Shown here: one piece after another, positions 1-64,000 of the stretch | Layout: the number at the start of each line of letters is the position of its first letter | Numbering within the stretch: the stretch's first letter is position 1 | Origin: Bdellovibrionota bacterium | GTDB lineage: Bacteria > Bdellovibrionota > UBA2428 | Reading direction: 5' to 3' | NCBI GenBank assembly: GCA_964201665.1 | Contig: CAXNEW010000002.1 | Coordinates: 9,807 to 73,806 of the forward strand | DNA: 64,000 nucleotides | Notes under the pieces: model-generated | What the model was told of the DNA's origin: nothing | Databases searched by the model: none | The model's input: only the letters and a program-made list of their open reading frames with translations | Made by a program: the position numbers and the translations under genes

Positions 1-4
1 TGAT

Positions 5-397
5 TTGGGAAGTGGCTACACATATCTCTGGTATTCAGTGGCCTTTGCTATGTTGGGCCATGTGATAGTTTTGATGGGAGTGTATTGGATCGCTCAAGTT
101 GTGTTTGGTTCGGGGCCATGGGGAAATATTGATGTCTCGGCATTTGTTTTGGCCAATGTTTTAGGAATGTGTGCACTCGCTTTGCCTTTAACTCCAATGG
201 GTTTGGGTGTCGGGCAAATTGCCTACTCGTCGTTGTTTTGGATTATGGGGGCACCTTCGAAGGAATTTGGCGGTGCTCTCATTACCAACCTTCAGTTGAT
301 TCAAGTTTTAGTTGGAATTGTGGGGATTTATTTCTTTGCAACCTACAAGGCTAAGGTCGCAGGAAGTGCACAGCATGATGTTAGCGCCTCAATCTGA
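5..397 (+). CDS. Partial (5'-truncated) polytopic membrane protein
   Basis: Translation shows several hydrophobic helices (VIVLMGVYWIAQVV, FVLANVLGMCALAL, VLVGIVGIYFF). ORF opens at the window edge. Confidence 0.35.
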   Translation: MGSGYTYLWYSVAFAMLGHVIVLMGVYWIAQVVFGSGPWGNIDVSAFVLANVLGMCALALPLTPMGLGVGQIAYSSLFWIMGAPSKEFGGALITNLQLIQVLVGIVGIYFFATYKAKVAGSAQHDVSASI

Positions 398-1160
398 GCA
401 GCCACTCTCGCAGCCTTTAGAAACTTTGCAGGCAGGGCAAAAACTCTCTGTAGACGCCTGGGTTTTATCCATCCTTCCTTTTAAAGAACGAGATAAAATA
501 ATTAATCTTTATTCGCCCGAGCTTGGAAAAGTTTCAACTTTTGCGAGATCTGTAGTTGGGAGTCAGAAAAGATTTGCTGGGGTTATGGAGGGCTTCCAAA
601 CTGTAAAGGCCCATCTTACGGTTCCACGTGGAATCCATTCTGATTCAGAGCGAACGCTTTGGCACCTTGACTCCATTCAGGTTTTAGAAGTTTTTCCTCA
701 TTGGAGAAAAAATTATTTTTCGATTGAAACTCTTTTTTTTATGGCACGATTTATTGCTGATATTGTCCCCGCCACACAGCCTGATGAGTCGCTCTACCGA
801 ACTCTACAAATTTTTTTAAGTCTCCCGGGAGATTCTCGTTTTTTCAAAGCCCAGTCTTGGGTTAGGGCTGCTTTCTGGTCAAGGGCGAGTTTTTGTTTAG
901 GGTTTGGGTCCCTCCTCTCAGGTTTTTCTGAGAGTCTTGAAAAGTCCGATCCCAAATGGATTCAGTTTTGGAGGGAGTGTTTTGAAGTTGGTGAAATAAA
1001 TTTTTCTAGATTTATCGCCGGGTTTGAAAAAAAACCTATTGATCCGCTGACTTTGTCTGAAGAGGCAAAAATATATGAACAGTGGTTGGGGCAAACCTCA
1101 ATCCATTGGCCGCATTTTGAAAATTGGTTACAAAGTAAATCTCAAAGTGGGAGTCTATAA
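375..1160 (+). CDS. recO: DNA repair protein RecO
   Basis: N-terminal OB-fold region (DAWVLSILPFKERDKIINLYSPELGKVSTFARS ... SQKRFAGVMEGFQ) matches the RecO pattern. Start moved to the internal ATG at 375 to give the typical ~260 aa length. Confidence 0.55.
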   Translation: MMLAPQSEQPLSQPLETLQAGQKLSVDAWVLSILPFKERDKIINLYSPELGKVSTFARSVVGSQKRFAGVMEGFQTVKAHLTVPRGIHSDSERTLWHLDSIQVLEVFPHWRKNYFSIETLFFMARFIADIVPATQPDESLYRTLQIFLSLPGDSRFFKAQSWVRAAFWSRASFCLGFGSLLSGFSESLEKSDPKWIQFWRECFEVGEINFSRFIAGFEKKPIDPLTLSEEAKIYEQWLGQTSIHWPHFENWLQSKSQSGSL

Positions 1161-1162
1161 AA

Positions 1163-1654
1163 ATGAAAATTGTTTGTTATTTTTTCTTTGGGGTTCTGGT
1201 TTTGTTTGGAATTTCTAAAGATTCGTCGGCTTCTGACGAAAACTCCCCTCAAAAACTCATTGAGAAAAAATACTTTGTTTGTGGGCAATCTCTCGATGTT
1301 GAAATCGCCGATAGTCCCGAAGAAAGACAAAAGGGCCTCATGTTCAGATCTCGAATTGATGAGGGGCGGGGGATGATTTTTTTGTTCCCATTTCCACAGG
1401 TCCTTTCCTTTTGGATGAAAAATGTTCCCTTCGATATTGATATTGGTTACTTTGACTCCAAGGGTTTTCTAAAACATTTTGAAACGATGAAGGGAACTTC
1501 ATTACTCATGAAAACGAGTAAAATACCCAACTATTCCAGTAGAGTTAAAGTTCAGATTGCCCTTGAAGTTGTGCCAGGATTTTTTTCGCGCCTTTCAAAA
1601 GACAAGCTCAGCGCCTGTAAGATCGAACCCTTGGATGCTTTTCCAAAATTCTAA
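1163..1654 (+). CDS. DUF192 (COG1430) family secreted protein
   Basis: Signal peptide, then VEIADSPEERQKGLMFR ... GMIFLF ... FWMKNVPFDIDIGYFD ... ALEVVPGFF, which is the DUF192 signature order. Confidence 0.55.
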   Translation: MKIVCYFFFGVLVLFGISKDSSASDENSPQKLIEKKYFVCGQSLDVEIADSPEERQKGLMFRSRIDEGRGMIFLFPFPQVLSFWMKNVPFDIDIGYFDSKGFLKHFETMKGTSLLMKTSKIPNYSSRVKVQIALEVVPGFFSRLSKDKLSACKIEPLDAFPKF

Positions 1655-2208
1655 AAATTCTTCACTCGTCCCCACGGATCTGGATTGGGGGAGGGAGCTG
1701 AATTTGGGCTTAAAGGGTTGGCTTGGTGGGCCGGTGCGGCAGTTTCTGTTTTTGGATTTTGGTCAAAATACAAGAAGGCCCCGCCGAGAGCGAGGGCTCC
1801 GAGAACCCAAATAAAGGCTGTTTTCTGAGAGTGATTCTCTTGACCCTGGGTGGACCCTGTTTTTTCCCAAAATTGAGTCAGATCTAAACTTGCTTTGTCC
1901 TTTGCATCGTTGTCTTGAATAGATGGAAAGTGAATCGTTCGCCCATCGACAAGAAGCTCTATGGGGAAACTGCGTCGGCCCTGCCAAAAGGAATTTTCAG
2001 CCTCGATTATAATTTCTGATGGAGTGTAGAAGTATCTTCCCTTGTTTTCGCATTCGACTGAATCAAAAAAAAGATCTCGGGTGGGAAAGGCTTTTTTGTA
2101 CTCAGAGGTAAGTCTGTTTTTTGTTAACACTTGAACTTCATGAGGTATGAACACCGGGTTCTGATTTAAAGCCACACTTAGTGAGAGACAAAGAAAAGGG
2201 GAATTCAT
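1651..2208 (-). CDS. Hypothetical membrane-anchored protein, last gene of the flp mini-operon
   Basis: ORF with a C-terminal TM helix (FIWVLGALALGGAFLYF). 4-nt overlap with the upstream gene. Confidence 0.35.
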   Translation of the reverse strand: MNSPFLCLSLSVALNQNPVFIPHEVQVLTKNRLTSEYKKAFPTRDLFFDSVECENKGRYFYTPSEIIIEAENSFWQGRRSFPIELLVDGRTIHFPSIQDNDAKDKASLDLTQFWEKTGSTQGQENHSQKTAFIWVLGALALGGAFLYFDQNPKTETAAPAHQANPLSPNSAPSPNPDPWGRVKNF

Positions 2209-2732
2209 TGCTGAGCCTGCTTTGAATCAGAAAATATGATTTGAGTTCTAGAAGAACCCGAATTTTTCGTTTTTTTTGGGAATTCAATCTCGAGGTCTTT
2301 CCAAAAAAGAATGCCGTGGGGAGGAATATTTTTTTTTGCTTTCAACGGAAATTTCAATTCAGTCAACTGGTCTGAAGTTAAACAATCAAGTCTTTGGCGC
2401 GGTGTCAGGTCTGACCGCTTAAGCGGAATCAATTTTAGAGTTTCCGTGGTTACGTGACTGCCTTTTTGCAGGGGTACCATAGTCACAAGGACCTCAAGGG
2501 GGGGAATTCCGGTTTGAGTTGATGGGCCTGAGGATGTGTTTCCGAGTGCACGCACCAGCGTGGCGAGCGTGACGAGTAAAACCAGGGCCCAGGGAATGAT
2601 GCGTTGAAAAACGGGGGTTTTGGCACTTGATTTGAGTTTTTCGATGAGAGTTTTCGAAGCAGGCGTGGGTTCGTCAAGTTCTTCGAAATTTATTTTCAGC
2701 GAATCTTCCATGGGTCTGTTTGGGGTAAACAT
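2205..2732 (-). CDS. Short CpaB/RcpC-like SAF-domain protein
   Basis: N-terminal TM (IIPWALVLLVTLATLV) followed by a SAF-like stretch (VLVTMVPLQKGSHVTTETLKLIPLKRSDL), typical of CpaB/FlgA N-termini. Confidence 0.4.
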   Translation of the reverse strand: MFTPNRPMEDSLKINFEELDEPTPASKTLIEKLKSSAKTPVFQRIIPWALVLLVTLATLVRALGNTSSGPSTQTGIPPLEVLVTMVPLQKGSHVTTETLKLIPLKRSDLTPRQRLDCLTSDQLTELKFPLKAKKNIPPHGILFWKDLEIEFPKKTKNSGSSRTQIIFSDSKQAQQ

Positions 2733-2864
2733 TTTTTCACCAGGTCCTTCTGTAGTTTTTTTGAATACGGATTTGAACTTGAGTTTGATATTTTTCTATT
2801 TTGGTTTGAGCCCATAAAATCATGGCTACGAGCAAAATCCATGAAAGTAAAATTTCAAAAAGAT

Positions 2865-3395
2865 TCATAACGGTAAAACGGTGTTTCTAAAAAATTGCCA
2901 AGTAGCCTTGGAAGTAAAAAAATCAGATGGATTCTTAATTTCAATTAGTAAGCCACCTGGATGAGGACCCTTTTGATGTTCATAAACGAGAACTGTTTGT
3001 GTGGGTGACCAAAAAAGCGGCCCCATAAATCCACAGGGGTCAGGCGGCTGGCGTATTCCCCTGTTAAACTGGACGGTTTTTCCAGGCGCCGACTCAAAGA
3101 GGAGCTCTATTTTTCTGAGGCCAAAGTTTTGCTGGCCAACCCAACTCAGAGATTGGCTGATAAAGGGAGCAAGTCCCGGGCCCAGGCCCATCATCTTCGG
3201 ACAATTTTTTCTTAAATGAGTTAGTGAAGAATTAAGTTCAAGAATGCTTTGAAGGTCCCCTGCGGCAAGTTCACCCAAGCGGGCAATGTCGGCGTCTTGC
3301 TGGGATATTTCATAAAGAATTTTCCCTATTTTTAGACTTTCCGCGGCCGCCTGAACCCAGCAGGCTAAAAATAGTGCCAAAATACTTGGTAACAT
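2865..3395 (-). CDS. Hypothetical secreted protein in the flp mini-operon
   Basis: Signal peptide MLPSILALFLACWVQAAA. Position between the TadE-like and CpaB-like genes. Confidence 0.35.
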   Translation of the reverse strand: MLPSILALFLACWVQAAAESLKIGKILYEISQQDADIARLGELAAGDLQSILELNSSLTHLRKNCPKMMGLGPGLAPFISQSLSWVGQQNFGLRKIELLFESAPGKTVQFNRGIRQPPDPCGFMGPLFWSPTQTVLVYEHQKGPHPGGLLIEIKNPSDFFTSKATWQFFRNTVLPL

Positions 3396-3396
3396 T

Positions 3397-3756
3397 CTAT
3401 TTTGATCTCAAAGGGTAATTCAGGAAATATTCTGCGTTTAAAGTGAATCCGTTTAGAGGCCTTATCAAAGCGGGGACTTTTAATTCCATTGAGGTTTTGC
3501 CTGGGGAACTGCAGCTTTTCGTTACTGAAAAACCCACATTCGTGTTTGGCCACAACTTTGAGGGTCGGCAAGAGCTTAGTGAGTTTCCATAAAGCTGGGC
3601 GCGGGCTGTAAAAAAGGCGTCTGCATGGAGGGCGCTTACCGAAAAAATTCGGAGTGTGTAAAGCAGTACCATTCCAAAAAGAGGTATCCCTAAGAGCGGC
3701 AGTGATAAGCAAAATTCAGTTGTTATGGTTCCGTTATTTCTATTTTTCATTTTCAC
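3397..3756 (-). CDS. TadE-like pseudopilin
   Basis: N-terminus GTITTEFCLSLPLLGIPLFGMVLLY resembles the TadE N-terminal motif (charged stretch, then E-F-x-L-x-x-P-L-L hydrophobic helix). Confidence 0.45.
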   Translation of the reverse strand: MKMKNRNNGTITTEFCLSLPLLGIPLFGMVLLYTLRIFSVSALHADAFFTARAQLYGNSLSSCRPSKLWPNTNVGFSVTKSCSSPGKTSMELKVPALIRPLNGFTLNAEYFLNYPLRSK

Positions 3757-3988
3757 TTGAGTCCTGAAATTTCGCGTTAAAATCGCCGAGGTCTTTTATG
3801 GAGTAGTGGTCCTCGGCCAGTTTTTTTCCTTCTCCGGACTTTTTGCGACCGGCGACAGCCTCACTGACTTTGCCTATTCCGAGCTGAAGATTTGACGCAA
3901 GGAGCTGGACAACGGCGATCGAGCCAGCCCCTACAAGAGCAATAAGTATTAAATATTCCGTTAAACTTTGTCCTTTTTTTGAATTCAT
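3740..3988 (-). CDS. flp: Flp/Fap family type IVb pilin
   Basis: MNSKKGQSLTEYLILIALVGAGSIAVV: Flp prepilin motif (G/xxxxEY) followed by a hydrophobic helix. 82 aa. Confidence 0.65.
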   Translation of the reverse strand: MNSKKGQSLTEYLILIALVGAGSIAVVQLLASNLQLGIGKVSEAVAGRKKSGEGKKLAEDHYSIKDLGDFNAKFQDSSENEK

Positions 3989-4080
3989 CCTTAAAAATCC
4001 TCCTAAATGGAAAGTGAATAAGCCAATAATTTGTCAGTTTGTAGATCAATGAATCGGTCGGGTTGTAGAATGGAAGTAAC

Positions 4081-4899
4081 GTGGAACCTTACAAAAAACG
4101 CCTGCACCTGGATAAAACCGAAATGATTTTTCTTTTTGGTTTGGTATTTTTGATTTCGAGTTTGATGTTTACCTTTGGAATTCTCATGGGATTCGGGCTC
4201 AAACCTACAGAAGTAAAAACCGTGGAAGAGTTGGCTCATTCTGAGAAGACCGGTAACTCTCATGACGTTCACTCCAGAAGTCCCGCTGCAGAAACTGAAA
4301 AGAGTCCATTGGAAACTGGCGAAACAGATTCCGAAAAAATTGCTAAAAAAGAAGGCCCAGTAAAAAAGACAACAGGAAATAAATTGAAGGACGATTATTA
4401 CGATTCCAAACAACGGGCTCTTGTAGATATGGCCCTTCGAGAATCTCCCGGCGGCGACCCTCGCTCTATCTTGGATACCAAGGCACACCTGGCGGCAAAC
4501 ACCCAATGGAAGCGTGAAATTGCATCTGAATCCGGCCCCGAGAAAAAAGACGAAGTCGATAATTCGACCGAAGAAACGGCCAAGGATGTGTCTATGGGGG
4601 TGAGAGAACTTTTTGAACGAAGCCCCACCTCGGCAGAAATTTTTGTTCCGACTCCTGGTAGTTTCACCGTTCAGATTGCGAGTTACGCAACCAAGGACGA
4701 GTCTCGAGCAAAAATTATTGAACTTCGAAAAGCCAACTTCAATGAAGCCTATGTTCAAGAAGTGAAACTTAAAAATGGAGAAGTGTGGTGGCGTGTTGCC
4801 GTTGGAAGTTATCCAGGGGCCGCATGGGCCAAGAAAGCCGGAGAAACGCTTAAGCGAAGAAAGCTCGCTGTAGATTTTGTTATTCGAGAAGTTAACTAG
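4081..4899 (+). CDS. SPOR-domain cell-division/peptidoglycan-binding protein
   Basis: N-terminal TM, charged low-complexity linker, and a C-terminal SPOR-like fold (FTVQIASYATKDESRAKIIELRKANF...WWRVAVGSYPGAAWAKKAGETL). GTG start. Confidence 0.65.
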   Translation: MEPYKKRLHLDKTEMIFLFGLVFLISSLMFTFGILMGFGLKPTEVKTVEELAHSEKTGNSHDVHSRSPAAETEKSPLETGETDSEKIAKKEGPVKKTTGNKLKDDYYDSKQRALVDMALRESPGGDPRSILDTKAHLAANTQWKREIASESGPEKKDEVDNSTEETAKDVSMGVRELFERSPTSAEIFVPTPGSFTVQIASYATKDESRAKIIELRKANFNEAYVQEVKLKNGEVWWRVAVGSYPGAAWAKKAGETLKRRKLAVDFVIREVN

Positions 4900-4928
4900 T
4901 AGCCCCCACAAAGTTCCAAAACAAATTG

Positions 4929-5924
4929 TCATCGGTAGTTTCCCATTACTGAGGGAAGATCCCTCAGTTCTTCAATCCACGGAATTCTACGACCTGAAAT
5001 TTTTGCTGGAAGATCTTTGATTTCAATCTGAGGCCCCAAGCACCTGAGAGATGCATAAAGAAGGCAGTGCTCGAGCTCACGAATGTTTCCGGGCCATGGG
5101 TAGTTTAAAAATAGATTTAAAACATTGGCTGAAAGCTCAAGCGGGGCCGTTGAGTGCTGTTTCTGGTGAAGATCTAAAAAAAATCTAGAAAGCTTGGGAA
5201 TGTCTTCGGCGCGAGATCTCAAGGGAGGAAGGTAAATTGGAAAAGCATTGAGTCTGAAATAAAGATCGCGCCGGAATTGGCCAAGATCAACAAGTCTTTC
5301 GAGCGAAACATTGGATGCGGCAATGACTTGAGCTTGAATTGAATAGCTGTGGGCGGCGCCGAGTTTGTCGATTTCGCCTGTTTGAAGGACCCTAAGAAGC
5401 TTGGCCTGAATTGAAAGCGGGAGGTTTTGAATTTCGTCTAGAAAAATACTTCCTCTGCCGGCCATCTCAAATTTCCCTGACCGAGATTCGCGTGCCGAGG
5501 TAAAGGCCCCTCTTTCGTGGCCAAAGAGAATGGATTCAGCCAAGCTTTCTGGAATCGCTCCTGAGTTGACGGCCACAAAGGGGCTTTCTGATTTCGTAAA
5601 TCCACGGGCCTGTCTGCGAATATGGTTAATTTCTCGGGCAACTATTTCTTTGCCTGTTCCCGATTCCCCCACGGTTAGAATATGAATGTCCCGGGGGGCC
5701 GCTAGTAAAATTTCGTTTCGAATTTCGACGAGTCCCTTACTCGAATCCCAAAACCAGGGCTCTAGGGGGCGCAGGCTTTGTAGGCTTTGGGCTCCAAAGC
5801 TTCTGCGTATCTTGGGCTGAAGTAGGGGCAGGCCAGAAGGCGGAATTCGAGGTTCCCCATTTAGGGGGGTGCCAGGAAAAAGAGGTAAGTTGGATTCATC
5901 CATAGTATTGCCGGGTTTACCCAT
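4929..5924 (-). CDS. Sigma-54 interaction (AAA+) domain protein lacking recognizable receiver and HTH domains
   Basis: Walker A GESGTGKE, GAFT loop (ERGAFTSA), Walker B/arginine finger region (GSIFLDEI ... LLRVL). Only ~60 aa N-terminal and ~30 aa C-terminal to the AAA+ core. Confidence 0.7.
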   Translation of the reverse strand: MGKPGNTMDESNLPLFPGTPLNGEPRIPPSGLPLLQPKIRRSFGAQSLQSLRPLEPWFWDSSKGLVEIRNEILLAAPRDIHILTVGESGTGKEIVAREINHIRRQARGFTKSESPFVAVNSGAIPESLAESILFGHERGAFTSARESRSGKFEMAGRGSIFLDEIQNLPLSIQAKLLRVLQTGEIDKLGAAHSYSIQAQVIAASNVSLERLVDLGQFRRDLYFRLNAFPIYLPPLRSRAEDIPKLSRFFLDLHQKQHSTAPLELSANVLNLFLNYPWPGNIRELEHCLLYASLRCLGPQIEIKDLPAKISGRRIPWIEELRDLPSVMGNYR

Positions 5925-5979
5925 GCAAATACTATGCCCATCAAAAAACCTTTAAATTTCAGTTGATTTATATTATGCG

Positions 5980-6687
5980 TTATTTTCTGATTTTCCCGGG
6001 CTCAGGTGTTTTGGGCCCACCAACGGGTTTAAAGTCTGGCTGGGAGTCAGGAGTGCCGTCGCCATTTTCGTCTCTTAGAATCTGCAAAAGGCGTCCGGCC
6101 GAGTAGTATTCCCAATAGTCGGGGCGCCCTGTTTTTTTGCGTGAAATCTCTCGCCTAACCAGGTTGCCTTTATCGTAGAACTTCCATATCCAGGTTTGAT
6201 TTTGGCCCTCAGGCCTCATCTCCTGTTTTGAAATTTCCAGGTTTGTGGAACCCGTTGAAAGTTTGAAAAAACTCGTGATTTCCAGGCTTCCGTCTCCGTT
6301 GAGATCCGCAGACTCACTTTCCACCCATTGGCCTCTCGAATCAAAATTCTGAATAAAATCAATCCTGCCATCTTCATTAAGGTCAAATTCCATTCGGTCC
6401 AAAATCTTCTCGGTTCCCTCAGAACGAAAAACTCTTTTTACTTGCGGAAGGCCTTCACCTGTCATTTTTAAAACTTCGAGCTTCTCAGAGTAAAGTCTTG
6501 GAATTGCTCCCGATGAGGGAAGGTCAAAAACCTCCCCGGTGGCCTGTTTGAGTTCTTTTTGGGAGGTATCAGAGGTTTGAGCTTCAGAAACCCCGGATTC
6601 ATCTGGGATTCTTTCACGACTGCAAGCTATGAGGACTAAAATCCAAAATATGTGGAAAACTCGAGGAAAGTTTGGAATTTTGTTCAT
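5980..6687 (-). CDS. Secreted/lipoprotein with repeated Ca-binding-like DxNxDG loops
   Basis: Signal peptide with Cys (LVLIACS). Three loops: DLNEDGRIDF, DLNGDGSLE, DENGDGTPD. Confidence 0.45.
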   Translation of the reverse strand: MNKIPNFPRVFHIFWILVLIACSRERIPDESGVSEAQTSDTSQKELKQATGEVFDLPSSGAIPRLYSEKLEVLKMTGEGLPQVKRVFRSEGTEKILDRMEFDLNEDGRIDFIQNFDSRGQWVESESADLNGDGSLEITSFFKLSTGSTNLEISKQEMRPEGQNQTWIWKFYDKGNLVRREISRKKTGRPDYWEYYSAGRLLQILRDENGDGTPDSQPDFKPVGGPKTPEPGKIRK

Positions 6688-6750
6688 TGACCTTCAAAAA
6701 TAGCAGCATTTTCTATTTGGCCATATATTGCAACGTGTTACTATGCAGGT

Positions 6751-6999
6751 GTGGCTCGTAAAAAAGTTTCAACGACTGTCTATCTGACCGAGGAACAAGT
6801 CATTGGGCTCAAGGCCCTTCACGAAAGAACCCGCGTACCTATTGCCGAATATATTCGCATGGGAATCGATTTCATTTTGGCCAAGCATGCGCAATATCTC
6901 CCGGGGCAAGTGCCCTTATTCGGTGAATTGCCAGAGGAGCCATTTGGACGTAAGCCCATTGCAGGCAATCCCCAGGGTCATGGCGAATCTACAAGTTGA
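6751..6999 (+). CDS. Putative ribbon-helix-helix (CopG/Arc-like) small protein overlapping the lepA start
   Basis: [35 protein letters not shown] fits a beta-strand, helix, helix RHH layout. GTG start. 3' end overlaps lepA by ~20 nt. Confidence 0.35.
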
Positions 7000-8836
7000 A
7001 AAAATAAGAAACTTTTCCATTATTGCTCATATCGATCATGGAAAATCGACCCTCGCCGACAGACTCATTGAGTTTACCGGAGGCCTTGCTAAGCGGGAAA
7101 TGTCTGCCCAAGTTTTGGATTCACTCGAAATCGAACGGGAACGCGGAATCACCATCAAGGCCCAAACAGTACGACTAAATTACAGAGCCAAAGACGGCCA
7201 AGATTATATTTTAAATTTAATCGATACACCTGGGCATGTGGATTTTACCTATGAAGTTTCGCGTTCACTTGCAGCTTGCGAAGGGGCGGTATTGGTTGTC
7301 GACGCTTCTCAGGGAGTTGAGGCCCAAACGGTAGCCAATGTTTACATGGCTCTTGATCATAATTTGGCGATCGTGCCCGTTATAAACAAAATTGATTTAC
7401 CATCGGCCGATATCGAATCAGCCAAAAAACAAATTGAAGACGTTATTGGGCTTGATGCTTCTTTAGCGATTCCATGCTCGGCAAAAGAAGGTAAGGGAAT
7501 TCAAGAAATTTTAGAGGCCATTGTGTTGACCGTTCCTCCTCCAAAAGATTTGCCTGATCAGCCTCTAAGGGCTCTCATTATGGATAGCTGGTACGACAAT
7601 TACCAAGGCGTGGTGCTTTTGTGCAGAATTGTTGATGGAAGAATTCGTCGCGGCGATAAAATGCAGATGATGTACCAAAATACATTGGTAGAGTCGGACC
7701 TTGAAAAAAGATCCTATCAAATTACACGGCTGGGATTTTTTACTCCAAAGCTCGTAGACATTGAAGAAGCGGGCCCTGGCGAAGTTATTTTTGTTGTTTC
7801 TGGAATTAAGTCTGTAAGGGAATCAAAAATCGGAGACACCATCACCCATTGGCCTCAGCAGGCTGGTGATCAAACCCGTTCGGTTGCTACCGAACCCTTG
7901 CCTGGCTTTAAACTTGTAAAGTCGGTTGTTTTTGCGGGGATTTTTCCAACCGATAGTAAAGATTTTGAAAATCTCAAAGAGGCCCTTGAAAAACTGGTGC
8001 TCAACGATTCGGCCCTAACTTTTGAACCCGAATCTTCGGCAGCATTGGGGTTTGGTTTTCGCTGCGGTTATCTAGGGCTTTTGCACATGGAGATTGTTCA
8101 GGAACGTCTTGAACGCGAGTACGGAATGAATATCATCACAACGGCTCCGAGTGTGAAGTACCGAGTCACAACGGTGAAGGGTGAAAATATCGAAATTGAA
8201 AACCCTTCAAAAATGCCGCAGCCAACTCTGATTGCAAAAATTGAAGAACCCTTTATTCGTGGCACGATCCATACTCCGGCGACCTATGTGGGGGCGATCA
8301 TTGCTCTTTGTGAAGGGCGACGTGGGGTACAAGAAAAAATTGATTTTATAACCTCTGAGAGATGCGCGGTTGTTTATAAACTGCCCCTTGGCGAAATGGT
8401 TTTTGATTTTTATGACAAGTTGAAATCGTCCACCAAGGGTTATGCAAGTTTTGAGTATGAGCTTCTTGAGTTTGAAGAGTCTGATCTTATTAAACTCGAT
8501 ATATTAATAAACGGCGAATCTGTTGATGCTCTTTCGTTAATTGTGCATCGATCAAAAGCCTATGATCGCGGTCGAGATTTAACTGTCAAAATGAAAGAAG
8601 TTATTCCAAGGCAGCAATTTGAAATTGCAATTCAAGCCTCAATTGGAGCCAAAATTATTGCCAGAGAATCTCTTGCGGCTCTACGCAAAAACGTACTTGC
8701 AAAATGTTACGGTGGAGATATTTCAAGAAAACGAAAACTCCTTGAAAAGCAAAAAGAGGGCAAAAAACGCATGAAGAGCATTGGGACCGTAGATGTCCCT
8801 CAGGAAGCTTTTCTTGCGGTCTTAAAAGTTGAGTGA
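6980..8836 (+). CDS. lepA: Translation elongation factor 4 (LepA)
   Basis: [22 protein letters not shown]1 motif, [13 protein letters not shown], and the LepA-specific C-terminal domain. Start placed at MANLQVEK (ATG 6980). Confidence 0.95.
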
Positions 8837-9741
8837 TGAAATTAAAATTTCCAAAAGATTTAATTTCGATTGCGGATTTAACCGAAGACACTATTTTTGA
8901 TTTGTTTGGAAAAGCAAAAATAATTTCAAAAAGAAAGTCGCCCCCAAAAATAAATAGAAAGCGTTTTTGGGGATTTTTATTTTTAGAACCTTCGACTCGA
9001 ACCAGACTCAGTTTTGAAAGAGCGGCCTTTGAAGTGGGTTTCTCATTTTCACTTTTTGAAGGCACGAAAAGCTCTTCTCTTGAAAAGGGCGAAACCTTCG
9101 AAGACATGATCGATGTTTTCATAGCAAACGGGATCCATCATTTTGTAATTCGAACCCCTCAAACCGGAGGTCTAGATTTTTTTCGAAATTTAGAGGATGC
9201 CCATGTCATAAATGGGGGTGATGGAAACGGCGAGCACCCTACCCAAGCTCTTTTGGATGCCCTAACCCTCCATCATTTTTTGGGCAAAAAAAAGAGTCTT
9301 AAAGGAATTAGCCTGCTGATACAGGGAGATGTGTTGCATTCCCGAGTTGCGAGGTCGTGGGCCCTCCTGGGTCCGCGACTCGGAATAGACCTGAAGTTTT
9401 CGAGTCCAGCCGCGCTACGACCCCAGGGTTGGGGTGCAAATATTCCCTGGAGCGAGAATCCAAGAGAATTTCAAAAGTCATCCCAGTTTGTTATGGCAAT
9501 TCGTGTTCAAAAAGAAAGATTTGAAAAACTTGATCAGGCCGATTTAGCTTTTTCAGAAATAGAAAAGAAATTTTGTTTAGTTCCTAAAGACTTGGGACAA
9601 AATCAATTTGTCATGGCTCCGGGACCCGTCAATTGGGGGGTGGAGCTGGATGCGCAGTGGCGCGAAGATCCTCGCAGCCTGGTTTTAGAGCAGGTGCGTT
9701 GGGGTCGCTTTTTAAGAGCCGCAGTCATGTCTTCTTTTTGA
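8833..9741 (+). CDS. pyrB: Aspartate carbamoyltransferase catalytic subunit
   Basis: STRTR carbamoyl-phosphate motif ([12 protein letters not shown]) and HPTQALLD. ~300 aa. Confidence 0.85.
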
Positions 9742-9777
9742 AAAGACACCTAGTCCCTGATACAAAATAGGTCTTAT

Positions 9778-10971
9778 ATGGGGAGTATGGGAACCAAACT
9801 GTTCGGGGACCCGATTCCAGCAAAAATTATTCTTGAAGGCGGTTTTGCTTTTTCCGGTTTAGCTCATGGGATTGAATCCGGAACCCCCCGATTTGGTGAA
9901 TTTGTTTTTTGTACCTCAATGACCGGTATTGAAGAGTCTTTGACCGATCCTAGTTTCGCCCGCCAAGTTTTAGTGTCGACGGTTTCTCATGTTGGCAATA
10001 CCGGCTTTACAGGAGAAGACAAAGAAAGCCCACGAATTTGGACTGAAGGATTGGTGTGTCGGCACTTGACCGACCAACCTTCCAATTGGCGATCAAAACA
10101 AAGTTTGAGAGACTGGATTTTGGCCGAAGGTGCTTTTGTAGTCGCAGGCGTAGATACCCGAAAATTCACCGAAGTGCTTCGAGATTTTGGCAGCCAACGC
10201 GGGATGGTGATGTCTGAAGCGGATTTTTCAAAAATAAATTTTGAAAAAGCCAAAGCTCTTATCAACGAAAACATGCCTCCCATGGAGGGGCAAAATTTAA
10301 CTGAATTAGTTTCGACCTCACGCCCCCTACATTTTGGAACAAAAAACACCCATCCTCGTGGAAAAATTGGAATTTGGGATTTTGGATGCAAGGCCAACAC
10401 TCTTCGTATTCTTGCCCAACGCGGTTTTGAGGGGGTGCTTTTACCAGTCTCTACAAAAGCCGAAGATTTTTTATCACTAGGCCTAAATGGAATTTTACTT
10501 TCAAATGGTCCGGGAGATCCTGCTGCTGCAACCCATTTGCATGAGGAGTTAAGAAAACTTCTAGGTAAATTACCTTTGTTTGCCATTTGTTTGGGGCATC
10601 AACTTCTGGCTCATGCCCTTGGCGCAAAAACTTATAAAATGAAATACGGACATCGAGGGATCCATCATCCCGTGGTTGAGGTCGATTTGAAGTCAAAAAA
10701 AGCGCTTCGAACTTGGATTACAAGTCAAAACCATGGTTTTGCAGTCGACCCTGAGAGTTTGCCCCATCAGGCTTCAGTTTGGTTTGTACACGCTGATGAT
10801 CAAAGTGTGGAGGGTTTTCAGGTGCCTCATTTGAAAATTCGGAGTGTTCAGTTTCATCCTGAGGCTTGCCCAGGGCCTCATGATTCCGAAATTTTAATTG
10901 ATCAGTTTTTAAATTCAGTTAACCCAAAAAATGACCTCGAGGTGAATCATGAAACTTCAATCCTATCTTGA
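9778..10971 (+). CDS. carA: Carbamoyl-phosphate synthase small (glutaminase) subunit
   Basis: Class I glutamine amidotransferase catalytic Cys motif (FAICLGHQLL). CarA N-terminal domain. Confidence 0.9.
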   Translation: MGSMGTKLFGDPIPAKIILEGGFAFSGLAHGIESGTPRFGEFVFCTSMTGIEESLTDPSFARQVLVSTVSHVGNTGFTGEDKESPRIWTEGLVCRHLTDQPSNWRSKQSLRDWILAEGAFVVAGVDTRKFTEVLRDFGSQRGMVMSEADFSKINFEKAKALINENMPPMEGQNLTELVSTSRPLHFGTKNTHPRGKIGIWDFGCKANTLRILAQRGFEGVLLPVSTKAEDFLSLGLNGILLSNGPGDPAAATHLHEELRKLLGKLPLFAICLGHQLLAHALGAKTYKMKYGHRGIHHPVVEVDLKSKKALRTWITSQNHGFAVDPESLPHQASVWFVHADDQSVEGFQVPHLKIRSVQFHPEACPGPHDSEILIDQFLNSVNPKNDLEVNHETSILS

Positions 10972-11587
10972 CCGTGTTCTCGAAGCTTATTCTCGAGACG
11001 GTTACTATGAGGAGGTTCGTCGCGCAAAAGAAGAATTTTTTAGTCGCGTCGGTCAGGTTGCCGAAGGCTCTGAAAATTTTGAAACTCAAATGAAAGCTTT
11101 TTTGGATTGGTTTCTGTTTGATAGAAATTTGGAAAAATCCGAAATATGCCCCATTAAATTATTTGTGTTTGATCATGCAAATAATTTTCCGCCCGAGGAG
11201 CGCGAAATTTTTCGTGATCTCGCAAAGTCTGTTCATTCGCTTTTTGAGCTTCTCAAAGTTAAAGAGTCCGATATTTATATAAAAGATTTGTTTAGTAGCG
11301 AAAAATATATTGTTGAAGATTCCGAAATCTATTCGGGATTTAACAAAGGCGATATTTTTGAAGGGCGGCTTATTAAATTTAGAGACCGGATGGTTTTTGG
11401 TCCGTCGTTTGTTTTTCATCCAAAAGAATGTCAGGCCTTTATTTCAAAAGAAATTAAAAAGGTAAGAAATCTGGACCCCAAACACCAACTCAAGTTGATT
11501 CATCGTTTTGCCATGATGAAAATGAAGTGTGAGCAGTACTCACACATAGACGTCAAAAATATTTATACGGAAACCCCTTTGTTTTGA
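10949..11587 (+). CDS. Hypothetical protein inserted between carA and carB
   Basis: 212-aa ORF that overlaps the carA end by 23 nt and ends 5 nt before carB. No recognizable motif. Confidence 0.45.
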   Translation: MKLQSYLDRVLEAYSRDGYYEEVRRAKEEFFSRVGQVAEGSENFETQMKAFLDWFLFDRNLEKSEICPIKLFVFDHANNFPPEEREIFRDLAKSVHSLFELLKVKESDIYIKDLFSSEKYIVEDSEIYSGFNKGDIFEGRLIKFRDRMVFGPSFVFHPKECQAFISKEIKKVRNLDPKHQLKLIHRFAMMKMKCEQYSHIDVKNIYTETPLF

Positions 11588-11592
11588 TTTAA

Positions 11593-14500
11593 ATGAAAAA
11601 TTTCAAGACCCTCATCAATCCCTCTGACAAACCCAAGGATCTGCCTAAAAAGGTTTTGATTCTCGGAAGCGGCCCCATTGTGATTGGCCAAGCCTGTGAA
11701 TTTGATTATTCGGGAACTCAGGCCTGTCGGGCCCTGCGTGAAGAGGGCATTCAGACGGTTCTTTTGAATTCAAATCCGGCAACAATCATGACCGACCCGG
11801 AAATTGCGGATCGAACTTATGTCGAGCCACTGACTCCCCAAACAGTAATTGAAATTCTTCTGACCGAAAAAATAGATGCCCTGTTGCCAACGATGGGTGG
11901 TCAAACGGCTTTGAATCTTGTGACCTCGTTGTCAACAATTCCTGGGGCCTTGGATAATATTCGGGTCATTGGAGCCAATCTAAAGTCAATTCATTTAGCT
12001 GAAGACCGTAGGGCCTTTCGCGAAGTTCTTCAAAGTTTGGGAATGGATAAGCCAAGGTCTCAAGTCATTCGCAGTTTTGAAGAGGCAAAAAAGTTTAGTG
12101 AAGAAATTGGTTTTCCGCTCATTCTGCGCCCAAGCTTCACTCTTGGCGGTACTGGGCAAAATTTTGTTTTTTCACCGGATGAACTTCCGAGTCGAGTTGA
12201 ATATGCACTCGCAGAAAGTCCTATTGGCGAGGTCCTTATTGAAGAAAGCGTGATTGGTTGGAAAGAATTCGAACTTGAAGTCATGCGTGACCGCCAAGAC
12301 AACGCAATTGTTGTGTGCAGTATTGAGAATTTGGATCCGATGGGAATTCATACAGGAGATTCAGTTACCTGTGCCCCCGCTCAAACGCTGACAGATGTCG
12401 AGTATCAGGCCATGAGATCAGACGCCCTGGCGCTACTTCGCAAAGTGGGTGTTGAGACTGGCGGATGTAATGTTCAGTTCGCGGTTGATCCTAAAACAGG
12501 ACGGCGAATTGTTATCGAAATGAATCCTCGGGTGTCACGCTCAAGTGCGTTGGCCTCCAAAGCGACGGGTTTTCCCATCGCCTATGTGGCAACAAAATTG
12601 GCCTTAGGTTACGCACTTTCAGATATAGAAAACCCAATTACCGGAACAACTAAAGCCTGTTTTGAGCCACCCATTGACTATGTCGCGGTAAAAATTCCGC
12701 GATGGAATTTTGAGAAATTCCCAGGCACCCCAGATATTTTGGGCCCACAAATGCAAAGTGTGGGCGAAGTTCTTTCTTTGGGGGGATCCTTGGGAGAGGC
12801 CTACCACAAAGCATTGGTTAGCCTTGAACAAAAATGGCCAAAATTTGAAGGCGATCAACTCAAGGACAAACTCAAAAATGGCCAAAGCCAAAGACCCTAT
12901 GCAATCTGGGATGCCTTGGGCAGTGGAATGGAAATTTCTAGAGTCTCTGAGATTTCGGGTTGGGATCCTTGGTTTTTAAATGAAATTCGTCGCTATCAAA
13001 AGGTGCAAAACCTGGGGCCGGTTGCCAAAGATTTGCCCGAGGTCGAGGCCACTCGCTTCGAATGGGTGGATACTTCGTCGGCTGAGATCCCAGCAAAAAC
13101 CCCATTTTTCTATTCGACTCGTGAAAAGTTGGGTCAGTTTCAAAGTTTTTCAAATCCAAATCTAAATGAAAAACAGTTTGAAGAAATTCCCTTTGATTTA
13201 AAAAAATCTAGGGGGCGGGTTTTAATTTTAGGTTCGGGTCCTAATCGTATTGGTCAGGGTGTGGAATTTGATTATTGCTGCGTTCATGCTTCGCTATCTC
13301 TGCGGAAATTAGGCTTTGAAACCCTCATGCTCAATTGTAATCCTGAAACCGTAAGTACCGATCCAAATATTTCTACCCGGTTGTATCTGGAACCCATAAC
13401 GGAAGTTTCGGTAAAAACGGTTTTAAAACGTGAGCTTGATCCTGTGGTTCGAGCCGGCGGAGAGGCCTATGTTTTGGTGCAAACCGGAGGTCAAACTCCA
13501 CTCAAAGTTGCTAAGCAAATCGAAGCGTGGGGCTATAGAATTTTAGGAACGCCTAACGATGCTATCGACCTGTGTGAAGATCGCACCCGTTTTGCAGATC
13601 TTTTGAAAGAACTCGACATTCCGTTCCCTGAATTTCGCCAGGCCACTTCGCTCGAAGAAACCTTGAAAGTTGGCGAAGAACTCGGCTTTCCGCTCCTAGT
13701 GAGGCCTTCTTACGTTTTAGGCGGTCGCGCCATGAAAATCTGCGCTCATGTTGAAGATTTAAAACAGTCTTTTGTAGAGGCCCGAGCCGTTAGCGAAGAG
13801 TATCCGCTTTTTATCGATCGCTTTTTACCCGAGGCCGTTGAATTTGATATCGATGGAATTTGTGATGGCAAAAAAGCCTGGCTTGCTGGAGTCATGGAAC
13901 ACGTTGAAGAGGCTGGAATTCACAGCGGAGATTCTTCCTGTGTGACTCCACCCATCCGCTTGCCGGCAGCCAAAATTGACGAAATGGCCGGACTTGCAAA
14001 AAAAATCGCTCTTAGGAGCGGAGTTCGTGGATTTTTTAATATCCAAATGGCCGTAGCCAAAAATAAAATCTATGTACTTGAAGCTAATCCAAGAGCCTCA
14101 AGGACTGTTCCGTTTTTGTCCAAAGCTACGGGCTATGCAATTTTAGACTGGGGCTTGCGAGCAGCTCTGGGTGAAAGTTTGGAAGTCATAATTTCTTCAG
14201 AAGGAAATATTCCTGGAAATTATCGACTTCCGGGGCATGGCTACGCTGTTAAAACGCCCGTTTTTCCTTTTCAAAAATTTAGGGAATTTGATCCCATTTT
14301 AGGCCCTGAAATGCGAAGCACGGGTGAGGTCATGGGCGTTGATAAAACTTTGGGAGGCGCCTTTGCCAAAGCCTTCATTGCGGCTGGGACGCAGCTACCG
14401 GTTAAGGGTGAAATACTTTGGAGTGTGACTGACTCAGACAAGCCAAGGGCATTGAGTGTTGCCAGGCTCTTTAGCTTTATGGGTTTTGAACTTTCTGGAA

Positions 14501-14814
14501 CTCCCGGAACAGCTGATTATCTGAATCGGGCAGGATTGGTCTGCAAAGTGGTTCCCAAGATTGGTCAAAAAACAAACGATTCTGACGAAGACCTTCTCGA
14601 CTATCTCAAAAAACATCGTTGCGCTCTTGTTGTGAACACAACGGGCAGTTTGGTTTCGCTTCGTGATCGAGGAAGTATCCGACGAGAAGCTTTGAAAAAC
14701 CGCATCCCCCTACTTTCAACACTTGCTGCAGCCGAAATGGCCTCCATGGCCATCGAAACTCTAACAAAAAAGGGCATTCGACCCCTTGCCCTCCAGGATT
14801 TTGTTGAGGTTTGA
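11593..14814 (+). CDS. carB: Carbamoyl-phosphate synthase large subunit
   Basis: 1073 aa with a duplicated ATP-grasp architecture (KVLILGSGPIVIGQACEFDYSG ... RVLILGSGPNRIGQGVEFDYC) and an MGS-like C-terminal domain. Confidence 0.95.
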   Translation: MKNFKTLINPSDKPKDLPKKVLILGSGPIVIGQACEFDYSGTQACRALREEGIQTVLLNSNPATIMTDPEIADRTYVEPLTPQTVIEILLTEKIDALLPTMGGQTALNLVTSLSTIPGALDNIRVIGANLKSIHLAEDRRAFREVLQSLGMDKPRSQVIRSFEEAKKFSEEIGFPLILRPSFTLGGTGQNFVFSPDELPSRVEYALAESPIGEVLIEESVIGWKEFELEVMRDRQDNAIVVCSIENLDPMGIHTGDSVTCAPAQTLTDVEYQAMRSDALALLRKVGVETGGCNVQFAVDPKTGRRIVIEMNPRVSRSSALASKATGFPIAYVATKLALGYALSDIENPITGTTKACFEPPIDYVAVKIPRWNFEKFPGTPDILGPQMQSVGEVLSLGGSLGEAYHKALVSLEQKWPKFEGDQLKDKLKNGQSQRPYAIWDALGSGMEISRVSEISGWDPWFLNEIRRYQKVQNLGPVAKDLPEVEATRFEWVDTSSAEIPAKTPFFYSTREKLGQFQSFSNPNLNEKQFEEIPFDLKKSRGRVLILGSGPNRIGQGVEFDYCCVHASLSLRKLGFETLMLNCNPETVSTDPNISTRLYLEPITEVSVKTVLKRELDPVVRAGGEAYVLVQTGGQTPLKVAKQIEAWGYRILGTPNDAIDLCEDRTRFADLLKELDIPFPEFRQATSLEETLKVGEELGFPLLVRPSYVLGGRAMKICAHVEDLKQSFVEARAVSEEYPLFIDRFLPEAVEFDIDGICDGKKAWLAGVMEHVEEAGIHSGDSSCVTPPIRLPAAKIDEMAGLAKKIALRSGVRGFFNIQMAVAKNKIYVLEANPRASRTVPFLSKATGYAILDWGLRAALGESLEVIISSEGNIPGNYRLPGHGYAVKTPVFPFQKFREFDPILGPEMRSTGEVMGVDKTLGGAFAKAFIAAGTQLPVKGEILWSVTDSDKPRALSVARLFSFMGFELSGTPGTADYLNRAGLVCKVVPKIGQKTNDSDEDLLDYLKKHRCALVVNTTGSLVSLRDRGSIRREALKNRIPLLSTLAAAEMASMAIETLTKKGIRPLALQDFVEV

Positions 14815-14841
14815 GGCGAGTTCTGGCAGTTTTGAGTCATT

Positions 14842-15315
14842 GTGAACGACAAAATCCCCATTACCCTCACCGGCAAAAACACTCTAGAAGAAGAACTTCG
14901 CCGGTTAAAAAGCGTTGAGCGTCCGGCTGTGATTGAAGCCATTTCCGTTGCTAGAGCGCATGGGGACCTTTCGGAGAATGCAGAATATTCAGCAGCCCGA
15001 GAAAAACAAAGTTTTATTGAGGGCCGCATTTTAGAAATCGGCGACAAGCTGGCTCGAGCCGAAGTCATCGACCCCACTTCGATTAAAACCGACAAGATTG
15101 TTTTTGGTGCCACTGTAGTTGTTGTGGATGAAGATGGAAAAAAACAAAATTATCAAATTGTAGGCGAGCCTGAGGCTGACTTATCCAAAGGAAAAATTTC
15201 TGTAGCTTCTCCGATTGCTCGCGCCCTGCTTGGTAAAACTGAAGGCGAAGAGGCCACCGTAAAAAGTCCTAAAGGGGAGATTGTTTACGAAATCGTCTCT
15301 GTCCGATACCAGTAG
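14842..15315 (+). CDS. greA: Transcription elongation factor GreA
   Basis: ITLTGKNTLEEELRRLK coiled-coil N-terminus with AHGDLSENAEY, then the FKBP-like C-terminal domain. GTG start. Confidence 0.85.
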   Translation: MNDKIPITLTGKNTLEEELRRLKSVERPAVIEAISVARAHGDLSENAEYSAAREKQSFIEGRILEIGDKLARAEVIDPTSIKTDKIVFGATVVVVDEDGKKQNYQIVGEPEADLSKGKISVASPIARALLGKTEGEEATVKSPKGEIVYEIVSVRYQ

Positions 15316-17599
15316 CAATCCTGCATCTCCTCCGAATCCTCATTTCGGCGAAAATAAAATTGGCCTCATCCAACTTCAAACCTTTGATATTCGCTTTTTA
15401 AAAGGAGTTGGAGATAAAATTTCAGCACTCTTAAATGCCGCGGGAATTGTTTCGTTTTGGGATTTGCTCACGTTTTTTCCGCGTACCTACGAAGATCGTA
15501 GGCGCATGCCGACATTTTCTGAAATTTGCCGGCTTGCTGAATCCGGAGAATCCATTCAAGGGCGAGTGATTTTAGAACGAATTGTTCCTCGTTTTGCTGG
15601 CGGAGGTCGCAAATGGTTTGAAGGAGTAGGGCAGTTTTTACCCACGGGCGAAAAATTTGAATCCGAAAAAATCAATCTCAGCGAAATAAATTCCGGGGAA
15701 ACAAGCCCGTCGCGGGGACAAAAAATTCTTTTCACCTGGTTTCACACCTACGGGCCGCCGCTTGATAAAAAATATCCACCAGGGTCGATTTTGTTTTTTC
15801 GCGGAAAAGGTCAAATTTTTCGTGGAAGTGTGCAATGTGTGCACCCTGATTTACAAAAAATGGATACTGAAAATCCTGAATACGAAAAGGGTATTGTTCC
15901 GATTTACCGAGAAATTGGTGGAATATCGACTCGTGTTCTGAGGCGAATTATTTTTGGAGCCTTAAACCGAATAGAGTTTACAAGTTGCCCGGATCCTTTG
16001 CCTCCAGTGTTTCTAAACAAATTTAAGTTTTCTGATTGGCGAAAATGTATTCGAGAAATTCATTTTCCAAAAGACTGGGAACCCGAATGGGCCGAGCCTG
16101 TTCCAGCAGGAAAATTTTTTGATCGGGTTGTGTTTGAAGAGCTCCTCATTGTTTCTCTTGCTTTGCTTTTGAGAAGAACTCTTTGGAAGACCGGCCGGTG
16201 GGATGAAGGATCTCAATCTATTCCGCCTCTTGTTGAGGTGAACCCCGATTTTCTAGGTGCCTTGACCCAGTCTTTGCCCTTTAAGCTCACAAGCGACCAA
16301 GAAAAATCTCTGGACGAAGTGCTGAAAGATCTAAGCCTTCGTGGGGGGCGTGTCTCGATGCATCGCCTGGTGCAGGGTGATGTGGGTAGTGGAAAAACCA
16401 TTGTTGCTTTTCTTGCAGCATTGGCAGCAATTGACCAAGGCTTTCAAGTTGCACTTATGGCTCCAACTGAGATTTTGGCTGATCAGCATTTTCAGAATTT
16501 TTCTAAATTGTTTCCCAATAAAAGTCATTTATGTTTGCTTTTAAAGGGGGCCTTGACTGCTAAACAAAAACGCGAAACTCGAGCCGATATTTTTTCGGGC
16601 CAGGCTAAGTTGGTTATCGGCACACAGGCGCTTTTGACTGCTGACACTTTGTTTGAGGCCTTGGGGCTTGTCATTATTGACGAGCAACACCGGTTTGGAG
16701 TGGCCCAACGGTGGCAGCTCAAAAATCGGGCTCAAAAAGAGGGCCTGTTGCAGCCCCATCTTTTGGTCATGAGTGCAACTCCAATACCCAGATCTTTGGC
16801 ACTTACTTTATATGGCGATTTAGAAATGAGTGTGATTCGCCAAAAGCCCGCGGGGCGCCAACCCATTGAAACTCATTTAGTCAGAAGACGTGCACAAACT
16901 CGACTCGAACAAAGGCTTTTGGAATTCACAAAAGAGAACCGGCAAATATATATTGTTTATCCTTTGGTTGAAGAATCTGAAGAACTTGATTTGAAAGACG
17001 TAAAATCATCCCACGCTCATTGGTCGAAAATTTTTTCTGGATGTGAGGTTGGTCTTCTGCATGGTCGCATGAAGTCTAAAGAAAAAGAATTTGTCATGCG
17101 TCGTTTTAGCGCGGGTGAAATTCAGGTCCTTGTCTCAACAACGGTGATTGAGGTGGGAGTTGATGTACCCAATGCAACGGTCATGGTCATCGAGCACGCC
17201 GAAAGATTTGGTCTCTCGCAGCTTCACCAACTTCGCGGAAGAGTGGGAAGGGGTTCGCAAAAAAGTTTCTGTATACTGGTAGGCCCCGACAAACTTTCAG
17301 AAACAGCCGAGGCTCGATTAAAAATTTTAGTAGAATCAAACGACGGGTTTGTGATAGCCGAAAAAGATTTAGATATCCGTGGCCCCGGTGAGTTTTTAGG
17401 CTCACGCCAAAGTGGTGTGGCAGGATTCCGCATTGCTCATTTGCTGCGCGATCAAGATTTACTTATAAAGGCTCGCGCCGAAGCCGAAGAGTTTTCAAAG
17501 ACAGATCCTCTGCTTAAGACCGAAACTGGCGAAAAACTGCGTAGCCTCATGAATTTGTGGCTAAGAGGCAGAGCACTAGACTGGACCTCGAGTGGGTAG
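15281..17599 (+). CDS. recG: ATP-dependent DNA helicase RecG
   Basis: N-terminal wedge region (LKGVGDKISALL...FFPRTYEDR), helicase motif I DVGSGKT, DEQHRFGV, and a C-terminal helicase domain. Only an in-frame TTG at 15281 is available as start, which overlaps the greA 3' end by 35 nt. Confidence 0.85.
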   Translation: MFTKSSLSDTSSNPASPPNPHFGENKIGLIQLQTFDIRFLKGVGDKISALLNAAGIVSFWDLLTFFPRTYEDRRRMPTFSEICRLAESGESIQGRVILERIVPRFAGGGRKWFEGVGQFLPTGEKFESEKINLSEINSGETSPSRGQKILFTWFHTYGPPLDKKYPPGSILFFRGKGQIFRGSVQCVHPDLQKMDTENPEYEKGIVPIYREIGGISTRVLRRIIFGALNRIEFTSCPDPLPPVFLNKFKFSDWRKCIREIHFPKDWEPEWAEPVPAGKFFDRVVFEELLIVSLALLLRRTLWKTGRWDEGSQSIPPLVEVNPDFLGALTQSLPFKLTSDQEKSLDEVLKDLSLRGGRVSMHRLVQGDVGSGKTIVAFLAALAAIDQGFQVALMAPTEILADQHFQNFSKLFPNKSHLCLLLKGALTAKQKRETRADIFSGQAKLVIGTQALLTADTLFEALGLVIIDEQHRFGVAQRWQLKNRAQKEGLLQPHLLVMSATPIPRSLALTLYGDLEMSVIRQKPAGRQPIETHLVRRRAQTRLEQRLLEFTKENRQIYIVYPLVEESEELDLKDVKSSHAHWSKIFSGCEVGLLHGRMKSKEKEFVMRRFSAGEIQVLVSTTVIEVGVDVPNATVMVIEHAERFGLSQLHQLRGRVGRGSQKSFCILVGPDKLSETAEARLKILVESNDGFVIAEKDLDIRGPGEFLGSRQSGVAGFRIAHLLRDQDLLIKARAEAEEFSKTDPLLKTETGEKLRSLMNLWLRGRALDWTSSG

Positions 17600-17716
17600 C
17601 CTGTGGCTGCCGATAAACGCCCATCTTTCCATTTCTCTCTCCTTCGGGGCCCTAGGCGCGGCCACCTCAGTCGCTGCGAAATGAAAATATGGGCATTTCT
17701 CGGCAGCCACTGGAGG
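17600..17716. terminator. Long imperfect inverted repeat (bidirectional terminator or REP-like) between convergent recG and the hipA-like gene
   Basis: CCTGTGGCTGCCGATAAACGCCCAT ... ATGGGCATTTCTCGGCAGCCACTGG form an extended stem. Confidence 0.45.
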
Positions 17717-19033
17717 TCATCCCGAAACGATTTTTAGGTTGGCCTTAGCGATTTTTTGGAATTCTGACGAGATTGTTTTATCTTGCGACAGTCTTGACCA
17801 AAATTCGAGGGCGAGTTTTTTCGCCGCTTGCCAATGAGGAATTTGTTCAATTTCTGCTATGGGAACTTTAAAATCTCTTGTAACTAGGTTCCCTTGGATC
17901 GGTGCGTAGAGCATGGGCAACATGTCATAAATAGGAGCAAGTGAAAAGTTTTTTTGGCCAAAATCCCAGTACAAACTTAGATTTCCAAAATGCCTGTCAG
18001 TGTTGGCAATAAGGGCGCCAAAGCAATCTAAATGTGTGATTGACTCAAAATCTCGTTTTGAAATTTGTTTTTGATCAAATAATTTTTTTCCAGTTTGAGT
18101 CCAGCTATTTCTTTGTCCGACAAATTCATCGTCGATACTACCCAAGCTAAGAATTCCCCTTCGTCCGCCGATCCCGACTCGGTCAAAACGTTCAACTTCA
18201 AGAAAGACTTGGTCACCACATTCGAGGATTTCTGTTTTCACAGCTAAAAACCCGTTTTCATTTAGAAGACTAAGAGCAGTATGTTCGGCAATTAGTAAAT
18301 CGGCCCAGCGTTGGCCCGCTTCGGATTTAGCGGCAGGCGAAAATTTTACTAGGACATGGTGAAATTTTTTGCCATTTTGTATGAGCGCAGTAAATTTGGG
18401 TTGTTCCCCACCGGCTGATGATCCAACAAAAGTCCCCTTGAGGGATTCTAATGCAAGCTGCGGATAGATTTTGTTTCTTTGGCCATGAGAATAGGTTTTG
18501 CCTCCTTCCGTTTGATAACGCTCAAAAGATTCTCGTCCAATGATGAGATTTCCAACCAAATCATCGCCCCTTTGGCTAAGCGTCCGATACAGGTCATCTT
18601 CCTTCCAATCCTCCCACCGGTCAGGAAGTTTGAGGGCTGTATTTTGCCTACCAAAAATTTTTCCTAAGAAACCTTGAGGACGAATATCCCAAACAAAAAA
18701 CGGGATATCAGAAAAAAATTGGGGTTTTAGTTTTGAATCTTCATTAGGAAAAAACAAGGCTCCTTTTGGAAGAAGGGGGTGGAGTCCTCCTAAATTCACA
18801 GCACGAGAATTTTCGTCGATCTTTAATATTGGGAGTGGTTCTGGACTCCGAGGGAGAGCGTAAACCCGGCTTCGTCCGCTTCCAATTGTTAAAATGTCCG
18901 TCATTTGTGAAACAAGTCGAGAGAAAGTGGGCTGTTTCAATTTGAGTGCGGAGGTAATTTCTAAAGCCGAAAGCGCTCCCCTTTGCCGTAGCAGTTTTCG
19001 GACGAGGTCTTGGTTTTGCTCCACTTTAGCCAT
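17717..19033 (-). CDS. HipA-family Ser/Thr kinase with an N-terminal HTH domain (YjjJ/HipH-like)
   Basis: C-terminal HipA catalytic motif (GALIANTDRHFGNLSLYW), a HipA_C-like core, and an N-terminal HTH (LSALEITSALKLKQPTFSRLV). Start placed at MAKVEQ, because the 22-codon upstream extension in the ORF track reads through AT-rich repeats. Confidence 0.7.
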   Translation of the reverse strand: MAKVEQNQDLVRKLLRQRGALSALEITSALKLKQPTFSRLVSQMTDILTIGSGRSRVYALPRSPEPLPILKIDENSRAVNLGGLHPLLPKGALFFPNEDSKLKPQFFSDIPFFVWDIRPQGFLGKIFGRQNTALKLPDRWEDWKEDDLYRTLSQRGDDLVGNLIIGRESFERYQTEGGKTYSHGQRNKIYPQLALESLKGTFVGSSAGGEQPKFTALIQNGKKFHHVLVKFSPAAKSEAGQRWADLLIAEHTALSLLNENGFLAVKTEILECGDQVFLEVERFDRVGIGGRRGILSLGSIDDEFVGQRNSWTQTGKKLFDQKQISKRDFESITHLDCFGALIANTDRHFGNLSLYWDFGQKNFSLAPIYDMLPMLYAPIQGNLVTRDFKVPIAEIEQIPHWQAAKKLALEFWSRLSQDKTISSEFQKIAKANLKIVSG

Positions 19034-19051
19034 GCGTTCAATTCTAACAGA

Positions 19052-19084
19052 AAATGAATACAAAAATGAATAGTAAAATGAATA
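19052..19084. promoter_or_regulatory. Three tandem 12-bp repeats (NNAAAATGAATA) immediately upstream of the HTH-HipA start, with a fourth copy at 19163-19171
   Basis: agAAAATGAATA caAAAATGAATA gtAAAATGAATA, one helical turn apart. Confidence 0.4.
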
Positions 19085-19293
19085 TTTTGGTGCATACAAA
19101 AGGTAAAAAAATCAAATATTTATATCATATATAGTCAAAAATTAAGCCCTTTTTGAACACTAAAATGAATAGAAAATTTTAGTTTGAGTTCGAAGTAAAG
19201 CGGAGGCGATCAAACCCAAAATCGAAACAACACCTCCCTAAGCGAGTGTTTCTCATTTCACAGTGAAGTGAAGTTTTGGCATAACCCATCCGG

Positions 19294-20007
19294 ATGGCAC
19301 AACTAACCGCACCACAAATTGAGCTCCGTAAATTTGCTACTCAAAGTCGGGCTGAAGTTCAGCAGCGATTTTTTAAAACGGGGCCTGGGGAGTATGGCCA
19401 TGGTGATATTTTTATTGGCGTCACCGTGCCCGACACCCGTGCAGTTTGTAAAAAATTTTCGAACATCGAGTTGAGCGAAATCGAAAAAATTCTCAAGAGT
19501 GAAATTCACGAAGACAGGCTTTTGGGTCTTTTATTTGTTGTTCAAAAGTACCAAAAAGCTCGAGCCCAAAGTGAAAAACTGAAAATTCTAAATTTCTATT
19601 TAAAAAACAAAGATCGCATCAATAACTGGGATTTAGTTGATGTGACAGTTCATAAAATCGTTGGCGAGTTTGCACTTGAATTTGACCAACAAAAAATCAT
19701 TCAAAAACTCTCAAAATCGAAACGTCACTGGGATAAGCGCATGGCCGTAATTTCAACTTATGCCTTCATACGAAAAGGAAAAGTTAATTTGACATATTCC
19801 TTGGCCGAGAAATTTTTAAATGAAACAGAAGATCTCATGCACAAAGCTACAGGCTGGATGCTAAGGGAAGCCGGAAAAAAGAATCCAAATCGATTGCGCG
19901 ATTTTTTAAAAAAACACGGGAAAAAAATGCCCCGTACTATGCTCAGGTATTCCATCGAAAAATTTTCAGAGGCTGAAAGAAAAAAAATATTAACTGAAAC
20001 GAAGTAA
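19294..20007 (+). CDS. DNA alkylation repair protein (AlkD/AlkC-like HEAT-repeat glycosylase family)
   Basis: Overall pattern of the PF08713-type family: helical repeats, WDLVD, KRHWDKRMAV, ATGWMLRE. Confidence 0.7.
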   Translation: MAQLTAPQIELRKFATQSRAEVQQRFFKTGPGEYGHGDIFIGVTVPDTRAVCKKFSNIELSEIEKILKSEIHEDRLLGLLFVVQKYQKARAQSEKLKILNFYLKNKDRINNWDLVDVTVHKIVGEFALEFDQQKIIQKLSKSKRHWDKRMAVISTYAFIRKGKVNLTYSLAEKFLNETEDLMHKATGWMLREAGKKNPNRLRDFLKKHGKKMPRTMLRYSIEKFSEAERKKILTETK

Positions 20008-20019
20008 ATAAAATGCAGT

Positions 20020-20293
20020 CACCTCGAACTGGGCAGTCATCTCGAAGTGAGAGATCTTTAACGTTTCTTGGTAGCCAAGTACGTTGGAGATTCCTCACTT
20101 CGTTCGGAATGACGGGCGTGTTGGAATGACGGGTACGTTCGGCAGGGGTGACAGGGTTGTAGTGAATACCTGTCATTTCGAGCGGAAGCGAGAAATCTCC
20201 AACGCGCTTGGCTGCCGAGCTCGGGGGGATCTCTCACATTCGTTCGAGATGACAGGTCGGTTCTTTGAGATGGCGGGTAGGTCGAATGAAAAA
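20020..20293. repeat. Cluster of nested REP-like palindromic units (BIME-like)
   Basis: GGAGATTCCTCACTTCGTTCGGAATGACGGG pairs with CCTGTCATTTCGAGCGGAAGCGAGAAATCTCC. Outer pair CATCTCGAAGTGAGAGATC ... GGGGGGATCTCTCACATTCGTTCGAGATGAC. The same core recurs at 37590-37650, 50606-50700 and 55675-55745. Confidence 0.6.
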
Positions 20294-21184
20294 TTAATTT
20301 CTAGTAGGAAAAAACCAGCTGAGTCTGAGGCTTGCTCCCCAACCACCCATCTTAAATTCCGGAGCGTCTACAAAAGCTAAATAAGAAATATTTAAGTCGG
20401 TTCTAAAATGGTGCGAAAAGGCCATGCGCATTCCGATCTGGGGTTCCGCCCCAAAAACAGCTCCTCCCGCGTGTTTGGTGTAGGTTACATTGTGCTCCGA
20501 TTCAGCAGCCAAGCTCCAAACTTTGTAAGCTCCTAAATGAAGTCCCAAGCCTGTAGTCAAAAACATGGGTCCGTCAAAAAAACTAAAACGACCAGCGGCA
20601 TTGAAAGTTTCAGCATAAACAGGTGTTGGAGTATTTGTTTTTTGAAGTCCACGAATCAAAAAATAGCCGATTTCACTTTCAAAAAGGTCAGAATACTTTC
20701 GTCCAAATCCCATTCGCAGACTTAAACTTCCGCGGTCAAGTCGCGCTGTAAATTGTCTCCATTTAGAATCCACGTAGCCTGGCTCAATAAAAAAGTAGCG
20801 TTGCATGCTGGAATTTGGAATACGGGAATGGGAGCCCCTTTCCCACCCCGAAATCTCTTTGGTCTCGATGAGGGGACTATCGTTGCCTAGAATTTCGCCG
20901 ACTCTGGCTTCAGTTTCAATTTTGAGGCTGCCACTAGTGGGTGCAGGCGGCATATTCTCTGTCCGGCCAGCTGCGCTATTTGAGGGAAGTGCTAGAGGAT
21001 CCGACCTAAGCTCAATGTTGCCAGATTGCTGGGCCACGGGGCTTTCTTTAGGAAGCCCAAGCTGATCAGCCAGAGTCTTTTTGGGTAACTGTGTGGCCGG
21101 AGTTGCCTTTGGTTTGGCCGAATTTTGGGCCACAGCGATTATCGGAACTAAAAAAATTAAAATTTTAAAAAAAAAAGCTTTCAA
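20294..21184 (-). CDS. Outer-membrane beta-barrel protein (hypothetical)
   Basis: Signal peptide, then alternating amphipathic beta-strand pattern with aromatic residues through to the C-terminus. Confidence 0.45.
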   Translation of the reverse strand: MKAFFFKILIFLVPIIAVAQNSAKPKATPATQLPKKTLADQLGLPKESPVAQQSGNIELRSDPLALPSNSAAGRTENMPPAPTSGSLKIETEARVGEILGNDSPLIETKEISGWERGSHSRIPNSSMQRYFFIEPGYVDSKWRQFTARLDRGSLSLRMGFGRKYSDLFESEIGYFLIRGLQKTNTPTPVYAETFNAAGRFSFFDGPMFLTTGLGLHLGAYKVWSLAAESEHNVTYTKHAGGAVFGAEPQIGMRMAFSHHFRTDLNISYLAFVDAPEFKMGGWGASLRLSWFFPTRN

Positions 21185-21294
21185 AATACACCTCCGAAAT
21201 TATGTGGGGTCCCTCAAGGGACGTTAATCAGTCAAAAACCCGAATGCAAACGGCGTGGTCATTTTAGGGGGAAGAGGTTAATATTATATCCACT

Positions 21295-21486
21295 ATGGGC
21301 GGCATGAGCATTTGGCATCTTTTAATTTTACTTGTGATCCTTCTTTTGGTTTTCGGGCCGCAAAGGCTTGAAGGCATCGGATCTTCGCTTGGCAAAGCCA
21401 TCAAAGGCTTTAAAAAAGGAATCAGCGACGAGGAAGAAGAAACATCCCAAAAGACCAAAAAAAATTCAACTGACGATAAAGCCTAG
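21295..21486 (+). CDS. tatA: Twin-arginine translocase subunit TatA/E
   Basis: [38 protein letters not shown], the canonical TatA TM plus amphipathic helix, and an acidic tail. Confidence 0.8.
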
Positions 21487-21513
21487 GTTTTGCCTGAGTT
21501 TAGGCAACTTGTT

Positions 21514-22638
21514 TTATTCCTGAAGCAATTGCCCTTTGTCCATGGTGCCGCGGGCTTTTTCGACATGGATTTCAGAGTTTTTTGTCGAAAATCTAATGCG
21601 CTCACCCTGAATGAGTTGATCTTCTTTTTTGACCGAGGCGATGCCGTTCAAAATGACTTCGCCTGAATCAGGAAAAAATTCAGCATTGTCACAAGTTGCG
21701 TCTTTGTCGGGAGTCTGGATTCGCACCTGTTCGGACAACTCGATCACAGTGACACCAGCTTTTTGCTTTGACCTTAATTTTTCGGCAAAGAGTTTGATTC
21801 CGTCTTGGGTGACGCCCTCAGCCTGGCCGATGGCCTCACTTTCGGTAAATTCACCTTTCTCATTAAACTGGGCCCTCATTCCTCGAGATTGAATTTTTAA
21901 ATTTCGAATGTCGGCTTCAATTCGCCCCTTGCTTTCTTTGTCTGGGGTCTTAGAGGGTTCAAGATACAAACTTTCGGCCCGAAGCGGTGAGCCCGCAACC
22001 CTTTCAGAAAACTGCACTGTCAAAAGGTCTCCCTTCATGGCGAGATCTTTTGACGAAACTGTAACTTTTTTTTCAAACTTAGAATTGTTTTGAATGCGCG
22101 AAAAAAGAGCTTGCTCAGAATGGATTGTGAGTTGGTTTGAGGAATTTCCCATCTTTTGAATGGCCTGAACGGCGCTGAGAACGCGGTAGGAGCCCTCACG
22201 CGTGTCGATATCCATGCCCTGGCCCGAAATACGAAAACCATCTTCTGATTTCTCTTGAGGGGCGCCCAGAACCTTCTCAGAGGTCTCTAAATGACGGTTT
22301 TGCGAATTGAATCGAATATTTTTTGTGAAAAATTCATAGGCATCGGGGCTCAAAATGCGCGAGTCACCTTCAATCACAAAATCCTCGGTTTCAGATTTTA
22401 AAATCCCAATCTGCCCTGACACTCGGTAAGGACTTTCTTGGTCTTGGGTCCACACGTCAGCCACCATTTGATCAAAAACCATGAGATTTTCAGATTTAAA
22501 AACTCGGGCGAGGTCAGCCCAAACCTCGATTGATCTTTCGGCTCCCTTTGATTCCACCATATGAAAGCCGCGAATCTCGATAGTAGGGCGGGTTATCGGA
22601 ACTGATAACGCGACGAATAACAGAGTGGTTCTTCTCAT
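21514..22638 (-). CDS. Periplasmic hypothetical protein, possibly OstA/LptA-LptC-like
   Basis: Signal anchor and repetitive beta-rich sequence. Assignment is weak. Confidence 0.3.
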   Translation of the reverse strand: MRRTTLLFVALSVPITRPTIEIRGFHMVESKGAERSIEVWADLARVFKSENLMVFDQMVADVWTQDQESPYRVSGQIGILKSETEDFVIEGDSRILSPDAYEFFTKNIRFNSQNRHLETSEKVLGAPQEKSEDGFRISGQGMDIDTREGSYRVLSAVQAIQKMGNSSNQLTIHSEQALFSRIQNNSKFEKKVTVSSKDLAMKGDLLTVQFSERVAGSPLRAESLYLEPSKTPDKESKGRIEADIRNLKIQSRGMRAQFNEKGEFTESEAIGQAEGVTQDGIKLFAEKLRSKQKAGVTVIELSEQVRIQTPDKDATCDNAEFFPDSGEVILNGIASVKKEDQLIQGERIRFSTKNSEIHVEKARGTMDKGQLLQE

Positions 22639-22656
22639 GGGTCTTTTTAATTTACA

Positions 22657-24372
22657 ATGAAACAGATGAATTTTCTGTCTTTAAGATTTTTTCCTTTGGT
22701 TTTAAGTTTTATTTGTAGCGGGGCTTTTGCGCAAAACAAGGCCGAGGAATCTGGGGGAATCTGGCCTTTTGATCAAAGACAAATTGTTCTTGTCAAAAAA
22801 GAAGGGGTTAGTTTTCCAGATCAAAAAACTGTGGCCCAAATCATGGATGTTTTTTCGCGAAGGGGCCGAGTGAGATGGGTGACTCTTAAGGGTGGCGAAA
22901 AAGGGAAAATCAATCCCATCGAGGTTCCGGTTGATTTTGAATGGCAATCCTTCAATTCAATTCGCAAATTGGGCCTTCGATTTAAAGCTGATGGTTTGGT
23001 GGTTTTGTCGACTCGTGGGATTCAGCTTGATTTGCAATGGTTTTCTACCAAAGACGGGCAGCCACTTTTTTTTGAAAAAGTGAGTCTTCCAAATGCCAGC
23101 AGTGCCGAGCAAGAAATTGAAAAGAAAAAACGGATTCAAGATTGGCTTTTAGATATTTGGAGCAAAATTCCAGGTGAAGGCTACATCGTGAGTCGTGATC
23201 TTACCCATCTTAAGTTTGAAGGCGCTGATCAACTCGGGGTTAAGGTCGGCGACAAACTCGAGTTGTTGAGATTGGGGCAAATAGAGCGCCACCCACTTCT
23301 GAAAACTTTGGTTGGCATGGGGGCCTCAATTACCGGGCGAGCCGAGGTAACTGAAATCGCAAAACCCTTTTCGAATGCAAAAATTTCGTATGAGTCACAA
23401 GTGGATCCCATTCAAGCGGGTGATCGATTTATTCGGGTGACTGAAAAAACAGAATCGGGCGCAAAATCAACATCCTCAGCCTCGCCATCGGCACCCCCTT
23501 TGCAAAAATCAGACCCGCCTACTGGGGATGAAAAACCCCTCGTTGATGAAAAAGGACGTCAATATCTGCCGCTCATGGGGCCTGAGGGAGAAGAAGAAAA
23601 AAAAAATGAAAACTCAAATCAAGTCAACGAACTCAAGGGCGCCGAGGCTGATTGGAATTTTTTTGATATCGACGGCGGACTTCATTTTAAAAGAGTAACC
23701 CATGCTGAAAACACAGCCACCGCCGATGCCACTGGGGCGTCGAGTTTTTCGATGAAAGCTTGGGCACCTGGTTTTGATTTATCAGCACGAGTTTTACTCA
23801 CTCGCGAAATTTTGCTCGGTGGACAGCTGGGATATTCGCTTCTTACCTTTAGAGGCCTTGATGATATTTACGGCGTGGCCTCGATTGGTTCGGGAACCTA
23901 TAATTTTTCATTTATGGGCGGGTACAGATTTTTCTTTCTAAATGAACCCGAAAATTTTTTTAAAGGCGAAGTTCTTTTGCAAGCGGCCTTTAAAAAAATT
24001 CATCTTTCGATGGGGACTTTAGCGGCCTCGAGTGTGGGGCCGTCCGCCAAAGATTATTCCGGCTTTGAGCTTGGGTTTAGGCTTCAGGTTCCGGTGCTGC
24101 CTTTAGTTGGGTTGCAAATGGGCGGCGGTTTGATGCTTGCGCCCAGCCTAACAGAATCTGAGGAAACCGGTGGGGCAAGTTCAACGAGTCAGGTTTATCG
24201 GTTTGATGTGCGAGGAGTTTATCAGCTCGATAAAACCTCCGACTTTTTTGCGGGGCTTGAAATCGAAAGTGCTCAGACAAATTTTACAGGCGCTGGTACT
24301 CGCACGATTGGATCGAGCTCAGTGGTGTTTTCAACAACAAGTTATCAGGTAGGATATTCTCAACGCTTTTAG
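22657..24372 (+). CDS. Secreted protein with a C-terminal outer-membrane beta-barrel-like region
   Basis: Signal peptide (FICSGAFAQ). C-terminal 250 aa rich in alternating Gly/aromatic strands, ending ...YQVGYSQRF. Confidence 0.45.
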   Translation: MKQMNFLSLRFFPLVLSFICSGAFAQNKAEESGGIWPFDQRQIVLVKKEGVSFPDQKTVAQIMDVFSRRGRVRWVTLKGGEKGKINPIEVPVDFEWQSFNSIRKLGLRFKADGLVVLSTRGIQLDLQWFSTKDGQPLFFEKVSLPNASSAEQEIEKKKRIQDWLLDIWSKIPGEGYIVSRDLTHLKFEGADQLGVKVGDKLELLRLGQIERHPLLKTLVGMGASITGRAEVTEIAKPFSNAKISYESQVDPIQAGDRFIRVTEKTESGAKSTSSASPSAPPLQKSDPPTGDEKPLVDEKGRQYLPLMGPEGEEEKKNENSNQVNELKGAEADWNFFDIDGGLHFKRVTHAENTATADATGASSFSMKAWAPGFDLSARVLLTREILLGGQLGYSLLTFRGLDDIYGVASIGSGTYNFSFMGGYRFFFLNEPENFFKGEVLLQAAFKKIHLSMGTLAASSVGPSAKDYSGFELGFRLQVPVLPLVGLQMGGGLMLAPSLTESEETGGASSTSQVYRFDVRGVYQLDKTSDFFAGLEIESAQTNFTGAGTRTIGSSSVVFSTTSYQVGYSQRF

Positions 24373-24416
24373 CAAAATTTTTAAAAAAATAATTAAAAGA
24401 AAAAAAAGGAAAACTC

Positions 24417-25097
24417 ATGAAAAATTTTTTACTGCCAGCCACCCTAGTTCTTTTTGCAAATTTTAAAGTTTTCGGCTCCGAGGGGGATCTCTGGATTTCA
24501 GGTGACGATTTTAAGCAACTCAGTCAAGAAACCGAGCAAAAATCGAGTGAGTTTATTGATTTGGGCAAATACCCCGGGTTCGTCAAAGTTGAAAAAATTG
24601 TTTCTGAAAATGCAAAATTCAGTAATGTTCCCGTTTGTGAAAAATCATTTCCAATGAATGTTTTTGCAAAAAAATATGAAAAAGAAAATCTAAGTGAAGG
24701 GACCTGGCGAAAGTATAATAAATTTTTGCGGGCACAGAAGCGAAAGCTTGAATCAATAAAAAATATTGTTGAGGCTTTGCCCAAAATCTCTTCGTGCGAA
24801 ACTTCACTAAATGGGGTTCAAGGAAAGGCTTTTGTGTCAGGAGTCATTTTGTTTGATCTGACCCAGTCTACCCATATTAGGGGCCGAATTTTTCCAGATT
24901 TTTTTATGGGGTCGAGCCGAGTTTCTTCAGTCGCGCTCGGGCAAACTTTGAGTAAGGCCGGCAACTTCAAAGGCCTCAAGCTTTATCAATACGCAGCCCC
25001 GACTCTGGAATCGGAAAATTACCTTTGGAACTACTTTTCAGTTGAAGGCAAAAATTTTCAAGAGGTTGCAACAGCAACGATTGAGTTTAAGTACTAG
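24417..25097 (+). CDS. Hypothetical secreted protein
   Basis: Signal peptide MKNFLLPATLVLFANFKVFGSEG. No recognized motif. Confidence 0.4.
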   Translation: MKNFLLPATLVLFANFKVFGSEGDLWISGDDFKQLSQETEQKSSEFIDLGKYPGFVKVEKIVSENAKFSNVPVCEKSFPMNVFAKKYEKENLSEGTWRKYNKFLRAQKRKLESIKNIVEALPKISSCETSLNGVQGKAFVSGVILFDLTQSTHIRGRIFPDFFMGSSRVSSVALGQTLSKAGNFKGLKLYQYAAPTLESENYLWNYFSVEGKNFQEVATATIEFKY

Positions 25098-25104
25098 CAG
25101 GCTG

Positions 25105-25404
25105 TTAAGTTTCGTTTTGCTGATTGCGGCGGGTGCCCCTGTCAAAACGAGCTTTTTGACGGTTAAACCAATCGCGAAATTTATCGTAACTTTCTTCAAG
25201 TTCGAGCAAATTATCTAAACTGAGATAGTCAGTCCGCTGAGTAACTTTTGTTTTGGATTCATCATAATATGAATATTCATCTTGATTGAGTTCAACGGCT
25301 TCAACCCAAGACTTTATGGCGTCTTTAAGCCACATGGGAACATTTCTGAGATCTGCTTCGCGAGTATAATTCACGAGCTCTTGTTTAATGTCGTGCTGAT
25401 TCAT
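25105..25404 (-). CDS. Hypothetical small acidic protein
   Basis: 99-aa ORF that overlaps the downstream gene by 20 nt. Confidence 0.35.
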   Translation of the reverse strand: MNQHDIKQELVNYTREADLRNVPMWLKDAIKSWVEAVELNQDEYSYYDESKTKVTQRTDYLSLDNLLELEESYDKFRDWFNRQKARFDRGTRRNQQNET

Positions 25405-26272
25405 TTACTATTTCCTCTATCCTAGAAAGGAGCCATTTGTGAAGTCTTGGTGTGCTCGCGACAATATCACCCTGGCTTAACTGCAAGGTATCTCCATTTA
25501 GCCTAGAAATCACACCCCCAGCCTCTTCAACTAATAATGCTCCTGACGCTATGTCCCATGGCGCTAAGCCCCATTCCCAATAGCCCTCTACCCGTCCTGA
25601 GGCCACATAGGCCAAATCTAGGGCTGCCGAGCCATCTCGCCTGACTCCCAAACTTAACTGGGTAATTTTTTTGAAGAGTTCAAAAGATCGCACTCCGGAT
25701 TGGCTTCTTTCTGATGCAAAACCCGTAATAAAAAGGGCCTTCTGGGGGTCTGAAACCTCGTCATTTATTTTGAGCCGCTGCCTGCCGAGCCAGGCTCCAC
25801 CACCCCGATGGGCAGAAAACATCTCACCGCTAACAGGATTAAATGTTGCTGAAATCTGCGCCTCAAATACTTTTTGTTTAGAATTCCAAATAACATAGGC
25901 CGCGGTTGTGCAGAAAAAAGGATAAGCCTTGGCATAGTTAGTCGTGCCATCGATGGGGTCAAAAATCCAAAGCCCCGTTTTTTTGGAATCATTTATAACC
26001 GCTTCAGGATTCAGTTTTTGACTGGCGAAACTTTCTTCGCCGAGAGCTTTTTCGCCTGGAAAAACTTCTGCAAACTTTGCAAGCAGCGATTCTTCAACCC
26101 GTTTATCAAACTGAGTTACAAGATCTTTTGGTCCTGATTTTGTTTCGGTGGAAAGGAGTTGAGCGCGGCGGGGATCATTGCCGGGAGTTGTTGAATACCC
26201 CTCCATCATGAGGGGCCCTACCGAGCTTAGAATTTCTGTAAGTTTTTGACGGCGCTCTCGGAGTTCATCCAT
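25385..26272 (-). CDS. Inositol monophosphatase family protein
   Basis: WIFDPIDGTTNY metal-binding motif and WDIASG. Confidence 0.8.
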   Translation of the reverse strand: MDELRERRQKLTEILSSVGPLMMEGYSTTPGNDPRRAQLLSTETKSGPKDLVTQFDKRVEESLLAKFAEVFPGEKALGEESFASQKLNPEAVINDSKKTGLWIFDPIDGTTNYAKAYPFFCTTAAYVIWNSKQKVFEAQISATFNPVSGEMFSAHRGGGAWLGRQRLKINDEVSDPQKALFITGFASERSQSGVRSFELFKKITQLSLGVRRDGSAALDLAYVASGRVEGYWEWGLAPWDIASGALLVEEAGGVISRLNGDTLQLSQGDIVASTPRLHKWLLSRIEEIVNESARH

Positions 26273-27269
26273 TGAGGGTAAGTTCTCCTGCCCAATTGGT
26301 TTTTATTGACTCTCTAAATGGACCCATTGGGAAACCTCGCCCCAATAGACACATTGTTTTTGCGAGGGTGGCTTCCCAAGTCATATCAAGGGCCGAAATG
26401 GCGCCCGCTGCAACGGCTGCCCGACCTGTTTGATAAAGACTTAAATCCACCCCGCCATAAATGGCTTGCGAGCAGATAACAGTTGGAATGCCTTCTGAAG
26501 TTAATTTTTGGATTAAAGATTCAACCGAGCCGGCCCCCAAGGGAATATCCCCTGGGCCAAAGGCCTGCAGAATTAAACCCTTCAAGCCTTTTTGAATGAG
26601 TGGGTAAAAAAATTCAAGATTGAGGCCGGGGAAAAGCGAAATTGAAAGAATTTGAGTCTCAATATGAGGGTCAAATCGATAGGGCCCCGCAGGTGGAGGG
26701 CTTACCAGAGCATATTGAATGTTGGCGCCGACCGTTGCAAGTGGCGGGTGATTGGGACTTTCAAACGCGCGAAAGCTCGGGATAGATATTTTTTTTACCC
26801 GGTTGCCCCTAAAGAGCCAGGAATCAAAAAATAAACAAATTTCGTTTATTTTTCCGGCGGCAGCAAGTTGCACCGAGTAAATGAGGTTGCGGCCGGCATC
26901 GGATGAAGGGTCTCCAAGGGGACGCTGGGATCCTGTAAAGATAATGGGTTTTCCGGGATTAGAAATTAAAAAACTCATCACCGAAGTTGTAAATGCCATG
27001 GTGTCGGTGCCGTGAGTAACGACAATTCCATCATATTCAGAAAGGCAAGAATCAATTTTCTTAGCAAGTCGTAACCAATCACTTGGTCGGATATTGCTTG
27101 AATCTTTGTTAAGGACAATCTCGACTTCAATTTCGGCAAAATCAAAAATCTGTGGAGCGCGCTCCTTGAGAACCTTCAAAAACTGATCTTGCTCTTCGGG
27201 CTCACCGTTTAGATTCATTCCAAAGGTTCCACCCGTATGTAGAATAATGATTTTCTTTTTTGCAGACAT
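26265..27269 (-). CDS. L-asparaginase (type I-like)
   Basis: IIILHTGGTFGM (catalytic Thr motif), HGTDTMAFT. Start placed at MSAKKK to avoid overlapping the CBS gene. Confidence 0.8.
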   Translation of the reverse strand: MSAKKKIIILHTGGTFGMNLNGEPEEQDQFLKVLKERAPQIFDFAEIEVEIVLNKDSSNIRPSDWLRLAKKIDSCLSEYDGIVVTHGTDTMAFTTSVMSFLISNPGKPIIFTGSQRPLGDPSSDAGRNLIYSVQLAAAGKINEICLFFDSWLFRGNRVKKISIPSFRAFESPNHPPLATVGANIQYALVSPPPAGPYRFDPHIETQILSISLFPGLNLEFFYPLIQKGLKGLILQAFGPGDIPLGAGSVESLIQKLTSEGIPTVICSQAIYGGVDLSLYQTGRAAVAAGAISALDMTWEATLAKTMCLLGRGFPMGPFRESIKTNWAGELTLNG

Positions 27270-27279
27270 ATTTAAAGAG

Positions 27280-27726
27280 CTATTTTTTTTGGGGGGAAAC
27301 ATTTTGTTCAGAATCTTTGTAAAGAGCCTTCATAAGATCGCCTCGAGAAACAACACCCATGAGCTTTCCGATTCCATCTAGAACTGGGATTCTTTTTATC
27401 TTTTTTTGGACCATCATGATCAGAACGTCTCGAAAGGGGGTCACCGAGGAAACGGTTATTGGCGGTTTTGTGAATTTGATTTTCGCAGTCAGGGGCTGGC
27501 TTGCCGCTTGTAGCATGGCATCCATTTCAGAATAGATACCCACACAGGTTCCTTGTGAGTCGACTATGGGCAGTCCGCTCACCTTATGGGTAATCATCAT
27601 TTGCATAGCGACGTGAATGGAAGATCCCTCCATAGCGTAAACAACTTTGCGAGTCATAAACTTCGCAATCGGAGTCACCGCGAGATCAGAGGAAATGGGT
27701 CGTTTGTAAGTGTTGTCGACTGTCAT
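27280..27726 (-). CDS. CBS-domain pair protein
   Basis: Two CBS-like repeats (VSGLPIVDSQGTCVGIYSEMDAM ... RIPVLDGIGKLMGVVSRGDLMKAL). Confidence 0.65.
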   Translation of the reverse strand: MTVDNTYKRPISSDLAVTPIAKFMTRKVVYAMEGSSIHVAMQMMITHKVSGLPIVDSQGTCVGIYSEMDAMLQAASQPLTAKIKFTKPPITVSSVTPFRDVLIMMVQKKIKRIPVLDGIGKLMGVVSRGDLMKALYKDSEQNVSPQKK

Positions 27727-29213
27727 GACTCGTAATCCCTAGGGTTAATTTTATAACGTTTTATTTTTCGTAAAAGAGTGTTTTTGGGAATATTGGCCCT
27801 ATCGCAAGTCTGATTTATTTTTCCGCCATTGTGTCTCAAGGCTTGAATAATAAATTCGCGTTCAAATTTTTCTTTTTCCTGATGAAAATCTAGAGTGATT
27901 TTGTGATTAGGGTTTGAATTTTCGGGACCGATAAAATCCGAAACAGGGGCTGTGGTTTCAGCGTTGGGCCTTCGAATAGTTTCAAAGGGTAAATCCCACC
28001 CTTCCACCTTGTCTTGAATAGATTCAAGAATATGTTCTGGAAACGAACTCTCGGAAATTTGATTTTTTGTTTCAACTACAAAGGCGTGTTCGATTGCGTT
28101 TTCTAATTCTCGGATATTCCCAGGCCATGAATAGAGTTTAAGTTTGGCCAAAGCGTCGGGTTGGATTCCATTTATTTCTCGTCCATGCCTTGAATTGAAT
28201 TTTTTTATAAAATGATCAACAAGAAATGGAATATCCGTTGTTCTTTCGCGTAGAGGAGGCAAAAAAAGCGGCATAACATTGAGGCGGTAAAACAAATCCT
28301 GGCGAAAGGTGCCCTGCTCTATCATTTTTTCAAGATTTTTGTTTGTTGCGGCTACGATGCGGACATCGACCTTAAACTCTCGGTTGGATCCCACAGGAGT
28401 TATTTTTTGATCTTGCAAAACTCGAAGCAACTTAACTTGCATCTGCAAGGGGAGATCACCCATTTCATCCAGAAAAAGTGTACCGCCTGAAGCAAATTGG
28501 AATTTCCCAATTTTTCTTTGTTGAGCGCCGGTAAAGGCACCTTTTTCGTGACCAAAAAGTTCACTTTCGACAAGGTTCTCTGAGATCGCCCCACAATTTA
28601 CAGCAACAAAAGGACGATCTTTTCGGGGAGAATTATAATGAATAGCTTTTGCGACGAGTTCTTTTCCGGTTCCGTTTTCGCCGCGAATCAACACACTCGT
28701 ATGAACGTTTGCGAGTCTATCCACCATGCGAAAAACTCTCTGCATTGTTTCGCCGCGACCAATGAATTCGTCTTTGGGATTTTCTCTTTCGTCTGCATTT
28801 GAATTTTCGATGGGACTCGAAAAAGACATTTCCTCAACGAGGAGTCTCGCTGCCAGAGCTTTGTCTACAAGTTTGTCGAGTTTGTCAGCCTGTAGAGGCT
28901 TTTCGATATAATCAAAAGCACCGTCTCGGATTGCTTCAACAGCATCTTTTAAATTGGCATGGGCTGTGATGACAGCAACCGTAGAGAAGGGTCTATGGGC
29001 ACGAATTTTTTTTAAAACTTCGAGCCCATCCATTACGGGCATTCGCACATCCAAAAGCACAAGATCATATTTTTTTTGCTGCAGCTTGCTCCAAGCCTGA
29101 CCGCCATCTACCGCTTCATCAATATTGAATCCCCTAGGGCTGAGCTGGCTTTTGATTCCGGCCCTTAATTCAGGTTCGTCGTCAGCAATAAGTACATTGA
29201 GTTTTTCGGACAT
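27723..29213 (-). CDS. NtrC-family sigma-54-dependent response regulator (receiver, AAA+, Fis-type HTH)
   Basis: Receiver (LIADDEPELR ... DLVLLDVRMP), GENGTGKE Walker A, GAFTGA, and a C-terminal HTH. Overlaps the CBS gene by 4 nt. Confidence 0.9.
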   Translation of the reverse strand: MSEKLNVLIADDEPELRAGIKSQLSPRGFNIDEAVDGGQAWSKLQQKKYDLVLLDVRMPVMDGLEVLKKIRAHRPFSTVAVITAHANLKDAVEAIRDGAFDYIEKPLQADKLDKLVDKALAARLLVEEMSFSSPIENSNADERENPKDEFIGRGETMQRVFRMVDRLANVHTSVLIRGENGTGKELVAKAIHYNSPRKDRPFVAVNCGAISENLVESELFGHEKGAFTGAQQRKIGKFQFASGGTLFLDEMGDLPLQMQVKLLRVLQDQKITPVGSNREFKVDVRIVAATNKNLEKMIEQGTFRQDLFYRLNVMPLFLPPLRERTTDIPFLVDHFIKKFNSRHGREINGIQPDALAKLKLYSWPGNIRELENAIEHAFVVETKNQISESSFPEHILESIQDKVEGWDLPFETIRRPNAETTAPVSDFIGPENSNPNHKITLDFHQEKEKFEREFIIQALRHNGGKINQTCDRANIPKNTLLRKIKRYKINPRDYES

Positions 29214-29270
29214 GGTTTGGTTTTGTTATCCGCCAAAGAGAATACAGGGGTCAACAGAGTTCTTGAGGGT

Positions 29271-30989
29271 TTATGGTGTTTCTACAGGGGCCTCAATCGG
29301 TAGGGTCACCCTAAACACGGTGCCCGTTCGCGGAATTGAAAAATCACCAAAATACTGTTCTTGGGGGCTGCCTGGCGGAGGAATTTCTCCGGGAGTCTTT
29401 GAATAGAGGCTAACGACTCCACCATGCTTTTCTACAAAAAACTTACTGAGATAAAGGCCCAATCCTGTGCCTTTTATAGAAAGTTGAGAAGGGGTGCTTT
29501 CTTGGACCCCTCTAACAAATTTTTGAAAAACCCGGTCGCGTTCTTCAGCTGGAATTCCCGGGCCTTCGTCCTGAATCTCAAACCAGATGCCCTCTTGAGG
29601 GGGCGAGAGTTCAGGACAAACCGAGAGCTCTCCACTTTTTAATCGTATCGTGGACCCATCCGGAGAATATCTTGCGGCGTTATCTAAGATATTTGAAGCC
29701 ACCTCCGCAATGAGGCCTTTATCGAGATCGAGTAAAAACAAAGGCTCAAAATCAGTAACGATTCGAATGCCTCGGTCTTTAACGGCTTGTTGATGCTGTT
29801 CAACACAGGTCTGTAAAATTTCGTTTAGGTCGGTAGGTTCGCGTTTGATTCGCAAATCGCGACTTTCGATTCGACTTAAAATAAGAAGGGTTGAAATCGT
29901 TCGTTGAAGATCGCCACTTGCTGACAAAATTTTAGAAATAGATTCTGATTGAGCCTGTGTGATCGATCCGAACTCACCTCGCGACAACCTTTCCAAAACG
30001 GATTGCATTCGGGCGATGGGGGTTTTCAGATCGTGCGAAACTAGACTTAAAAAATTATTCCGCATTTCATCAAGCTGCACCAGGTTTTGGGCTTTTTGAT
30101 CCAGCGCCCAGTCTTTTCTTTCTCTTTTGTCGAGTCGGTCTGAAAGGCCCAAAAGATAAACACTAACAATTGATATCCAAGGAGCCGCAAGGGGCAATTG
30201 ATATCCGGCCTTATCAAAGGAAATCATTGCAACCACAAATAAAAATCCGGCAAAAATAAGTGTGAAAAGTAGAGTGAGAAAAATGGGATAGGTGTAAAGT
30301 ACCCAAGCAACAATGGTGGCAGAGGCCAAAGAAACAAGGAATTGTGTGTACCTGCTGAAAATTTTTAATGAAATCTTGTCGACGGCATTTCCTACAACGT
30401 TAAGACCAACATCAATAGAAGTCATGAAGCCCGCAGGTGTTTCGAGTCTGAACTTGTTGTTAAAATTTTCAGGTATCACCACAAGAATAGGAGAATCATT
30501 TTCGGATTCAATTTTTCCTCGAATAACCTCATGGACTTTATAGGAATAGAGGCTTGCCCTAAGGGGATTAAAAACCGGAAGTTTGCCGTAAAATGAAATT
30601 GAGTAGGGGTCTGGAATCGGATGCTCCACTCCATAAATGGCCGTGTGAATAAAGGGGTACAAGGACTCGTAGCTGTCTAACGAAAATTTTTGTGTCAGAT
30701 CAAAAACCTGGCATCCCAAACGCCTAAAGTTCAAATCAGGAATGAAGCTAATACACTGCTTTGGATTTACTATTTTGGCGCCCTCAATAAGTGCCGAGGG
30801 ATTGTCACTTTCTGAGGCTTGAATAACTGTGAGTCGCTGGCCCGGGATTCGTTCACCGCGAATTGAGTATTGCACCCGCAAAAGAGCTCCATCCAAAATA
30901 TTAAAGGGCAAAAGCCCGACAAAAGCCGCAGGCAAAATTCGCAGAAGTGAAGTTGGATGAAATGGCCCCAGCCGCATGAAAAATTTCAT
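29271..30989 (-). CDS. Membrane sensor histidine kinase
   Basis: TM segments, H-box (SLVSHDLKTPIARM), N/G boxes (NILDNAARYS ... DEGPGIP ... GTGLGL). Start placed at MKFFMRLGP. The 87 codons upstream in the ORF track look like spurious read-through. Confidence 0.8.
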   Translation of the reverse strand: MKFFMRLGPFHPTSLLRILPAAFVGLLPFNILDGALLRVQYSIRGERIPGQRLTVIQASESDNPSALIEGAKIVNPKQCISFIPDLNFRRLGCQVFDLTQKFSLDSYESLYPFIHTAIYGVEHPIPDPYSISFYGKLPVFNPLRASLYSYKVHEVIRGKIESENDSPILVVIPENFNNKFRLETPAGFMTSIDVGLNVVGNAVDKISLKIFSRYTQFLVSLASATIVAWVLYTYPIFLTLLFTLIFAGFLFVVAMISFDKAGYQLPLAAPWISIVSVYLLGLSDRLDKRERKDWALDQKAQNLVQLDEMRNNFLSLVSHDLKTPIARMQSVLERLSRGEFGSITQAQSESISKILSASGDLQRTISTLLILSRIESRDLRIKREPTDLNEILQTCVEQHQQAVKDRGIRIVTDFEPLFLLDLDKGLIAEVASNILDNAARYSPDGSTIRLKSGELSVCPELSPPQEGIWFEIQDEGPGIPAEERDRVFQKFVRGVQESTPSQLSIKGTGLGLYLSKFFVEKHGGVVSLYSKTPGEIPPPGSPQEQYFGDFSIPRTGTVFRVTLPIEAPVETP

Positions 30990-31089
30990 ACCCCTTCTGG
31001 GGCAAGGCCGCCAGCCTTTTACTTTGAGTTTTGGTATACTTCTTTGGGTGGGGCTCGCATTATCAGCAAAAAAAAAGAAGCAAACGGCA

Positions 31090-31488
31090 ATGTTACTGGA
31101 CTTTACTCCCGAAAGTGCAGCAGTGATTCGTTCGCTTTTAGCGAAGTTCCAAATAGATTTAGTTGAGTGGAAAACCGAGGGAGTTGGTTGGGTTGCCGAT
31201 TGGCAAAGGGTTAAGCCCGATTTTTTCTTTGTTGATTTGCAGCTTCCCAAAAGGGACGGACTGTTTGTCGTCGAAAAACTGAGGCAAATGGACCCTCAAG
31301 TCGTCATTTGTTTTATGCATTCTTATGTAGGTATTCTTGCCAATCATGTTGAACTCAAAGCTATGGCTCTGGGGGCAGCGATGGTTATCCAAAAACCAAT
31401 TGTTGAAAAACGATTTAGTGTGGGAATTAGGCGGTTGGTGGGGATTAAGGCAAAGGTAATGGGCCTAAAGCGCATGAAATACACGTGA
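31090..31488 (+). CDS. Putative stand-alone receiver (CheY-like) domain protein, divergent from the histidine kinase
   Basis: FFFVDLQLPKRDGL (phospho-acceptor Asp region), VVICFM, and a conserved K-P (VIQKPI). N-terminal acidic pocket is atypical. Confidence 0.4.
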   Translation: MLLDFTPESAAVIRSLLAKFQIDLVEWKTEGVGWVADWQRVKPDFFFVDLQLPKRDGLFVVEKLRQMDPQVVICFMHSYVGILANHVELKAMALGAAMVIQKPIVEKRFSVGIRRLVGIKAKVMGLKRMKYT

Positions 31489-31518
31489 GCTTGGTTGCCG
31501 AGCTCGGTGCACCGCGGG

Positions 31519-31743
31519 CTTTTTGCTCGGTTCCAACGGTGTTCGTGCAAAAATCGTTGGCTTCGCTAGAGTTTTGCACGAACACCGTTGGCTCGGACAC
31601 CCGGTGGTTCGTGCACGAATACCGATGGAATCGACACCAGAAGTTACGTATTGGAAAGCACGATTGGCTCTTAGGTCTTCCAGTGGACTGGCTCGGGTTC
31701 TTCCACTGGAAGGCTTTAGAGCCAATCGTGCTTTCCTGCCAAG
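31519..31743. repeat. 225-bp highly structured repeat element, copy A
   Basis: Perfect 20-bp inverted repeat CCAACGGTGTTCGTGCAAAA / TTTTGCACGAACACCGTTGG (31533-31591). Nested hairpin GGAAAGCACGATTGGCTC[CTTCCAGTGGA...TCCACTGGAAG]GAGCCAATCGTGCTTTCC. Near-identical to 32551-32775. Confidence 0.75.
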
Positions 31744-31790
31744 GTCCGAAGTAAAGATGCCTCGCGCTCTAGCCTTGCCAGCCCGGAGGA

Positions 31791-32012
31791 TTGTTAATGG
31801 GTCTCAATGAGAATAAAATGCCAAAGGTAATGAAAATCGTTGGTAAACGAAAGCCTAGTCGGGGGACACTTGAGGATGCTTCCCACTTTTTAAAATTGGT
31901 TTTGAAGCTTTTTGAGGGCAATCAGTTAATTCCTAAAGGCGTCTATCGTTTTAAAAGTTTTGAGGATGCTCAAGATAAAACTATCAATGAAAGTTTAAAA
32001 ACCAAAAAATGA
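31791..32012 (+). CDS. Small hypothetical protein (73 aa) whose end overlaps the nucleotidyltransferase start
   Basis: ATGA 4-nt overlap with the next gene. No recognized motif. Start uncertain, because the ORF begins inside the edge of repeat A. Confidence 0.35.
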   Translation: MLMGLNENKMPKVMKIVGKRKPSRGTLEDASHFLKLVLKLFEGNQLIPKGVYRFKSFEDAQDKTINESLKTKK

Positions 32013-32494
32013 GTCGTGAAAAAATTGAATATTCGAGGCCGCCAACTGTTGAGGACCTTGTGAATCTCTGCAGATCTTTGAACGATGAAGGCGTGCAGTA
32101 CATTGTTATTGGCGGGCTTGCAATTATTGCTCAGGGTTTTACTCGTGCTACCGAAGACATTGATTTGTTGATTAAGGATGATCTTAAAAACCATCAAAAA
32201 CTCATAAAGGTTCTTTCGAAATTACCTGACGGCGCGGCTTCTGAACTCAGTCCAGCTGATATTTCTGAGTTTGAGGTCATACGGGTGGCTGATGAATTTG
32301 TTGTGGATTTGATGACTCGTGCCTGCGGTGAAAAGTTTGAAGGCAATCAACATCTGATTGAAAAAAAAATAATTGAAGGGGTTTCGATTCCCTTTGCTTC
32401 GTCCGAACTTCTTTTAAAGCTCAAACAAGGAGTGAGGCCGAAAGATAAAATGGATCGTGATTTTTTAGAAAAAAAACTTCTAAAGAAAAATTAG
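32009..32494 (+). CDS. Minimal nucleotidyltransferase (Pol-beta superfamily, MNT/AbiEii-like motif)
   Basis: YIVIGGLAIIAQGFTRATEDIDLLI matches hG[GS]-x(9-13)-[DE]hDh of minimal NTases (compare AbiEii GGTAL...RFSEDLDF). 161 aa. Confidence 0.55.
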   Translation: MSREKIEYSRPPTVEDLVNLCRSLNDEGVQYIVIGGLAIIAQGFTRATEDIDLLIKDDLKNHQKLIKVLSKLPDGAASELSPADISEFEVIRVADEFVVDLMTRACGEKFEGNQHLIEKKIIEGVSIPFASSELLLKLKQGVRPKDKMDRDFLEKKLLKKN

Positions 32495-32550
32495 AATTTA
32501 AAGTAGCAAAACTAAATGAGTCGGAAAAAATTCCGCTCCAGCTTCGCGAG

Positions 32551-32775
32551 CTTTTTGCTCGGTTCCAACGGTGTTCGTGCAAAAATCGTTGGCTTCGCTG
32601 GATTTTTGCACGAACACCGTTTGCTCGGACACCCGGGGGTTCGTGCACGACTACCGATGGAATCGACACCAGAAGTTACGTATTGGAAAGCACGATTGGC
32701 TCTTAGGTCTTCCAGTGGACTGGCTCGGGTTCTTCCACTGGAAGGCTTTAGAGCCAATCGTGCTTTCCTGCCAAG
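32551..32775. repeat. 225-bp highly structured repeat element, copy B (direct repeat of 31519-31743)
   Basis: Same hairpins as copy A with about six substitutions. Followed at 32797-32827 by a second copy of the last ~30 nt of the NTase ORF (AAAAAACTTCTAAAGAAAAATTA). Confidence 0.75.
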
Positions 32776-32824
32776 ATTCGAAGGTGTCTCGTGATTTTTT
32801 TAAAAAAAAACTTCTAAAGAAAAA

Positions 32825-33916
32825 TTAAAACTTAATGTGTTTTTTTCTGACGATGACTTCCCGGAGTACGGCCATGCACGCCGTTATTCCCTCGGTGCCA
32901 AGGCGCTGGGACACGGCTTGCCCGAGGGGGCTAGACTCCCCAAGGACTTCAAAAAACGCAGCTCTTTCTGCGGCTTCGAGTTCAGCCATGTATCGATCAT
33001 CCGATTCCATAAAGGGCAGTTCAAAATGAACGATGTTGTAGATCTCTAAATACTTTTCAAGTGCAGTTGGTTTTGCGGGCGGGGTATTTGGAGATTCTGT
33101 AACGGTAATTAATTGGGATTGGGCCTTTGCATTTACCGTCTGAACTTCACCAGGGTTTTTCTCTGGGATCAGCTCTGAACTTGGCGCTAAAAACTGAGAA
33201 TCAAGCTCGTTTAGGTTTTGGACAAAACGATTGAGTTCTTTGAGGCCATTTTTGGCTCGGCCCGAGGATCGAGATTTTGGAGATTTGCGAATCACGGCCT
33301 TATATTTTTTCTCGTACTCAGTAATTTTGCCCGTTACAACGGTCTTAAAAAAAGGATCACTAAGTAGGGTTAATAAAAAATTAGGATTCTTTTCTGTGAG
33401 GTCAGCAAGGGCTCCAAAAAGTCGGGTATGGCCAATGGGATTCAAATGTTTAAAATACAGGCCAAGTCGTCGCGGTGTTTCTCCGGGGCCACCAATCCAA
33501 AAGTGGAGTGCGGTTAAATACCAGTGAAAAAGTGAACTGTAACGACCACTCGTAAATTCTTCTGACAAAAAGCGATTTAAAATGGCTTCGCTTTTTCCGT
33601 CCGTAAGGACATAAACAAAAAAAGTATAAAAATGAGCCTTTAGTTTTCCGGCGGCAAATTTCTTTTCCAAGGCCGAGGGGATTTCTTGATATTCAGTTAA
33701 AAATACTTGAGGGGCGAGGGTCGATTTTTGATCCAGAAGAAACTGAACATCCTCCCATTGAAGAACATATCTGTTTGTTAAAGGGCCCTCTTGAATTTTC
33801 TGTAGGATTGTTTGAGCGGAAATGTTGCCAAGGGACCAAAGTTTTGGTGCTAGGAAATTTTGGAATGCAGAAATTACAAAGATCAAAAGACCGAGTCGCC
33901 GTTTGGGATTTAACAT
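32825..33916 (-). CDS. Membrane-anchored hypothetical protein, paralog 1
   Basis: N-terminal TM (LLIFVISAFQNFLAPKLWS). Conserved C-terminus PPAKPTALEKYLEIYNIVHFELPFMESDDRYMAELEAAE shared with 34017-35177, including ~130 identical nucleotides. Confidence 0.55.
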   Translation of the reverse strand: MLNPKRRLGLLIFVISAFQNFLAPKLWSLGNISAQTILQKIQEGPLTNRYVLQWEDVQFLLDQKSTLAPQVFLTEYQEIPSALEKKFAAGKLKAHFYTFFVYVLTDGKSEAILNRFLSEEFTSGRYSSLFHWYLTALHFWIGGPGETPRRLGLYFKHLNPIGHTRLFGALADLTEKNPNFLLTLLSDPFFKTVVTGKITEYEKKYKAVIRKSPKSRSSGRAKNGLKELNRFVQNLNELDSQFLAPSSELIPEKNPGEVQTVNAKAQSQLITVTESPNTPPAKPTALEKYLEIYNIVHFELPFMESDDRYMAELEAAERAAFFEVLGESSPLGQAVSQRLGTEGITACMAVLREVIVRKKHIKF

Positions 33917-34016
33917 TTCCTGTTTTCAGTAAAATAATTAGCGCATTGAGTCAATAGATATGAGTTTAGAGGGGCAGGTCATTGCTTCGCCATGAGGGCG
34001 TGCCCTGCTCATGAAA

Positions 34017-35177
34017 CTAAGGTCGGTTTGAAATTTTAAGCGTTTGTTTATTCTTTATTGTTTTCCTGAGTTCGGCCATGCACGCGGAGATTCCCTCAGT
34101 GCCCAGGCGTTGGACTACCGCCTGAGTTAAGGGATTATTTATTCCAAGGGTTTCAGCAAGCGCAGCTTTTTCTGCGGCTTCGAGTTCAGCCATGTATCGA
34201 TCATCCGATTCCATAAAGGGCAGTTCAAAATGAACGATGTTATAGATCTCTAAATACTTTTCAAGTGCAGTTGGTTTTGCGGGCGGGGTATCTAAGGACT
34301 TGGCGCCAGGAATTTTTTGGGATTGGGCCTCAAGTTTGGTGGGGTTTGATTCTTGAGGGCCTGTATACCCGGTAAGTTTTTGTTCCCAGGTCAGCTCTTC
34401 TGAACTTGGGTCAAAAAATTTAGGATCAAGCTCTTTTAAATTTTCCACCAACTGCTCGAGTGCTCTGAGGCCGTTGCGATCCCGGCCAGTTGCCCTGGAA
34501 TTTGGAAATTCTTGAATTGCCGCTTTATATTTTTTTTTCCAATCCCGAATTTTTGAATGAACAACTTCTCTAAAATTTGAGTCTTCCAGAAGCTTTCCCA
34601 TGAAGGTGGGGTTTTCTTTTGTGAGTAGGGCAAGGGATTTAAACAACTTTGTGTGGCCAATCGGGTTTAACGATTTAAAGTGGTGTCCAAGTCTTCGAGG
34701 AGCCTCGCCGACTCCGCCAGTCCAGAAATTGAGCGCCCTTAAATGGAATTCCAAAGCTGAATTATATTTTTTGTTTCCAAATTTAAGTACCAAATAGCTA
34801 TTTAAAATGTTTTCGTCTTTTCCTTCGGTCAAAGCATAAACGAAAAAGGTATAAAAAAGAGTAGGAATAAGTCGGCCAGTAGCAAGTTCCGCTTCAATTG
34901 CAGCAGAGATCGGCAGGGTCGCAGCCGAAAATTGTTGAGGCCCTAGTTCTGACTTTAGGTCCAAAAGATACTCGACCTCATACCAGTCAAGTTCTTTGCT
35001 TCTTAAACCAACCCCTCGAATTTTTTGTAGGATTGATTCAACTGAAATATTTTGAAAGGACCAAAGGGTTGGAGCTAGGAAATTTTGCACCGAAGAAATT
35101 ACGAAAAATATAAGGACAAGTTTCTGTTTTGGCTTAAACACGTCCCCTTGGTAGTCGTGATTGGTGCCACGTGTCAA
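34017..35177 (-). CDS. Membrane-anchored hypothetical protein, paralog 2
   Basis: Same architecture and C-terminus as 32825-33916. Shared internal motifs FYTFFVY.LT.GK, HFW.GG.GE.PRRLG..FK.LNPIGHT.LF. Confidence 0.55.
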   Translation of the reverse strand: MTRGTNHDYQGDVFKPKQKLVLIFFVISSVQNFLAPTLWSFQNISVESILQKIRGVGLRSKELDWYEVEYLLDLKSELGPQQFSAATLPISAAIEAELATGRLIPTLFYTFFVYALTEGKDENILNSYLVLKFGNKKYNSALEFHLRALNFWTGGVGEAPRRLGHHFKSLNPIGHTKLFKSLALLTKENPTFMGKLLEDSNFREVVHSKIRDWKKKYKAAIQEFPNSRATGRDRNGLRALEQLVENLKELDPKFFDPSSEELTWEQKLTGYTGPQESNPTKLEAQSQKIPGAKSLDTPPAKPTALEKYLEIYNIVHFELPFMESDDRYMAELEAAEKAALAETLGINNPLTQAVVQRLGTEGISACMAELRKTIKNKQTLKISNRP

Positions 35178-35217
35178 TTCTGTTTTTCTAAGCCCGGTTG
35201 GTATCAGTCAGAGCGGT

Positions 35218-36348
35218 CTATAGGAGTTTTTGCACCTTAGGGACGAGTGCATCAAAAACAATTTTAGCCAATTTAGATCTTCCCTTAACCGAGAAATGCC
35301 AGGCGTCCAGGTTGCTAATATCTTCGAGAGCGTAGTCCATTTCTATATAAATATTTTCCGACACGGTTACTTTTATTTTGGGAGATTCCAGCTGAACTTT
35401 GAGTGCTGCTTTGTCTATTTGTAAATTAAACCGATCAACTGATTGAGCGAGTCCCTCTCTAACTTCAGGAAAATATCCTTTGCATAGAGAATAACACTCT
35501 TCGAGATAGGGATAAGAAGAGCTATTCCTATCTTTTCCAAAATAAATTTGTTCTGCTGTTGCTCGCGCTTTAAAATTTTTTCGAAAATCAAGCAATTTGA
35601 AGACAACAATTTCTGCGCCTGGAGAAAGGCTTTTGCTTAGGCGCGATAGTTGATTCTCAAATTCTTTTCCAAACAAAAATTCTCGTTGACTTAATAATTC
35701 TTTAGTCAAAGGAAAAACAGAGTTAGAGTTTTCGAGCCAATCGGTGTCGTTGTGTCCAATCCAAACCCCAACTAAATTTGGTTTAGTTTTCATTTCCAAA
35801 ATCGAATCGACCTGTTGATCAAAATTATATGATTTAATAACCTTTTGGCGGAAAAAAGATTTTACCGGGAGAACGTGTGCGCCTCCTCTGGAAAGATTGA
35901 CGAGCTCGATTGCTTTTGAGGTGCCTATTTCCTCGCTCCAAGTTTGCATAAGTTCAGAAAAAGATTGTACGGAATCTGGGCTATCAGAATTATCTAAAAT
36001 TGGGCTATTGAACTGTTTTGTTCTTAAGTCCCACAGATTAAAAATTGGGGACGCCAATTCAAAGGAGGTAAAGAGACTATCTCCGATGAAAGTCACTAAA
36101 ATCGTTTCCATTTTGTTTCTATCGACTGTTTTTGCTTTGGGAAAAATTTTCAGTGAATTGGGTTCGGTTTGAAAATTTTCTGCTGCAGCATAACCAGCCC
36201 CTAGTCCGAGGGTGCCGAGGGTTCCAATAACTACTTTCTTTAATTTTGAACGGCAATTTGCCTGTGATTCCTGATGTGTCCCCAGTGAGAAAGCGACTAA
36301 AAGGAGGGCGTACTTGAATTTCATTGCAGTACCCTTAAAAGATTTCAT
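35218..36348 (-). CDS. Secreted SGNH/GDSL-family hydrolase
   Basis: Signal peptide, FIGDSLF (GDS(L) block I), VGVWIGHNDTDW (GxND block III). Confidence 0.6.
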   Translation of the reverse strand: MKSFKGTAMKFKYALLLVAFSLGTHQESQANCRSKLKKVVIGTLGTLGLGAGYAAAENFQTEPNSLKIFPKAKTVDRNKMETILVTFIGDSLFTSFELASPIFNLWDLRTKQFNSPILDNSDSPDSVQSFSELMQTWSEEIGTSKAIELVNLSRGGAHVLPVKSFFRQKVIKSYNFDQQVDSILEMKTKPNLVGVWIGHNDTDWLENSNSVFPLTKELLSQREFLFGKEFENQLSRLSKSLSPGAEIVVFKLLDFRKNFKARATAEQIYFGKDRNSSSYPYLEECYSLCKGYFPEVREGLAQSVDRFNLQIDKAALKVQLESPKIKVTVSENIYIEMDYALEDISNLDAWHFSVKGRSKLAKIVFDALVPKVQKLL

Positions 36349-36425
36349 TTTTTCAGTCTATATATATAACTCGATGCGTTAAGTCAAGTGGAAGTCTTTT
36401 TCCAAGGAAGCAACAATTGTCTACT

Positions 36426-36490
36426 AATTGTAAACTTTTGTGAATTTAATTGTAAACGTTGCTTATTGGTTTTTCGTTGTGTTTACAATT
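36426..36490. promoter_or_regulatory. Three copies of AATTGTAAAC (two direct, 21 bp apart, one inverted) in the divergent promoter region
   Basis: AATTGTAAAC at 36426-36435 and 36447-36456. GTTTACAATT at 36481-36490. Confidence 0.45.
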
Positions 36491-36553
36491 AGAATACAAT
36501 TAAGGCATTAAAGGGGAAGCCTGGGACAAGGCATTTAAAACAAAAAGTGAACT

Positions 36554-37582
36554 ATGAAGAAAAAATTAGATATCCGGACAAAAATATTGGTCTTAATCTC
36601 AGATTCCAAAGCGGGCTTGAGTGCGCCTGAAATTGCCAAAAACCTGGACCTCTCTCGACAAATGGTTGTTCGGTACTTGTCTGAACTTGTGCAAGCAAAA
36701 AATCTTGTTAAAACCGGTTCAACAAAGAATGCCCGGTATTTAATTTACCAAAAAGATCTGTCTTCAAAAGATCTGCAAATCCATTTGGTCAAAAACCTTA
36801 AGGGCCTTGAGGAGGACACAGTTTTTTCAGAAGTTTCACTAAGACTCGGTCTTCCTAAGAAATGTTCGCAAAAAACTTTGGCTATTCTAAAGTATGCATT
36901 TACTGAGATGCTCAATAATGCCATCGATCATTCTAAATCTGAAAAAGCCGAAATTGATTTTAAAGTCGAACAAAAGGAAGTTTTTTTTCAGGTTCGAGAT
37001 TACGGGGTTGGGGTTTTTGAGAGGGTTAAAAAATCTTTTAATCTCGATGATCATTTTAGTGCGGTTGAACATTTACTCAAAGGAAAACAAACTACTGACC
37101 CGAGCCGCCATAGCGGTCAGGGAATCTTTTTTACAAGTCGAGTAGCTGATAGATTTATTCTAAAATCAAACGAAACTGAGTTAACAATCGATAACCGCAG
37201 GGATGACTATTTTTTAAAAGATGTGCCCAAGAGCAAAGGTACATGGCTAGAGTTTCGAATCAGTCGACAGACCCGTAAGGAACTACGGGAGGTTTTTAAC
37301 GAATTCAGCAATGACGATTTCGAATTCGATAAAAATTCCGTACGCGTAAAACTCACTGCTGAAAATAATCTGGTTTCTAGGTCTGAAGCCAAACGCTTGT
37401 TAGTAGGACTCGAATTGTATGAAAGAATCGAATTTGATTTCAACAAGGTAAAAACCGTTGGCCAAGGTTTTGCTGATGAAATCTTTAGAGTATTTCAAAG
37501 CTCCCATCCAAAAATTGTCCTGAGTTACACACACGCGGAGCCCGCAATTGCCTTCATGATAGAGCGAGCTCGAAAAGGGTAG
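36554..37582 (+). CDS. wHTH, GHKL-type ATPase, STAS-like (DUF4325-like) domain protein
   Basis: N-terminal wHTH (LSAPEIAKNLDLSRQMVVRYLSEL). HATPase_c-like N/G boxes (FTEMLNNAIDHS ... VRDYGVGV ... HSGQGIFF). C-terminal STAS-like segment (EAKRLLVGLELYERIEFDF ... GQGFADEIFR). Confidence 0.55.
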   Translation: MKKKLDIRTKILVLISDSKAGLSAPEIAKNLDLSRQMVVRYLSELVQAKNLVKTGSTKNARYLIYQKDLSSKDLQIHLVKNLKGLEEDTVFSEVSLRLGLPKKCSQKTLAILKYAFTEMLNNAIDHSKSEKAEIDFKVEQKEVFFQVRDYGVGVFERVKKSFNLDDHFSAVEHLLKGKQTTDPSRHSGQGIFFTSRVADRFILKSNETELTIDNRRDDYFLKDVPKSKGTWLEFRISRQTRKELREVFNEFSNDDFEFDKNSVRVKLTAENNLVSRSEAKRLLVGLELYERIEFDFNKVKTVGQGFADEIFRVFQSSHPKIVLSYTHAEPAIAFMIERARKG

Positions 37583-37589
37583 TAACTCA

Positions 37590-37650
37590 AGCGCGTTTGC
37601 CAAGCGCGGTAGAGATTCCTCACTTCGTTCGGAATGACTTCAAAATACAA
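37590..37650. repeat. REP-like unit (GAGATTCCTCACTTCGTTCGGAATGAC) preceded by the palindrome GCGCGTTTGCCAAGCGCG
   Basis: Same core as 20090-20125. Lies between convergent genes. Confidence 0.5.
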
Positions 37651-38311
37651 AACCGAACCTTAGGGCAGTACTGATGTTGGAAAGGTCAGTTTGGATTCGG
37701 TTTATTTGAACCAGGGGTTCAATCAAAAATCCTGAAAATTCTAAAGGTACGGCAAAAGCGAAATAGGGATTTATCCCCCAGCTTAAGCCTTGGGTGCCAT
37801 CGCCTCTCAGGTAGGGAGTGTAGCGGTATTCCAGGCCTGACTTGAATCCAATTTTGGCAAGCGATCTTGGACCCGATCGCGATCTGTAAAAAAAGCCGAA
37901 ACCGAACGGAATTGAATGCAGTTTTTCAGTTTTAAAACTCAAAACACCTCTGTAACCACTTTCAAGTTCTAACGAGAGGGGTTGGTTTTTTAAATCCCAA
38001 ACAAATCCCAAAAGGCCCTCAATGCCGAGGCCACTAAGAGTGGTGGAGCCCAGGGCCTGGTTACTGATGGGAACCTGAATCCAGCTCCAGTTGGCTCCGA
38101 TTTTAACTTGAGTTCGAAAAATGGATCCCGCGGCAGACGATTTGTTTGTGTAAGGTTCGGTAACTAAATTTTGTTGGGGTGATTCTTTAGGAATTTTCGA
38201 GCCCTCTGTGGCGCTTTGTGTGCCCTCATAGGGATAGTCTTGGCCAAATGCGGGCAGAGTGAAAAATAAGAATGAAAAAAAATAAAAAGAAACAAATTTT
38301 ATTTTGGCCAT
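37640..38311 (-). CDS. Small outer-membrane beta-barrel protein
   Basis: Signal peptide (FFTLPAFGQ). Beta-strand periodicity ending ...ALRFGFVF (C-terminal Phe). Confidence 0.5.
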   Translation of the reverse strand: MAKIKFVSFYFFSFLFFTLPAFGQDYPYEGTQSATEGSKIPKESPQQNLVTEPYTNKSSAAGSIFRTQVKIGANWSWIQVPISNQALGSTTLSGLGIEGLLGFVWDLKNQPLSLELESGYRGVLSFKTEKLHSIPFGFGFFYRSRSGPRSLAKIGFKSGLEYRYTPYLRGDGTQGLSWGINPYFAFAVPLEFSGFLIEPLVQINRIQTDLSNISTALRFGFVF

Positions 38312-38344
38312 AACTCGGTTTTATCATGAGCCTGGGCAATGACA

Positions 38345-38425
38345 AAAACTAGCCGCCCGGTTTGCACGAACACCGTTGGGGTCGAGTACCGCGGTGTCGG
38401 AGCAAACCGTGTTCATGCAAAATAG
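38345..38425. repeat. Partial inverted copy of the left arm of the 225-bp structured repeat
   Basis: TTTGCACGAACACCGTTGG ... CCGCGGTG ... CAAACCGTGTTCATGCAAAA. Confidence 0.4.
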
Positions 38426-38432
38426 GGGTGGG

Positions 38433-38486
38433 GGAAACAAAAAAAAGGCCCGTAACCGGCACTCCTGTCGGAGTTGGTTACGGGCC
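38433..38486 (-). terminator. Rho-independent terminator of flagellin gene 1
   Basis: GGCCCGTAACC / GGTTACGGGCC 11-bp stem followed (on the minus strand) by a T8 run. Confidence 0.65.
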
Positions 38487-38636
38487 CTACACAATTTAGA
38501 CCTGAGTTTTCGGTGCAAAAGGCGCTCCGCGCCTAGAACCGATAGCTTGTCTAGAGAAGGGAGGTTCTCCAACCTCATCGCCCTAAACCGCGGGGCATCG
38601 AAAGCACCGATTAACTCGCGGTCCAAACTTTTAAAA

Positions 38637-39464
38637 CTAGATCAATTTCAAAGCTGCTGAAGTTGCGTTGTTGGCTTGGGCCAAAGTCGCAACGCCGGCT
38701 TGTTGAAGAATTGTATTCTTCGCCAAGTTGGCTGATTCTTCTGCAAAGTCAGCGTCTCGGATACGGCTGGTAGCAGCAGTCAGGTTTTCTCGGTAAGTCG
38801 AGATGTTGTTAACTGAGGTGTTGAGTCGGCTTTGAACCGCACCAAAGTTAGCGCGCATTTCGGCTACTTTTGAAATTGCCGGGTCAATTCGACCCAGGGT
38901 TTCCCGTGCGTCGTCTTTGGACGAAACAGAAATTCCGTCAATTTCGAGTGAATCTACGGAAGCATTCGAATTGCCTGCTGCGTAGGTGATGTAATCGTTT
39001 TCAGTTCCGCGGATACCAATTTGGAAATCCAGAGAGGGTGCTGAACCATCAAGGAGTTTTGCTCCCGAGTATTCAGTGGTGTTTGCAATACGATCGAGTT
39101 CTTTTACAAGTTCAGAAACTTCGACGTTTACAAATCCCCTCTCAGCTTCGCCAATGGTGTCAGAGGCTGCTTGAGTTGCAAGTTCACGGATACGAACCAA
39201 AACGTTAGTTGTTTCAGACAAGCCGCCATCAGCAACTTGAACGAAAGAAATTCCGTCTTGACCGTTACGCTCGGCTTGAGCCAAGCCTCGCAATTGGCCT
39301 CTCATGGATTCGGAGATCGCTAGTCCTGCAACGTCGTCCATCGCTTTGTTGATGCGAAGTCCGCTTGCAAGGCGCTCCATGGATCGCTCCAGACCCGAAC
39401 TATTCATTCGGACTTGGCGTTGAGCAATTACGCTCGGCATGTTGGTTTGAATTCTTAATCCCAT
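38637..39464 (-). CDS. fliC: Flagellin
   Basis: Conserved N- and C-terminal flagellin helices (MGLRIQTNMPSVIAQRQ ... LAQANNATSAALKLI). 275 aa. Confidence 0.9.
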   Translation of the reverse strand: MGLRIQTNMPSVIAQRQVRMNSSGLERSMERLASGLRINKAMDDVAGLAISESMRGQLRGLAQAERNGQDGISFVQVADGGLSETTNVLVRIRELATQAASDTIGEAERGFVNVEVSELVKELDRIANTTEYSGAKLLDGSAPSLDFQIGIRGTENDYITYAAGNSNASVDSLEIDGISVSSKDDARETLGRIDPAISKVAEMRANFGAVQSRLNTSVNNISTYRENLTAATSRIRDADFAEESANLAKNTILQQAGVATLAQANNATSAALKLI

Positions 39465-39581
39465 ACTTAACCCTCCCTTATGTGGGCGTGCCGTAGGGGT
39501 GCACGCCCGGATCGGTTTGCGGGCGCCTTAGGAAGACCATCTTCCCGAGTTTTACGCACCGCATAATTTGTTGCATGGAGC

Positions 39582-39608
39582 TATTCGGCACACTGCGTCA
39601 GAACTTTA
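39582..39608 (-). promoter_or_regulatory. Sigma-28 (FliA)-type promoter for flagellin gene 1
   Basis: Minus-strand TAAAGTTC-N11-GCCGAATA, compared with the consensus TAAAGTTT-N11-GCCGATAA. About 120 nt upstream of the start. Confidence 0.6.
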
Positions 39609-39852
39609 GCGCGGCGAGTTAAGTGTTGGGGTGTCCTAAGGAAAAACCAATTTAAAAACAATGGGTTAAGAGAATAAAAATATTTTGCAGCGCGTTAGGT
39701 TTGTGGCCGCCGCATGTTTGCTTGGCTGTTTCTGGCCTGCGCTTGTTAGCTTGGCTGTTTCCGTCCTGTCCCCAATCGTAGATTTTTTGACGGGATTCCA
39801 AAAAAATCAAACTTCTCTACACTGAATAAACAAAACTTATTTGGAGGGATAA

Positions 39853-41067
39853 ATGAAAAAGACATTACTATTAATTGCAGCTTGTTCAGTTTTAGGGGCT
39901 TGTAGCAACAAGCGGACTGCAGCAGGAACATTTCCTGACTTTGGTGCGCTCATGCTAAAGGCAGCGCCAAATCTTAAGGTGGCTGCTTTGGCAGTGCAAA
40001 GTTCGCCGCTACAGCAAAATGAACTTTTAGATTTTTCTCCTTTTGCAATTTCTGTTCCGCAGTCGAGTCAATTCTCGACCACAGCTGGTGATTGGACATT
40101 GGCTCTTAATTCGGGAGCAAATACCTTAGGAACAGTTTTAGATGGAAGCTCGACTGCCCCGATTACAAGTATGTTTGCTTTGGTCCGTGCGGCACAAGGA
40201 AACATGGATAAAATAAATTCTGATTATTCAGATGAGAGCGGCGAGCCCACAAACTGTACCGCAATTGCAGCGGGAACCAACGTAACAATTCCCTTTTGGT
40301 CGACTGCCACAAATGCTTCTTTCAATAACTGGACCGATTCTGACAAATATACCTGTTACGCAACATTCACCTACAACGGAGCAACCGGCTATAATATTTT
40401 TGGACGAAAGGCTATTGCTAGCCCGCCCGCAGGGTGTACGGATGCCTTCGAGTACTACGTCACAACTGGTTATGGCGGTGATGATGTTCCAACCAACACA
40501 CAGGATGGAAACAGATACGGAACCACATCAGACAACTTTTCTATAGGTCGTTACTATTTTAATGGTTGTACCAAAGACATGAAAATCAACCTCGTCTGGC
40601 ATACCCTTTATTCGGGTGGCGCAGGGGCCGAAAACCCAGATCAATACCGGTTCTCAGGCCGTTCAGAGCTCACAGGTAACGAAACAGAAAAAACCTTTAC
40701 AATCCGAACGTCCTTCATTGATGATTCGGCGACCGTTGATGCCACTGATAGTGGTGGAATTACAGTTGTCCTAGGTCACGGCAAAAGTCGCAAAAAAGAT
40801 ACCGCTGACTCTACGGCTACGTTTGCAATCGGCTATGACAAGGATATGGTTTGTAACCTCACTGGCACTTGTGGGTCCGAGGCTGCATCGGGAGGATTCT
40901 GTATCTCAAATGCAGGTACCGAAGATTCCTATGTCCAAGATACAAGTGCTCCAGCCACCACCTGTGCTTCGCATGTTACGGGCTACGATGGCTTAACCGA
41001 GTTGGTGTGGAATGATATTCCAAGCACAAATGTCATTCTAAATAATGCCGCTTTTGGTTTGCCCTAG
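39853..41067 (+). CDS. Thr/Ser/Gly-rich lipoprotein
   Basis: Lipobox LLIAACSVLGAC|S. Low-complexity T/S/G/A-rich, Cys-containing body. RBS GGAGGG upstream. Confidence 0.55.
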   Translation: MKKTLLLIAACSVLGACSNKRTAAGTFPDFGALMLKAAPNLKVAALAVQSSPLQQNELLDFSPFAISVPQSSQFSTTAGDWTLALNSGANTLGTVLDGSSTAPITSMFALVRAAQGNMDKINSDYSDESGEPTNCTAIAAGTNVTIPFWSTATNASFNNWTDSDKYTCYATFTYNGATGYNIFGRKAIASPPAGCTDAFEYYVTTGYGGDDVPTNTQDGNRYGTTSDNFSIGRYYFNGCTKDMKINLVWHTLYSGGAGAENPDQYRFSGRSELTGNETEKTFTIRTSFIDDSATVDATDSGGITVVLGHGKSRKKDTADSTATFAIGYDKDMVCNLTGTCGSEAASGGFCISNAGTEDSYVQDTSAPATTCASHVTGYDGLTELVWNDIPSTNVILNNAAFGLP

Positions 41068-41113
41068 TGGATATTGGTTTTAAAAAAAAATTAAAAAAAT
41101 AAATCAAAAATTT

Positions 41114-41157
41114 AAACCCCTGGAAGATTCAAACTCTTCCAGGGGTTAGTTTTTTGA
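41114..41157 (+). terminator. Rho-independent terminator
   Basis: AACCCCTGGAAGA ... TCTTCCAGGGGTT followed by TTTTTT. Confidence 0.6.
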
Positions 41158-41227
41158 CAGTCCTTGCGTCTAAATCGAATGCGTTTACCATGAATATTCA
41201 ACGTTAAAAGGGGGAGTTAACAAAATC

Positions 41228-42472
41228 ATGAAAAATATCTTGGGTCTTTTGTCTGTCGGGCTTGTGCTTTCGGCGTGTGGGGGAAAAAAAGGAAATCTTG
41301 CCTTGAATTTCGTTCCGACAGGATCACTTTCAGTAACTTCATTTGAAAATCCTATCGATAAACTCGATTTGGGGACGATTGTTTTAAATGCAGTTGCATC
41401 TTTGCCAACCGGTGCTGTTACAGGATTAATCAGTTACAAAGTTTATTTTCGTTCCATACAGGTTTGTGAATCTATTGTGACTTCGGGCAGCGGTTACTCA
41501 AACCCCTCGGGATGTGCCACTGTTTATGAAAACAGTTCGGATGCCTACACCGGTATTGAGTTACCAACAGCTGCCCACGCAGCGACATTTTTAGCAGCAG
41601 GCACCGGAAAATACTTTGATCTTTTGAGCGCCACAGACAGAGCAGCATTGGCCGCGGCTGCTGAGATTGACGCTGGCGACTATAACTGGGGTCTAATGGA
41701 AACCCACCCTTGGGTAAAAATAACTGCAAAATCTGGAACTCTTTGCACTAAGTCTGGCGGAACTTTCGTGCCTGTTGACCAATACAGTTCGTACATGCAA
41801 GTCGCAAGTCTTGATTGCGGTAGCGGTGGCCCCGAGGAAGCCTTGGTGTATATGACCAACGGTAACTCCAGCTTTAAGTTTGCAAACCCTCTGTCAGTCG
41901 CAGATGGCGCCACTGTAAGTGCGAAAATTATTTACAACTTGGATGACAACATTGTTGCCCAAACGGGGACGGCTTCAAATGGTTCGGGTGCCTTGAGGAG
42001 CGCCAGTTCAGATGGTGGATCCTTCACGGTGCCGATGTTTAATGCGACTCCTATGATTTTAGCAGCGGGTGAGGCTCTCACCAAAGAGACCTACCTTTTT
42101 GATATTACGGGAACAGATTTTACCAGTGATCAAATGAGGATTGATTTGTACTATGGAGCAAATGACACCACTGCGACACCTGTTGCTGTAACTGGAAGTC
42201 ATATTAAGAATGATGGGATGACCCAGCACGGCAGTCTCAAGTTTGACGAGGTTCAACTCGAAAATACAACTACCATCAAGTTGTTAGATTACAAGGGTAC
42301 TGTGCCTGTCACGTTTACAAGAACAGCCGCAGGAGTTGCCTCAACGGGTTCAGGGGCATGCGGATCAGGAACAACCGATCCTTACTATGCAGCATGTAAT
42401 GCAGGGGCCTCCGCGTCTTCTACCTTTACATTGTCAGACGCAAACGGACCCACAATTTCTACAGTAGAATAA
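41228..42472 (+). CDS. Thr/Ser/Gly-rich lipoprotein (same kind as 39853-41067)
   Basis: Lipobox LVLSAC|GGKK. Similar composition. Confidence 0.55.
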   Translation: MKNILGLLSVGLVLSACGGKKGNLALNFVPTGSLSVTSFENPIDKLDLGTIVLNAVASLPTGAVTGLISYKVYFRSIQVCESIVTSGSGYSNPSGCATVYENSSDAYTGIELPTAAHAATFLAAGTGKYFDLLSATDRAALAAAAEIDAGDYNWGLMETHPWVKITAKSGTLCTKSGGTFVPVDQYSSYMQVASLDCGSGGPEEALVYMTNGNSSFKFANPLSVADGATVSAKIIYNLDDNIVAQTGTASNGSGALRSASSDGGSFTVPMFNATPMILAAGEALTKETYLFDITGTDFTSDQMRIDLYYGANDTTATPVAVTGSHIKNDGMTQHGSLKFDEVQLENTTTIKLLDYKGTVPVTFTRTAAGVASTGSGACGSGTTDPYYAACNAGASASSTFTLSDANGPTISTVE

Positions 42473-42496
42473 AAAACATTAAGACGCCAAAAGTCC

Positions 42497-42540
42497 AAAA
42501 CGCCCTCGCAAAACTCTATGTTTTGCGAGGGCGTTCTATT
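42497..42540. terminator. Bidirectional hairpin terminator between convergent genes
   Basis: AAAACGCCCTCGCAAAA ... TTTTGCGAGGGCGTT. Confidence 0.6.
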
Positions 42541-44622
42541 TTAAAAAATAATTTGATCCAAAAGTTGAAGCATTTTTTGGTCGATGCTGTCGACTCTACC
42601 GTCTTTGTTGATGTCGAGTTTTAGAGTCCATTTATATTTGTTAGCTGTTACACTCAAAATGAATTCTTCAATTTGATTTTTACGTTCCTCAACATCCCCA
42701 AAAAAATGAATGTCGCCCAAGCCTAAAAAAACGAAATCCTCAACCTTGCTTGGAGCAAAGTCGGTTAACTTGGTTTTTAAAAAATGAGTCATTTGGTGTT
42801 GGGCCCACCTTAATAACAAACAATCCAGAGGGGTCTCAAATTTTTCGGCAATTTCATAGGCGAATAAATTGGAATTGTTTTTGGTTTTTCCAAAGGTGTC
42901 GGATATGGGTTTTGTGAAAAGAATTTGTAATTGTGTATTGAGGGTTTTTTCAAATTCCTGATTCCAGGCTTGGTTAAACAATTCGGAGCTTTGTGTTAGA
43001 TCGCCAAGAAATGGCGCCACCAGAATTTCAATTGAATCGCGAGATTTTGAGGAGTTTAGACCTCGAACTGTTTGCAAAATATTTTCACGTAAATTTAGAG
43101 CTGAATTTTCATTAGGAAACTCATATTTCGCTTTCCAATATTCATTGAAACTATGGCTAAGTTCAGCATTACGTCTTAAAAATTCCAACAAAACCTCTCG
43201 TTGGGATTTTACGGGCTGAATACCGGCTAGGTCGGCGCTTAGCCTATGATAAATGTCAGTGAGTTTATTTTGCTCCTGGGCCAGAGCTTCAGATTGACCA
43301 AAAATCGATTCAGAAAGTATTTTCTCTAAAATTTCATATGTCGGATTTTGGTGATTGTCTGCGGTTAATGGATAGTGGGCCAGCAGAGCCGATGAACAAA
43401 GGTAATTGAGATCGAAAAGGACCCAACTAAGAACCCTTTGGTCGTGCAGACCTGAGGGGTGGCCTGGGGGATAAGCCAGTCGGGGATGTTGCTCGTTGTG
43501 AATAATCCAAAACCCAAATTTAAAAAGGCGAGATATAAATTCGCGGCTGAACGGGACCTTGGTAAATTTTTCAAATCGAAGGGGTACATCTGTGGCATTA
43601 ATCTCTCCAAGTGAACCCACAGTGCGCTCAGGTGTTAAGGCGACATTTTCACCCTTAGGAGAAAAACCTTTTGACTTAAATTCAATAAGACTTTGGAAGC
43701 GTTGTTCTTCTTTTCTCAGTTCAGTTGAAAAGGTTTTTAGATTTATAGATAAATCTTCTAAAACCCTTACGGCCAATTCAGTAGACGGGTTACTCGTGTG
43801 CGCGATTGCTCTGGTGTAAACTAAATCAATTGATTCGTTTAAGTTTTCTAAAAGGTCTACCGGGGAGTTCCAGGCCTGCGGAGTGGGAAAGTTTGGGACC
43901 TCTCCCCATTGAAGTAAAAAATTAATTAAATTGGGAAGGGGGTCTTTTTCAAGCTGGGGAACTATTTTTTGTTCGACAAAAATTAGGGTCTTAATCCACT
44001 GGTGTAAATTTTGATTTCTAAAAAGAATGCCAGCATGAAATCGAGCTACTCGAATTTCTGAGTCATTGAGCTCAACTTGTTCAGATTTGGTAACAAGCTC
44101 TTTAAACCTTATTTCATGCTCGAAGATACTCAGTCTGCGAGTTTCCGGATTTAATCCTTCTGAGAGTTGTTTTTTCAAAAGGCCAAGCTCTTCGGTGATT
44201 CTAAGTGAGAAGGGTAGGGCAAGAAATTTAAAAGTGCCAAGTTCTGAGAAAATAGAGGTTAAGCCAATTCCTAAATAATTGGGCCCAAAGGGTCCCACTG
44301 AGCTCGAGGGTAATCCGTTGGAGGCATTATCTAGAATCGCTTGAATTTTTGCGGCTTCAGAATAAAGCTTAAAGGCCAAATCCCTTGTTAGGTTGAACTG
44401 ATTTTGGAATTCTATAAATGTTTTATGATTAGAATCAAAAATCGAATTTACTCTTTTTGCATAAGTATAGGGCGAATATTTATGGTCCTGATCCCAATAG
44501 GTCTGAACCTCAGGGGGAATTTGAATGGGGCTCTCCCTTAGATTCTGAGCAACAGCGCTAGGGTTTCCGTTCGAAATGATTTTTAAAAAGAAAAAAAAAT
44601 ATAAACAGAACTGGGTTTTCAC
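42541..44622 (-). CDS. Large secreted hypothetical protein with a C-terminal EF-hand/dockerin-like Ca-binding loop
   Basis: Signal peptide. 693 aa with no recognized catalytic motif. C-terminal DINKDGRVDSID fits the 12-residue EF-hand loop consensus. Confidence 0.5.
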   Translation of the reverse strand: MKTQFCLYFFFFLKIISNGNPSAVAQNLRESPIQIPPEVQTYWDQDHKYSPYTYAKRVNSIFDSNHKTFIEFQNQFNLTRDLAFKLYSEAAKIQAILDNASNGLPSSSVGPFGPNYLGIGLTSIFSELGTFKFLALPFSLRITEELGLLKKQLSEGLNPETRRLSIFEHEIRFKELVTKSEQVELNDSEIRVARFHAGILFRNQNLHQWIKTLIFVEQKIVPQLEKDPLPNLINFLLQWGEVPNFPTPQAWNSPVDLLENLNESIDLVYTRAIAHTSNPSTELAVRVLEDLSINLKTFSTELRKEEQRFQSLIEFKSKGFSPKGENVALTPERTVGSLGEINATDVPLRFEKFTKVPFSREFISRLFKFGFWIIHNEQHPRLAYPPGHPSGLHDQRVLSWVLFDLNYLCSSALLAHYPLTADNHQNPTYEILEKILSESIFGQSEALAQEQNKLTDIYHRLSADLAGIQPVKSQREVLLEFLRRNAELSHSFNEYWKAKYEFPNENSALNLRENILQTVRGLNSSKSRDSIEILVAPFLGDLTQSSELFNQAWNQEFEKTLNTQLQILFTKPISDTFGKTKNNSNLFAYEIAEKFETPLDCLLLRWAQHQMTHFLKTKLTDFAPSKVEDFVFLGLGDIHFFGDVEERKNQIEEFILSVTANKYKWTLKLDINKDGRVDSIDQKMLQLLDQIIF

Positions 44623-44673
44623 ACTTGATTCTGGGTTTGCCAGAATTTTACCTTTTTGTATTCAGGAAAATTG

Positions 44674-44718
44674 CCAAAAAAAGTAACCCCCCGGAGCTTC
44701 TTTAAGGCTCCGGGGGGC
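44674..44718 (-). terminator. Rho-independent terminator of flagellin gene 2
   Basis: CCCCCCGGAGC ... GCTCCGGGGGG stem followed by a T-run on the minus strand. Confidence 0.6.
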
Positions 44719-44796
44719 TGGGGTTAACGGCGATGAGACCTGTAAGGGTACTCACACCAAAAAACCATTTTGAATTCTCAACTCAACTTCAGCTAA

Positions 44797-45630
44797 TTAA
44801 CCAATCAACTTCAGCGCAACAGCGGTCGAAGAGTTCGCCTGAGCCAAAACCGCAGTAGAGGCTTGAGCTTTTACTTGGTCTCGTGACAACTCGGAAGAAA
44901 CTACAGACAAATCTGCATCACGGATTCGGCTTTTCGCAGCAGAGAAGTTCTCGATAGCAACTTCGTTGTTTTGAATTGTCGAAAAGAGTCGGTTTTGGAG
45001 AGCTCCAAGAACCGCGCGATTTTCGTTCAAAACAGCAATTGAGTTATCAAGAGCTTCAAGTCCACCTTGGGCTGTAACTTTGCTGGTAACGTCAATATTC
45101 GCAAGACCTAAACGATCCAACGTTACGTTGGTTGCGCCAGGCTGGTACGATATACGGTCGTTAAATTCGTTGTTTCCAATTCCGATTTGAAAATCGAGCT
45201 TGTCGCCGCTTCCATTCAGCAACTTGGTTCCGTTAAACTCAGTTGATTGCGAAATTCGCTCCATCTCGAGTTTAAGTTGTTGAACCTCGTTGTTTAGGTA
45301 TCCGCGTTCACGTTGACCGACAGTGTCTGAAGCAGCTTGTACGCTCAATTCACGAAGACGGGTGATCATGTTGGAAACTTCATTCATGCCACCTTCAGCA
45401 ACTTGAATGAAAGAAATTCCGTCTTGAGCATTTCGTCCGGATTGTGCATACGATTTGATGTTAGCGTTCAACTGCTCGCTGATTGCGAGGCCGGCTGCAT
45501 CGTCTGCTGATTTGTTGATTCGGTTGCCTGAAGCGAGTTTTTCAACGTTGCCTGCAAGCACCATGTTGTTGGATCGTAAATTGCGCTGAGCATTTACGGC
45601 CATTAAGTTAGTATTAATTCTAAGTCCCAT
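44797..45630 (-). CDS. fliC: Flagellin (second paralog)
   Basis: MGLRINTNLMAVNAQRNL ... LAQANSSTAVALKLIG. 277 aa. Confidence 0.9.
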   Translation of the reverse strand: MGLRINTNLMAVNAQRNLRSNNMVLAGNVEKLASGNRINKSADDAAGLAISEQLNANIKSYAQSGRNAQDGISFIQVAEGGMNEVSNMITRLRELSVQAASDTVGQRERGYLNNEVQQLKLEMERISQSTEFNGTKLLNGSGDKLDFQIGIGNNEFNDRISYQPGATNVTLDRLGLANIDVTSKVTAQGGLEALDNSIAVLNENRAVLGALQNRLFSTIQNNEVAIENFSAAKSRIRDADLSVVSSELSRDQVKAQASTAVLAQANSSTAVALKLIG

Positions 45631-45930
45631 ATAAGTGTCTCCTAATTTGTTTTCACCGTTTCACCTCCTTGTTTTGTATTCCCCTCGCCGCATTTCTCAC
45701 CGTTGCGGTTTTTTTTGAGGGAGAGCCTGCTTAATTCCTTGGCTCATTTGTTAGTAGTTTCAGAAATTACTTGTTGGTTTTTTGACAGCTCTCAAAATTC
45801 CTAAGAGAGCATCCTTCCTTAGTTTGAAACCTTTTGTTTCTCGTCGTCCTGTCCTCCTTTCGTTCTGAACCCACCAAACCCCATGTTTGCGGGCCAAAGC
45901 GCCAATGCACTTTCGGCTGGCACATGACTG

Positions 45931-45957
45931 ATATCGGAATTTTGACGTTAGACTTTA
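45931..45957 (-). promoter_or_regulatory. Sigma-28-like promoter about 290 nt upstream of flagellin gene 2
   Basis: Minus-strand TAAAGTCT-N11-TCCGATAT. Confidence 0.45.
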
Positions 45958-46053
45958 AAAAAAATGTAAGAATTCTGACGACTTAGGCGCGGCGCGTGAG
46001 GAGCGGTGTGTAATGTCTTTGAATTTAAAATAAAAAAGTACAATGAAGATGGA

Positions 46054-46926
46054 ATGTCCCATCTCCCTATCAGTGTCCAGGCCATACTTAATTTTGTTCC
46101 AGACCAACAAAATGGAAATTATTTAGATGTCACAGGTGGCGGTGGGGGCCATGTTGAGGCTTTTCTAAATTTAAAAAATCACTGGAATGTTGAAGTTTGG
46201 GATACAGATCCTGAGGCCGTGCAAAGATTGAGGTTGAAATTTTCTGACCTCATTTCAAAAAGGCAGGTAGGGGTTTTGCATCGAAATTTTAGAATAGGCC
46301 CCGATCAGAAAGATTTAATGTTTGATTTTATTTTGGCTGATCTTGGTGTTTCCAGTTTTCAGTTAGACGATAAATCGCGAGGTCTATCTTTGTTTTCGGA
46401 AACGCCTGTAGATTTCAGGCTCAATCCCATGGAGGGACCGAGTTTTCTGGAATGGCTAAACGCCCAATCTGAGAGTCAGTTGTGTGAGATTTTGGAACGA
46501 TTTGGTGATGAGCCTAAGGCAAAAAGAGCTGCTAAGTTTCTAAAGGAATCTCCTGTTGAAATTTTTTCGAGCGCCAAAAAATTGGCCGAACGGATTGGAG
46601 AAGTTCTTCAGTACGGGGCGCCCAGTCGTATTCATCCGGCCACACGGATTTTTCAAGCACTTCGAATTGCCGTTAACGATGAGTGGGGAGCTCTCGACTC
46701 CCTTTTGAGCTGGGCACCAAAACAGCTCAAGGTGGGCGGTTGTTTGGCCATGCTCACATTTCATTCAATTGAAGACGGTCGGGTGAAAAATGCCTTTCGA
46801 GACTTGGCCGCAGGCCACAGCTTCGATATTCTAACAAAGAAACCCCTGGTTCCTAGTGACAAAGAGATTTTGGAAAATCCAAGATCTCGAAGCGCAAAGC
46901 TAAGGGTTTTGAGGCGCGCAAGTTAG
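46054..46926 (+). CDS. rsmH: 16S rRNA (cytosine1402-N4)-methyltransferase RsmH
   Basis: YLDVTGGGGGH SAM-binding motif and overall MraW layout. Start placed at MSHLPISV. Confidence 0.85.
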   Translation: MSHLPISVQAILNFVPDQQNGNYLDVTGGGGGHVEAFLNLKNHWNVEVWDTDPEAVQRLRLKFSDLISKRQVGVLHRNFRIGPDQKDLMFDFILADLGVSSFQLDDKSRGLSLFSETPVDFRLNPMEGPSFLEWLNAQSESQLCEILERFGDEPKAKRAAKFLKESPVEIFSSAKKLAERIGEVLQYGAPSRIHPATRIFQALRIAVNDEWGALDSLLSWAPKQLKVGGCLAMLTFHSIEDGRVKNAFRDLAAGHSFDILTKKPLVPSDKEILENPRSRSAKLRVLRRAS

Positions 46927-46955
46927 GGGCCAGAAATTGTCTTTAGAATCGTAGA

Positions 46956-47339
46956 TTGGGGAGGGGATTTTCTAAAATGGTACGCATTAACCCTCGGAAG
47001 GATTTTGGTAAAACTTCTCGTCTCAAAAATTCAGCCGCCGCCTTAAATGTTTTTTGGTTGATTGCGATTTGTTCTGGTTTTTTTATAGTTCATATCTGGG
47101 CTCGAACTTGGGTGGTAAAAAAGAGCTATCAAATTGGTGACCTTCGAAATGAAGTGCGTAAATTAGAGGCCGATTTGGCCGCAAACGTTGTCGAAAAAAA
47201 CAAAATCATGGGGCCTAAAAATTTGCAATCCTGGGTAAGTAGATTTCAGTTAGAAGGTGTCTATTTTCAAAAACCTCAGGCCTCTCAGGTTTATTTTTTG
47301 AAGGCCGATCAACCTTCAGTAAAAGACGAGTCCCCCTAA
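46956..47339 (+). CDS. ftsL: FtsL-like cell-division protein
   Basis: Short cytoplasmic N-terminus, a single TM (VFWLIAICSGFFIVHIW), and a coiled-coil (VRKLEADLAANVVEKNK). Sits between rsmH and ftsI. Confidence 0.5.
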   Translation: MGRGFSKMVRINPRKDFGKTSRLKNSAAALNVFWLIAICSGFFIVHIWARTWVVKKSYQIGDLRNEVRKLEADLAANVVEKNKIMGPKNLQSWVSRFQLEGVYFQKPQASQVYFLKADQPSVKDESP

Positions 47340-49075
47340 TGGCTCGACTCAGGCTCACTTTTTTGGGCTTTGCTTTTTTTGTAAGTTTCGGGGTGGTTTT
47401 GTTTCGGGCCATGCGCCTTCAGCTTTTTCCTACCCAGGGAATCGAGCAAAGGGCCCAGCGCCAAATGAATACCCACGTTGAAATTGTAGGGCGGCGGGGG
47501 GCCGTTACCGATCGTCTTGGACGAGAGTTAGCAGTGAGTACAAATTCTCAGTCTATTTTTGTTAATCCTAAGCTTTTGAAGAACTCTAAAAAAGTAGCTA
47601 ATCGCCTAGGGAAAATCTTGGCTGTTGACCCCAAAGAAATTTCGAATCGGATAGAAAAAAATTCAGGGCGAAAATTTTTATGGATTGAGCGCCAACTTAA
47701 CAAGGCCCAACTCAAACGGCTCGAAAAACTTGGAATCACAGATCTTGAAGGGGTTGGCTTGCTGCCCGAGTACCGACGAGAATTTCCACAAGGGCCGCTT
47801 GCTGCTCACGTTGTGGGATTTGTGTCGGTTGATGGGCACGGGCTTGAAGGAATTGAAAAGCAGTTTAACGAAGAACTCTCAGGACTCACCCAACGTCTCT
47901 TAGTGAGTAGAGATGCCCTCGGTCGCCCCGTTTTTTCGCAGAAAGAGCAACTCCGTTTTGAACAAAACACAGGGTCCCGTGTTGAACTCACTTTAGATTC
48001 GCGCCTTCAGTATTCGGCAGAACAAGCACTTGAGGGCGCTGTACGTCAGAATCGCGCTGAAGGAGGATCCGTTATTGTTATGGATCCTCGAAATGGAGAA
48101 ATTCTGGCATTGGCTAATTTCCCAACTGTTGACTTAAATAAAGTCAAAGATTTTCCCACGCAGTTTCGACGAAATCGCGCCATCACAGATCCCATAGAAC
48201 CCGGAAGCGTAATTAAGCCATTGGTGGTGGCCAGGGCTCTTGAGGATAAAATTGTAAATTCAGAAACTGTTCTAAAAACGTGGGGCGGAACTCTTCGCGT
48301 TAAGGGACATCTCATTTCAGAATCTGACTCGAAACACTATTTTGAAAAAATGACCATTTCTGAAATTCTCAGGCTTTCAAGTAACGTGGGTATGGTAGTG
48401 CTGAAAGACCTTATGGGGTTTGCAAAAGTTGATGATACCTTTAAAAAAGTAGGAATCGGAAGTCGAACGGGTATTGAACTTTCGGGCGAATCCAAGGGGA
48501 TCTATCGGCCCCCCACAGCTGCCCAACTCGTAGAGCAGGCAACTCTTTCGTTTGGGCATGGTTTGGCAATGACCCCTCTGCAAATAGCTTCTGTTTACTC
48601 TACTCTTGCTAACGGCGGTTTTAGAGTTCGGCCGCATGTTATAAAACGCCTGGTCGAGGGAGAGGTTGATGGATTTACAGGATTTGAAACTCCGGAATCC
48701 GATTTGCGAGAGAAAGTTTTTTCCTCTGAAACGATGCGAATACTAGGGGGCCTTTTAACAAATGTTGTTGAAGCTGAGGGCACAGGGGGGCAGGCTCGCG
48801 TTGAGGGCTTTCAGGTCGCCGGAAAAACAGGAACCTCGCAAAGGGTGGATTACGAAAAAGGTGGATACGAGTCGGGTGCCTATATTTCTATATTTTCGGG
48901 TTTTTTTCCTGCGAAATCTCCGAGGTTTGTGATTACTGTGGTTATAGATAAACCTTCTGCGGGTTCTTACTATGGCGGTAAGGTGGCGGCTCCTGTTTTT
49001 TCGCAAATTGCCCGAGATGCTGCTCGGCTGGGCCTTTCGCATTCCGATAGAAAAATCCCACCGTTGTCGCGATAG
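47339..49075 (+). CDS. ftsI: Peptidoglycan D,D-transpeptidase FtsI (PBP3)
   Basis: N-terminal TM, PBP dimerization domain, and SxxK (GSVIKP), SxN and KTG (AGKTGT) motifs. Confidence 0.85.
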   Translation: MARLRLTFLGFAFFVSFGVVLFRAMRLQLFPTQGIEQRAQRQMNTHVEIVGRRGAVTDRLGRELAVSTNSQSIFVNPKLLKNSKKVANRLGKILAVDPKEISNRIEKNSGRKFLWIERQLNKAQLKRLEKLGITDLEGVGLLPEYRREFPQGPLAAHVVGFVSVDGHGLEGIEKQFNEELSGLTQRLLVSRDALGRPVFSQKEQLRFEQNTGSRVELTLDSRLQYSAEQALEGAVRQNRAEGGSVIVMDPRNGEILALANFPTVDLNKVKDFPTQFRRNRAITDPIEPGSVIKPLVVARALEDKIVNSETVLKTWGGTLRVKGHLISESDSKHYFEKMTISEILRLSSNVGMVVLKDLMGFAKVDDTFKKVGIGSRTGIELSGESKGIYRPPTAAQLVEQATLSFGHGLAMTPLQIASVYSTLANGGFRVRPHVIKRLVEGEVDGFTGFETPESDLREKVFSSETMRILGGLLTNVVEAEGTGGQARVEGFQVAGKTGTSQRVDYEKGGYESGAYISIFSGFFPAKSPRFVITVVIDKPSAGSYYGGKVAAPVFSQIARDAARLGLSHSDRKIPPLSR

Positions 49076-49114
49076 GTTTGCAGCCTTTCCTGAGGCAAAG
49101 TACTTTAGCTTTAA

Positions 49115-50605
49115 ATGTTCGATAAATTTCCCGAAATTGTTTTTGAAGGCCGTCGACTTATTTGGGATTCCAGACAAGTGCCTAATTCACAGGGCGAGTG
49201 GGTTTTTATACCCGATGATTCCTGGGTGAATGCAGAAATTAAACAAAAGTTACTTTCTCGAACTAACGCCAAATTCATAGGCGGAATTGGGACTGGCCTC
49301 GATCTCGAAGTCCCTAATCCAAGAAACCTTTTGGGAGAATGGGCGAGTTTAGCCCTTGGCGAACCCAGCAGAAAACTTAAGGTTCTTGGTGTAACGGGTA
49401 CAAATGGAAAAACAACTTCGACTGCGATTTTAAGGGCTCTTGCTCTGGCGACTGGTGAAAATGTGTGCGAACTCGGCACCTTGGGATTGCAATTGTGGGA
49501 ATCAAAAAATCCAAATTTCCCGACAGAAATAATTTCTACCGGGTTTACCACTCCAGAGGCGCCACAGCTTCATTTTCTGTTTTCACAGTTAATCAAAAAA
49601 AATGTGAAGGTTGTGGTTATGGAAGTGAGCTCTCATGCTTCAACGCTTGGGAGAATCTCGGGGGTCGATTTTGATGGAATGGTTTTTACTAATCTCACCC
49701 AGGACCATTTGGACTTTCATGAAACCCTTGAAAAATATGCTCTAGCAAAAATGAAGTTGTTTACAGATTTCTTGCCGCTTTCAAACAATCAAAGTTCAAA
49801 AATAGAAATTTCAAAAAAAAGTAAATTTGCGATTTTGAATCTTGGGGGGGACATTGCGTACCCTTTCAGTGCAGAAGTTCAAGGGCAGATACCTAAATCA
49901 GTTCGAGTCCAAAAGTTTACATCTGGAATTGATTTTAAAATCATAAATGAAACGGATTTAGGAATTGAAATTGATATTCAAAAGCAAGGGCCTTTGGAGC
50001 GGGTTGGGCGAGTTCAAATTCCTTTGCTAGGGGCCTACAATGCCGAAAATTTTTTCGGTGCTTACTTGCTCGCCAGTCAGGTTTTTCCAAATCTTTTGAA
50101 TTTTAATTTGCAAGATTCAGTTAGGAATTTTTCTGGAGTTAGCGGCCGAATGGAAAGTGTCAAAACCGGATCCCGGGTGTGGGTGGATTACGCACACACC
50201 CCCGATGCCTTAGAAAAATCTCTAAGAACCTTAGTGGATTTAAAGCAAAACAAAGAAAAAATTTGGATAGTTTTTGGGTGCGGTGGTGATCGCGACCGCA
50301 GTAAGCGGCCTCTAATGGGTAGAGTGGCGTCCCAACTTGCCGACGTAATTGTTTTGACTTCAGACAATCCTCGATCTGAGGACCCCAATCAAATTATTGC
50401 TGAAGTTAAGAATGGAATTTTGAATTCGACTTCGCAAAATTTTTACAGTGAGGTCGATAGGAAAAGGGCCATAGAGTACGCAATCAAAAGCCGAGCTCAT
50501 GGAGACTTTGTTCTCATCGCAGGAAAGGGGCATGAATCCGTCCAAATTTTTGCAGATAAAACGATTGAGTTTTCAGATCAAAAAATAGCCCGAGATTTTC
50601 TTTGA
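49115..50605 (+). CDS. murE: UDP-N-acetylmuramoyl-tripeptide ligase MurE
   Basis: GVTGTNGKTT P-loop, Mur ligase middle and C-terminal domains, and the DNPR motif (LTSDNPRSEDP). Confidence 0.9.
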   Translation: MFDKFPEIVFEGRRLIWDSRQVPNSQGEWVFIPDDSWVNAEIKQKLLSRTNAKFIGGIGTGLDLEVPNPRNLLGEWASLALGEPSRKLKVLGVTGTNGKTTSTAILRALALATGENVCELGTLGLQLWESKNPNFPTEIISTGFTTPEAPQLHFLFSQLIKKNVKVVVMEVSSHASTLGRISGVDFDGMVFTNLTQDHLDFHETLEKYALAKMKLFTDFLPLSNNQSSKIEISKKSKFAILNLGGDIAYPFSAEVQGQIPKSVRVQKFTSGIDFKIINETDLGIEIDIQKQGPLERVGRVQIPLLGAYNAENFFGAYLLASQVFPNLLNFNLQDSVRNFSGVSGRMESVKTGSRVWVDYAHTPDALEKSLRTLVDLKQNKEKIWIVFGCGGDRDRSKRPLMGRVASQLADVIVLTSDNPRSEDPNQIIAEVKNGILNSTSQNFYSEVDRKRAIEYAIKSRAHGDFVLIAGKGHESVQIFADKTIEFSDQKIARDFL

Positions 50606-50700
50606 ATGGAGATCTCTCACTTCGTTCTCTATGACCGCATTTCCCGTCATCCCGAACGAATGTGAGGGATCCCCCCGAGCTTGGCAGCTGACTACATCGG
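50606..50700. repeat. REP-like palindromic unit downstream of murE
   Basis: GAGATCTCTCACTTCGTTC ... GAACGAATGTGAGGGATCCCCCCGAGCTTGGCAGCTG. Confidence 0.5.
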
Positions 50701-50764
50701 AAATGAACACTTTCTGAACCTTATCTTAATTTTTCGAGCTTAAGTTTTAACTTAAAATATTCCC

Positions 50765-52498
50765 ATGGCTCATTTAATTTTTGTTTTCTTGTTTATCGGA
50801 CTTACCGGTTGTTTCCAGCTTGATGTTGGCGTGCAGTCAGTGACTGCGGACTCTGCGGGATCCGCTCAAGAAGAAAATCAAAATGGCAATGTCGATCCGG
50901 TTGCTCCTGTTGCTCCGGGGGCTCCACCTGTAACGGTGCCAGTGACCCCTCCAGGAAGTGGTGCTGGTGGCAATCCTCCCGCCCCTGTTGTTGTCACCCC
51001 TCAAAACCCTGGAATGATCATTGACCCCACTCCCGCCGGTGCGCCTGTGAGTTATACCTTTTCGAATTTCCCTGTTTCCATGGGCACTACGTTGAGTTTT
51101 GGTGGTGTTGTTTTTGAATTTAGTCAGCCAGTGAGTTTTGGTAATTTTGTTACCGGAAGTACGGTGTATACGGGTGAACCCTGGGTCGTTGTGCCAAACG
51201 GGACCACAGTTACCATTAAGGTCTCGTCCAGTACGCCAGTAGGTGTCGAAATCAATCCGCGTACTCCTTTGAGGCAGGGATATCATTCGGGTGCCCCAAG
51301 GTATGATTCAAATCTTTCAACACCGGTGGATAAAATTGAAGTTGTCGGTGGTCAAATCCAAACTATTATTGTTGCTAAACATTTTTCAGGTAGCGCTCCG
51401 CTGGTTTCGGGAGAAGCACCGTATCTACGATATCGATATGTCGATAGACAAATAGCACTTTCAGTTTTGAATGCGGTCCCCCCTTGCGGTGGGGGCTGTG
51501 CGCTAAGACCCGCTTATTCTGGTAACCCCAATACCAAAACAGTATGGGATTTACGTGATTTTGATTTTTCCAAAATCGTGACCAATCGCGCAATTCCGCA
51601 GTATCTGCCCTCACCGGAACCTATTTACAATGAGATGGCTCGAGCCTTTAATTTTGATTATTCATTTAATCTATCAAGCGGATATGAGGTTTTAGGAGTT
51701 CAGAACGTGCCCCAAGGGTACGGTGCCCAGGCGGCGGGTCGTCGGGCAGTGCTCGCTGAGTTTGGTATGAATTTATCAACTCCTTTTGAACAACGACTTC
51801 GCTACCAACTTTATCTTTTGCAATACGGCGCCGACATCGCTCATTCGATAATCTACGGGAACATGTCATTTAACGAGGGTGGTGGGCACGGCCACGGTCG
51901 GGCGGCACCTTTTGCAATGTTTGCTGCGGCTTCTGGAAACGCGATTATTAAAGATGCAGCCAGATTTTGGATTCGTCTGCGTCCGAGTAGGGACGCCTAC
52001 ATGCCCTACAACAACGTGAATACCGGATTGCCTATGGTTGACGCAGGCTCTGGTGGATTCGGGGACATAAGTTTTATTTATGAATCAACCACTCCCGTTG
52101 CGGGGCAGCCCCGAATCCTTTGGGGATATGTCAATCAGTTTGGAAATGTCAGTCATGATCCCAATGGATTTATCGATGGAGGGCATTACAATATTGCCTC
52201 GGCTAATCCCTATTCTGGCTATTATGAAACTATAAATTCAGGAACAGCGACACTCATGAATTGGGTTGAGGCCAATCCGGCCATGGCGGAATTGGTGGAC
52301 GCTCGAATCGGTGAGTTTGCTCACCGTTATGCGACCGTTGGAACACACACCCTTCCAGATCCTCAAGCGGGCACAAGGCCTCATCTCGGTCAGCACCATG
52401 GGAGAAGAATTTATGATGGAGCCAATATTTTTATTCAACCTGTGTGCCAATATTTACAAAGGCACTCGGCTCCGAATTATTCGGGATGCCCTCAGTAG
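50765..52498 (+). CDS. Pro-rich lipoprotein (hypothetical)
   Basis: Lipobox FIGLTGC. N-terminal PVAPVAPGAPPVTVPVTPPGSG low-complexity region, then a ~450-aa globular part with no recognized motif. Confidence 0.5.
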   Translation: MAHLIFVFLFIGLTGCFQLDVGVQSVTADSAGSAQEENQNGNVDPVAPVAPGAPPVTVPVTPPGSGAGGNPPAPVVVTPQNPGMIIDPTPAGAPVSYTFSNFPVSMGTTLSFGGVVFEFSQPVSFGNFVTGSTVYTGEPWVVVPNGTTVTIKVSSSTPVGVEINPRTPLRQGYHSGAPRYDSNLSTPVDKIEVVGGQIQTIIVAKHFSGSAPLVSGEAPYLRYRYVDRQIALSVLNAVPPCGGGCALRPAYSGNPNTKTVWDLRDFDFSKIVTNRAIPQYLPSPEPIYNEMARAFNFDYSFNLSSGYEVLGVQNVPQGYGAQAAGRRAVLAEFGMNLSTPFEQRLRYQLYLLQYGADIAHSIIYGNMSFNEGGGHGHGRAAPFAMFAAASGNAIIKDAARFWIRLRPSRDAYMPYNNVNTGLPMVDAGSGGFGDISFIYESTTPVAGQPRILWGYVNQFGNVSHDPNGFIDGGHYNIASANPYSGYYETINSGTATLMNWVEANPAMAELVDARIGEFAHRYATVGTHTLPDPQAGTRPHLGQHHGRRIYDGANIFIQPVCQYLQRHSAPNYSGCPQ

Positions 52499-52563
52499 AC
52501 TCACTAAAAAATATTAACACAAAATTAATCAAACTCGCTCTTCAAGTTTGTCATAATGATGGA

Positions 52564-54462
52564 ATGCAAGGCTTTCGCTCTTTGCTTTTTTCTTTGCGAA
52601 ATGGAATCGGGATTTTTTCCCTTGTTTTAACTGTGTCCTGCGGCAACGACGCGCTTTTTGAAAAATACGAACAGGCTGCACGCAAACAGGACGCTCTGGA
52701 TTCGCTTACACAAGAACTTTTCTTGCGGAGTCCGATAATCGACAGCAATGGTAGAATCGTCACTGCTGATCAGGACCCCGATCGAGTTCCAAGGTCCCAA
52801 GTTGAGATTTTGGGCTTGCTTGATTTAATGAAGCCCCTGGAGGCCGAATATCTAAAGGTCTACCAGTCGAGTTCCAGAAAACGAGCCCCGACATTTTTTG
52901 AATGGGCTGGAAGGCGAATTCCCTGGGAAAACCCCGATTTTCAAATTTTTATGGCTTATTTCCATGGCATGCGCGCGATGGATTATTTTAAGGCAATTTC
53001 GTCTCAACCCATTGAATGGAATTTTTTAGTCGAAGGACAAAGTTCATTAAATTCCAAGCTTGCAATTTTCGCTAGTCAAACGGGTTCCCCCTTTGACACT
53101 TCCTATGACTTTCTTGCAAAAGAAATTAATTTTTATTCAAGCGGTGAGGGTGAACTTGGTAAATATAATCCAGTTGATGAGTCAGACGCCATTTATCACG
53201 AGGTCGGACATGTGGCTATGCACGCTCTTAGGGCAGCACTTGTAACTCTTCCGCCGGGCTTAAATTCTGATCTGGATTCAATTCAAGAGGCCATTTCTGA
53301 TTTTCTTGCAGCCGCAGTTTCAGGCGATGACTCTGTTTTGACCTACTTTTCGGCTAATGCTCAAAGCCTGGGGGTGACCGATTCCCGAACACTTAATCCT
53401 CAAATACGTACCCTCGACAACGACCTTTATTTTCCTAAAGCCTATCGCAATGATGTTTACCTGGATGCTCGCGTGGTTGCCTCAGCTTTAAATGATTTAC
53501 GACGCTACCTTACTGGAGAAAACATCAAGCAATTGAGTCGATGTTCGGGTTCAGCCTGCAACATAGAACTTATTAACCCTGCCATCACGAGGGATGAGGC
53601 TTTTGTAAAGGTTTCGAATTTAGCCTTGTCTGCCTTTGTTGACTTACTTGAAGGGTCTACGTTTCAAGATTATGGCCGCACACTTTTTTCATATTGTTCG
53701 AGCCCACTCTTTTGCCCAGGGACCGAAACGGCTGAAGTTTTTAGAAGAATTTTAGTGGGTCGGGGTCTTTTAAGTCCTCTTTCGCCGGCGCTTCTGTCTA
53801 GCCCCGCTGACATCATTTGGAATTCGGATCCGTTAATTGCCGATCTTGTAGTTTCACAAGACGTGGGTTTTATGGAATTTCCTGGGGACCCGGGATTTTC
53901 AAACGAAAATGGTGTCATCGAACCTTGTGAAGTTCTTCTGATTTTTCCGAAAGTCAAAAACAACACTGCTGCCAGATCGCGATCTCTTGCGCTGAGGGGT
54001 TGGGAAATAGAACTTGGCGGCGTAACGGGATTTGGTGAATTTAAAAATCCGGCCACAAATCAGGCCGTTGAAAGAATCACGGTTTCTGGTTCAAATAAAC
54101 CGGAAATTAAGTTTTTTGGATGGTTTGACCCCGGTGAAAATTCTTTAGATTCAACAGAGTTAATTCGAAACTCGGATTCTATTTGGTACCAGGAAGCCGG
54201 GGGATCCTATTTTGCTCGTAAAATTTCGTTAAATGAGTTTCCGTCAGCAGTAGGCTGGCTGGTTCGAGCCCCCTCGCAAGCAGGAGCCATTGCGACTGCT
54301 CGTTTTAAAATGACTGCGCAAATCGATAATTCGAGTCAATTTTTGGAAATCTCCAGCGATAATCCAAACGTCCTCGAAGATACTTTTATTCGTCCCAATG
54401 GGGTTGATTTTCCCTCTCTCCAGGTTTCTGCGGTTCCTGCAAAAAGTTTTTGCCAAAATTAA
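52564..54462 (+). CDS. Putative zinc metalloprotease lipoprotein (HEXXH)
   Basis: Lipobox LVLTVSC. DAIYHEVGHVAMH contains an HEXXH zinc-binding motif. Start placed at MQGFRS to remove the overlap with the upstream gene. Confidence 0.5.
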   Translation: MQGFRSLLFSLRNGIGIFSLVLTVSCGNDALFEKYEQAARKQDALDSLTQELFLRSPIIDSNGRIVTADQDPDRVPRSQVEILGLLDLMKPLEAEYLKVYQSSSRKRAPTFFEWAGRRIPWENPDFQIFMAYFHGMRAMDYFKAISSQPIEWNFLVEGQSSLNSKLAIFASQTGSPFDTSYDFLAKEINFYSSGEGELGKYNPVDESDAIYHEVGHVAMHALRAALVTLPPGLNSDLDSIQEAISDFLAAAVSGDDSVLTYFSANAQSLGVTDSRTLNPQIRTLDNDLYFPKAYRNDVYLDARVVASALNDLRRYLTGENIKQLSRCSGSACNIELINPAITRDEAFVKVSNLALSAFVDLLEGSTFQDYGRTLFSYCSSPLFCPGTETAEVFRRILVGRGLLSPLSPALLSSPADIIWNSDPLIADLVVSQDVGFMEFPGDPGFSNENGVIEPCEVLLIFPKVKNNTAARSRSLALRGWEIELGGVTGFGEFKNPATNQAVERITVSGSNKPEIKFFGWFDPGENSLDSTELIRNSDSIWYQEAGGSYFARKISLNEFPSAVGWLVRAPSQAGAIATARFKMTAQIDNSSQFLEISSDNPNVLEDTFIRPNGVDFPSLQVSAVPAKSFCQN

Positions 54463-54528
54463 TGCTCCTTTCTGAATTCTCCTAAAAACCATTCGCCCTT
54501 AATTCTGAGTAATGGTATTTTTTAGGTC

Positions 54529-55665
54529 ATGAGTATCCCGTCAGTTAAGGCGCTGCCTTTTGTCGATTTAGCCCACCAACAAGACTTAATTCGTCCGGAA
54601 GTTATGGCCCGAATCGAAAAGGTTTTAAATCATGGTCAGTATATTTTGGGGCCCGAAATTGCGGAACTCGAAAAGGCACTCGCAGATTTTGTTGAAGTAG
54701 AACATTGCATCTCGTGCTCAAGTGGGACCGATGCCTTGCTCATGGCCATGATGGCTCTTGGAATTGGCGCTGGGGATGAAGTGATCACGACTCCATTTAC
54801 TTTTTTTGCGACCGGCGAAATGATCGAGCTTCTTGGGGCTCAGGCCGTTTTTGCGGATATTGATCCTAAAACTTACAATATCGATCCCAAGCAGATCGAA
54901 AAATTGATCGGACCAAAAACGAAGGCCATTGTCCCAGTAAGTCTCTATGGGCAATGCGCAGATTTTAAGGAAATTTCTGAAATCGCTGCACGCCACAAAA
55001 TAGAAGTTATTGAGGACGCTGCCCAAAGTTTTGGGGGTGAATATTTTGGAAAAAAATCCTGCGCACTTTCGAGAATTAGCTGCACAAGCTTTTTTCCAGC
55101 CAAACCCTTGGGTGGCTATGGAGACAGTGGCGCCTGTTTTACAACGGACGCTGATCTTGCCAAGGCTTTGCTTGAAATTCGTAACCACGGGCAATCTAAA
55201 CGCTATGTGCATACCCGCCTTGGAATCAACGGCCGAATGGATACCCTTCAGGCTGCAATTCTGTTGGCCAAATTAGAAATTTTTTCGGGTGAGCTTGATT
55301 TGCGTGATCAGGTTGCAAAAAAGTTTTCAAAAATTTTAAACGAAAAATTAGGCGAAAAAATACAGTTACCCTTTATTAAATCTCACAATCGAAGTGCATG
55401 GGCGCAGTTTACAATTGAGGTTTCAAATCGGACTCAGGTCATGGAGAGGCTTACCCAATTAGGAATTCCCACGGCCGTACACTATCCGGTGACCCTACCT
55501 CGTCAGCCCTTGTTTCAGAAGTATTTTGATAAAGAAAACGCGCCCCATTTTCCGGTTGCTGAAAAAGCTTCCGAAAGGGTTATGAGCCTCCCCATGCATC
55601 CTTATTTGAGTGAGGCTGATATGAATCGAATTGCCGACGGCCTGGCAGCCGCCCTAAGGGCCTAA
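54529..55665 (+). CDS. DegT/DnrJ/EryC1/StrS-family PLP-dependent sugar aminotransferase
   Basis: Typical layout including FFPAKPLGGYGDSGA (PLP Lys region). 378 aa. Confidence 0.85.
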   Translation: MSIPSVKALPFVDLAHQQDLIRPEVMARIEKVLNHGQYILGPEIAELEKALADFVEVEHCISCSSGTDALLMAMMALGIGAGDEVITTPFTFFATGEMIELLGAQAVFADIDPKTYNIDPKQIEKLIGPKTKAIVPVSLYGQCADFKEISEIAARHKIEVIEDAAQSFGGEYFGKKSCALSRISCTSFFPAKPLGGYGDSGACFTTDADLAKALLEIRNHGQSKRYVHTRLGINGRMDTLQAAILLAKLEIFSGELDLRDQVAKKFSKILNEKLGEKIQLPFIKSHNRSAWAQFTIEVSNRTQVMERLTQLGIPTAVHYPVTLPRQPLFQKYFDKENAPHFPVAEKASERVMSLPMHPYLSEADMNRIADGLAAALRA

Positions 55666-55674
55666 GCCGCACCG

Positions 55675-55745
55675 GTAATCCCGAGAGTACCCGTCATCAC
55701 GAACGAAGTGAGGGATCCCCCCGTTTCTTGGCAACCAACTTTTTT
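55675..55745. repeat. REP-like unit downstream of the aminotransferase gene
   Basis: CCCGTCATCACGAACGAAGTGAGGGATCCCCCC (inverted orientation of the core). Confidence 0.5.
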
Positions 55746-55874
55746 AACCCAATCTTAACCTGTTTATAATCAAATCTTGTTTTGTTGTTTGGGTAGAGAA
55801 TCATTAAACTTAAGCTTCAAGGAAATGTTCCGATACGTTTATGGATACAGCAAAAGATTGAAAAAGAGGAATTT

Positions 55875-56078
55875 ATGAAAAAACACCTTAAGAAAAACAA
55901 AACTAAACTATCTGCAAAAAGTGGCCAAAGCTCTGTTGAATACTTGCTCATTATCGGAGCCATGGTTGCCATCGTAACAATTTTTGGTAGCACAATCCGA
56001 AACCGGATTGGCGGTATCACTGACAAATTGTTCTCAAACGTAGACTCCAGCATCAATAACCTGACCCAAGGCAAATAA
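55875..56078 (+). CDS. flp: Flp family pilin
   Basis: SAKSGQSSVEYLLIIGAMVAIVTIF. RBS AAGAGGAA. Confidence 0.75.
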   Translation: MKKHLKKNKTKLSAKSGQSSVEYLLIIGAMVAIVTIFGSTIRNRIGGITDKLFSNVDSSINNLTQGK

Positions 56079-56095
56079 CTTATTCGAGGTTCACT

Positions 56096-56308
56096 ATGGG
56101 CTTAGTCCGAAGAAAAACTCGAAGTTTTTCTTCGGGCCAGGCCCTTATTGAATATGTTCTACTTGTTGCCCTTCTTTCGGGCCTTTCGTTGGCTTTTGTT
56201 CGTTTTTTTACATCCGATCTTTTTCGACCCGGTCTTAACCGACTTCCAGCCAAAGTAAATCTCTGTGTTTCGCACTCCCGAGAGGCAGGCACCAATGGTT
56301 GTCGGTAA
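56096..56308 (+). CDS. Flp-like pilin paralog 2
   Basis: RSFSSGQALIEYVLLVALLSGLSLAFV. Confidence 0.5.
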   Translation: MGLVRRKTRSFSSGQALIEYVLLVALLSGLSLAFVRFFTSDLFRPGLNRLPAKVNLCVSHSREAGTNGCR

Positions 56309-56537
56309 ACTCCAAAGACCTCACAGAAAACGAGGCCAGACAGCCGTTGAGTATTTATTGCTAATGGCAGTGGTGGTTGGAGTTATAACTGTTTTTCAAC
56401 AATTTTTTGTTGATAACCTCGTGGAGGATATTGAAAAGGTTAAGTTGAGTACTCAGTCGCGTGCGTGGAAGGGCGGGGCTAAGGACTTAAAAGAGCTATA
56501 CCGAAACGGATGTGGGAAATCTAATTTATGCCGTTAA
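56295..56537 (+). CDS. Flp-like pilin paralog 3
   Basis: HRKRGQTAVEYLLLMAVVVGVITVF. Start placed at MVVGK. Overlaps the previous gene by 14 nt. Confidence 0.5.
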   Translation: MVVGKLQRPHRKRGQTAVEYLLLMAVVVGVITVFQQFFVDNLVEDIEKVKLSTQSRAWKGGAKDLKELYRNGCGKSNLCR

Positions 56538-57175
56538 AGTTTATGCCATTGAAGTGTAAAAGTTCAAGAAAAGGTCAGACCCTAATTGAATTTGCTTTAG
56601 TATCTATCCTTTTTATTTTTCTTTTGGTGCTTACCTTTAATGCCATTCTTGCTTTTTCGGTTCAGCAGTATCTTTCCTACGCAACTTTCATGTCGGCTCG
56701 GGCTTATCAGGCTGCAGGGGACAATCCGGCAGACCAGGTCGCTCGAGCTCGGGGTATTTTGAGCCAGTTTATTCCAGGCCTACCGCCTGGAGGGACCGAC
56801 AATTTTGGAAGCCCGGGTATACCTATTCGATTTAGCCTTTTTCCGCGCCCGATTGCCTTTCTTCAGCAGATTCAGATTCCTAACCCACAACCCGGAGATG
56901 AAGGCTCTGGTATTCCAGACCCCCCGCGGGCGGTGCGTTTGGTTTTCAACATGCCTTTGGCGCAGATCCCATTGGGCCAACTTGTTCGCGAAAAACTGGG
57001 CCTGATACGCCTAGAATCTCAAAGTTTTTTGGGGCGCGAAGTATCAACCGAAGAGTGCAGGGGGTTTTTTCGAGGATTTTTGTCGGCCTATCGAATTCCG
57101 GGAGCTCCAGCCAATCACCAAAATTTTGTAGGTAGCCCGAGTTCATCGCTGCTCATGGAAGACAATGGTTGTTAG
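56528..57175 (+). CDS. TadE/TadG-like pseudopilin
   Basis: SRKGQTLIEFALVSILFIFLLVLTF N-terminal TadE motif. Confidence 0.55.
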   Translation: MPLKFMPLKCKSSRKGQTLIEFALVSILFIFLLVLTFNAILAFSVQQYLSYATFMSARAYQAAGDNPADQVARARGILSQFIPGLPPGGTDNFGSPGIPIRFSLFPRPIAFLQQIQIPNPQPGDEGSGIPDPPRAVRLVFNMPLAQIPLGQLVREKLGLIRLESQSFLGREVSTEECRGFFRGFLSAYRIPGAPANHQNFVGSPSSSLLMEDNGC

Positions 57176-57621
57176 TTATGAGTGATTTTAATAAAAAATC
57201 CGGACAAGCCCTCGTAGAGTTTTTACCCTCGATGGTTTTGTTTTTAATGGTAATCACAGCCGGGCTTTCCTATTTTCGAACAATGCGAGAAGCCACAATT
57301 CGCCAAGAGGTTGTACGCAATTTAGCCTTCGCTAAAATTTCAAACTCCGGAACCCTAACCACCCCACTTTCACAATCTCTAGGGGGGAGTTTGCTTTTTG
57401 AGGGTTCCCCTCAAGTGACAAATGTGGAAGCCATTCCCGCGGGTCAAAATGAAGGAGTCTTTGTGGGCCCTGGGGGCAATCCCCCGTGTTTTACCGTGAC
57501 TCCCGAGCAGGTCCAAAAAACTTTGACCCCCGGAGATGTCGTTGGAGTGGGTAGATTAAATCCAGTTACAATTACTACTTATGCCGTTGTTCATCGATAC
57601 CCCGGCGGCAATTGCCCTTAG
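57169..57621 (+). CDS. TadE-like pseudopilin
   Basis: KKSGQALVEFLPSMVLFLMVITAGL. Confidence 0.55.
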   Translation: MLVMSDFNKKSGQALVEFLPSMVLFLMVITAGLSYFRTMREATIRQEVVRNLAFAKISNSGTLTTPLSQSLGGSLLFEGSPQVTNVEAIPAGQNEGVFVGPGGNPPCFTVTPEQVQKTLTPGDVVGVGRLNPVTITTYAVVHRYPGGNCP

Positions 57622-57630
57622 GGTGTAATT

Positions 57631-58614
57631 GTGAAAAAACTAAACAACGGTTACTTTTTTATAAAACTGGTCACCGTAGGTTTTTCATTGTTTTTCCAAT
57701 TCCAAGTTTGGAGTATCGATCAAAAGGGATGGATTCAGTGCCGTGAACTTCATGAAAGACTTGGGCAAGTCGCAGGCCGACTTGAGAGTCGACTCCAAAG
57801 AGACACCGGCCTGTTACAAGATTTAAATGCAAGAATTCCCGAAATTTCCGGAGTCGAAAAGCAGCTCAATGACATTGCCGATGGCACTCAGGGCGCCAAC
57901 AATGCTGGAGTGTATTTGGTCACGCTACCTGATGGTAGGAAACAAGTTTTAAAACTTGTTTCCGAAGCAGGGTCAGACATGAAAAAACTTGGTGACGATT
58001 TCTGGCCAGCAAATGGAGATTTTCCCACAGATCCAAGAAATATTTTCCGGTCTTCTGCTGAAATTCAAACGGCATTGGCACGGCTGGGTATGGCTCCACA
58101 GATCCAGGGTCTCATCCCGCCTGGCAGTTTTGAAGCTTGGTACCTGGCGAACAAATCCAAATTCGTCGGTACTCGTATTGAGGAACTCATGAACAATCCC
58201 AACAGGAAAAGAATTGTTGGGGTGTTTATGGATCCTATTGAAGGAAGTCCCTGGGCACTTTCACGAGCACCTAGCACGGCGGAGCTTAAAATGAATCGCA
58301 TTCGGGATTTCCCGGGTTTTCTGAAAGAGTGGGATATCGATAAACTTAAAATTGTTTTAAAAAATGTTGGGACCCTAAAAAAGAATGTGAGACAGTTAGG
58401 GATAAATCCTGTGGATTTACAGATAATGCTCGGCCCTGATGGAATTCCTGTTTTAGTTGATTTGGATGTTTATAGAATAGGTGTTGATATTTCCGCGTTA
58501 GATCTGCAGATTAAAACTCAAGCAAGAAAAATTATTGAATATTATGAATTTGCCCATAGAAAAGAATTTACAAGAGAGGAAAGACTCGGGCTCATTTCAC
58601 TTGCCCTAGAGTAG
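57631..58614 (+). CDS. Hypothetical protein within the tad locus
   Basis: N-terminal TM/signal (FFIKLVTVGFSLFF). A weak, unverified kinase-like stretch (GINPVDLQIMLGPDGIPVLVDLD). Confidence 0.4.
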   Translation: MKKLNNGYFFIKLVTVGFSLFFQFQVWSIDQKGWIQCRELHERLGQVAGRLESRLQRDTGLLQDLNARIPEISGVEKQLNDIADGTQGANNAGVYLVTLPDGRKQVLKLVSEAGSDMKKLGDDFWPANGDFPTDPRNIFRSSAEIQTALARLGMAPQIQGLIPPGSFEAWYLANKSKFVGTRIEELMNNPNRKRIVGVFMDPIEGSPWALSRAPSTAELKMNRIRDFPGFLKEWDIDKLKIVLKNVGTLKKNVRQLGINPVDLQIMLGPDGIPVLVDLDVYRIGVDISALDLQIKTQARKIIEYYEFAHRKEFTREERLGLISLALE

Positions 58615-58628
58615 TCTGGCTAAACAAA

Positions 58629-59489
58629 TTAAAGTAAATTAAAAACTGTTTCGGGAGTGTTTTGCGCGGAATCAAACATTTCTAAATTATTGACTCCCAT
58701 TAAATAGATATTATTTCCTTGGTCGATAAAAATTTCAGGTTTTAAGGCATAGAGTCCTGCTAATTTCAGCTTGGTTTTTAGTTCCACAATTTGTGTTTGA
58801 ATGGCCCTAGGGCATTTGGAAAACGAACAATCTAATTTTCTAACTGAAATGTGGCCCTTACTCATAAGACCGAATAAATCCTCATCGGAGGCTAACTGCT
58901 TTTTCCAATCTTTAAATTTGCTACTTCTCGCAAAGAAATCTTTCATTTTTGGGTCATACAGGATGCCGACTGCCAGTGTGGGAATTTTAAACTCGGCCAT
59001 TTTTTCAAAGACTTGGGCCATCTTTTGAATGAACTCAGACCCAGTCTTAAAGCCCGAATTCGCCAGGTGAATCGAAAAAAGTTGGATTGTGACTTTAACG
59101 GGTTTCCCAGGGGACTGAACTTGGGCTCCGAGCTCGATATCTAGGGCTTTAAAATAGTGTTCTCCAGAAAAAGGGGATGCGGGAAGGTGAGTGGTGCCCA
59201 AAAATTCATAAAGTAATGTGTGGTCAAAAATAGGGATTGGGGTTGAGGGGTAGGCCAGTGGATTTGAGACAAGTTGCGAAAGTTTGGTGGCGGCATTGGA
59301 GTCGTTTCCGACACTTAAAATTTTATTCACGTCGCCTGGCTGGCATAAATCTTCACCCATTCCAAACGTCGTTGAACAAATGCTGACAAACCCAAGGGTT
59401 AGAAAAACTTTTAAATAACTCAAAAATTTTTCACAGGAATTTTTCATCAATTTAGCTCTTGGGTTAGTTAAAATAATGCGCAATGTCAA
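58629..59489 (-). CDS. Hypothetical secreted protein (opposite strand within the tad locus)
   Basis: Signal peptide (FLTLGFVSICSTTFG). No recognized motif. Confidence 0.4.
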   Translation of the reverse strand: MTLRIILTNPRAKLMKNSCEKFLSYLKVFLTLGFVSICSTTFGMGEDLCQPGDVNKILSVGNDSNAATKLSQLVSNPLAYPSTPIPIFDHTLLYEFLGTTHLPASPFSGEHYFKALDIELGAQVQSPGKPVKVTIQLFSIHLANSGFKTGSEFIQKMAQVFEKMAEFKIPTLAVGILYDPKMKDFFARSSKFKDWKKQLASDEDLFGLMSKGHISVRKLDCSFSKCPRAIQTQIVELKTKLKLAGLYALKPEIFIDQGNNIYLMGVNNLEMFDSAQNTPETVFNLL

Positions 59490-59527
59490 ACTAAAATCTA
59501 TTCACTAAGCCCCAAGCATTTGAATTT

Positions 59528-60526
59528 ATGGGTGACGCAACCTGGCGGGGCCCCGAGATCACCTCCAAGACAAGAACTGTAAAGAAATCTGGGGCTTATT
59601 CCGAAAACGTCTTCGTGAACCAGTCACGTGCATTTTTAGTGAGCTTAATTTTTGCCGGTGTGGCCATGCTTCTTGTTTATTTTTACATTTCCGAAAAAGA
59701 AGCAGCCATAAAGGCAGAGTTTGGAACCGATGTGGCTGTGGTTGTTGCCGCTCGGGATATCAACGAATTTGAACAGATTCAGGCCAACATGGTGACCACT
59801 CAAGTTGTTCCAAAAAAGTTTGCTCAACCCGGAAGTAATTCTGATCCTGGAGTCTTTTTAACTAGCGGATCTGTGGCAGCTGCCCCCATCCGCAAAGGTG
59901 AACAGATTCTATTGACCAAAGTTCTGCTAAAGGGAGCCGAAACCGGACTTTCAACTCAAGTTGGAGTTACCAAGCGAGCCCTTTCAGTTCCAGTGAACGA
60001 AGTCACCGGAGTTACAAAACTCTTAAAACCCGGCGATCGAGTGGACATTGTTTCTAATGTTCCGTACCAAAATAAAACCGGTGGGCAAGAATCAGAAGTA
60101 AAAACAATTCTTCAAGATATAAACGTGCTCGCAGTCGGCGAAGTTATTCAAAATCAGATTCCCTCAGTTTTTGAAGAGGATCCACTCACGGCGACTAAAA
60201 GAGCGGTCAATTTGCGGGGAAGCCGGGCCTTTAACACTGTAACTATTGAGGTGAGCCCTCTTGAGGCTCAATCATTGATTTTTGTAATTCAAAGTGGAGC
60301 AGAGCTTTTTTTAACATTGCGCAATCCCATTGATCGACAGGTGAGCTCAATTCCTACCACCACAGTTGATGAAGTTTTGGGCGAAAACTCACGGAAGGCC
60401 CGCGGCGGAGCGAGGTCTCTAGCGGCAGAATCTCCGGTAAGGCTGCCGGCAAGTATTCCAGCGGCAAGGCCTGCTACGCCGCCACCTAATCCATGGTCCC
60501 AAGGAGGAGGCGCTTTCGTAAAATAG
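59528..60526 (+). CDS. cpaB: Flp pilus assembly protein CpaB/RcpC
   Basis: N-terminal TM, SAF-like region (VAVVVAARDINEFEQI), and the RcpC beta-domain. Confidence 0.75.
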   Translation: MGDATWRGPEITSKTRTVKKSGAYSENVFVNQSRAFLVSLIFAGVAMLLVYFYISEKEAAIKAEFGTDVAVVVAARDINEFEQIQANMVTTQVVPKKFAQPGSNSDPGVFLTSGSVAAAPIRKGEQILLTKVLLKGAETGLSTQVGVTKRALSVPVNEVTGVTKLLKPGDRVDIVSNVPYQNKTGGQESEVKTILQDINVLAVGEVIQNQIPSVFEEDPLTATKRAVNLRGSRAFNTVTIEVSPLEAQSLIFVIQSGAELFLTLRNPIDRQVSSIPTTTVDEVLGENSRKARGGARSLAAESPVRLPASIPAARPATPPPNPWSQGGGAFVK

Positions 60527-60528
60527 TT

Positions 60529-62337
60529 ATGGCAAAAATTAATTTGAAAATGTTTATGGCCTTGGTTCTTCTGCTTTCGGCGAAGGCCTTCGCTCAGGAT
60601 ACGACTAGCGTGGGGAGTCCGCCCACTGAGCCCATTGCAACTCAGCCGCCGCAGGTAAATGCGGCAACAACCAATTCGGGTACGAATGGAGTTGTCCCTG
60701 AAACTCCTGCATTTTCGTTTAGCGCTGGGGATCGCCCTTTTAAGTCACTTTCAAAAACTGCGATTCCGTCTCCAGTTGCAAACAAAGTGGGCGGGATTGC
60801 AGATACAAATATCGAAGCTGTTTTAGAAAACCGACTCGATTTAAAGCCTGAACTGGGTTTTGAGGATTTGTTTTTAACTAAAAAGTCGAGCACCGTTCTT
60901 GATATTCAAAACCTAGGCCGCGACGTGAAAGAACTATGCTCTAAACTCACAGTGCTGGGAATCTTGCCAGGCGGTGAAGTTGATAATTCGGGAGGTTTTC
61001 GTGTGACCGCGGGGGACCAAGCCGGGTCCACCCAGGTTTTAGTCTATGACGGAAAAGCCTCCACGGATTGCAAAGAACTTGGCAAACTCTTGAAAGTTTA
61101 TCGAGTCACGGTATCAGAGCAGGATTTGTTTGCTCTGCTACAAGAACTCAAAACACTTATTGGCTCTGTCGAAGGAATTGAAATTAGAATCGTCGGAGAC
61201 AAAATTATTGTAGACGGAAATATTTTAATTCCCAAAGAAATGAGAAGGGTTCTGGCCGTTTTGAATCGTTATATTTCAGAAAAAAAGCCCATCGTGAATT
61301 TGGTAGAGATGTCACCTCTTACGCTCAAACTCATTGGCGAAAAAATGGAAGAAGAAATTGCGGGTGGTAAAGAACGCCAGCGCGATATCAAAGTCAAAAT
61401 CCTAAATGGTAGATTTTTTCTTGAAGGCAACGTGGATAAACGCGTAGATCGCGAAGTCGCTGAAAAAATTTGCCAAAGTTATATTTCTGAACGTTACCAA
61501 ATGGACGCCCCTGCAGCCGGCGGACGTCTTGAGAAACCTACCTTTGCCAGTCTTGGAGAATGCGTGTCGATGATTCGAATTCGCGCAGGACAACCCAAAG
61601 ATCCTGACCCCATTATCAATGTCAGAATTGATTTTGTTACTATAAACAGAGATTATTTAAAAACTTTTGACTTTAGATGGGCGCCCGGGATTAGCGCCGA
61701 GGGTGGCGTGGAGTTTGACTCTGATGCCGGAAGATTCGTGAACCGATTTATCGGGACACTTTCAAATTTGTTTCCAAAACTCGATTCACTCTCTCAGAAT
61801 GGTAATGCTCGTACATTGAAAACAGTTTTTGTGCCCGTTCGAGATGGGGACGACGGAAATGGCCAGCCTGCCGAAGCGACCGTGAGAGAAACTCTGAATT
61901 TAGGATTTAGCACTGCGGGGACTCCGACCGCCCCGGGGCAATCGGGTTCAACTCCGGTAACTACATCAGTTTCGATTCGGGCGAGGTCAATTTCTGGTTC
62001 CGATCGTATCAATCTTGGTATCAAAGCAGTTCAGACCGAAGTCAAAAGAATTCGGAGTGATGGTCCCTCGGATACGCTCGAAAACTCCGTCGACACTCAG
62101 GTTGTGATTCCAAACGGTGAAAGTGCGGCTGTAGGTGGACTCATTGCCGAACGTCGACAGGTGAGTTACGGGCGTGGCCCCTCCAATGAAGGCACAGTAA
62201 CTATTTTTAAATTAGATAGGGCTCACCAGTTTAGGGACGACAAAAGTCAGTTTATTGTTTTTGTGACGCCAACAAAACTCCGAACTACTACAGAAGGAAC
62301 CGAAGTTTTAAAACGTAAATTTCGGTTAAGAAGGTAA
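60529..62337 (+). CDS. cpaC: Flp pilus secretin CpaC/RcpA
   Basis: Signal peptide MAKINLKMFMALVLLLSAKAFAQD. Strong RBS AAGGAGGAGG. C-terminal secretin motif (VVIPNGESAAVGGLIAE ... FVTPTKL). Confidence 0.75.
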   Translation: MAKINLKMFMALVLLLSAKAFAQDTTSVGSPPTEPIATQPPQVNAATTNSGTNGVVPETPAFSFSAGDRPFKSLSKTAIPSPVANKVGGIADTNIEAVLENRLDLKPELGFEDLFLTKKSSTVLDIQNLGRDVKELCSKLTVLGILPGGEVDNSGGFRVTAGDQAGSTQVLVYDGKASTDCKELGKLLKVYRVTVSEQDLFALLQELKTLIGSVEGIEIRIVGDKIIVDGNILIPKEMRRVLAVLNRYISEKKPIVNLVEMSPLTLKLIGEKMEEEIAGGKERQRDIKVKILNGRFFLEGNVDKRVDREVAEKICQSYISERYQMDAPAAGGRLEKPTFASLGECVSMIRIRAGQPKDPDPIINVRIDFVTINRDYLKTFDFRWAPGISAEGGVEFDSDAGRFVNRFIGTLSNLFPKLDSLSQNGNARTLKTVFVPVRDGDDGNGQPAEATVRETLNLGFSTAGTPTAPGQSGSTPVTTSVSIRARSISGSDRINLGIKAVQTEVKRIRSDGPSDTLENSVDTQVVIPNGESAAVGGLIAERRQVSYGRGPSNEGTVTIFKLDRAHQFRDDKSQFIVFVTPTKLRTTTEGTEVLKRKFRLRR

Positions 62338-62339
62338 GA

Positions 62340-64000
62340 GTGGTGTCGGCTTCCAACCTTGGCCCCAATGGTCACATCATCGCAGTAATCGGCGGCAAGG
62401 GTGGGGTTGGTAAAAGCGTGTTTTCGGCAAACTTAGCTGTGGCCATGGCCCAAGATGCAAAGATTGGTCCCGCCCTTTTGGATTTTGATCCCAACGCGAA
62501 TTCTGACATTCAGTTAATTTTGGGTGTTAAACAAGTTACGGGTTTTGGCGATCAAATCGTCGAAGGCAAAATTCGCGATTCAGCTGAACTTAAAAAATTT
62601 TTCAAAGCCATTCCGGTAGGTCCAAACATTTTGCCACTTCACTACTTGCAGATGTGCCAAAACGGCGATCGCTTGTTGACTGAAGCCGATGACAAAATTG
62701 AATCTGCACTTAAACTCATTCGAAAAACTTTTCCGGTCACTATTGTTGATTGCGGGAGTCGCATTGAAGGAGGGGTGCTAAAGGTTCTCGATTTAGCCTC
62801 TGTTATTTTGGTAGTTACCAATCCCGAGATTCTCGTTTTAAATCAGACCCGAAAAATTATTGATAAACTTCAAGTTTCTCTTTTTCCTCAGGAAATAACC
62901 AAAGTCGTTGTGAACAAAATGACTGCGGGAAATCCCTATTCGCCACAATTTATAGAACAAAGCTTAAAAAGGCAGATTGTCTCAGTCATTGCTGATGATG
63001 CCCCCACAGCACAAGGTGCCCTTGCCAAAGGCGCGCCCATGGTTGTGGTGGCTCCGCAGTCGGCTGTAAGTAAATGTTATTTTGCTTTAAGTCGCGTTCT
63101 TATAGATAAGGGACTTTTAGTCCAAGCGGCAGCGACTCAACGAAAGCCGAGGCCACCAACTCAATCGTCTGCGCCAGCCGGAGCCGCCTCGGGTGAGGCA
63201 GCAGCAAACTCCTCAGCAACGGCTTCAACGGGAGCAGATGCAGGGCCTGCCATGGGCCGTTTTGGCAGAGACCCGCGGGATGCTCGAAGTCTTTTTAAGG
63301 TGCGTATGCACGGACTGCTTGTTGAGCGAATGGACCTCAAGGCCGAGCAAATTGGACGCAATGTGAACCCGCAAAAAGTAAAGGAAATGCGCGAAAAGGC
63401 AACACGCATTTTGTCGGATTTGTTAAATGCAGAAGATCATCAGTGGAAGGCCCGCGCAGACACCCAACAAATAATTAAAGAGATTTTGGACGAAACTTTT
63501 GGAATGGGGCCTTTAGAAGACTTGTTGGCTGACGATACGGTAACCGAAATTATGGTCAATCGTGCTGACAAAATTTACATTGAAAAAGCAGGACGCTCAA
63601 TAAAGTCAGCTGTGACATTTTCGAGTAATGCTCAACTAAAAACAGTTATTGAGAGAATTGTAAGCCCCATGGGCCGAGTGATCAATGAATCGAGCCCCTA
63701 TGTTGATGCCAGGCTTCCTGATGGAAGTCGGGTTCACGCCATTATTCCTCCATTGGCAATTGATGGGCCGATGGTAACTATTCGGAAATTTCCAAAAAGA
63801 AGACTCGGACCTGATGACTTACTCAAGTTTGGAACCCTGACCCCTGAAATGGTGGATTTTTTAAGGATGTGCATTGAAATCAGGGCCAACGTTTTGATCA
63901 GTGGTGGCACGGGTTCTGGTAAAACTACCCTTCTTAATATTTTAAGCGGATTTATTCCCGCAAACGAACGCATTTTAACTGTCGAAGACGCCGCCGAATT
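62340..64000 (+). CDS. cpaE-cpaF: CpaE/TadZ-like ParA/MinD ATPase fused in frame to CpaF/TadA (3'-partial)
   Basis: GTG start. HIIAVIGGKGGVGKS deviant Walker A. About 250-aa ParA-like domain. A ~45-aa Ala/Ser/Pro/Gln-rich linker. Then CpaF N-terminal region (GMGPLEDLLADDTVTEIMVN) and Walker A GGTGSGKTT. No stop codon in this frame from 62340 to the window end. Confidence 0.6.
   Translation, partial: MVSASNLGPNGHIIAVIGGKGGVGKSVFSANLAVAMAQDAKIGPALLDFDPNANSDIQLILGVKQVTGFGDQIVEGKIRDSAELKKFFKAIPVGPNILPLHYLQMCQNGDRLLTEADDKIESALKLIRKTFPVTIVDCGSRIEGGVLKVLDLASVILVVTNPEILVLNQTRKIIDKLQVSLFPQEITKVVVNKMTAGNPYSPQFIEQSLKRQIVSVIADDAPTAQGALAKGAPMVVVAPQSAVSKCYFALSRVLIDKGLLVQAAATQRKPRPPTQSSAPAGAASGEAAANSSATASTGADAGPAMGRFGRDPRDARSLFKVRMHGLLVERMDLKAEQIGRNVNPQKVKEMREKATRILSDLLNAEDHQWKARADTQQIIKEILDETFGMGPLEDLLADDTVTEIMVNRADKIYIEKAGRSIKSAVTFSSNAQLKTVIERIVSPMGRVINESSPYVDARLPDGSRVHAIIPPLAIDGPMVTIRKFPKRRLGPDDLLKFGTLTPEMVDFLRMCIEIRANVLISGGTGSGKTTLLNILSGFIPANERILTVEDAAE

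Follow-up and report, generated by a model that had tools for sequence, protein, structure and literature searches.

At the end of the window (the 64 000-nucleotide stretch of DNA analysed here, from the short-read metagenome contig k141_474715), one reading frame appears to join a TadZ/CpaE-type ATPase to a TadA/CpaF-type ATPase. Is this fusion a genuine gene, and what are its two halves? We are highly confident that the ORF is a genuine tadZA, the orthologue of Bd0111 of Bdellovibrio bacteriovorus in an uncultured Bdellovibrionota-like bacterium. The TadZ-TadA fusion has already been described in B. bacteriovorus, as TadZA, and the window copy is a further member of this family. An earlier notice of the fusion is reportedly that of Perez-Cheeks et al. 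in 2012, although this attribution is only probable.

A single open reading frame carries two ATPase modules

Translation of 62340-63998 on the forward strand gives 553 codons and no stop (interval 62340-64000), which bears out the claim of the initial annotation that the frame is open from GTG 62340 to the window edge. Stops are abundant in the other two forward frames of the same interval, and we estimate the probability of such an open stretch arising by chance at ~1e-13, using a stop-codon frequency of ~0.053 at 46% GC. GTG 62340 is also the start in the public gene call (P0001, MVSASN..., 739 aa), which is 100% identical to the window ORF. On the parent contig the gene (L001 10001-12220) runs to the window-equivalent of 64559; everything past residue 553 was read from P0001 and L001, beyond the window. 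The GGKGGVGKS motif, the linker and the GGTGSGKTT motif all lie where the initial annotation had placed them:

62340-64000, + strand: tadZA ORF, the first 553 of 739 codons being inside the window
62367-63134, + strand: TadZ/CpaE-type ParA/MinD ATPase module without the atypical receiver domain (residues ~10-265)
62391-62417, + strand: deviant Walker A GGKGGVGKS (residues 18-26; signature Lys20, P-loop Lys25)
63123-63254, + strand: disordered low-complexity linker, rich in Ala/Ser/Pro/Gln (residues ~262-305, ~43-45 aa)
63255-64000, + strand: TadA/CpaF motor ATPase module (N-terminal helices, N-terminal domain and start of the ATPase core), continuing beyond the window
63903-63929, + strand: TadA Walker A GGTGSGKTT (residues 522-530)

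In the C-terminal module, T2SSE/TadA models of Pfam and NCBIfam match residues ~342-553; the part of it inside the window gives 106 bits with Pfam T2SSE. When the full C-terminal part is compared with Caulobacter crescentus CpaF (8rkd/9e24), the score is 420 bits (E 1e-124), whereas archaeal GspE, FlaI and VirB11 reach at most 133 bits, and Foldseek matches the module to 8rjf with a target-normalised TM of 0.84. In 118 homologues G522-T529 are invariant, as are E549/D550, G597/E598 and T613-H615...H623, residues that represent the Asp box, Walker B and the His box. By its sequence, the C-terminal module is a complete CpaF/TadA secretion ATPase.

The fusion is conserved in related genomes

Both modules are retained in at least 118 full-length homologues of 704-755 aa (43-80% identity). 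Comparison with orthologous loci, suggested as a check in the initial annotation, identifies the single-ORF fusion in nine independent genome loci, the fused or split state being read from frame-aware tblastn coordinates. A single tadZA ORF is found in L002-L008, which include the complete genome of Bdellovibrio sp. HCB288, and the gene order rcpC-rcpA-tadZA-tadB-RHS is kept in related genomes. The proposal of an in-frame fusion of CpaE/TadZ and CpaF/TadA therefore agrees both with the Pfam and NCBIfam matches and with the single ORF in at least 118 homologues.

These data also bear on a possible artefact of assembly or sequencing, in which loss of a stop codon, or an indel within the GC-rich linker, turned separate tadZ and tadA genes into one. 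The contig does come from a short-read metagenome assembly, and in a related public contig (L082) frameshifts do split the gene, which shows that the tadZA family is not free of such errors. The error in L082 is, however, of the opposite kind: it breaks a fused gene, with the linker and the TadA N-terminus resuming 18 nt later in another frame. The frame is kept although the linker varies from 34 to 60 aa, and full-length protein has been detected for the B. bacteriovorus orthologue (bioRxiv 10.64898/2026.07.08.737194). Since at least 118 homologues (protein clusters) and nine loci, complete Bdellovibrio genomes among them, share the single-ORF architecture, we exclude an artefact with near certainty. 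The combination of invariant catalytic sites and a variable linker is what would be expected if a translated fusion is under selection in both of its modules.

Short matches of the representative search were not counted as unfused forms. The best candidate for an unfused, receiver-less form, P0127 (252 aa), comes from the end of a contig with many errors and is in fact a fused gene broken by a frameshift.

The N-terminal module and its relation to MinD

Pfam CbiA and AAA_31 and the NCBIfam minD models match residues 12-265, and the AlphaFold2 pLDDT of this module is mostly > 90. The module has a complete deviant Walker A together with intact switch and Walker B aspartates; the pattern G-G-K-G-G-[VI]-G-K-S occurs in 114-118 of the 118 homologues, and D48, D50, D137 and G139 are invariant in all of them. 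Foldseek matches the module to the ParA-family structure 3ea0 (TM 0.87), the only match to the N-terminal module among the best 50, which are dominated by secretion ATPases.

The module shares its fold with MinD, as well as the deviant Walker A xKGGxGK[ST] with both lysines. Among solved structures, archaeal MinDs are closest to it in sequence (1hyq, 54.6 bits), and none of the 20 PDB sequence matches at E ≤ 1e-3, which comprise MinDs and ParA-family proteins, is a chain named TadZ. The models minD_arch (74.4 bits) and minD_bact (68.4 bits) score higher than the curated TadZ-related NCBIfam model TIGR03815 (CpaE_hom_Actino), which gives 40 bits vs a cut-off of 154, and JGI labels several family members ‘septum site-determining protein MinD’. 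Such features would fit an independently recruited MinD/ParA ATPase, that is, a MinD-TadA chimera with a function unrelated to Tad positioning, but both MinD models remain far below their curated cut-offs (201.75 bits for minD_arch and 212.9 bits for minD_bact).

Other comparisons speak against such a chimera. Alignment with separate CpaE and CpaF sequences had also been suggested as a check; besides the 420 bits for CpaF given above, the N-terminal module scores 148.9 bits with a profile that we built from 40 CpaE ATPase domains of the canonical type, all adjoining cpaF, about twice the MinD scores of 74 and 68, although the members of this profile were found by similarity to tadZA's own domain and the score therefore carries selection bias. 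In 40 loci from other phyla, the same query matches the gene that immediately precedes cpaF, and the closest unfused database relatives are proteins of ~400 aa that have the CpaE architecture of receiver plus ATPase domain. The module also occupies the tadZ slot, with rcpA before it and the TadA module after it, in a pilus locus and not in minCDE. Unlike MinD, it runs on into the linker and TadA and so lacks a free C-terminus that could bear a membrane-targeting helix. We regard independent recruitment of a MinD or other ParA-family ATPase as very unlikely; the CpaE-profile score, compared with those of the MinD models, supports an N-terminal module that is derived from TadZ and is not a generic MinD. 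Public databases usually label the fusion simply ‘TadA’ or ‘MinD’.

The linker and a possible internal start

The two modules are joined by the sequence AAATQRKPRPPTQSSAPAGAASGEAAANSSATASTGADAGPA (residues 263-304). The AlphaFold2 model has pLDDT < 50 at residues 276-305, between two confidently predicted modules. The stretch from residue 258 to residue 316 measures 34-60 aa in the 118 homologues, and residues 281-300 have a column conservation of 0.17 with 43% gaps. The flanks of the linker are semi-conserved, with L..LA..KKP.RP at its start and G[KR]EP.DP[RW] at its end.

The end of the linker contains an in-frame ATG (63252), preceded six bases upstream by a weak AGGG, and the initial annotation had named this codon as an alternative start. 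If it were used, tadZA might give two products, the fusion and a free TadA, and a 1:1 coupling of the two ATPases would then be only partial. Several homologues do have a methionine within a few residues of this codon (...GRMGKEP and ...GKMGKEP are two instances), but many others carry F, I or V, or no Met, at the same point, and Met is missing from the linker end of the whole subgroup of 43-47% identity; a conserved internal start at the linker end was not found among the 118 homologues. For B. bacteriovorus, full-length TadZA-msfGFP has been reported, with a shorter species unmentioned (bioRxiv 10.64898/2026.07.08.737194). Separate tadA paralogues are present elsewhere in B. bacteriovorus, and an internal TadA product is therefore unneeded there. 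Production of a second, free TadA thus seems unlikely, and a single fused product remains the preferred reading.

tadZA lies in a Tad locus and lacks a receiver domain

The genes upstream of tadZA are those of a Tad pilus locus:

55875-56078, 56096-56308 and 56265/56295-56537, + strand: three tandem Flp-type pilin genes (Pfam Class_IIIsignal, Flp1_like)
56528-57175, + strand: TadE-like gene (Pfam TadE)
57169/57178-57621, + strand: pseudopilin-like gene (SGQALVEF followed by a hydrophobic segment in the translation)
59528-60526, + strand: rcpC/cpaB gene (Pfam RcpC, SAF; TIGR03177 pilus_cpaB at 151.9 bits vs a cut-off of 71)
60493-62337, + strand: rcpA/cpaC secretin gene (Pfam Secretin and a weak BON match)

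The three flp genes (55875-56537) encode the motifs G/QSSVEYLLI, G/QALIEYVLL and G/QTAVEYLLL. The secretin gene, which is syntenic in L002-L007, starts at 60529 in the public gene call. Downstream comes a T2SSF gene (tadB; L001 12217-13083), which codes for 288 aa and overlaps the stop codon of tadZA, and the order of the whole locus is flp x3, tadE-like, pseudopilin-like, rcpC, rcpA, tadZA, tadB, RHS. Genes for TadC and for a prepilin peptidase are both missing from its neighbourhood, and romR was not identified on the 83.6-kb contig. In the Pfam survey, the window ORFs up to ~25 kb gave only ordinary chromosomal genes such as RecO, LepA, PyrB, CarAB and RecG.

The product of tadZA has no N-terminal receiver domain, a point on which the initial annotation was right. 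The stop codon of the secretin gene lies three bases upstream of GTG 62340 (the gene ends at 62337) and Walker A begins at residue 18, so there is no room for such a domain. Nor was a receiver-domain protein found among the window ORFs that were scanned, namely those up to ~25 kb and from ~46 kb onwards.

Absence of the receiver domain distinguishes the fusions from the canonical arrangement. The CpaE/TadZ and CpaF/TadA proteins of C. crescentus and Aggregatibacter actinomycetemcomitans are homologous to the two modules and are encoded in the same order, but by two separate genes, whereas here receiver-less ATPases are covalently joined. About 40 loci of other phyla have the split pair, with cpaE directly upstream of cpaF. 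Their CpaE proteins carry 124-196 extra N-terminal residues ahead of the ATPase domain, compared with 20 or fewer in all nine fused loci, and in two unfused relatives (~400-680 aa) the extra residues match the Pfam receiver model. In every case examined, loss of the receiver accompanies the fusion.

Comparison with TadZA of B. bacteriovorus

A preprint of July 2026 describes in B. bacteriovorus HD100 an “atypical TadZA fusion ATPase” that has a flexible linker and no receiver domain; full-length TadZA was seen by immunoblot, its TadZ part plus linker binds the polarity hub RomR, its localization depends on RomR and is biased to the invasive pole, and a coupling of positioning and motor in one polypeptide was proposed (bioRxiv 10.64898/2026.07.08.737194). 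The view of the initial annotation, that wherever a Tad system has been characterized its TadZ and TadA are separate polypeptides, is outdated by this work. For the fusion itself, the preprint refers to an earlier publication (bioRxiv 10.64898/2026.07.08.737194).

The window protein resembles TadZA (Bd0111) in its receiver-less TadZ module, flexible linker, complete TadA and length of 739 aa. P0001 is 45% identical to P0306 (residues 7-736 vs 3-702), a protein of 739 aa that is labelled B. bacteriovorus and may not be the HD100 allele, and B. bacteriovorus proteins of 738-739 aa share the architecture of the window protein. The linker sequences, in contrast, are unrelated, and the window protein is without the ~37-aa C-terminal tail of B. 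bacteriovorus TadZA. The order rcpC-rcpA-tadZA-tadB-RHS is that of bd0113-bd0109 in HD100 (PMC3818213; PMC5430801). As in tad locus 1 (hit locus) of B. bacteriovorus, tadC is outside the locus and TadV is absent. The window locus differs in having three tandem flp genes and lineage-specific ORFs. Unlike B. bacteriovorus, the window lineage is uncultured, with 44% GC, and the best species-representative genomes are only ~50% identical.

Distribution of the fusion

In Bdellovibrionota the fusion is spread over Bdellovibrionia, Bacteriovoracia and MAGs labelled Oligoflexia. It is also present in two MAGs of Omnitrophota (L015, L024), a lineage suspected of predation or parasitism. Like the window protein, the Omnitrophota proteins are receiver-less fusions (719-725 aa) encoded directly after rcpC and the secretin. 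They are 24-26% identical to it in the N-terminal module and 48-50% in the C-terminal module; their linkers are not low-complexity, the accompanying secretin carries a TonB_C domain, and in one of them GVGRT replaces GVGKS.

Neighbour-joining (NJ) trees of the TadA part recover all fusions as one clade in 0-1 of 100 bootstraps, the Omnitrophota fusions standing apart from those of Bdellovibrionota. A single origin was rejected as a reading of these trees, with the proviso that poor resolution or horizontal transfer can look the same as independent fusion in distance trees built on one domain. A word search of the preprint for terms of taxonomic distribution gave no match (bioRxiv 10.64898/2026.07.08.737194).

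As a tentative reading, to which we give somewhat less than even weight, the receiver-less fusion would be ancient in Bdellovibrionota as a whole phylum and may have arisen a second time, independently, in Omnitrophota, as a convergent adaptation to attack on prey, with the conserved basic-proline motif KKPxRP of the linker start as the landmark-binding element.

A proposed role for TadZA

[quoted passage not shown] The tethered TadZ part would bind ATP and probably dimerize, and it may, jointly with the beginning of the linker, dock the motor to a polar landmark, which in B. bacteriovorus is RomR. RomR might then supply the receiver-like domain that was lost from the fusion. Covalent joining would fix a 1:1 ratio and the close proximity of the positioning module and the motor. 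With the motor docked at the landmark, the pilus machine would consequently be assembled and powered at one pole. For the window organism itself, we infer expression, protein size, ATPase activities, oligomeric state and landmark partner.

Taken alone, the window tadZA matters little, being one more orthologue of a fusion that is already in public databases and whose B. bacteriovorus member is now being studied by experiment. Its value is modest and comparative. The family alignment shows what is selected, namely both nucleotide-binding sites and the short motifs at the two ends of the linker, the receiver is lost wherever the fusion was examined, and Omnitrophota have the same architecture with a different secretin. 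Such comparisons could help in choosing TadZA mutations for B. bacteriovorus. They also suggest a check for annotation pipelines, in which the TadZ half is currently missed.

The tadZA reading frame

On the + strand, positions 62340-63998 of the window translate into 553 stop-free codons, in agreement with the initial annotation, and the other two + frames of this interval contain dozens of stops. At a stop-codon frequency of ~0.053 (46% GC) we estimate the chance of an open stretch of 553 codons at ~1e-13. The start codon is GTG 62340, preceded by the secretin TAA (3 bases before) and GAAGG (5 bases before), which is also where the public gene call begins [P0001, MVSASN..., 739 aa; 10001-12220 of the parent contig (L001)]. 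The two quoted Walker A motifs and the linker were all found in the translation, and domain models flank the linker.

Residues 12-221, + strand: CbiA, AAA_31 and ParA models (Pfam)
Residues 12-265, + strand: MinD models (NCBIfam)
Residues 18-26, + strand: GGKGGVGKS, read in the translation
Residues 263-304, + strand: Ala/Ser/Pro/Gln-rich stretch, read in the translation
Residues 342-553, + strand: T2SSE and TadA-type models (Pfam/NCBIfam)
Residues 522-530, + strand: GGTGSGKTT, read in the translation

With a Walker A as early as residues 18-26, the N-terminus is too short to house a receiver domain, and the initial annotation had likewise noted none. The original observation on this frame is confirmed as correct in every detail.

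Conservation of the fusion

Searched against 5.8 billion proteins, the window ORF matches P0001 (100% identity, 739 aa, from an 83.6-kb ENA contig) and, among the matches listed, 119 further proteins of 43-80% identity. Full length (704-755 aa) is seen in 118 of the 120 matches listed, with the ParA/CbiA as well as the T2SSE Pfam set in nearly all of these. When the 118 full-length sequences are aligned, G18-G19-K20-G21-G22, G24-K25-S26, D48, D50, D137 and G139 on the TadZ side are invariant or nearly so, and almost all positions of the TadA catalytic core are invariant. The stretch bounded by residues 258 and 316 ranges from 34 to 60 residues in length, and residues 281-300 have a column conservation of 0.17 with 43% gaps. 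Since both modules are conserved and the linker is variable, this is the pattern expected of a translated fusion under purifying selection on both modules; a sequencing error in one contig would not yield such a family-wide pattern. Comparison with orthologous loci, proposed as a check in the initial annotation, finds the single-ORF fusion again in species-representative genomes: one ORF spans both modules in seven Bdellovibrionota-type loci (L002-L008), including the complete genome of Bdellovibrio sp. HCB288, and in two Omnitrophota MAGs (L015 and L024). Judged from these sequences, the fusion is genuine and kept in the family, and the in-frame TadZ-TadA reading is supported.

The AlphaFold2 model of the window protein has pLDDT <50 only at residues 1-3 and 276-305, and its pTM is 0.58, so that the modules are not confidently packed against each other. 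Across the family alignment the linker is abundant in A, K, P and S, with a semi-conserved start [L..LA..(K/R)KP.RP] and end [G(K/R)EP.DP(R/W)].

63123-63160, + strand (residues ~262-274): basic-proline motif (K/R)KPxRP after helix L..LA (family alignment)

A partner such as RomR might recognise this motif and G(K/R)EPxDP(R/W), both candidate short linear motifs. An internal translation start at ATG 63252, raised initially as an alternative to the fusion, is not a family feature, because in the family alignment the Met near the linker end is not conserved among homologues.

Identity of the two modules

The C-terminal part aligns with the solved C. crescentus CpaF at 420 bits (E 1e-124), residue ~348 pairing with residue 108 of the 501-aa chain 9e24, and its AlphaFold2 model superimposes on CpaF with a target-normalised TM of 0.84. 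The alignment bears out the CpaF/TadA identity first assigned to this half.

The N-terminal part has a ParA/MinD fold [pLDDT >90; TM 0.87 to the ParA-family structure 3ea0]. Archaeal MinDs are its best solved sequence relatives, and the curated MinD and CpaE models all stay below their own cut-offs on this part. The module sits at the tadZ position, with rcpA on one side and the tadA part on the other, and the same query matches the ORF directly upstream of cpaF in 40 split loci of other phyla (Nitrospirota, Bacillota, Chloroflexota, Acidobacteriota, Actinomycetota, Planctomycetota and others). A profile of the domains from these loci, which carries selection bias in that its members were found with the window domain as query, gives 148.9 bits for the window domain and 173 bits for that of B. 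bacteriovorus, about twice the MinD scores. The nearest unfused relatives found by exhaustively searching 1.84 billion representatives are ~385-420 aa long and are matched at residues ~125-370. Two unfused relatives scanned, P0155 (410 aa) and P0166 (680 aa), have a receiver and an ATPase domain; P0150, an unfused match of ~400 aa, has no Pfam model at E<=1e-5. The tadZ position, the CpaE-profile score and the receiver-bearing unfused relatives together indicate that the module is TadZ/CpaE-derived, not MinD-derived. The ATPase domain is preceded by at most 20 residues in 9/9 fused loci and by 124-196 in most split loci; fusion and receiver-domain loss coincide in this sample.

P0127 (252 aa), the one apparently split relative followed up, was considered as a standalone ParA-like relative and rejected, as frameshifts on an error-rich contig have broken up the fused gene from which it derives. 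Artefacts of this type can lie behind short database matches to the TadZ module.

L082 4001-5007: frameshift-split fused gene, source of the public call P0127

Some fused proteins have an altered TadZ Walker A.

L008 4011-6176: fused gene, GGKPGEGKS
L024 2368-4545: fused gene, TKGGVGRT (P-loop Lys to Arg)

Outside the Bdellovibrionota clade, TadZ modules may therefore differ in how they handle ATP.

The tad locus and its surroundings

The locus begins with three Flp pilins bearing G/Qxx[VI]EY processing motifs, followed by a TadE-like gene, a second pseudopilin-like gene, two lineage-specific ORFs and then rcpC, rcpA and tadZA in succession at the end of its window part. On the parent contig tadB (T2SSF) overlaps the tadZA stop codon. 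Neither tadC nor a prepilin peptidase lies near the tadZA locus.

L001 13168-14838: RHS/DUF6531/YD-shell protein, 556 aa, directly after tadB
L001 14848-15195: 115-aa Gly/Ala/Pro/Gln-rich protein after the RHS gene, signal-peptide-like N-terminus, apparently secreted
Window 57631-58614, + strand: ORF, 327 aa, inside the tad locus
Window 58629-59489, - strand: ORF, 286 aa, signal-peptide-like start, inside the tad locus
Window 50765-52498 and 52444-54462, + strand: two large ORFs, 577 and 672 aa, between the cell-wall cluster and the tad locus
Window 46006-50605: cell-wall gene cluster (mraW, PBP, Mur ligase)
Window 17717-19099, - strand: HipA-like kinase gene, 460 aa
Window 4929-5924, - strand: sigma-54 activator, 331 aa, AAA+ and lid domains only

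The 327- and 286-aa ORFs lack both a Pfam match and a tblastn counterpart in related Bdellovibrionota loci; neither the 577- nor the 672-aa ORF has a Pfam match, and no receiver or DNA-binding domain was detected in the sigma-54 activator. The remaining scanned part of the window holds ordinary chromosomal genes (42-46% GC).

The order rcpC-rcpA-tadZA-tadB-RHS is kept in L002 and L005-L007, and from rcpA onwards in L004, which starts inside that gene; the RHS gene thus lies downstream of tadB in L002 and L004-L007. Two Pseudobdellovibrionaceae-type loci have two tandem rcpC copies upstream of the secretin (L002 2071-4009; L003 6518-8274), unlike the single copy in the window.

Relation to B. 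bacteriovorus TadZA

The order rcpC-rcpA-tadZA-tadB-RHS is also that of bd0113-bd0109 in B. bacteriovorus HD100. There, bd0109 encodes the RHS protein and bd0108 the small hit protein of the host-interaction (hit) locus, tadC (bd0470) is encoded elsewhere and TadV is missing (PMC3818213; PMC5430801; 10.64898/2026.07.08.737194); the RHS gene and 115-aa protein of our locus mirror this hit locus. The HD100 protein has been named an 'atypical TadZA fusion ATPase' (Tesseur, Denise, Santin and Laloux, bioRxiv, 8 July 2026; 10.64898/2026.07.08.737194), in a preprint that cites an earlier reference for the fusion. Its TadZ region is without the atypical receiver domain and, together with a flexible linker, binds the polarity hub RomR; a tadZA deletion was unobtainable, CRISPRi depletion of tadZA-tadB abolished predation, and TadZA-msfGFP was detected at full length by immunoblot, moving between poles with a RomR-dependent bias to the invasive pole (10.64898/2026.07.08.737194). 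In a second protein search, both domain sets also occur together in B. bacteriovorus proteins of 738-739 aa, one of them 45% identical to the window protein over residues 7-736. This end-to-end match, with the preprint, identifies the window ORF by sequence as an orthologue of the already described TadZA. In public annotations the fused proteins appear as 'TadA', 'CpaF' or 'MinD', and their fused nature is never flagged.

Proposed mechanism

For the window protein and locus the architecture, the conservation of both nucleotide-binding sites, the disordered linker (AlphaFold2) and the tadB operon context are established. By analogy with CpaF/TadA studies (10.64898/2026.07.08.737194), the C-terminal module would form a hexamer powering Flp pilus extension and retraction. 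If the protein behaves as its B. bacteriovorus orthologue, the TadZ module and linker start would dock onto the polar landmark RomR, which has a degenerate receiver domain and would supply the lost receiver function in trans. The intact signature lysine suggests, speculatively, ATP-dependent sandwich dimerization of tethered TadZ modules, within one TadA hexamer or between hexamers. Such dimerization could conceivably tie motor assembly to whichever nucleotide state the positioning module is in; coupling of localization factor and motor, proposed in the initial annotation, is a hypothesis the preprint also raises (10.64898/2026.07.08.737194).

Distribution and evolution

By sequence comparison the fusion extends beyond B. 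bacteriovorus: clusters with a name that carry it include Bacteriovoracia, Pseudobdellovibrionaceae, Bdellovibrionales, Bdellovibrionia and Oligoflexia-labelled MAGs. Clustered at 50% identity, the best 150 representatives contain ~13 clusters of the fusion. In the two Omnitrophota MAGs a receiver-less fused TadZ-TadA lies 3' of rcpC and of a secretin with a TonB_C domain.

L015 8131-9954, 9986-12145: secretin with C-terminal TonB_C, then fused gene
L024 696-2366, 2368-4545: secretin with C-terminal TonB_C, then fused gene

The next gene in L024 encodes an 800-aa product with no Pfam match. Bootstrapped NJ trees of the TadA part (100 replicates) recover a Bdellovibrionota clade in 92/100 replicates and the Omnitrophota pair in 100/100, and place all fused proteins in one clade in 0-1/100, which fits independent fusions in the two phyla, a compatible, unproven reading. 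The words Bdellovibrionota, BALO, Omnitrophota and phylogen- do not occur in the preprint (10.64898/2026.07.08.737194). To specialists familiar with recent work on Bdellovibrio, TadZA here would come as no surprise; the evolutionary angle would be a trait spanning the whole phylum, with Omnitrophota as a possible case of convergence.
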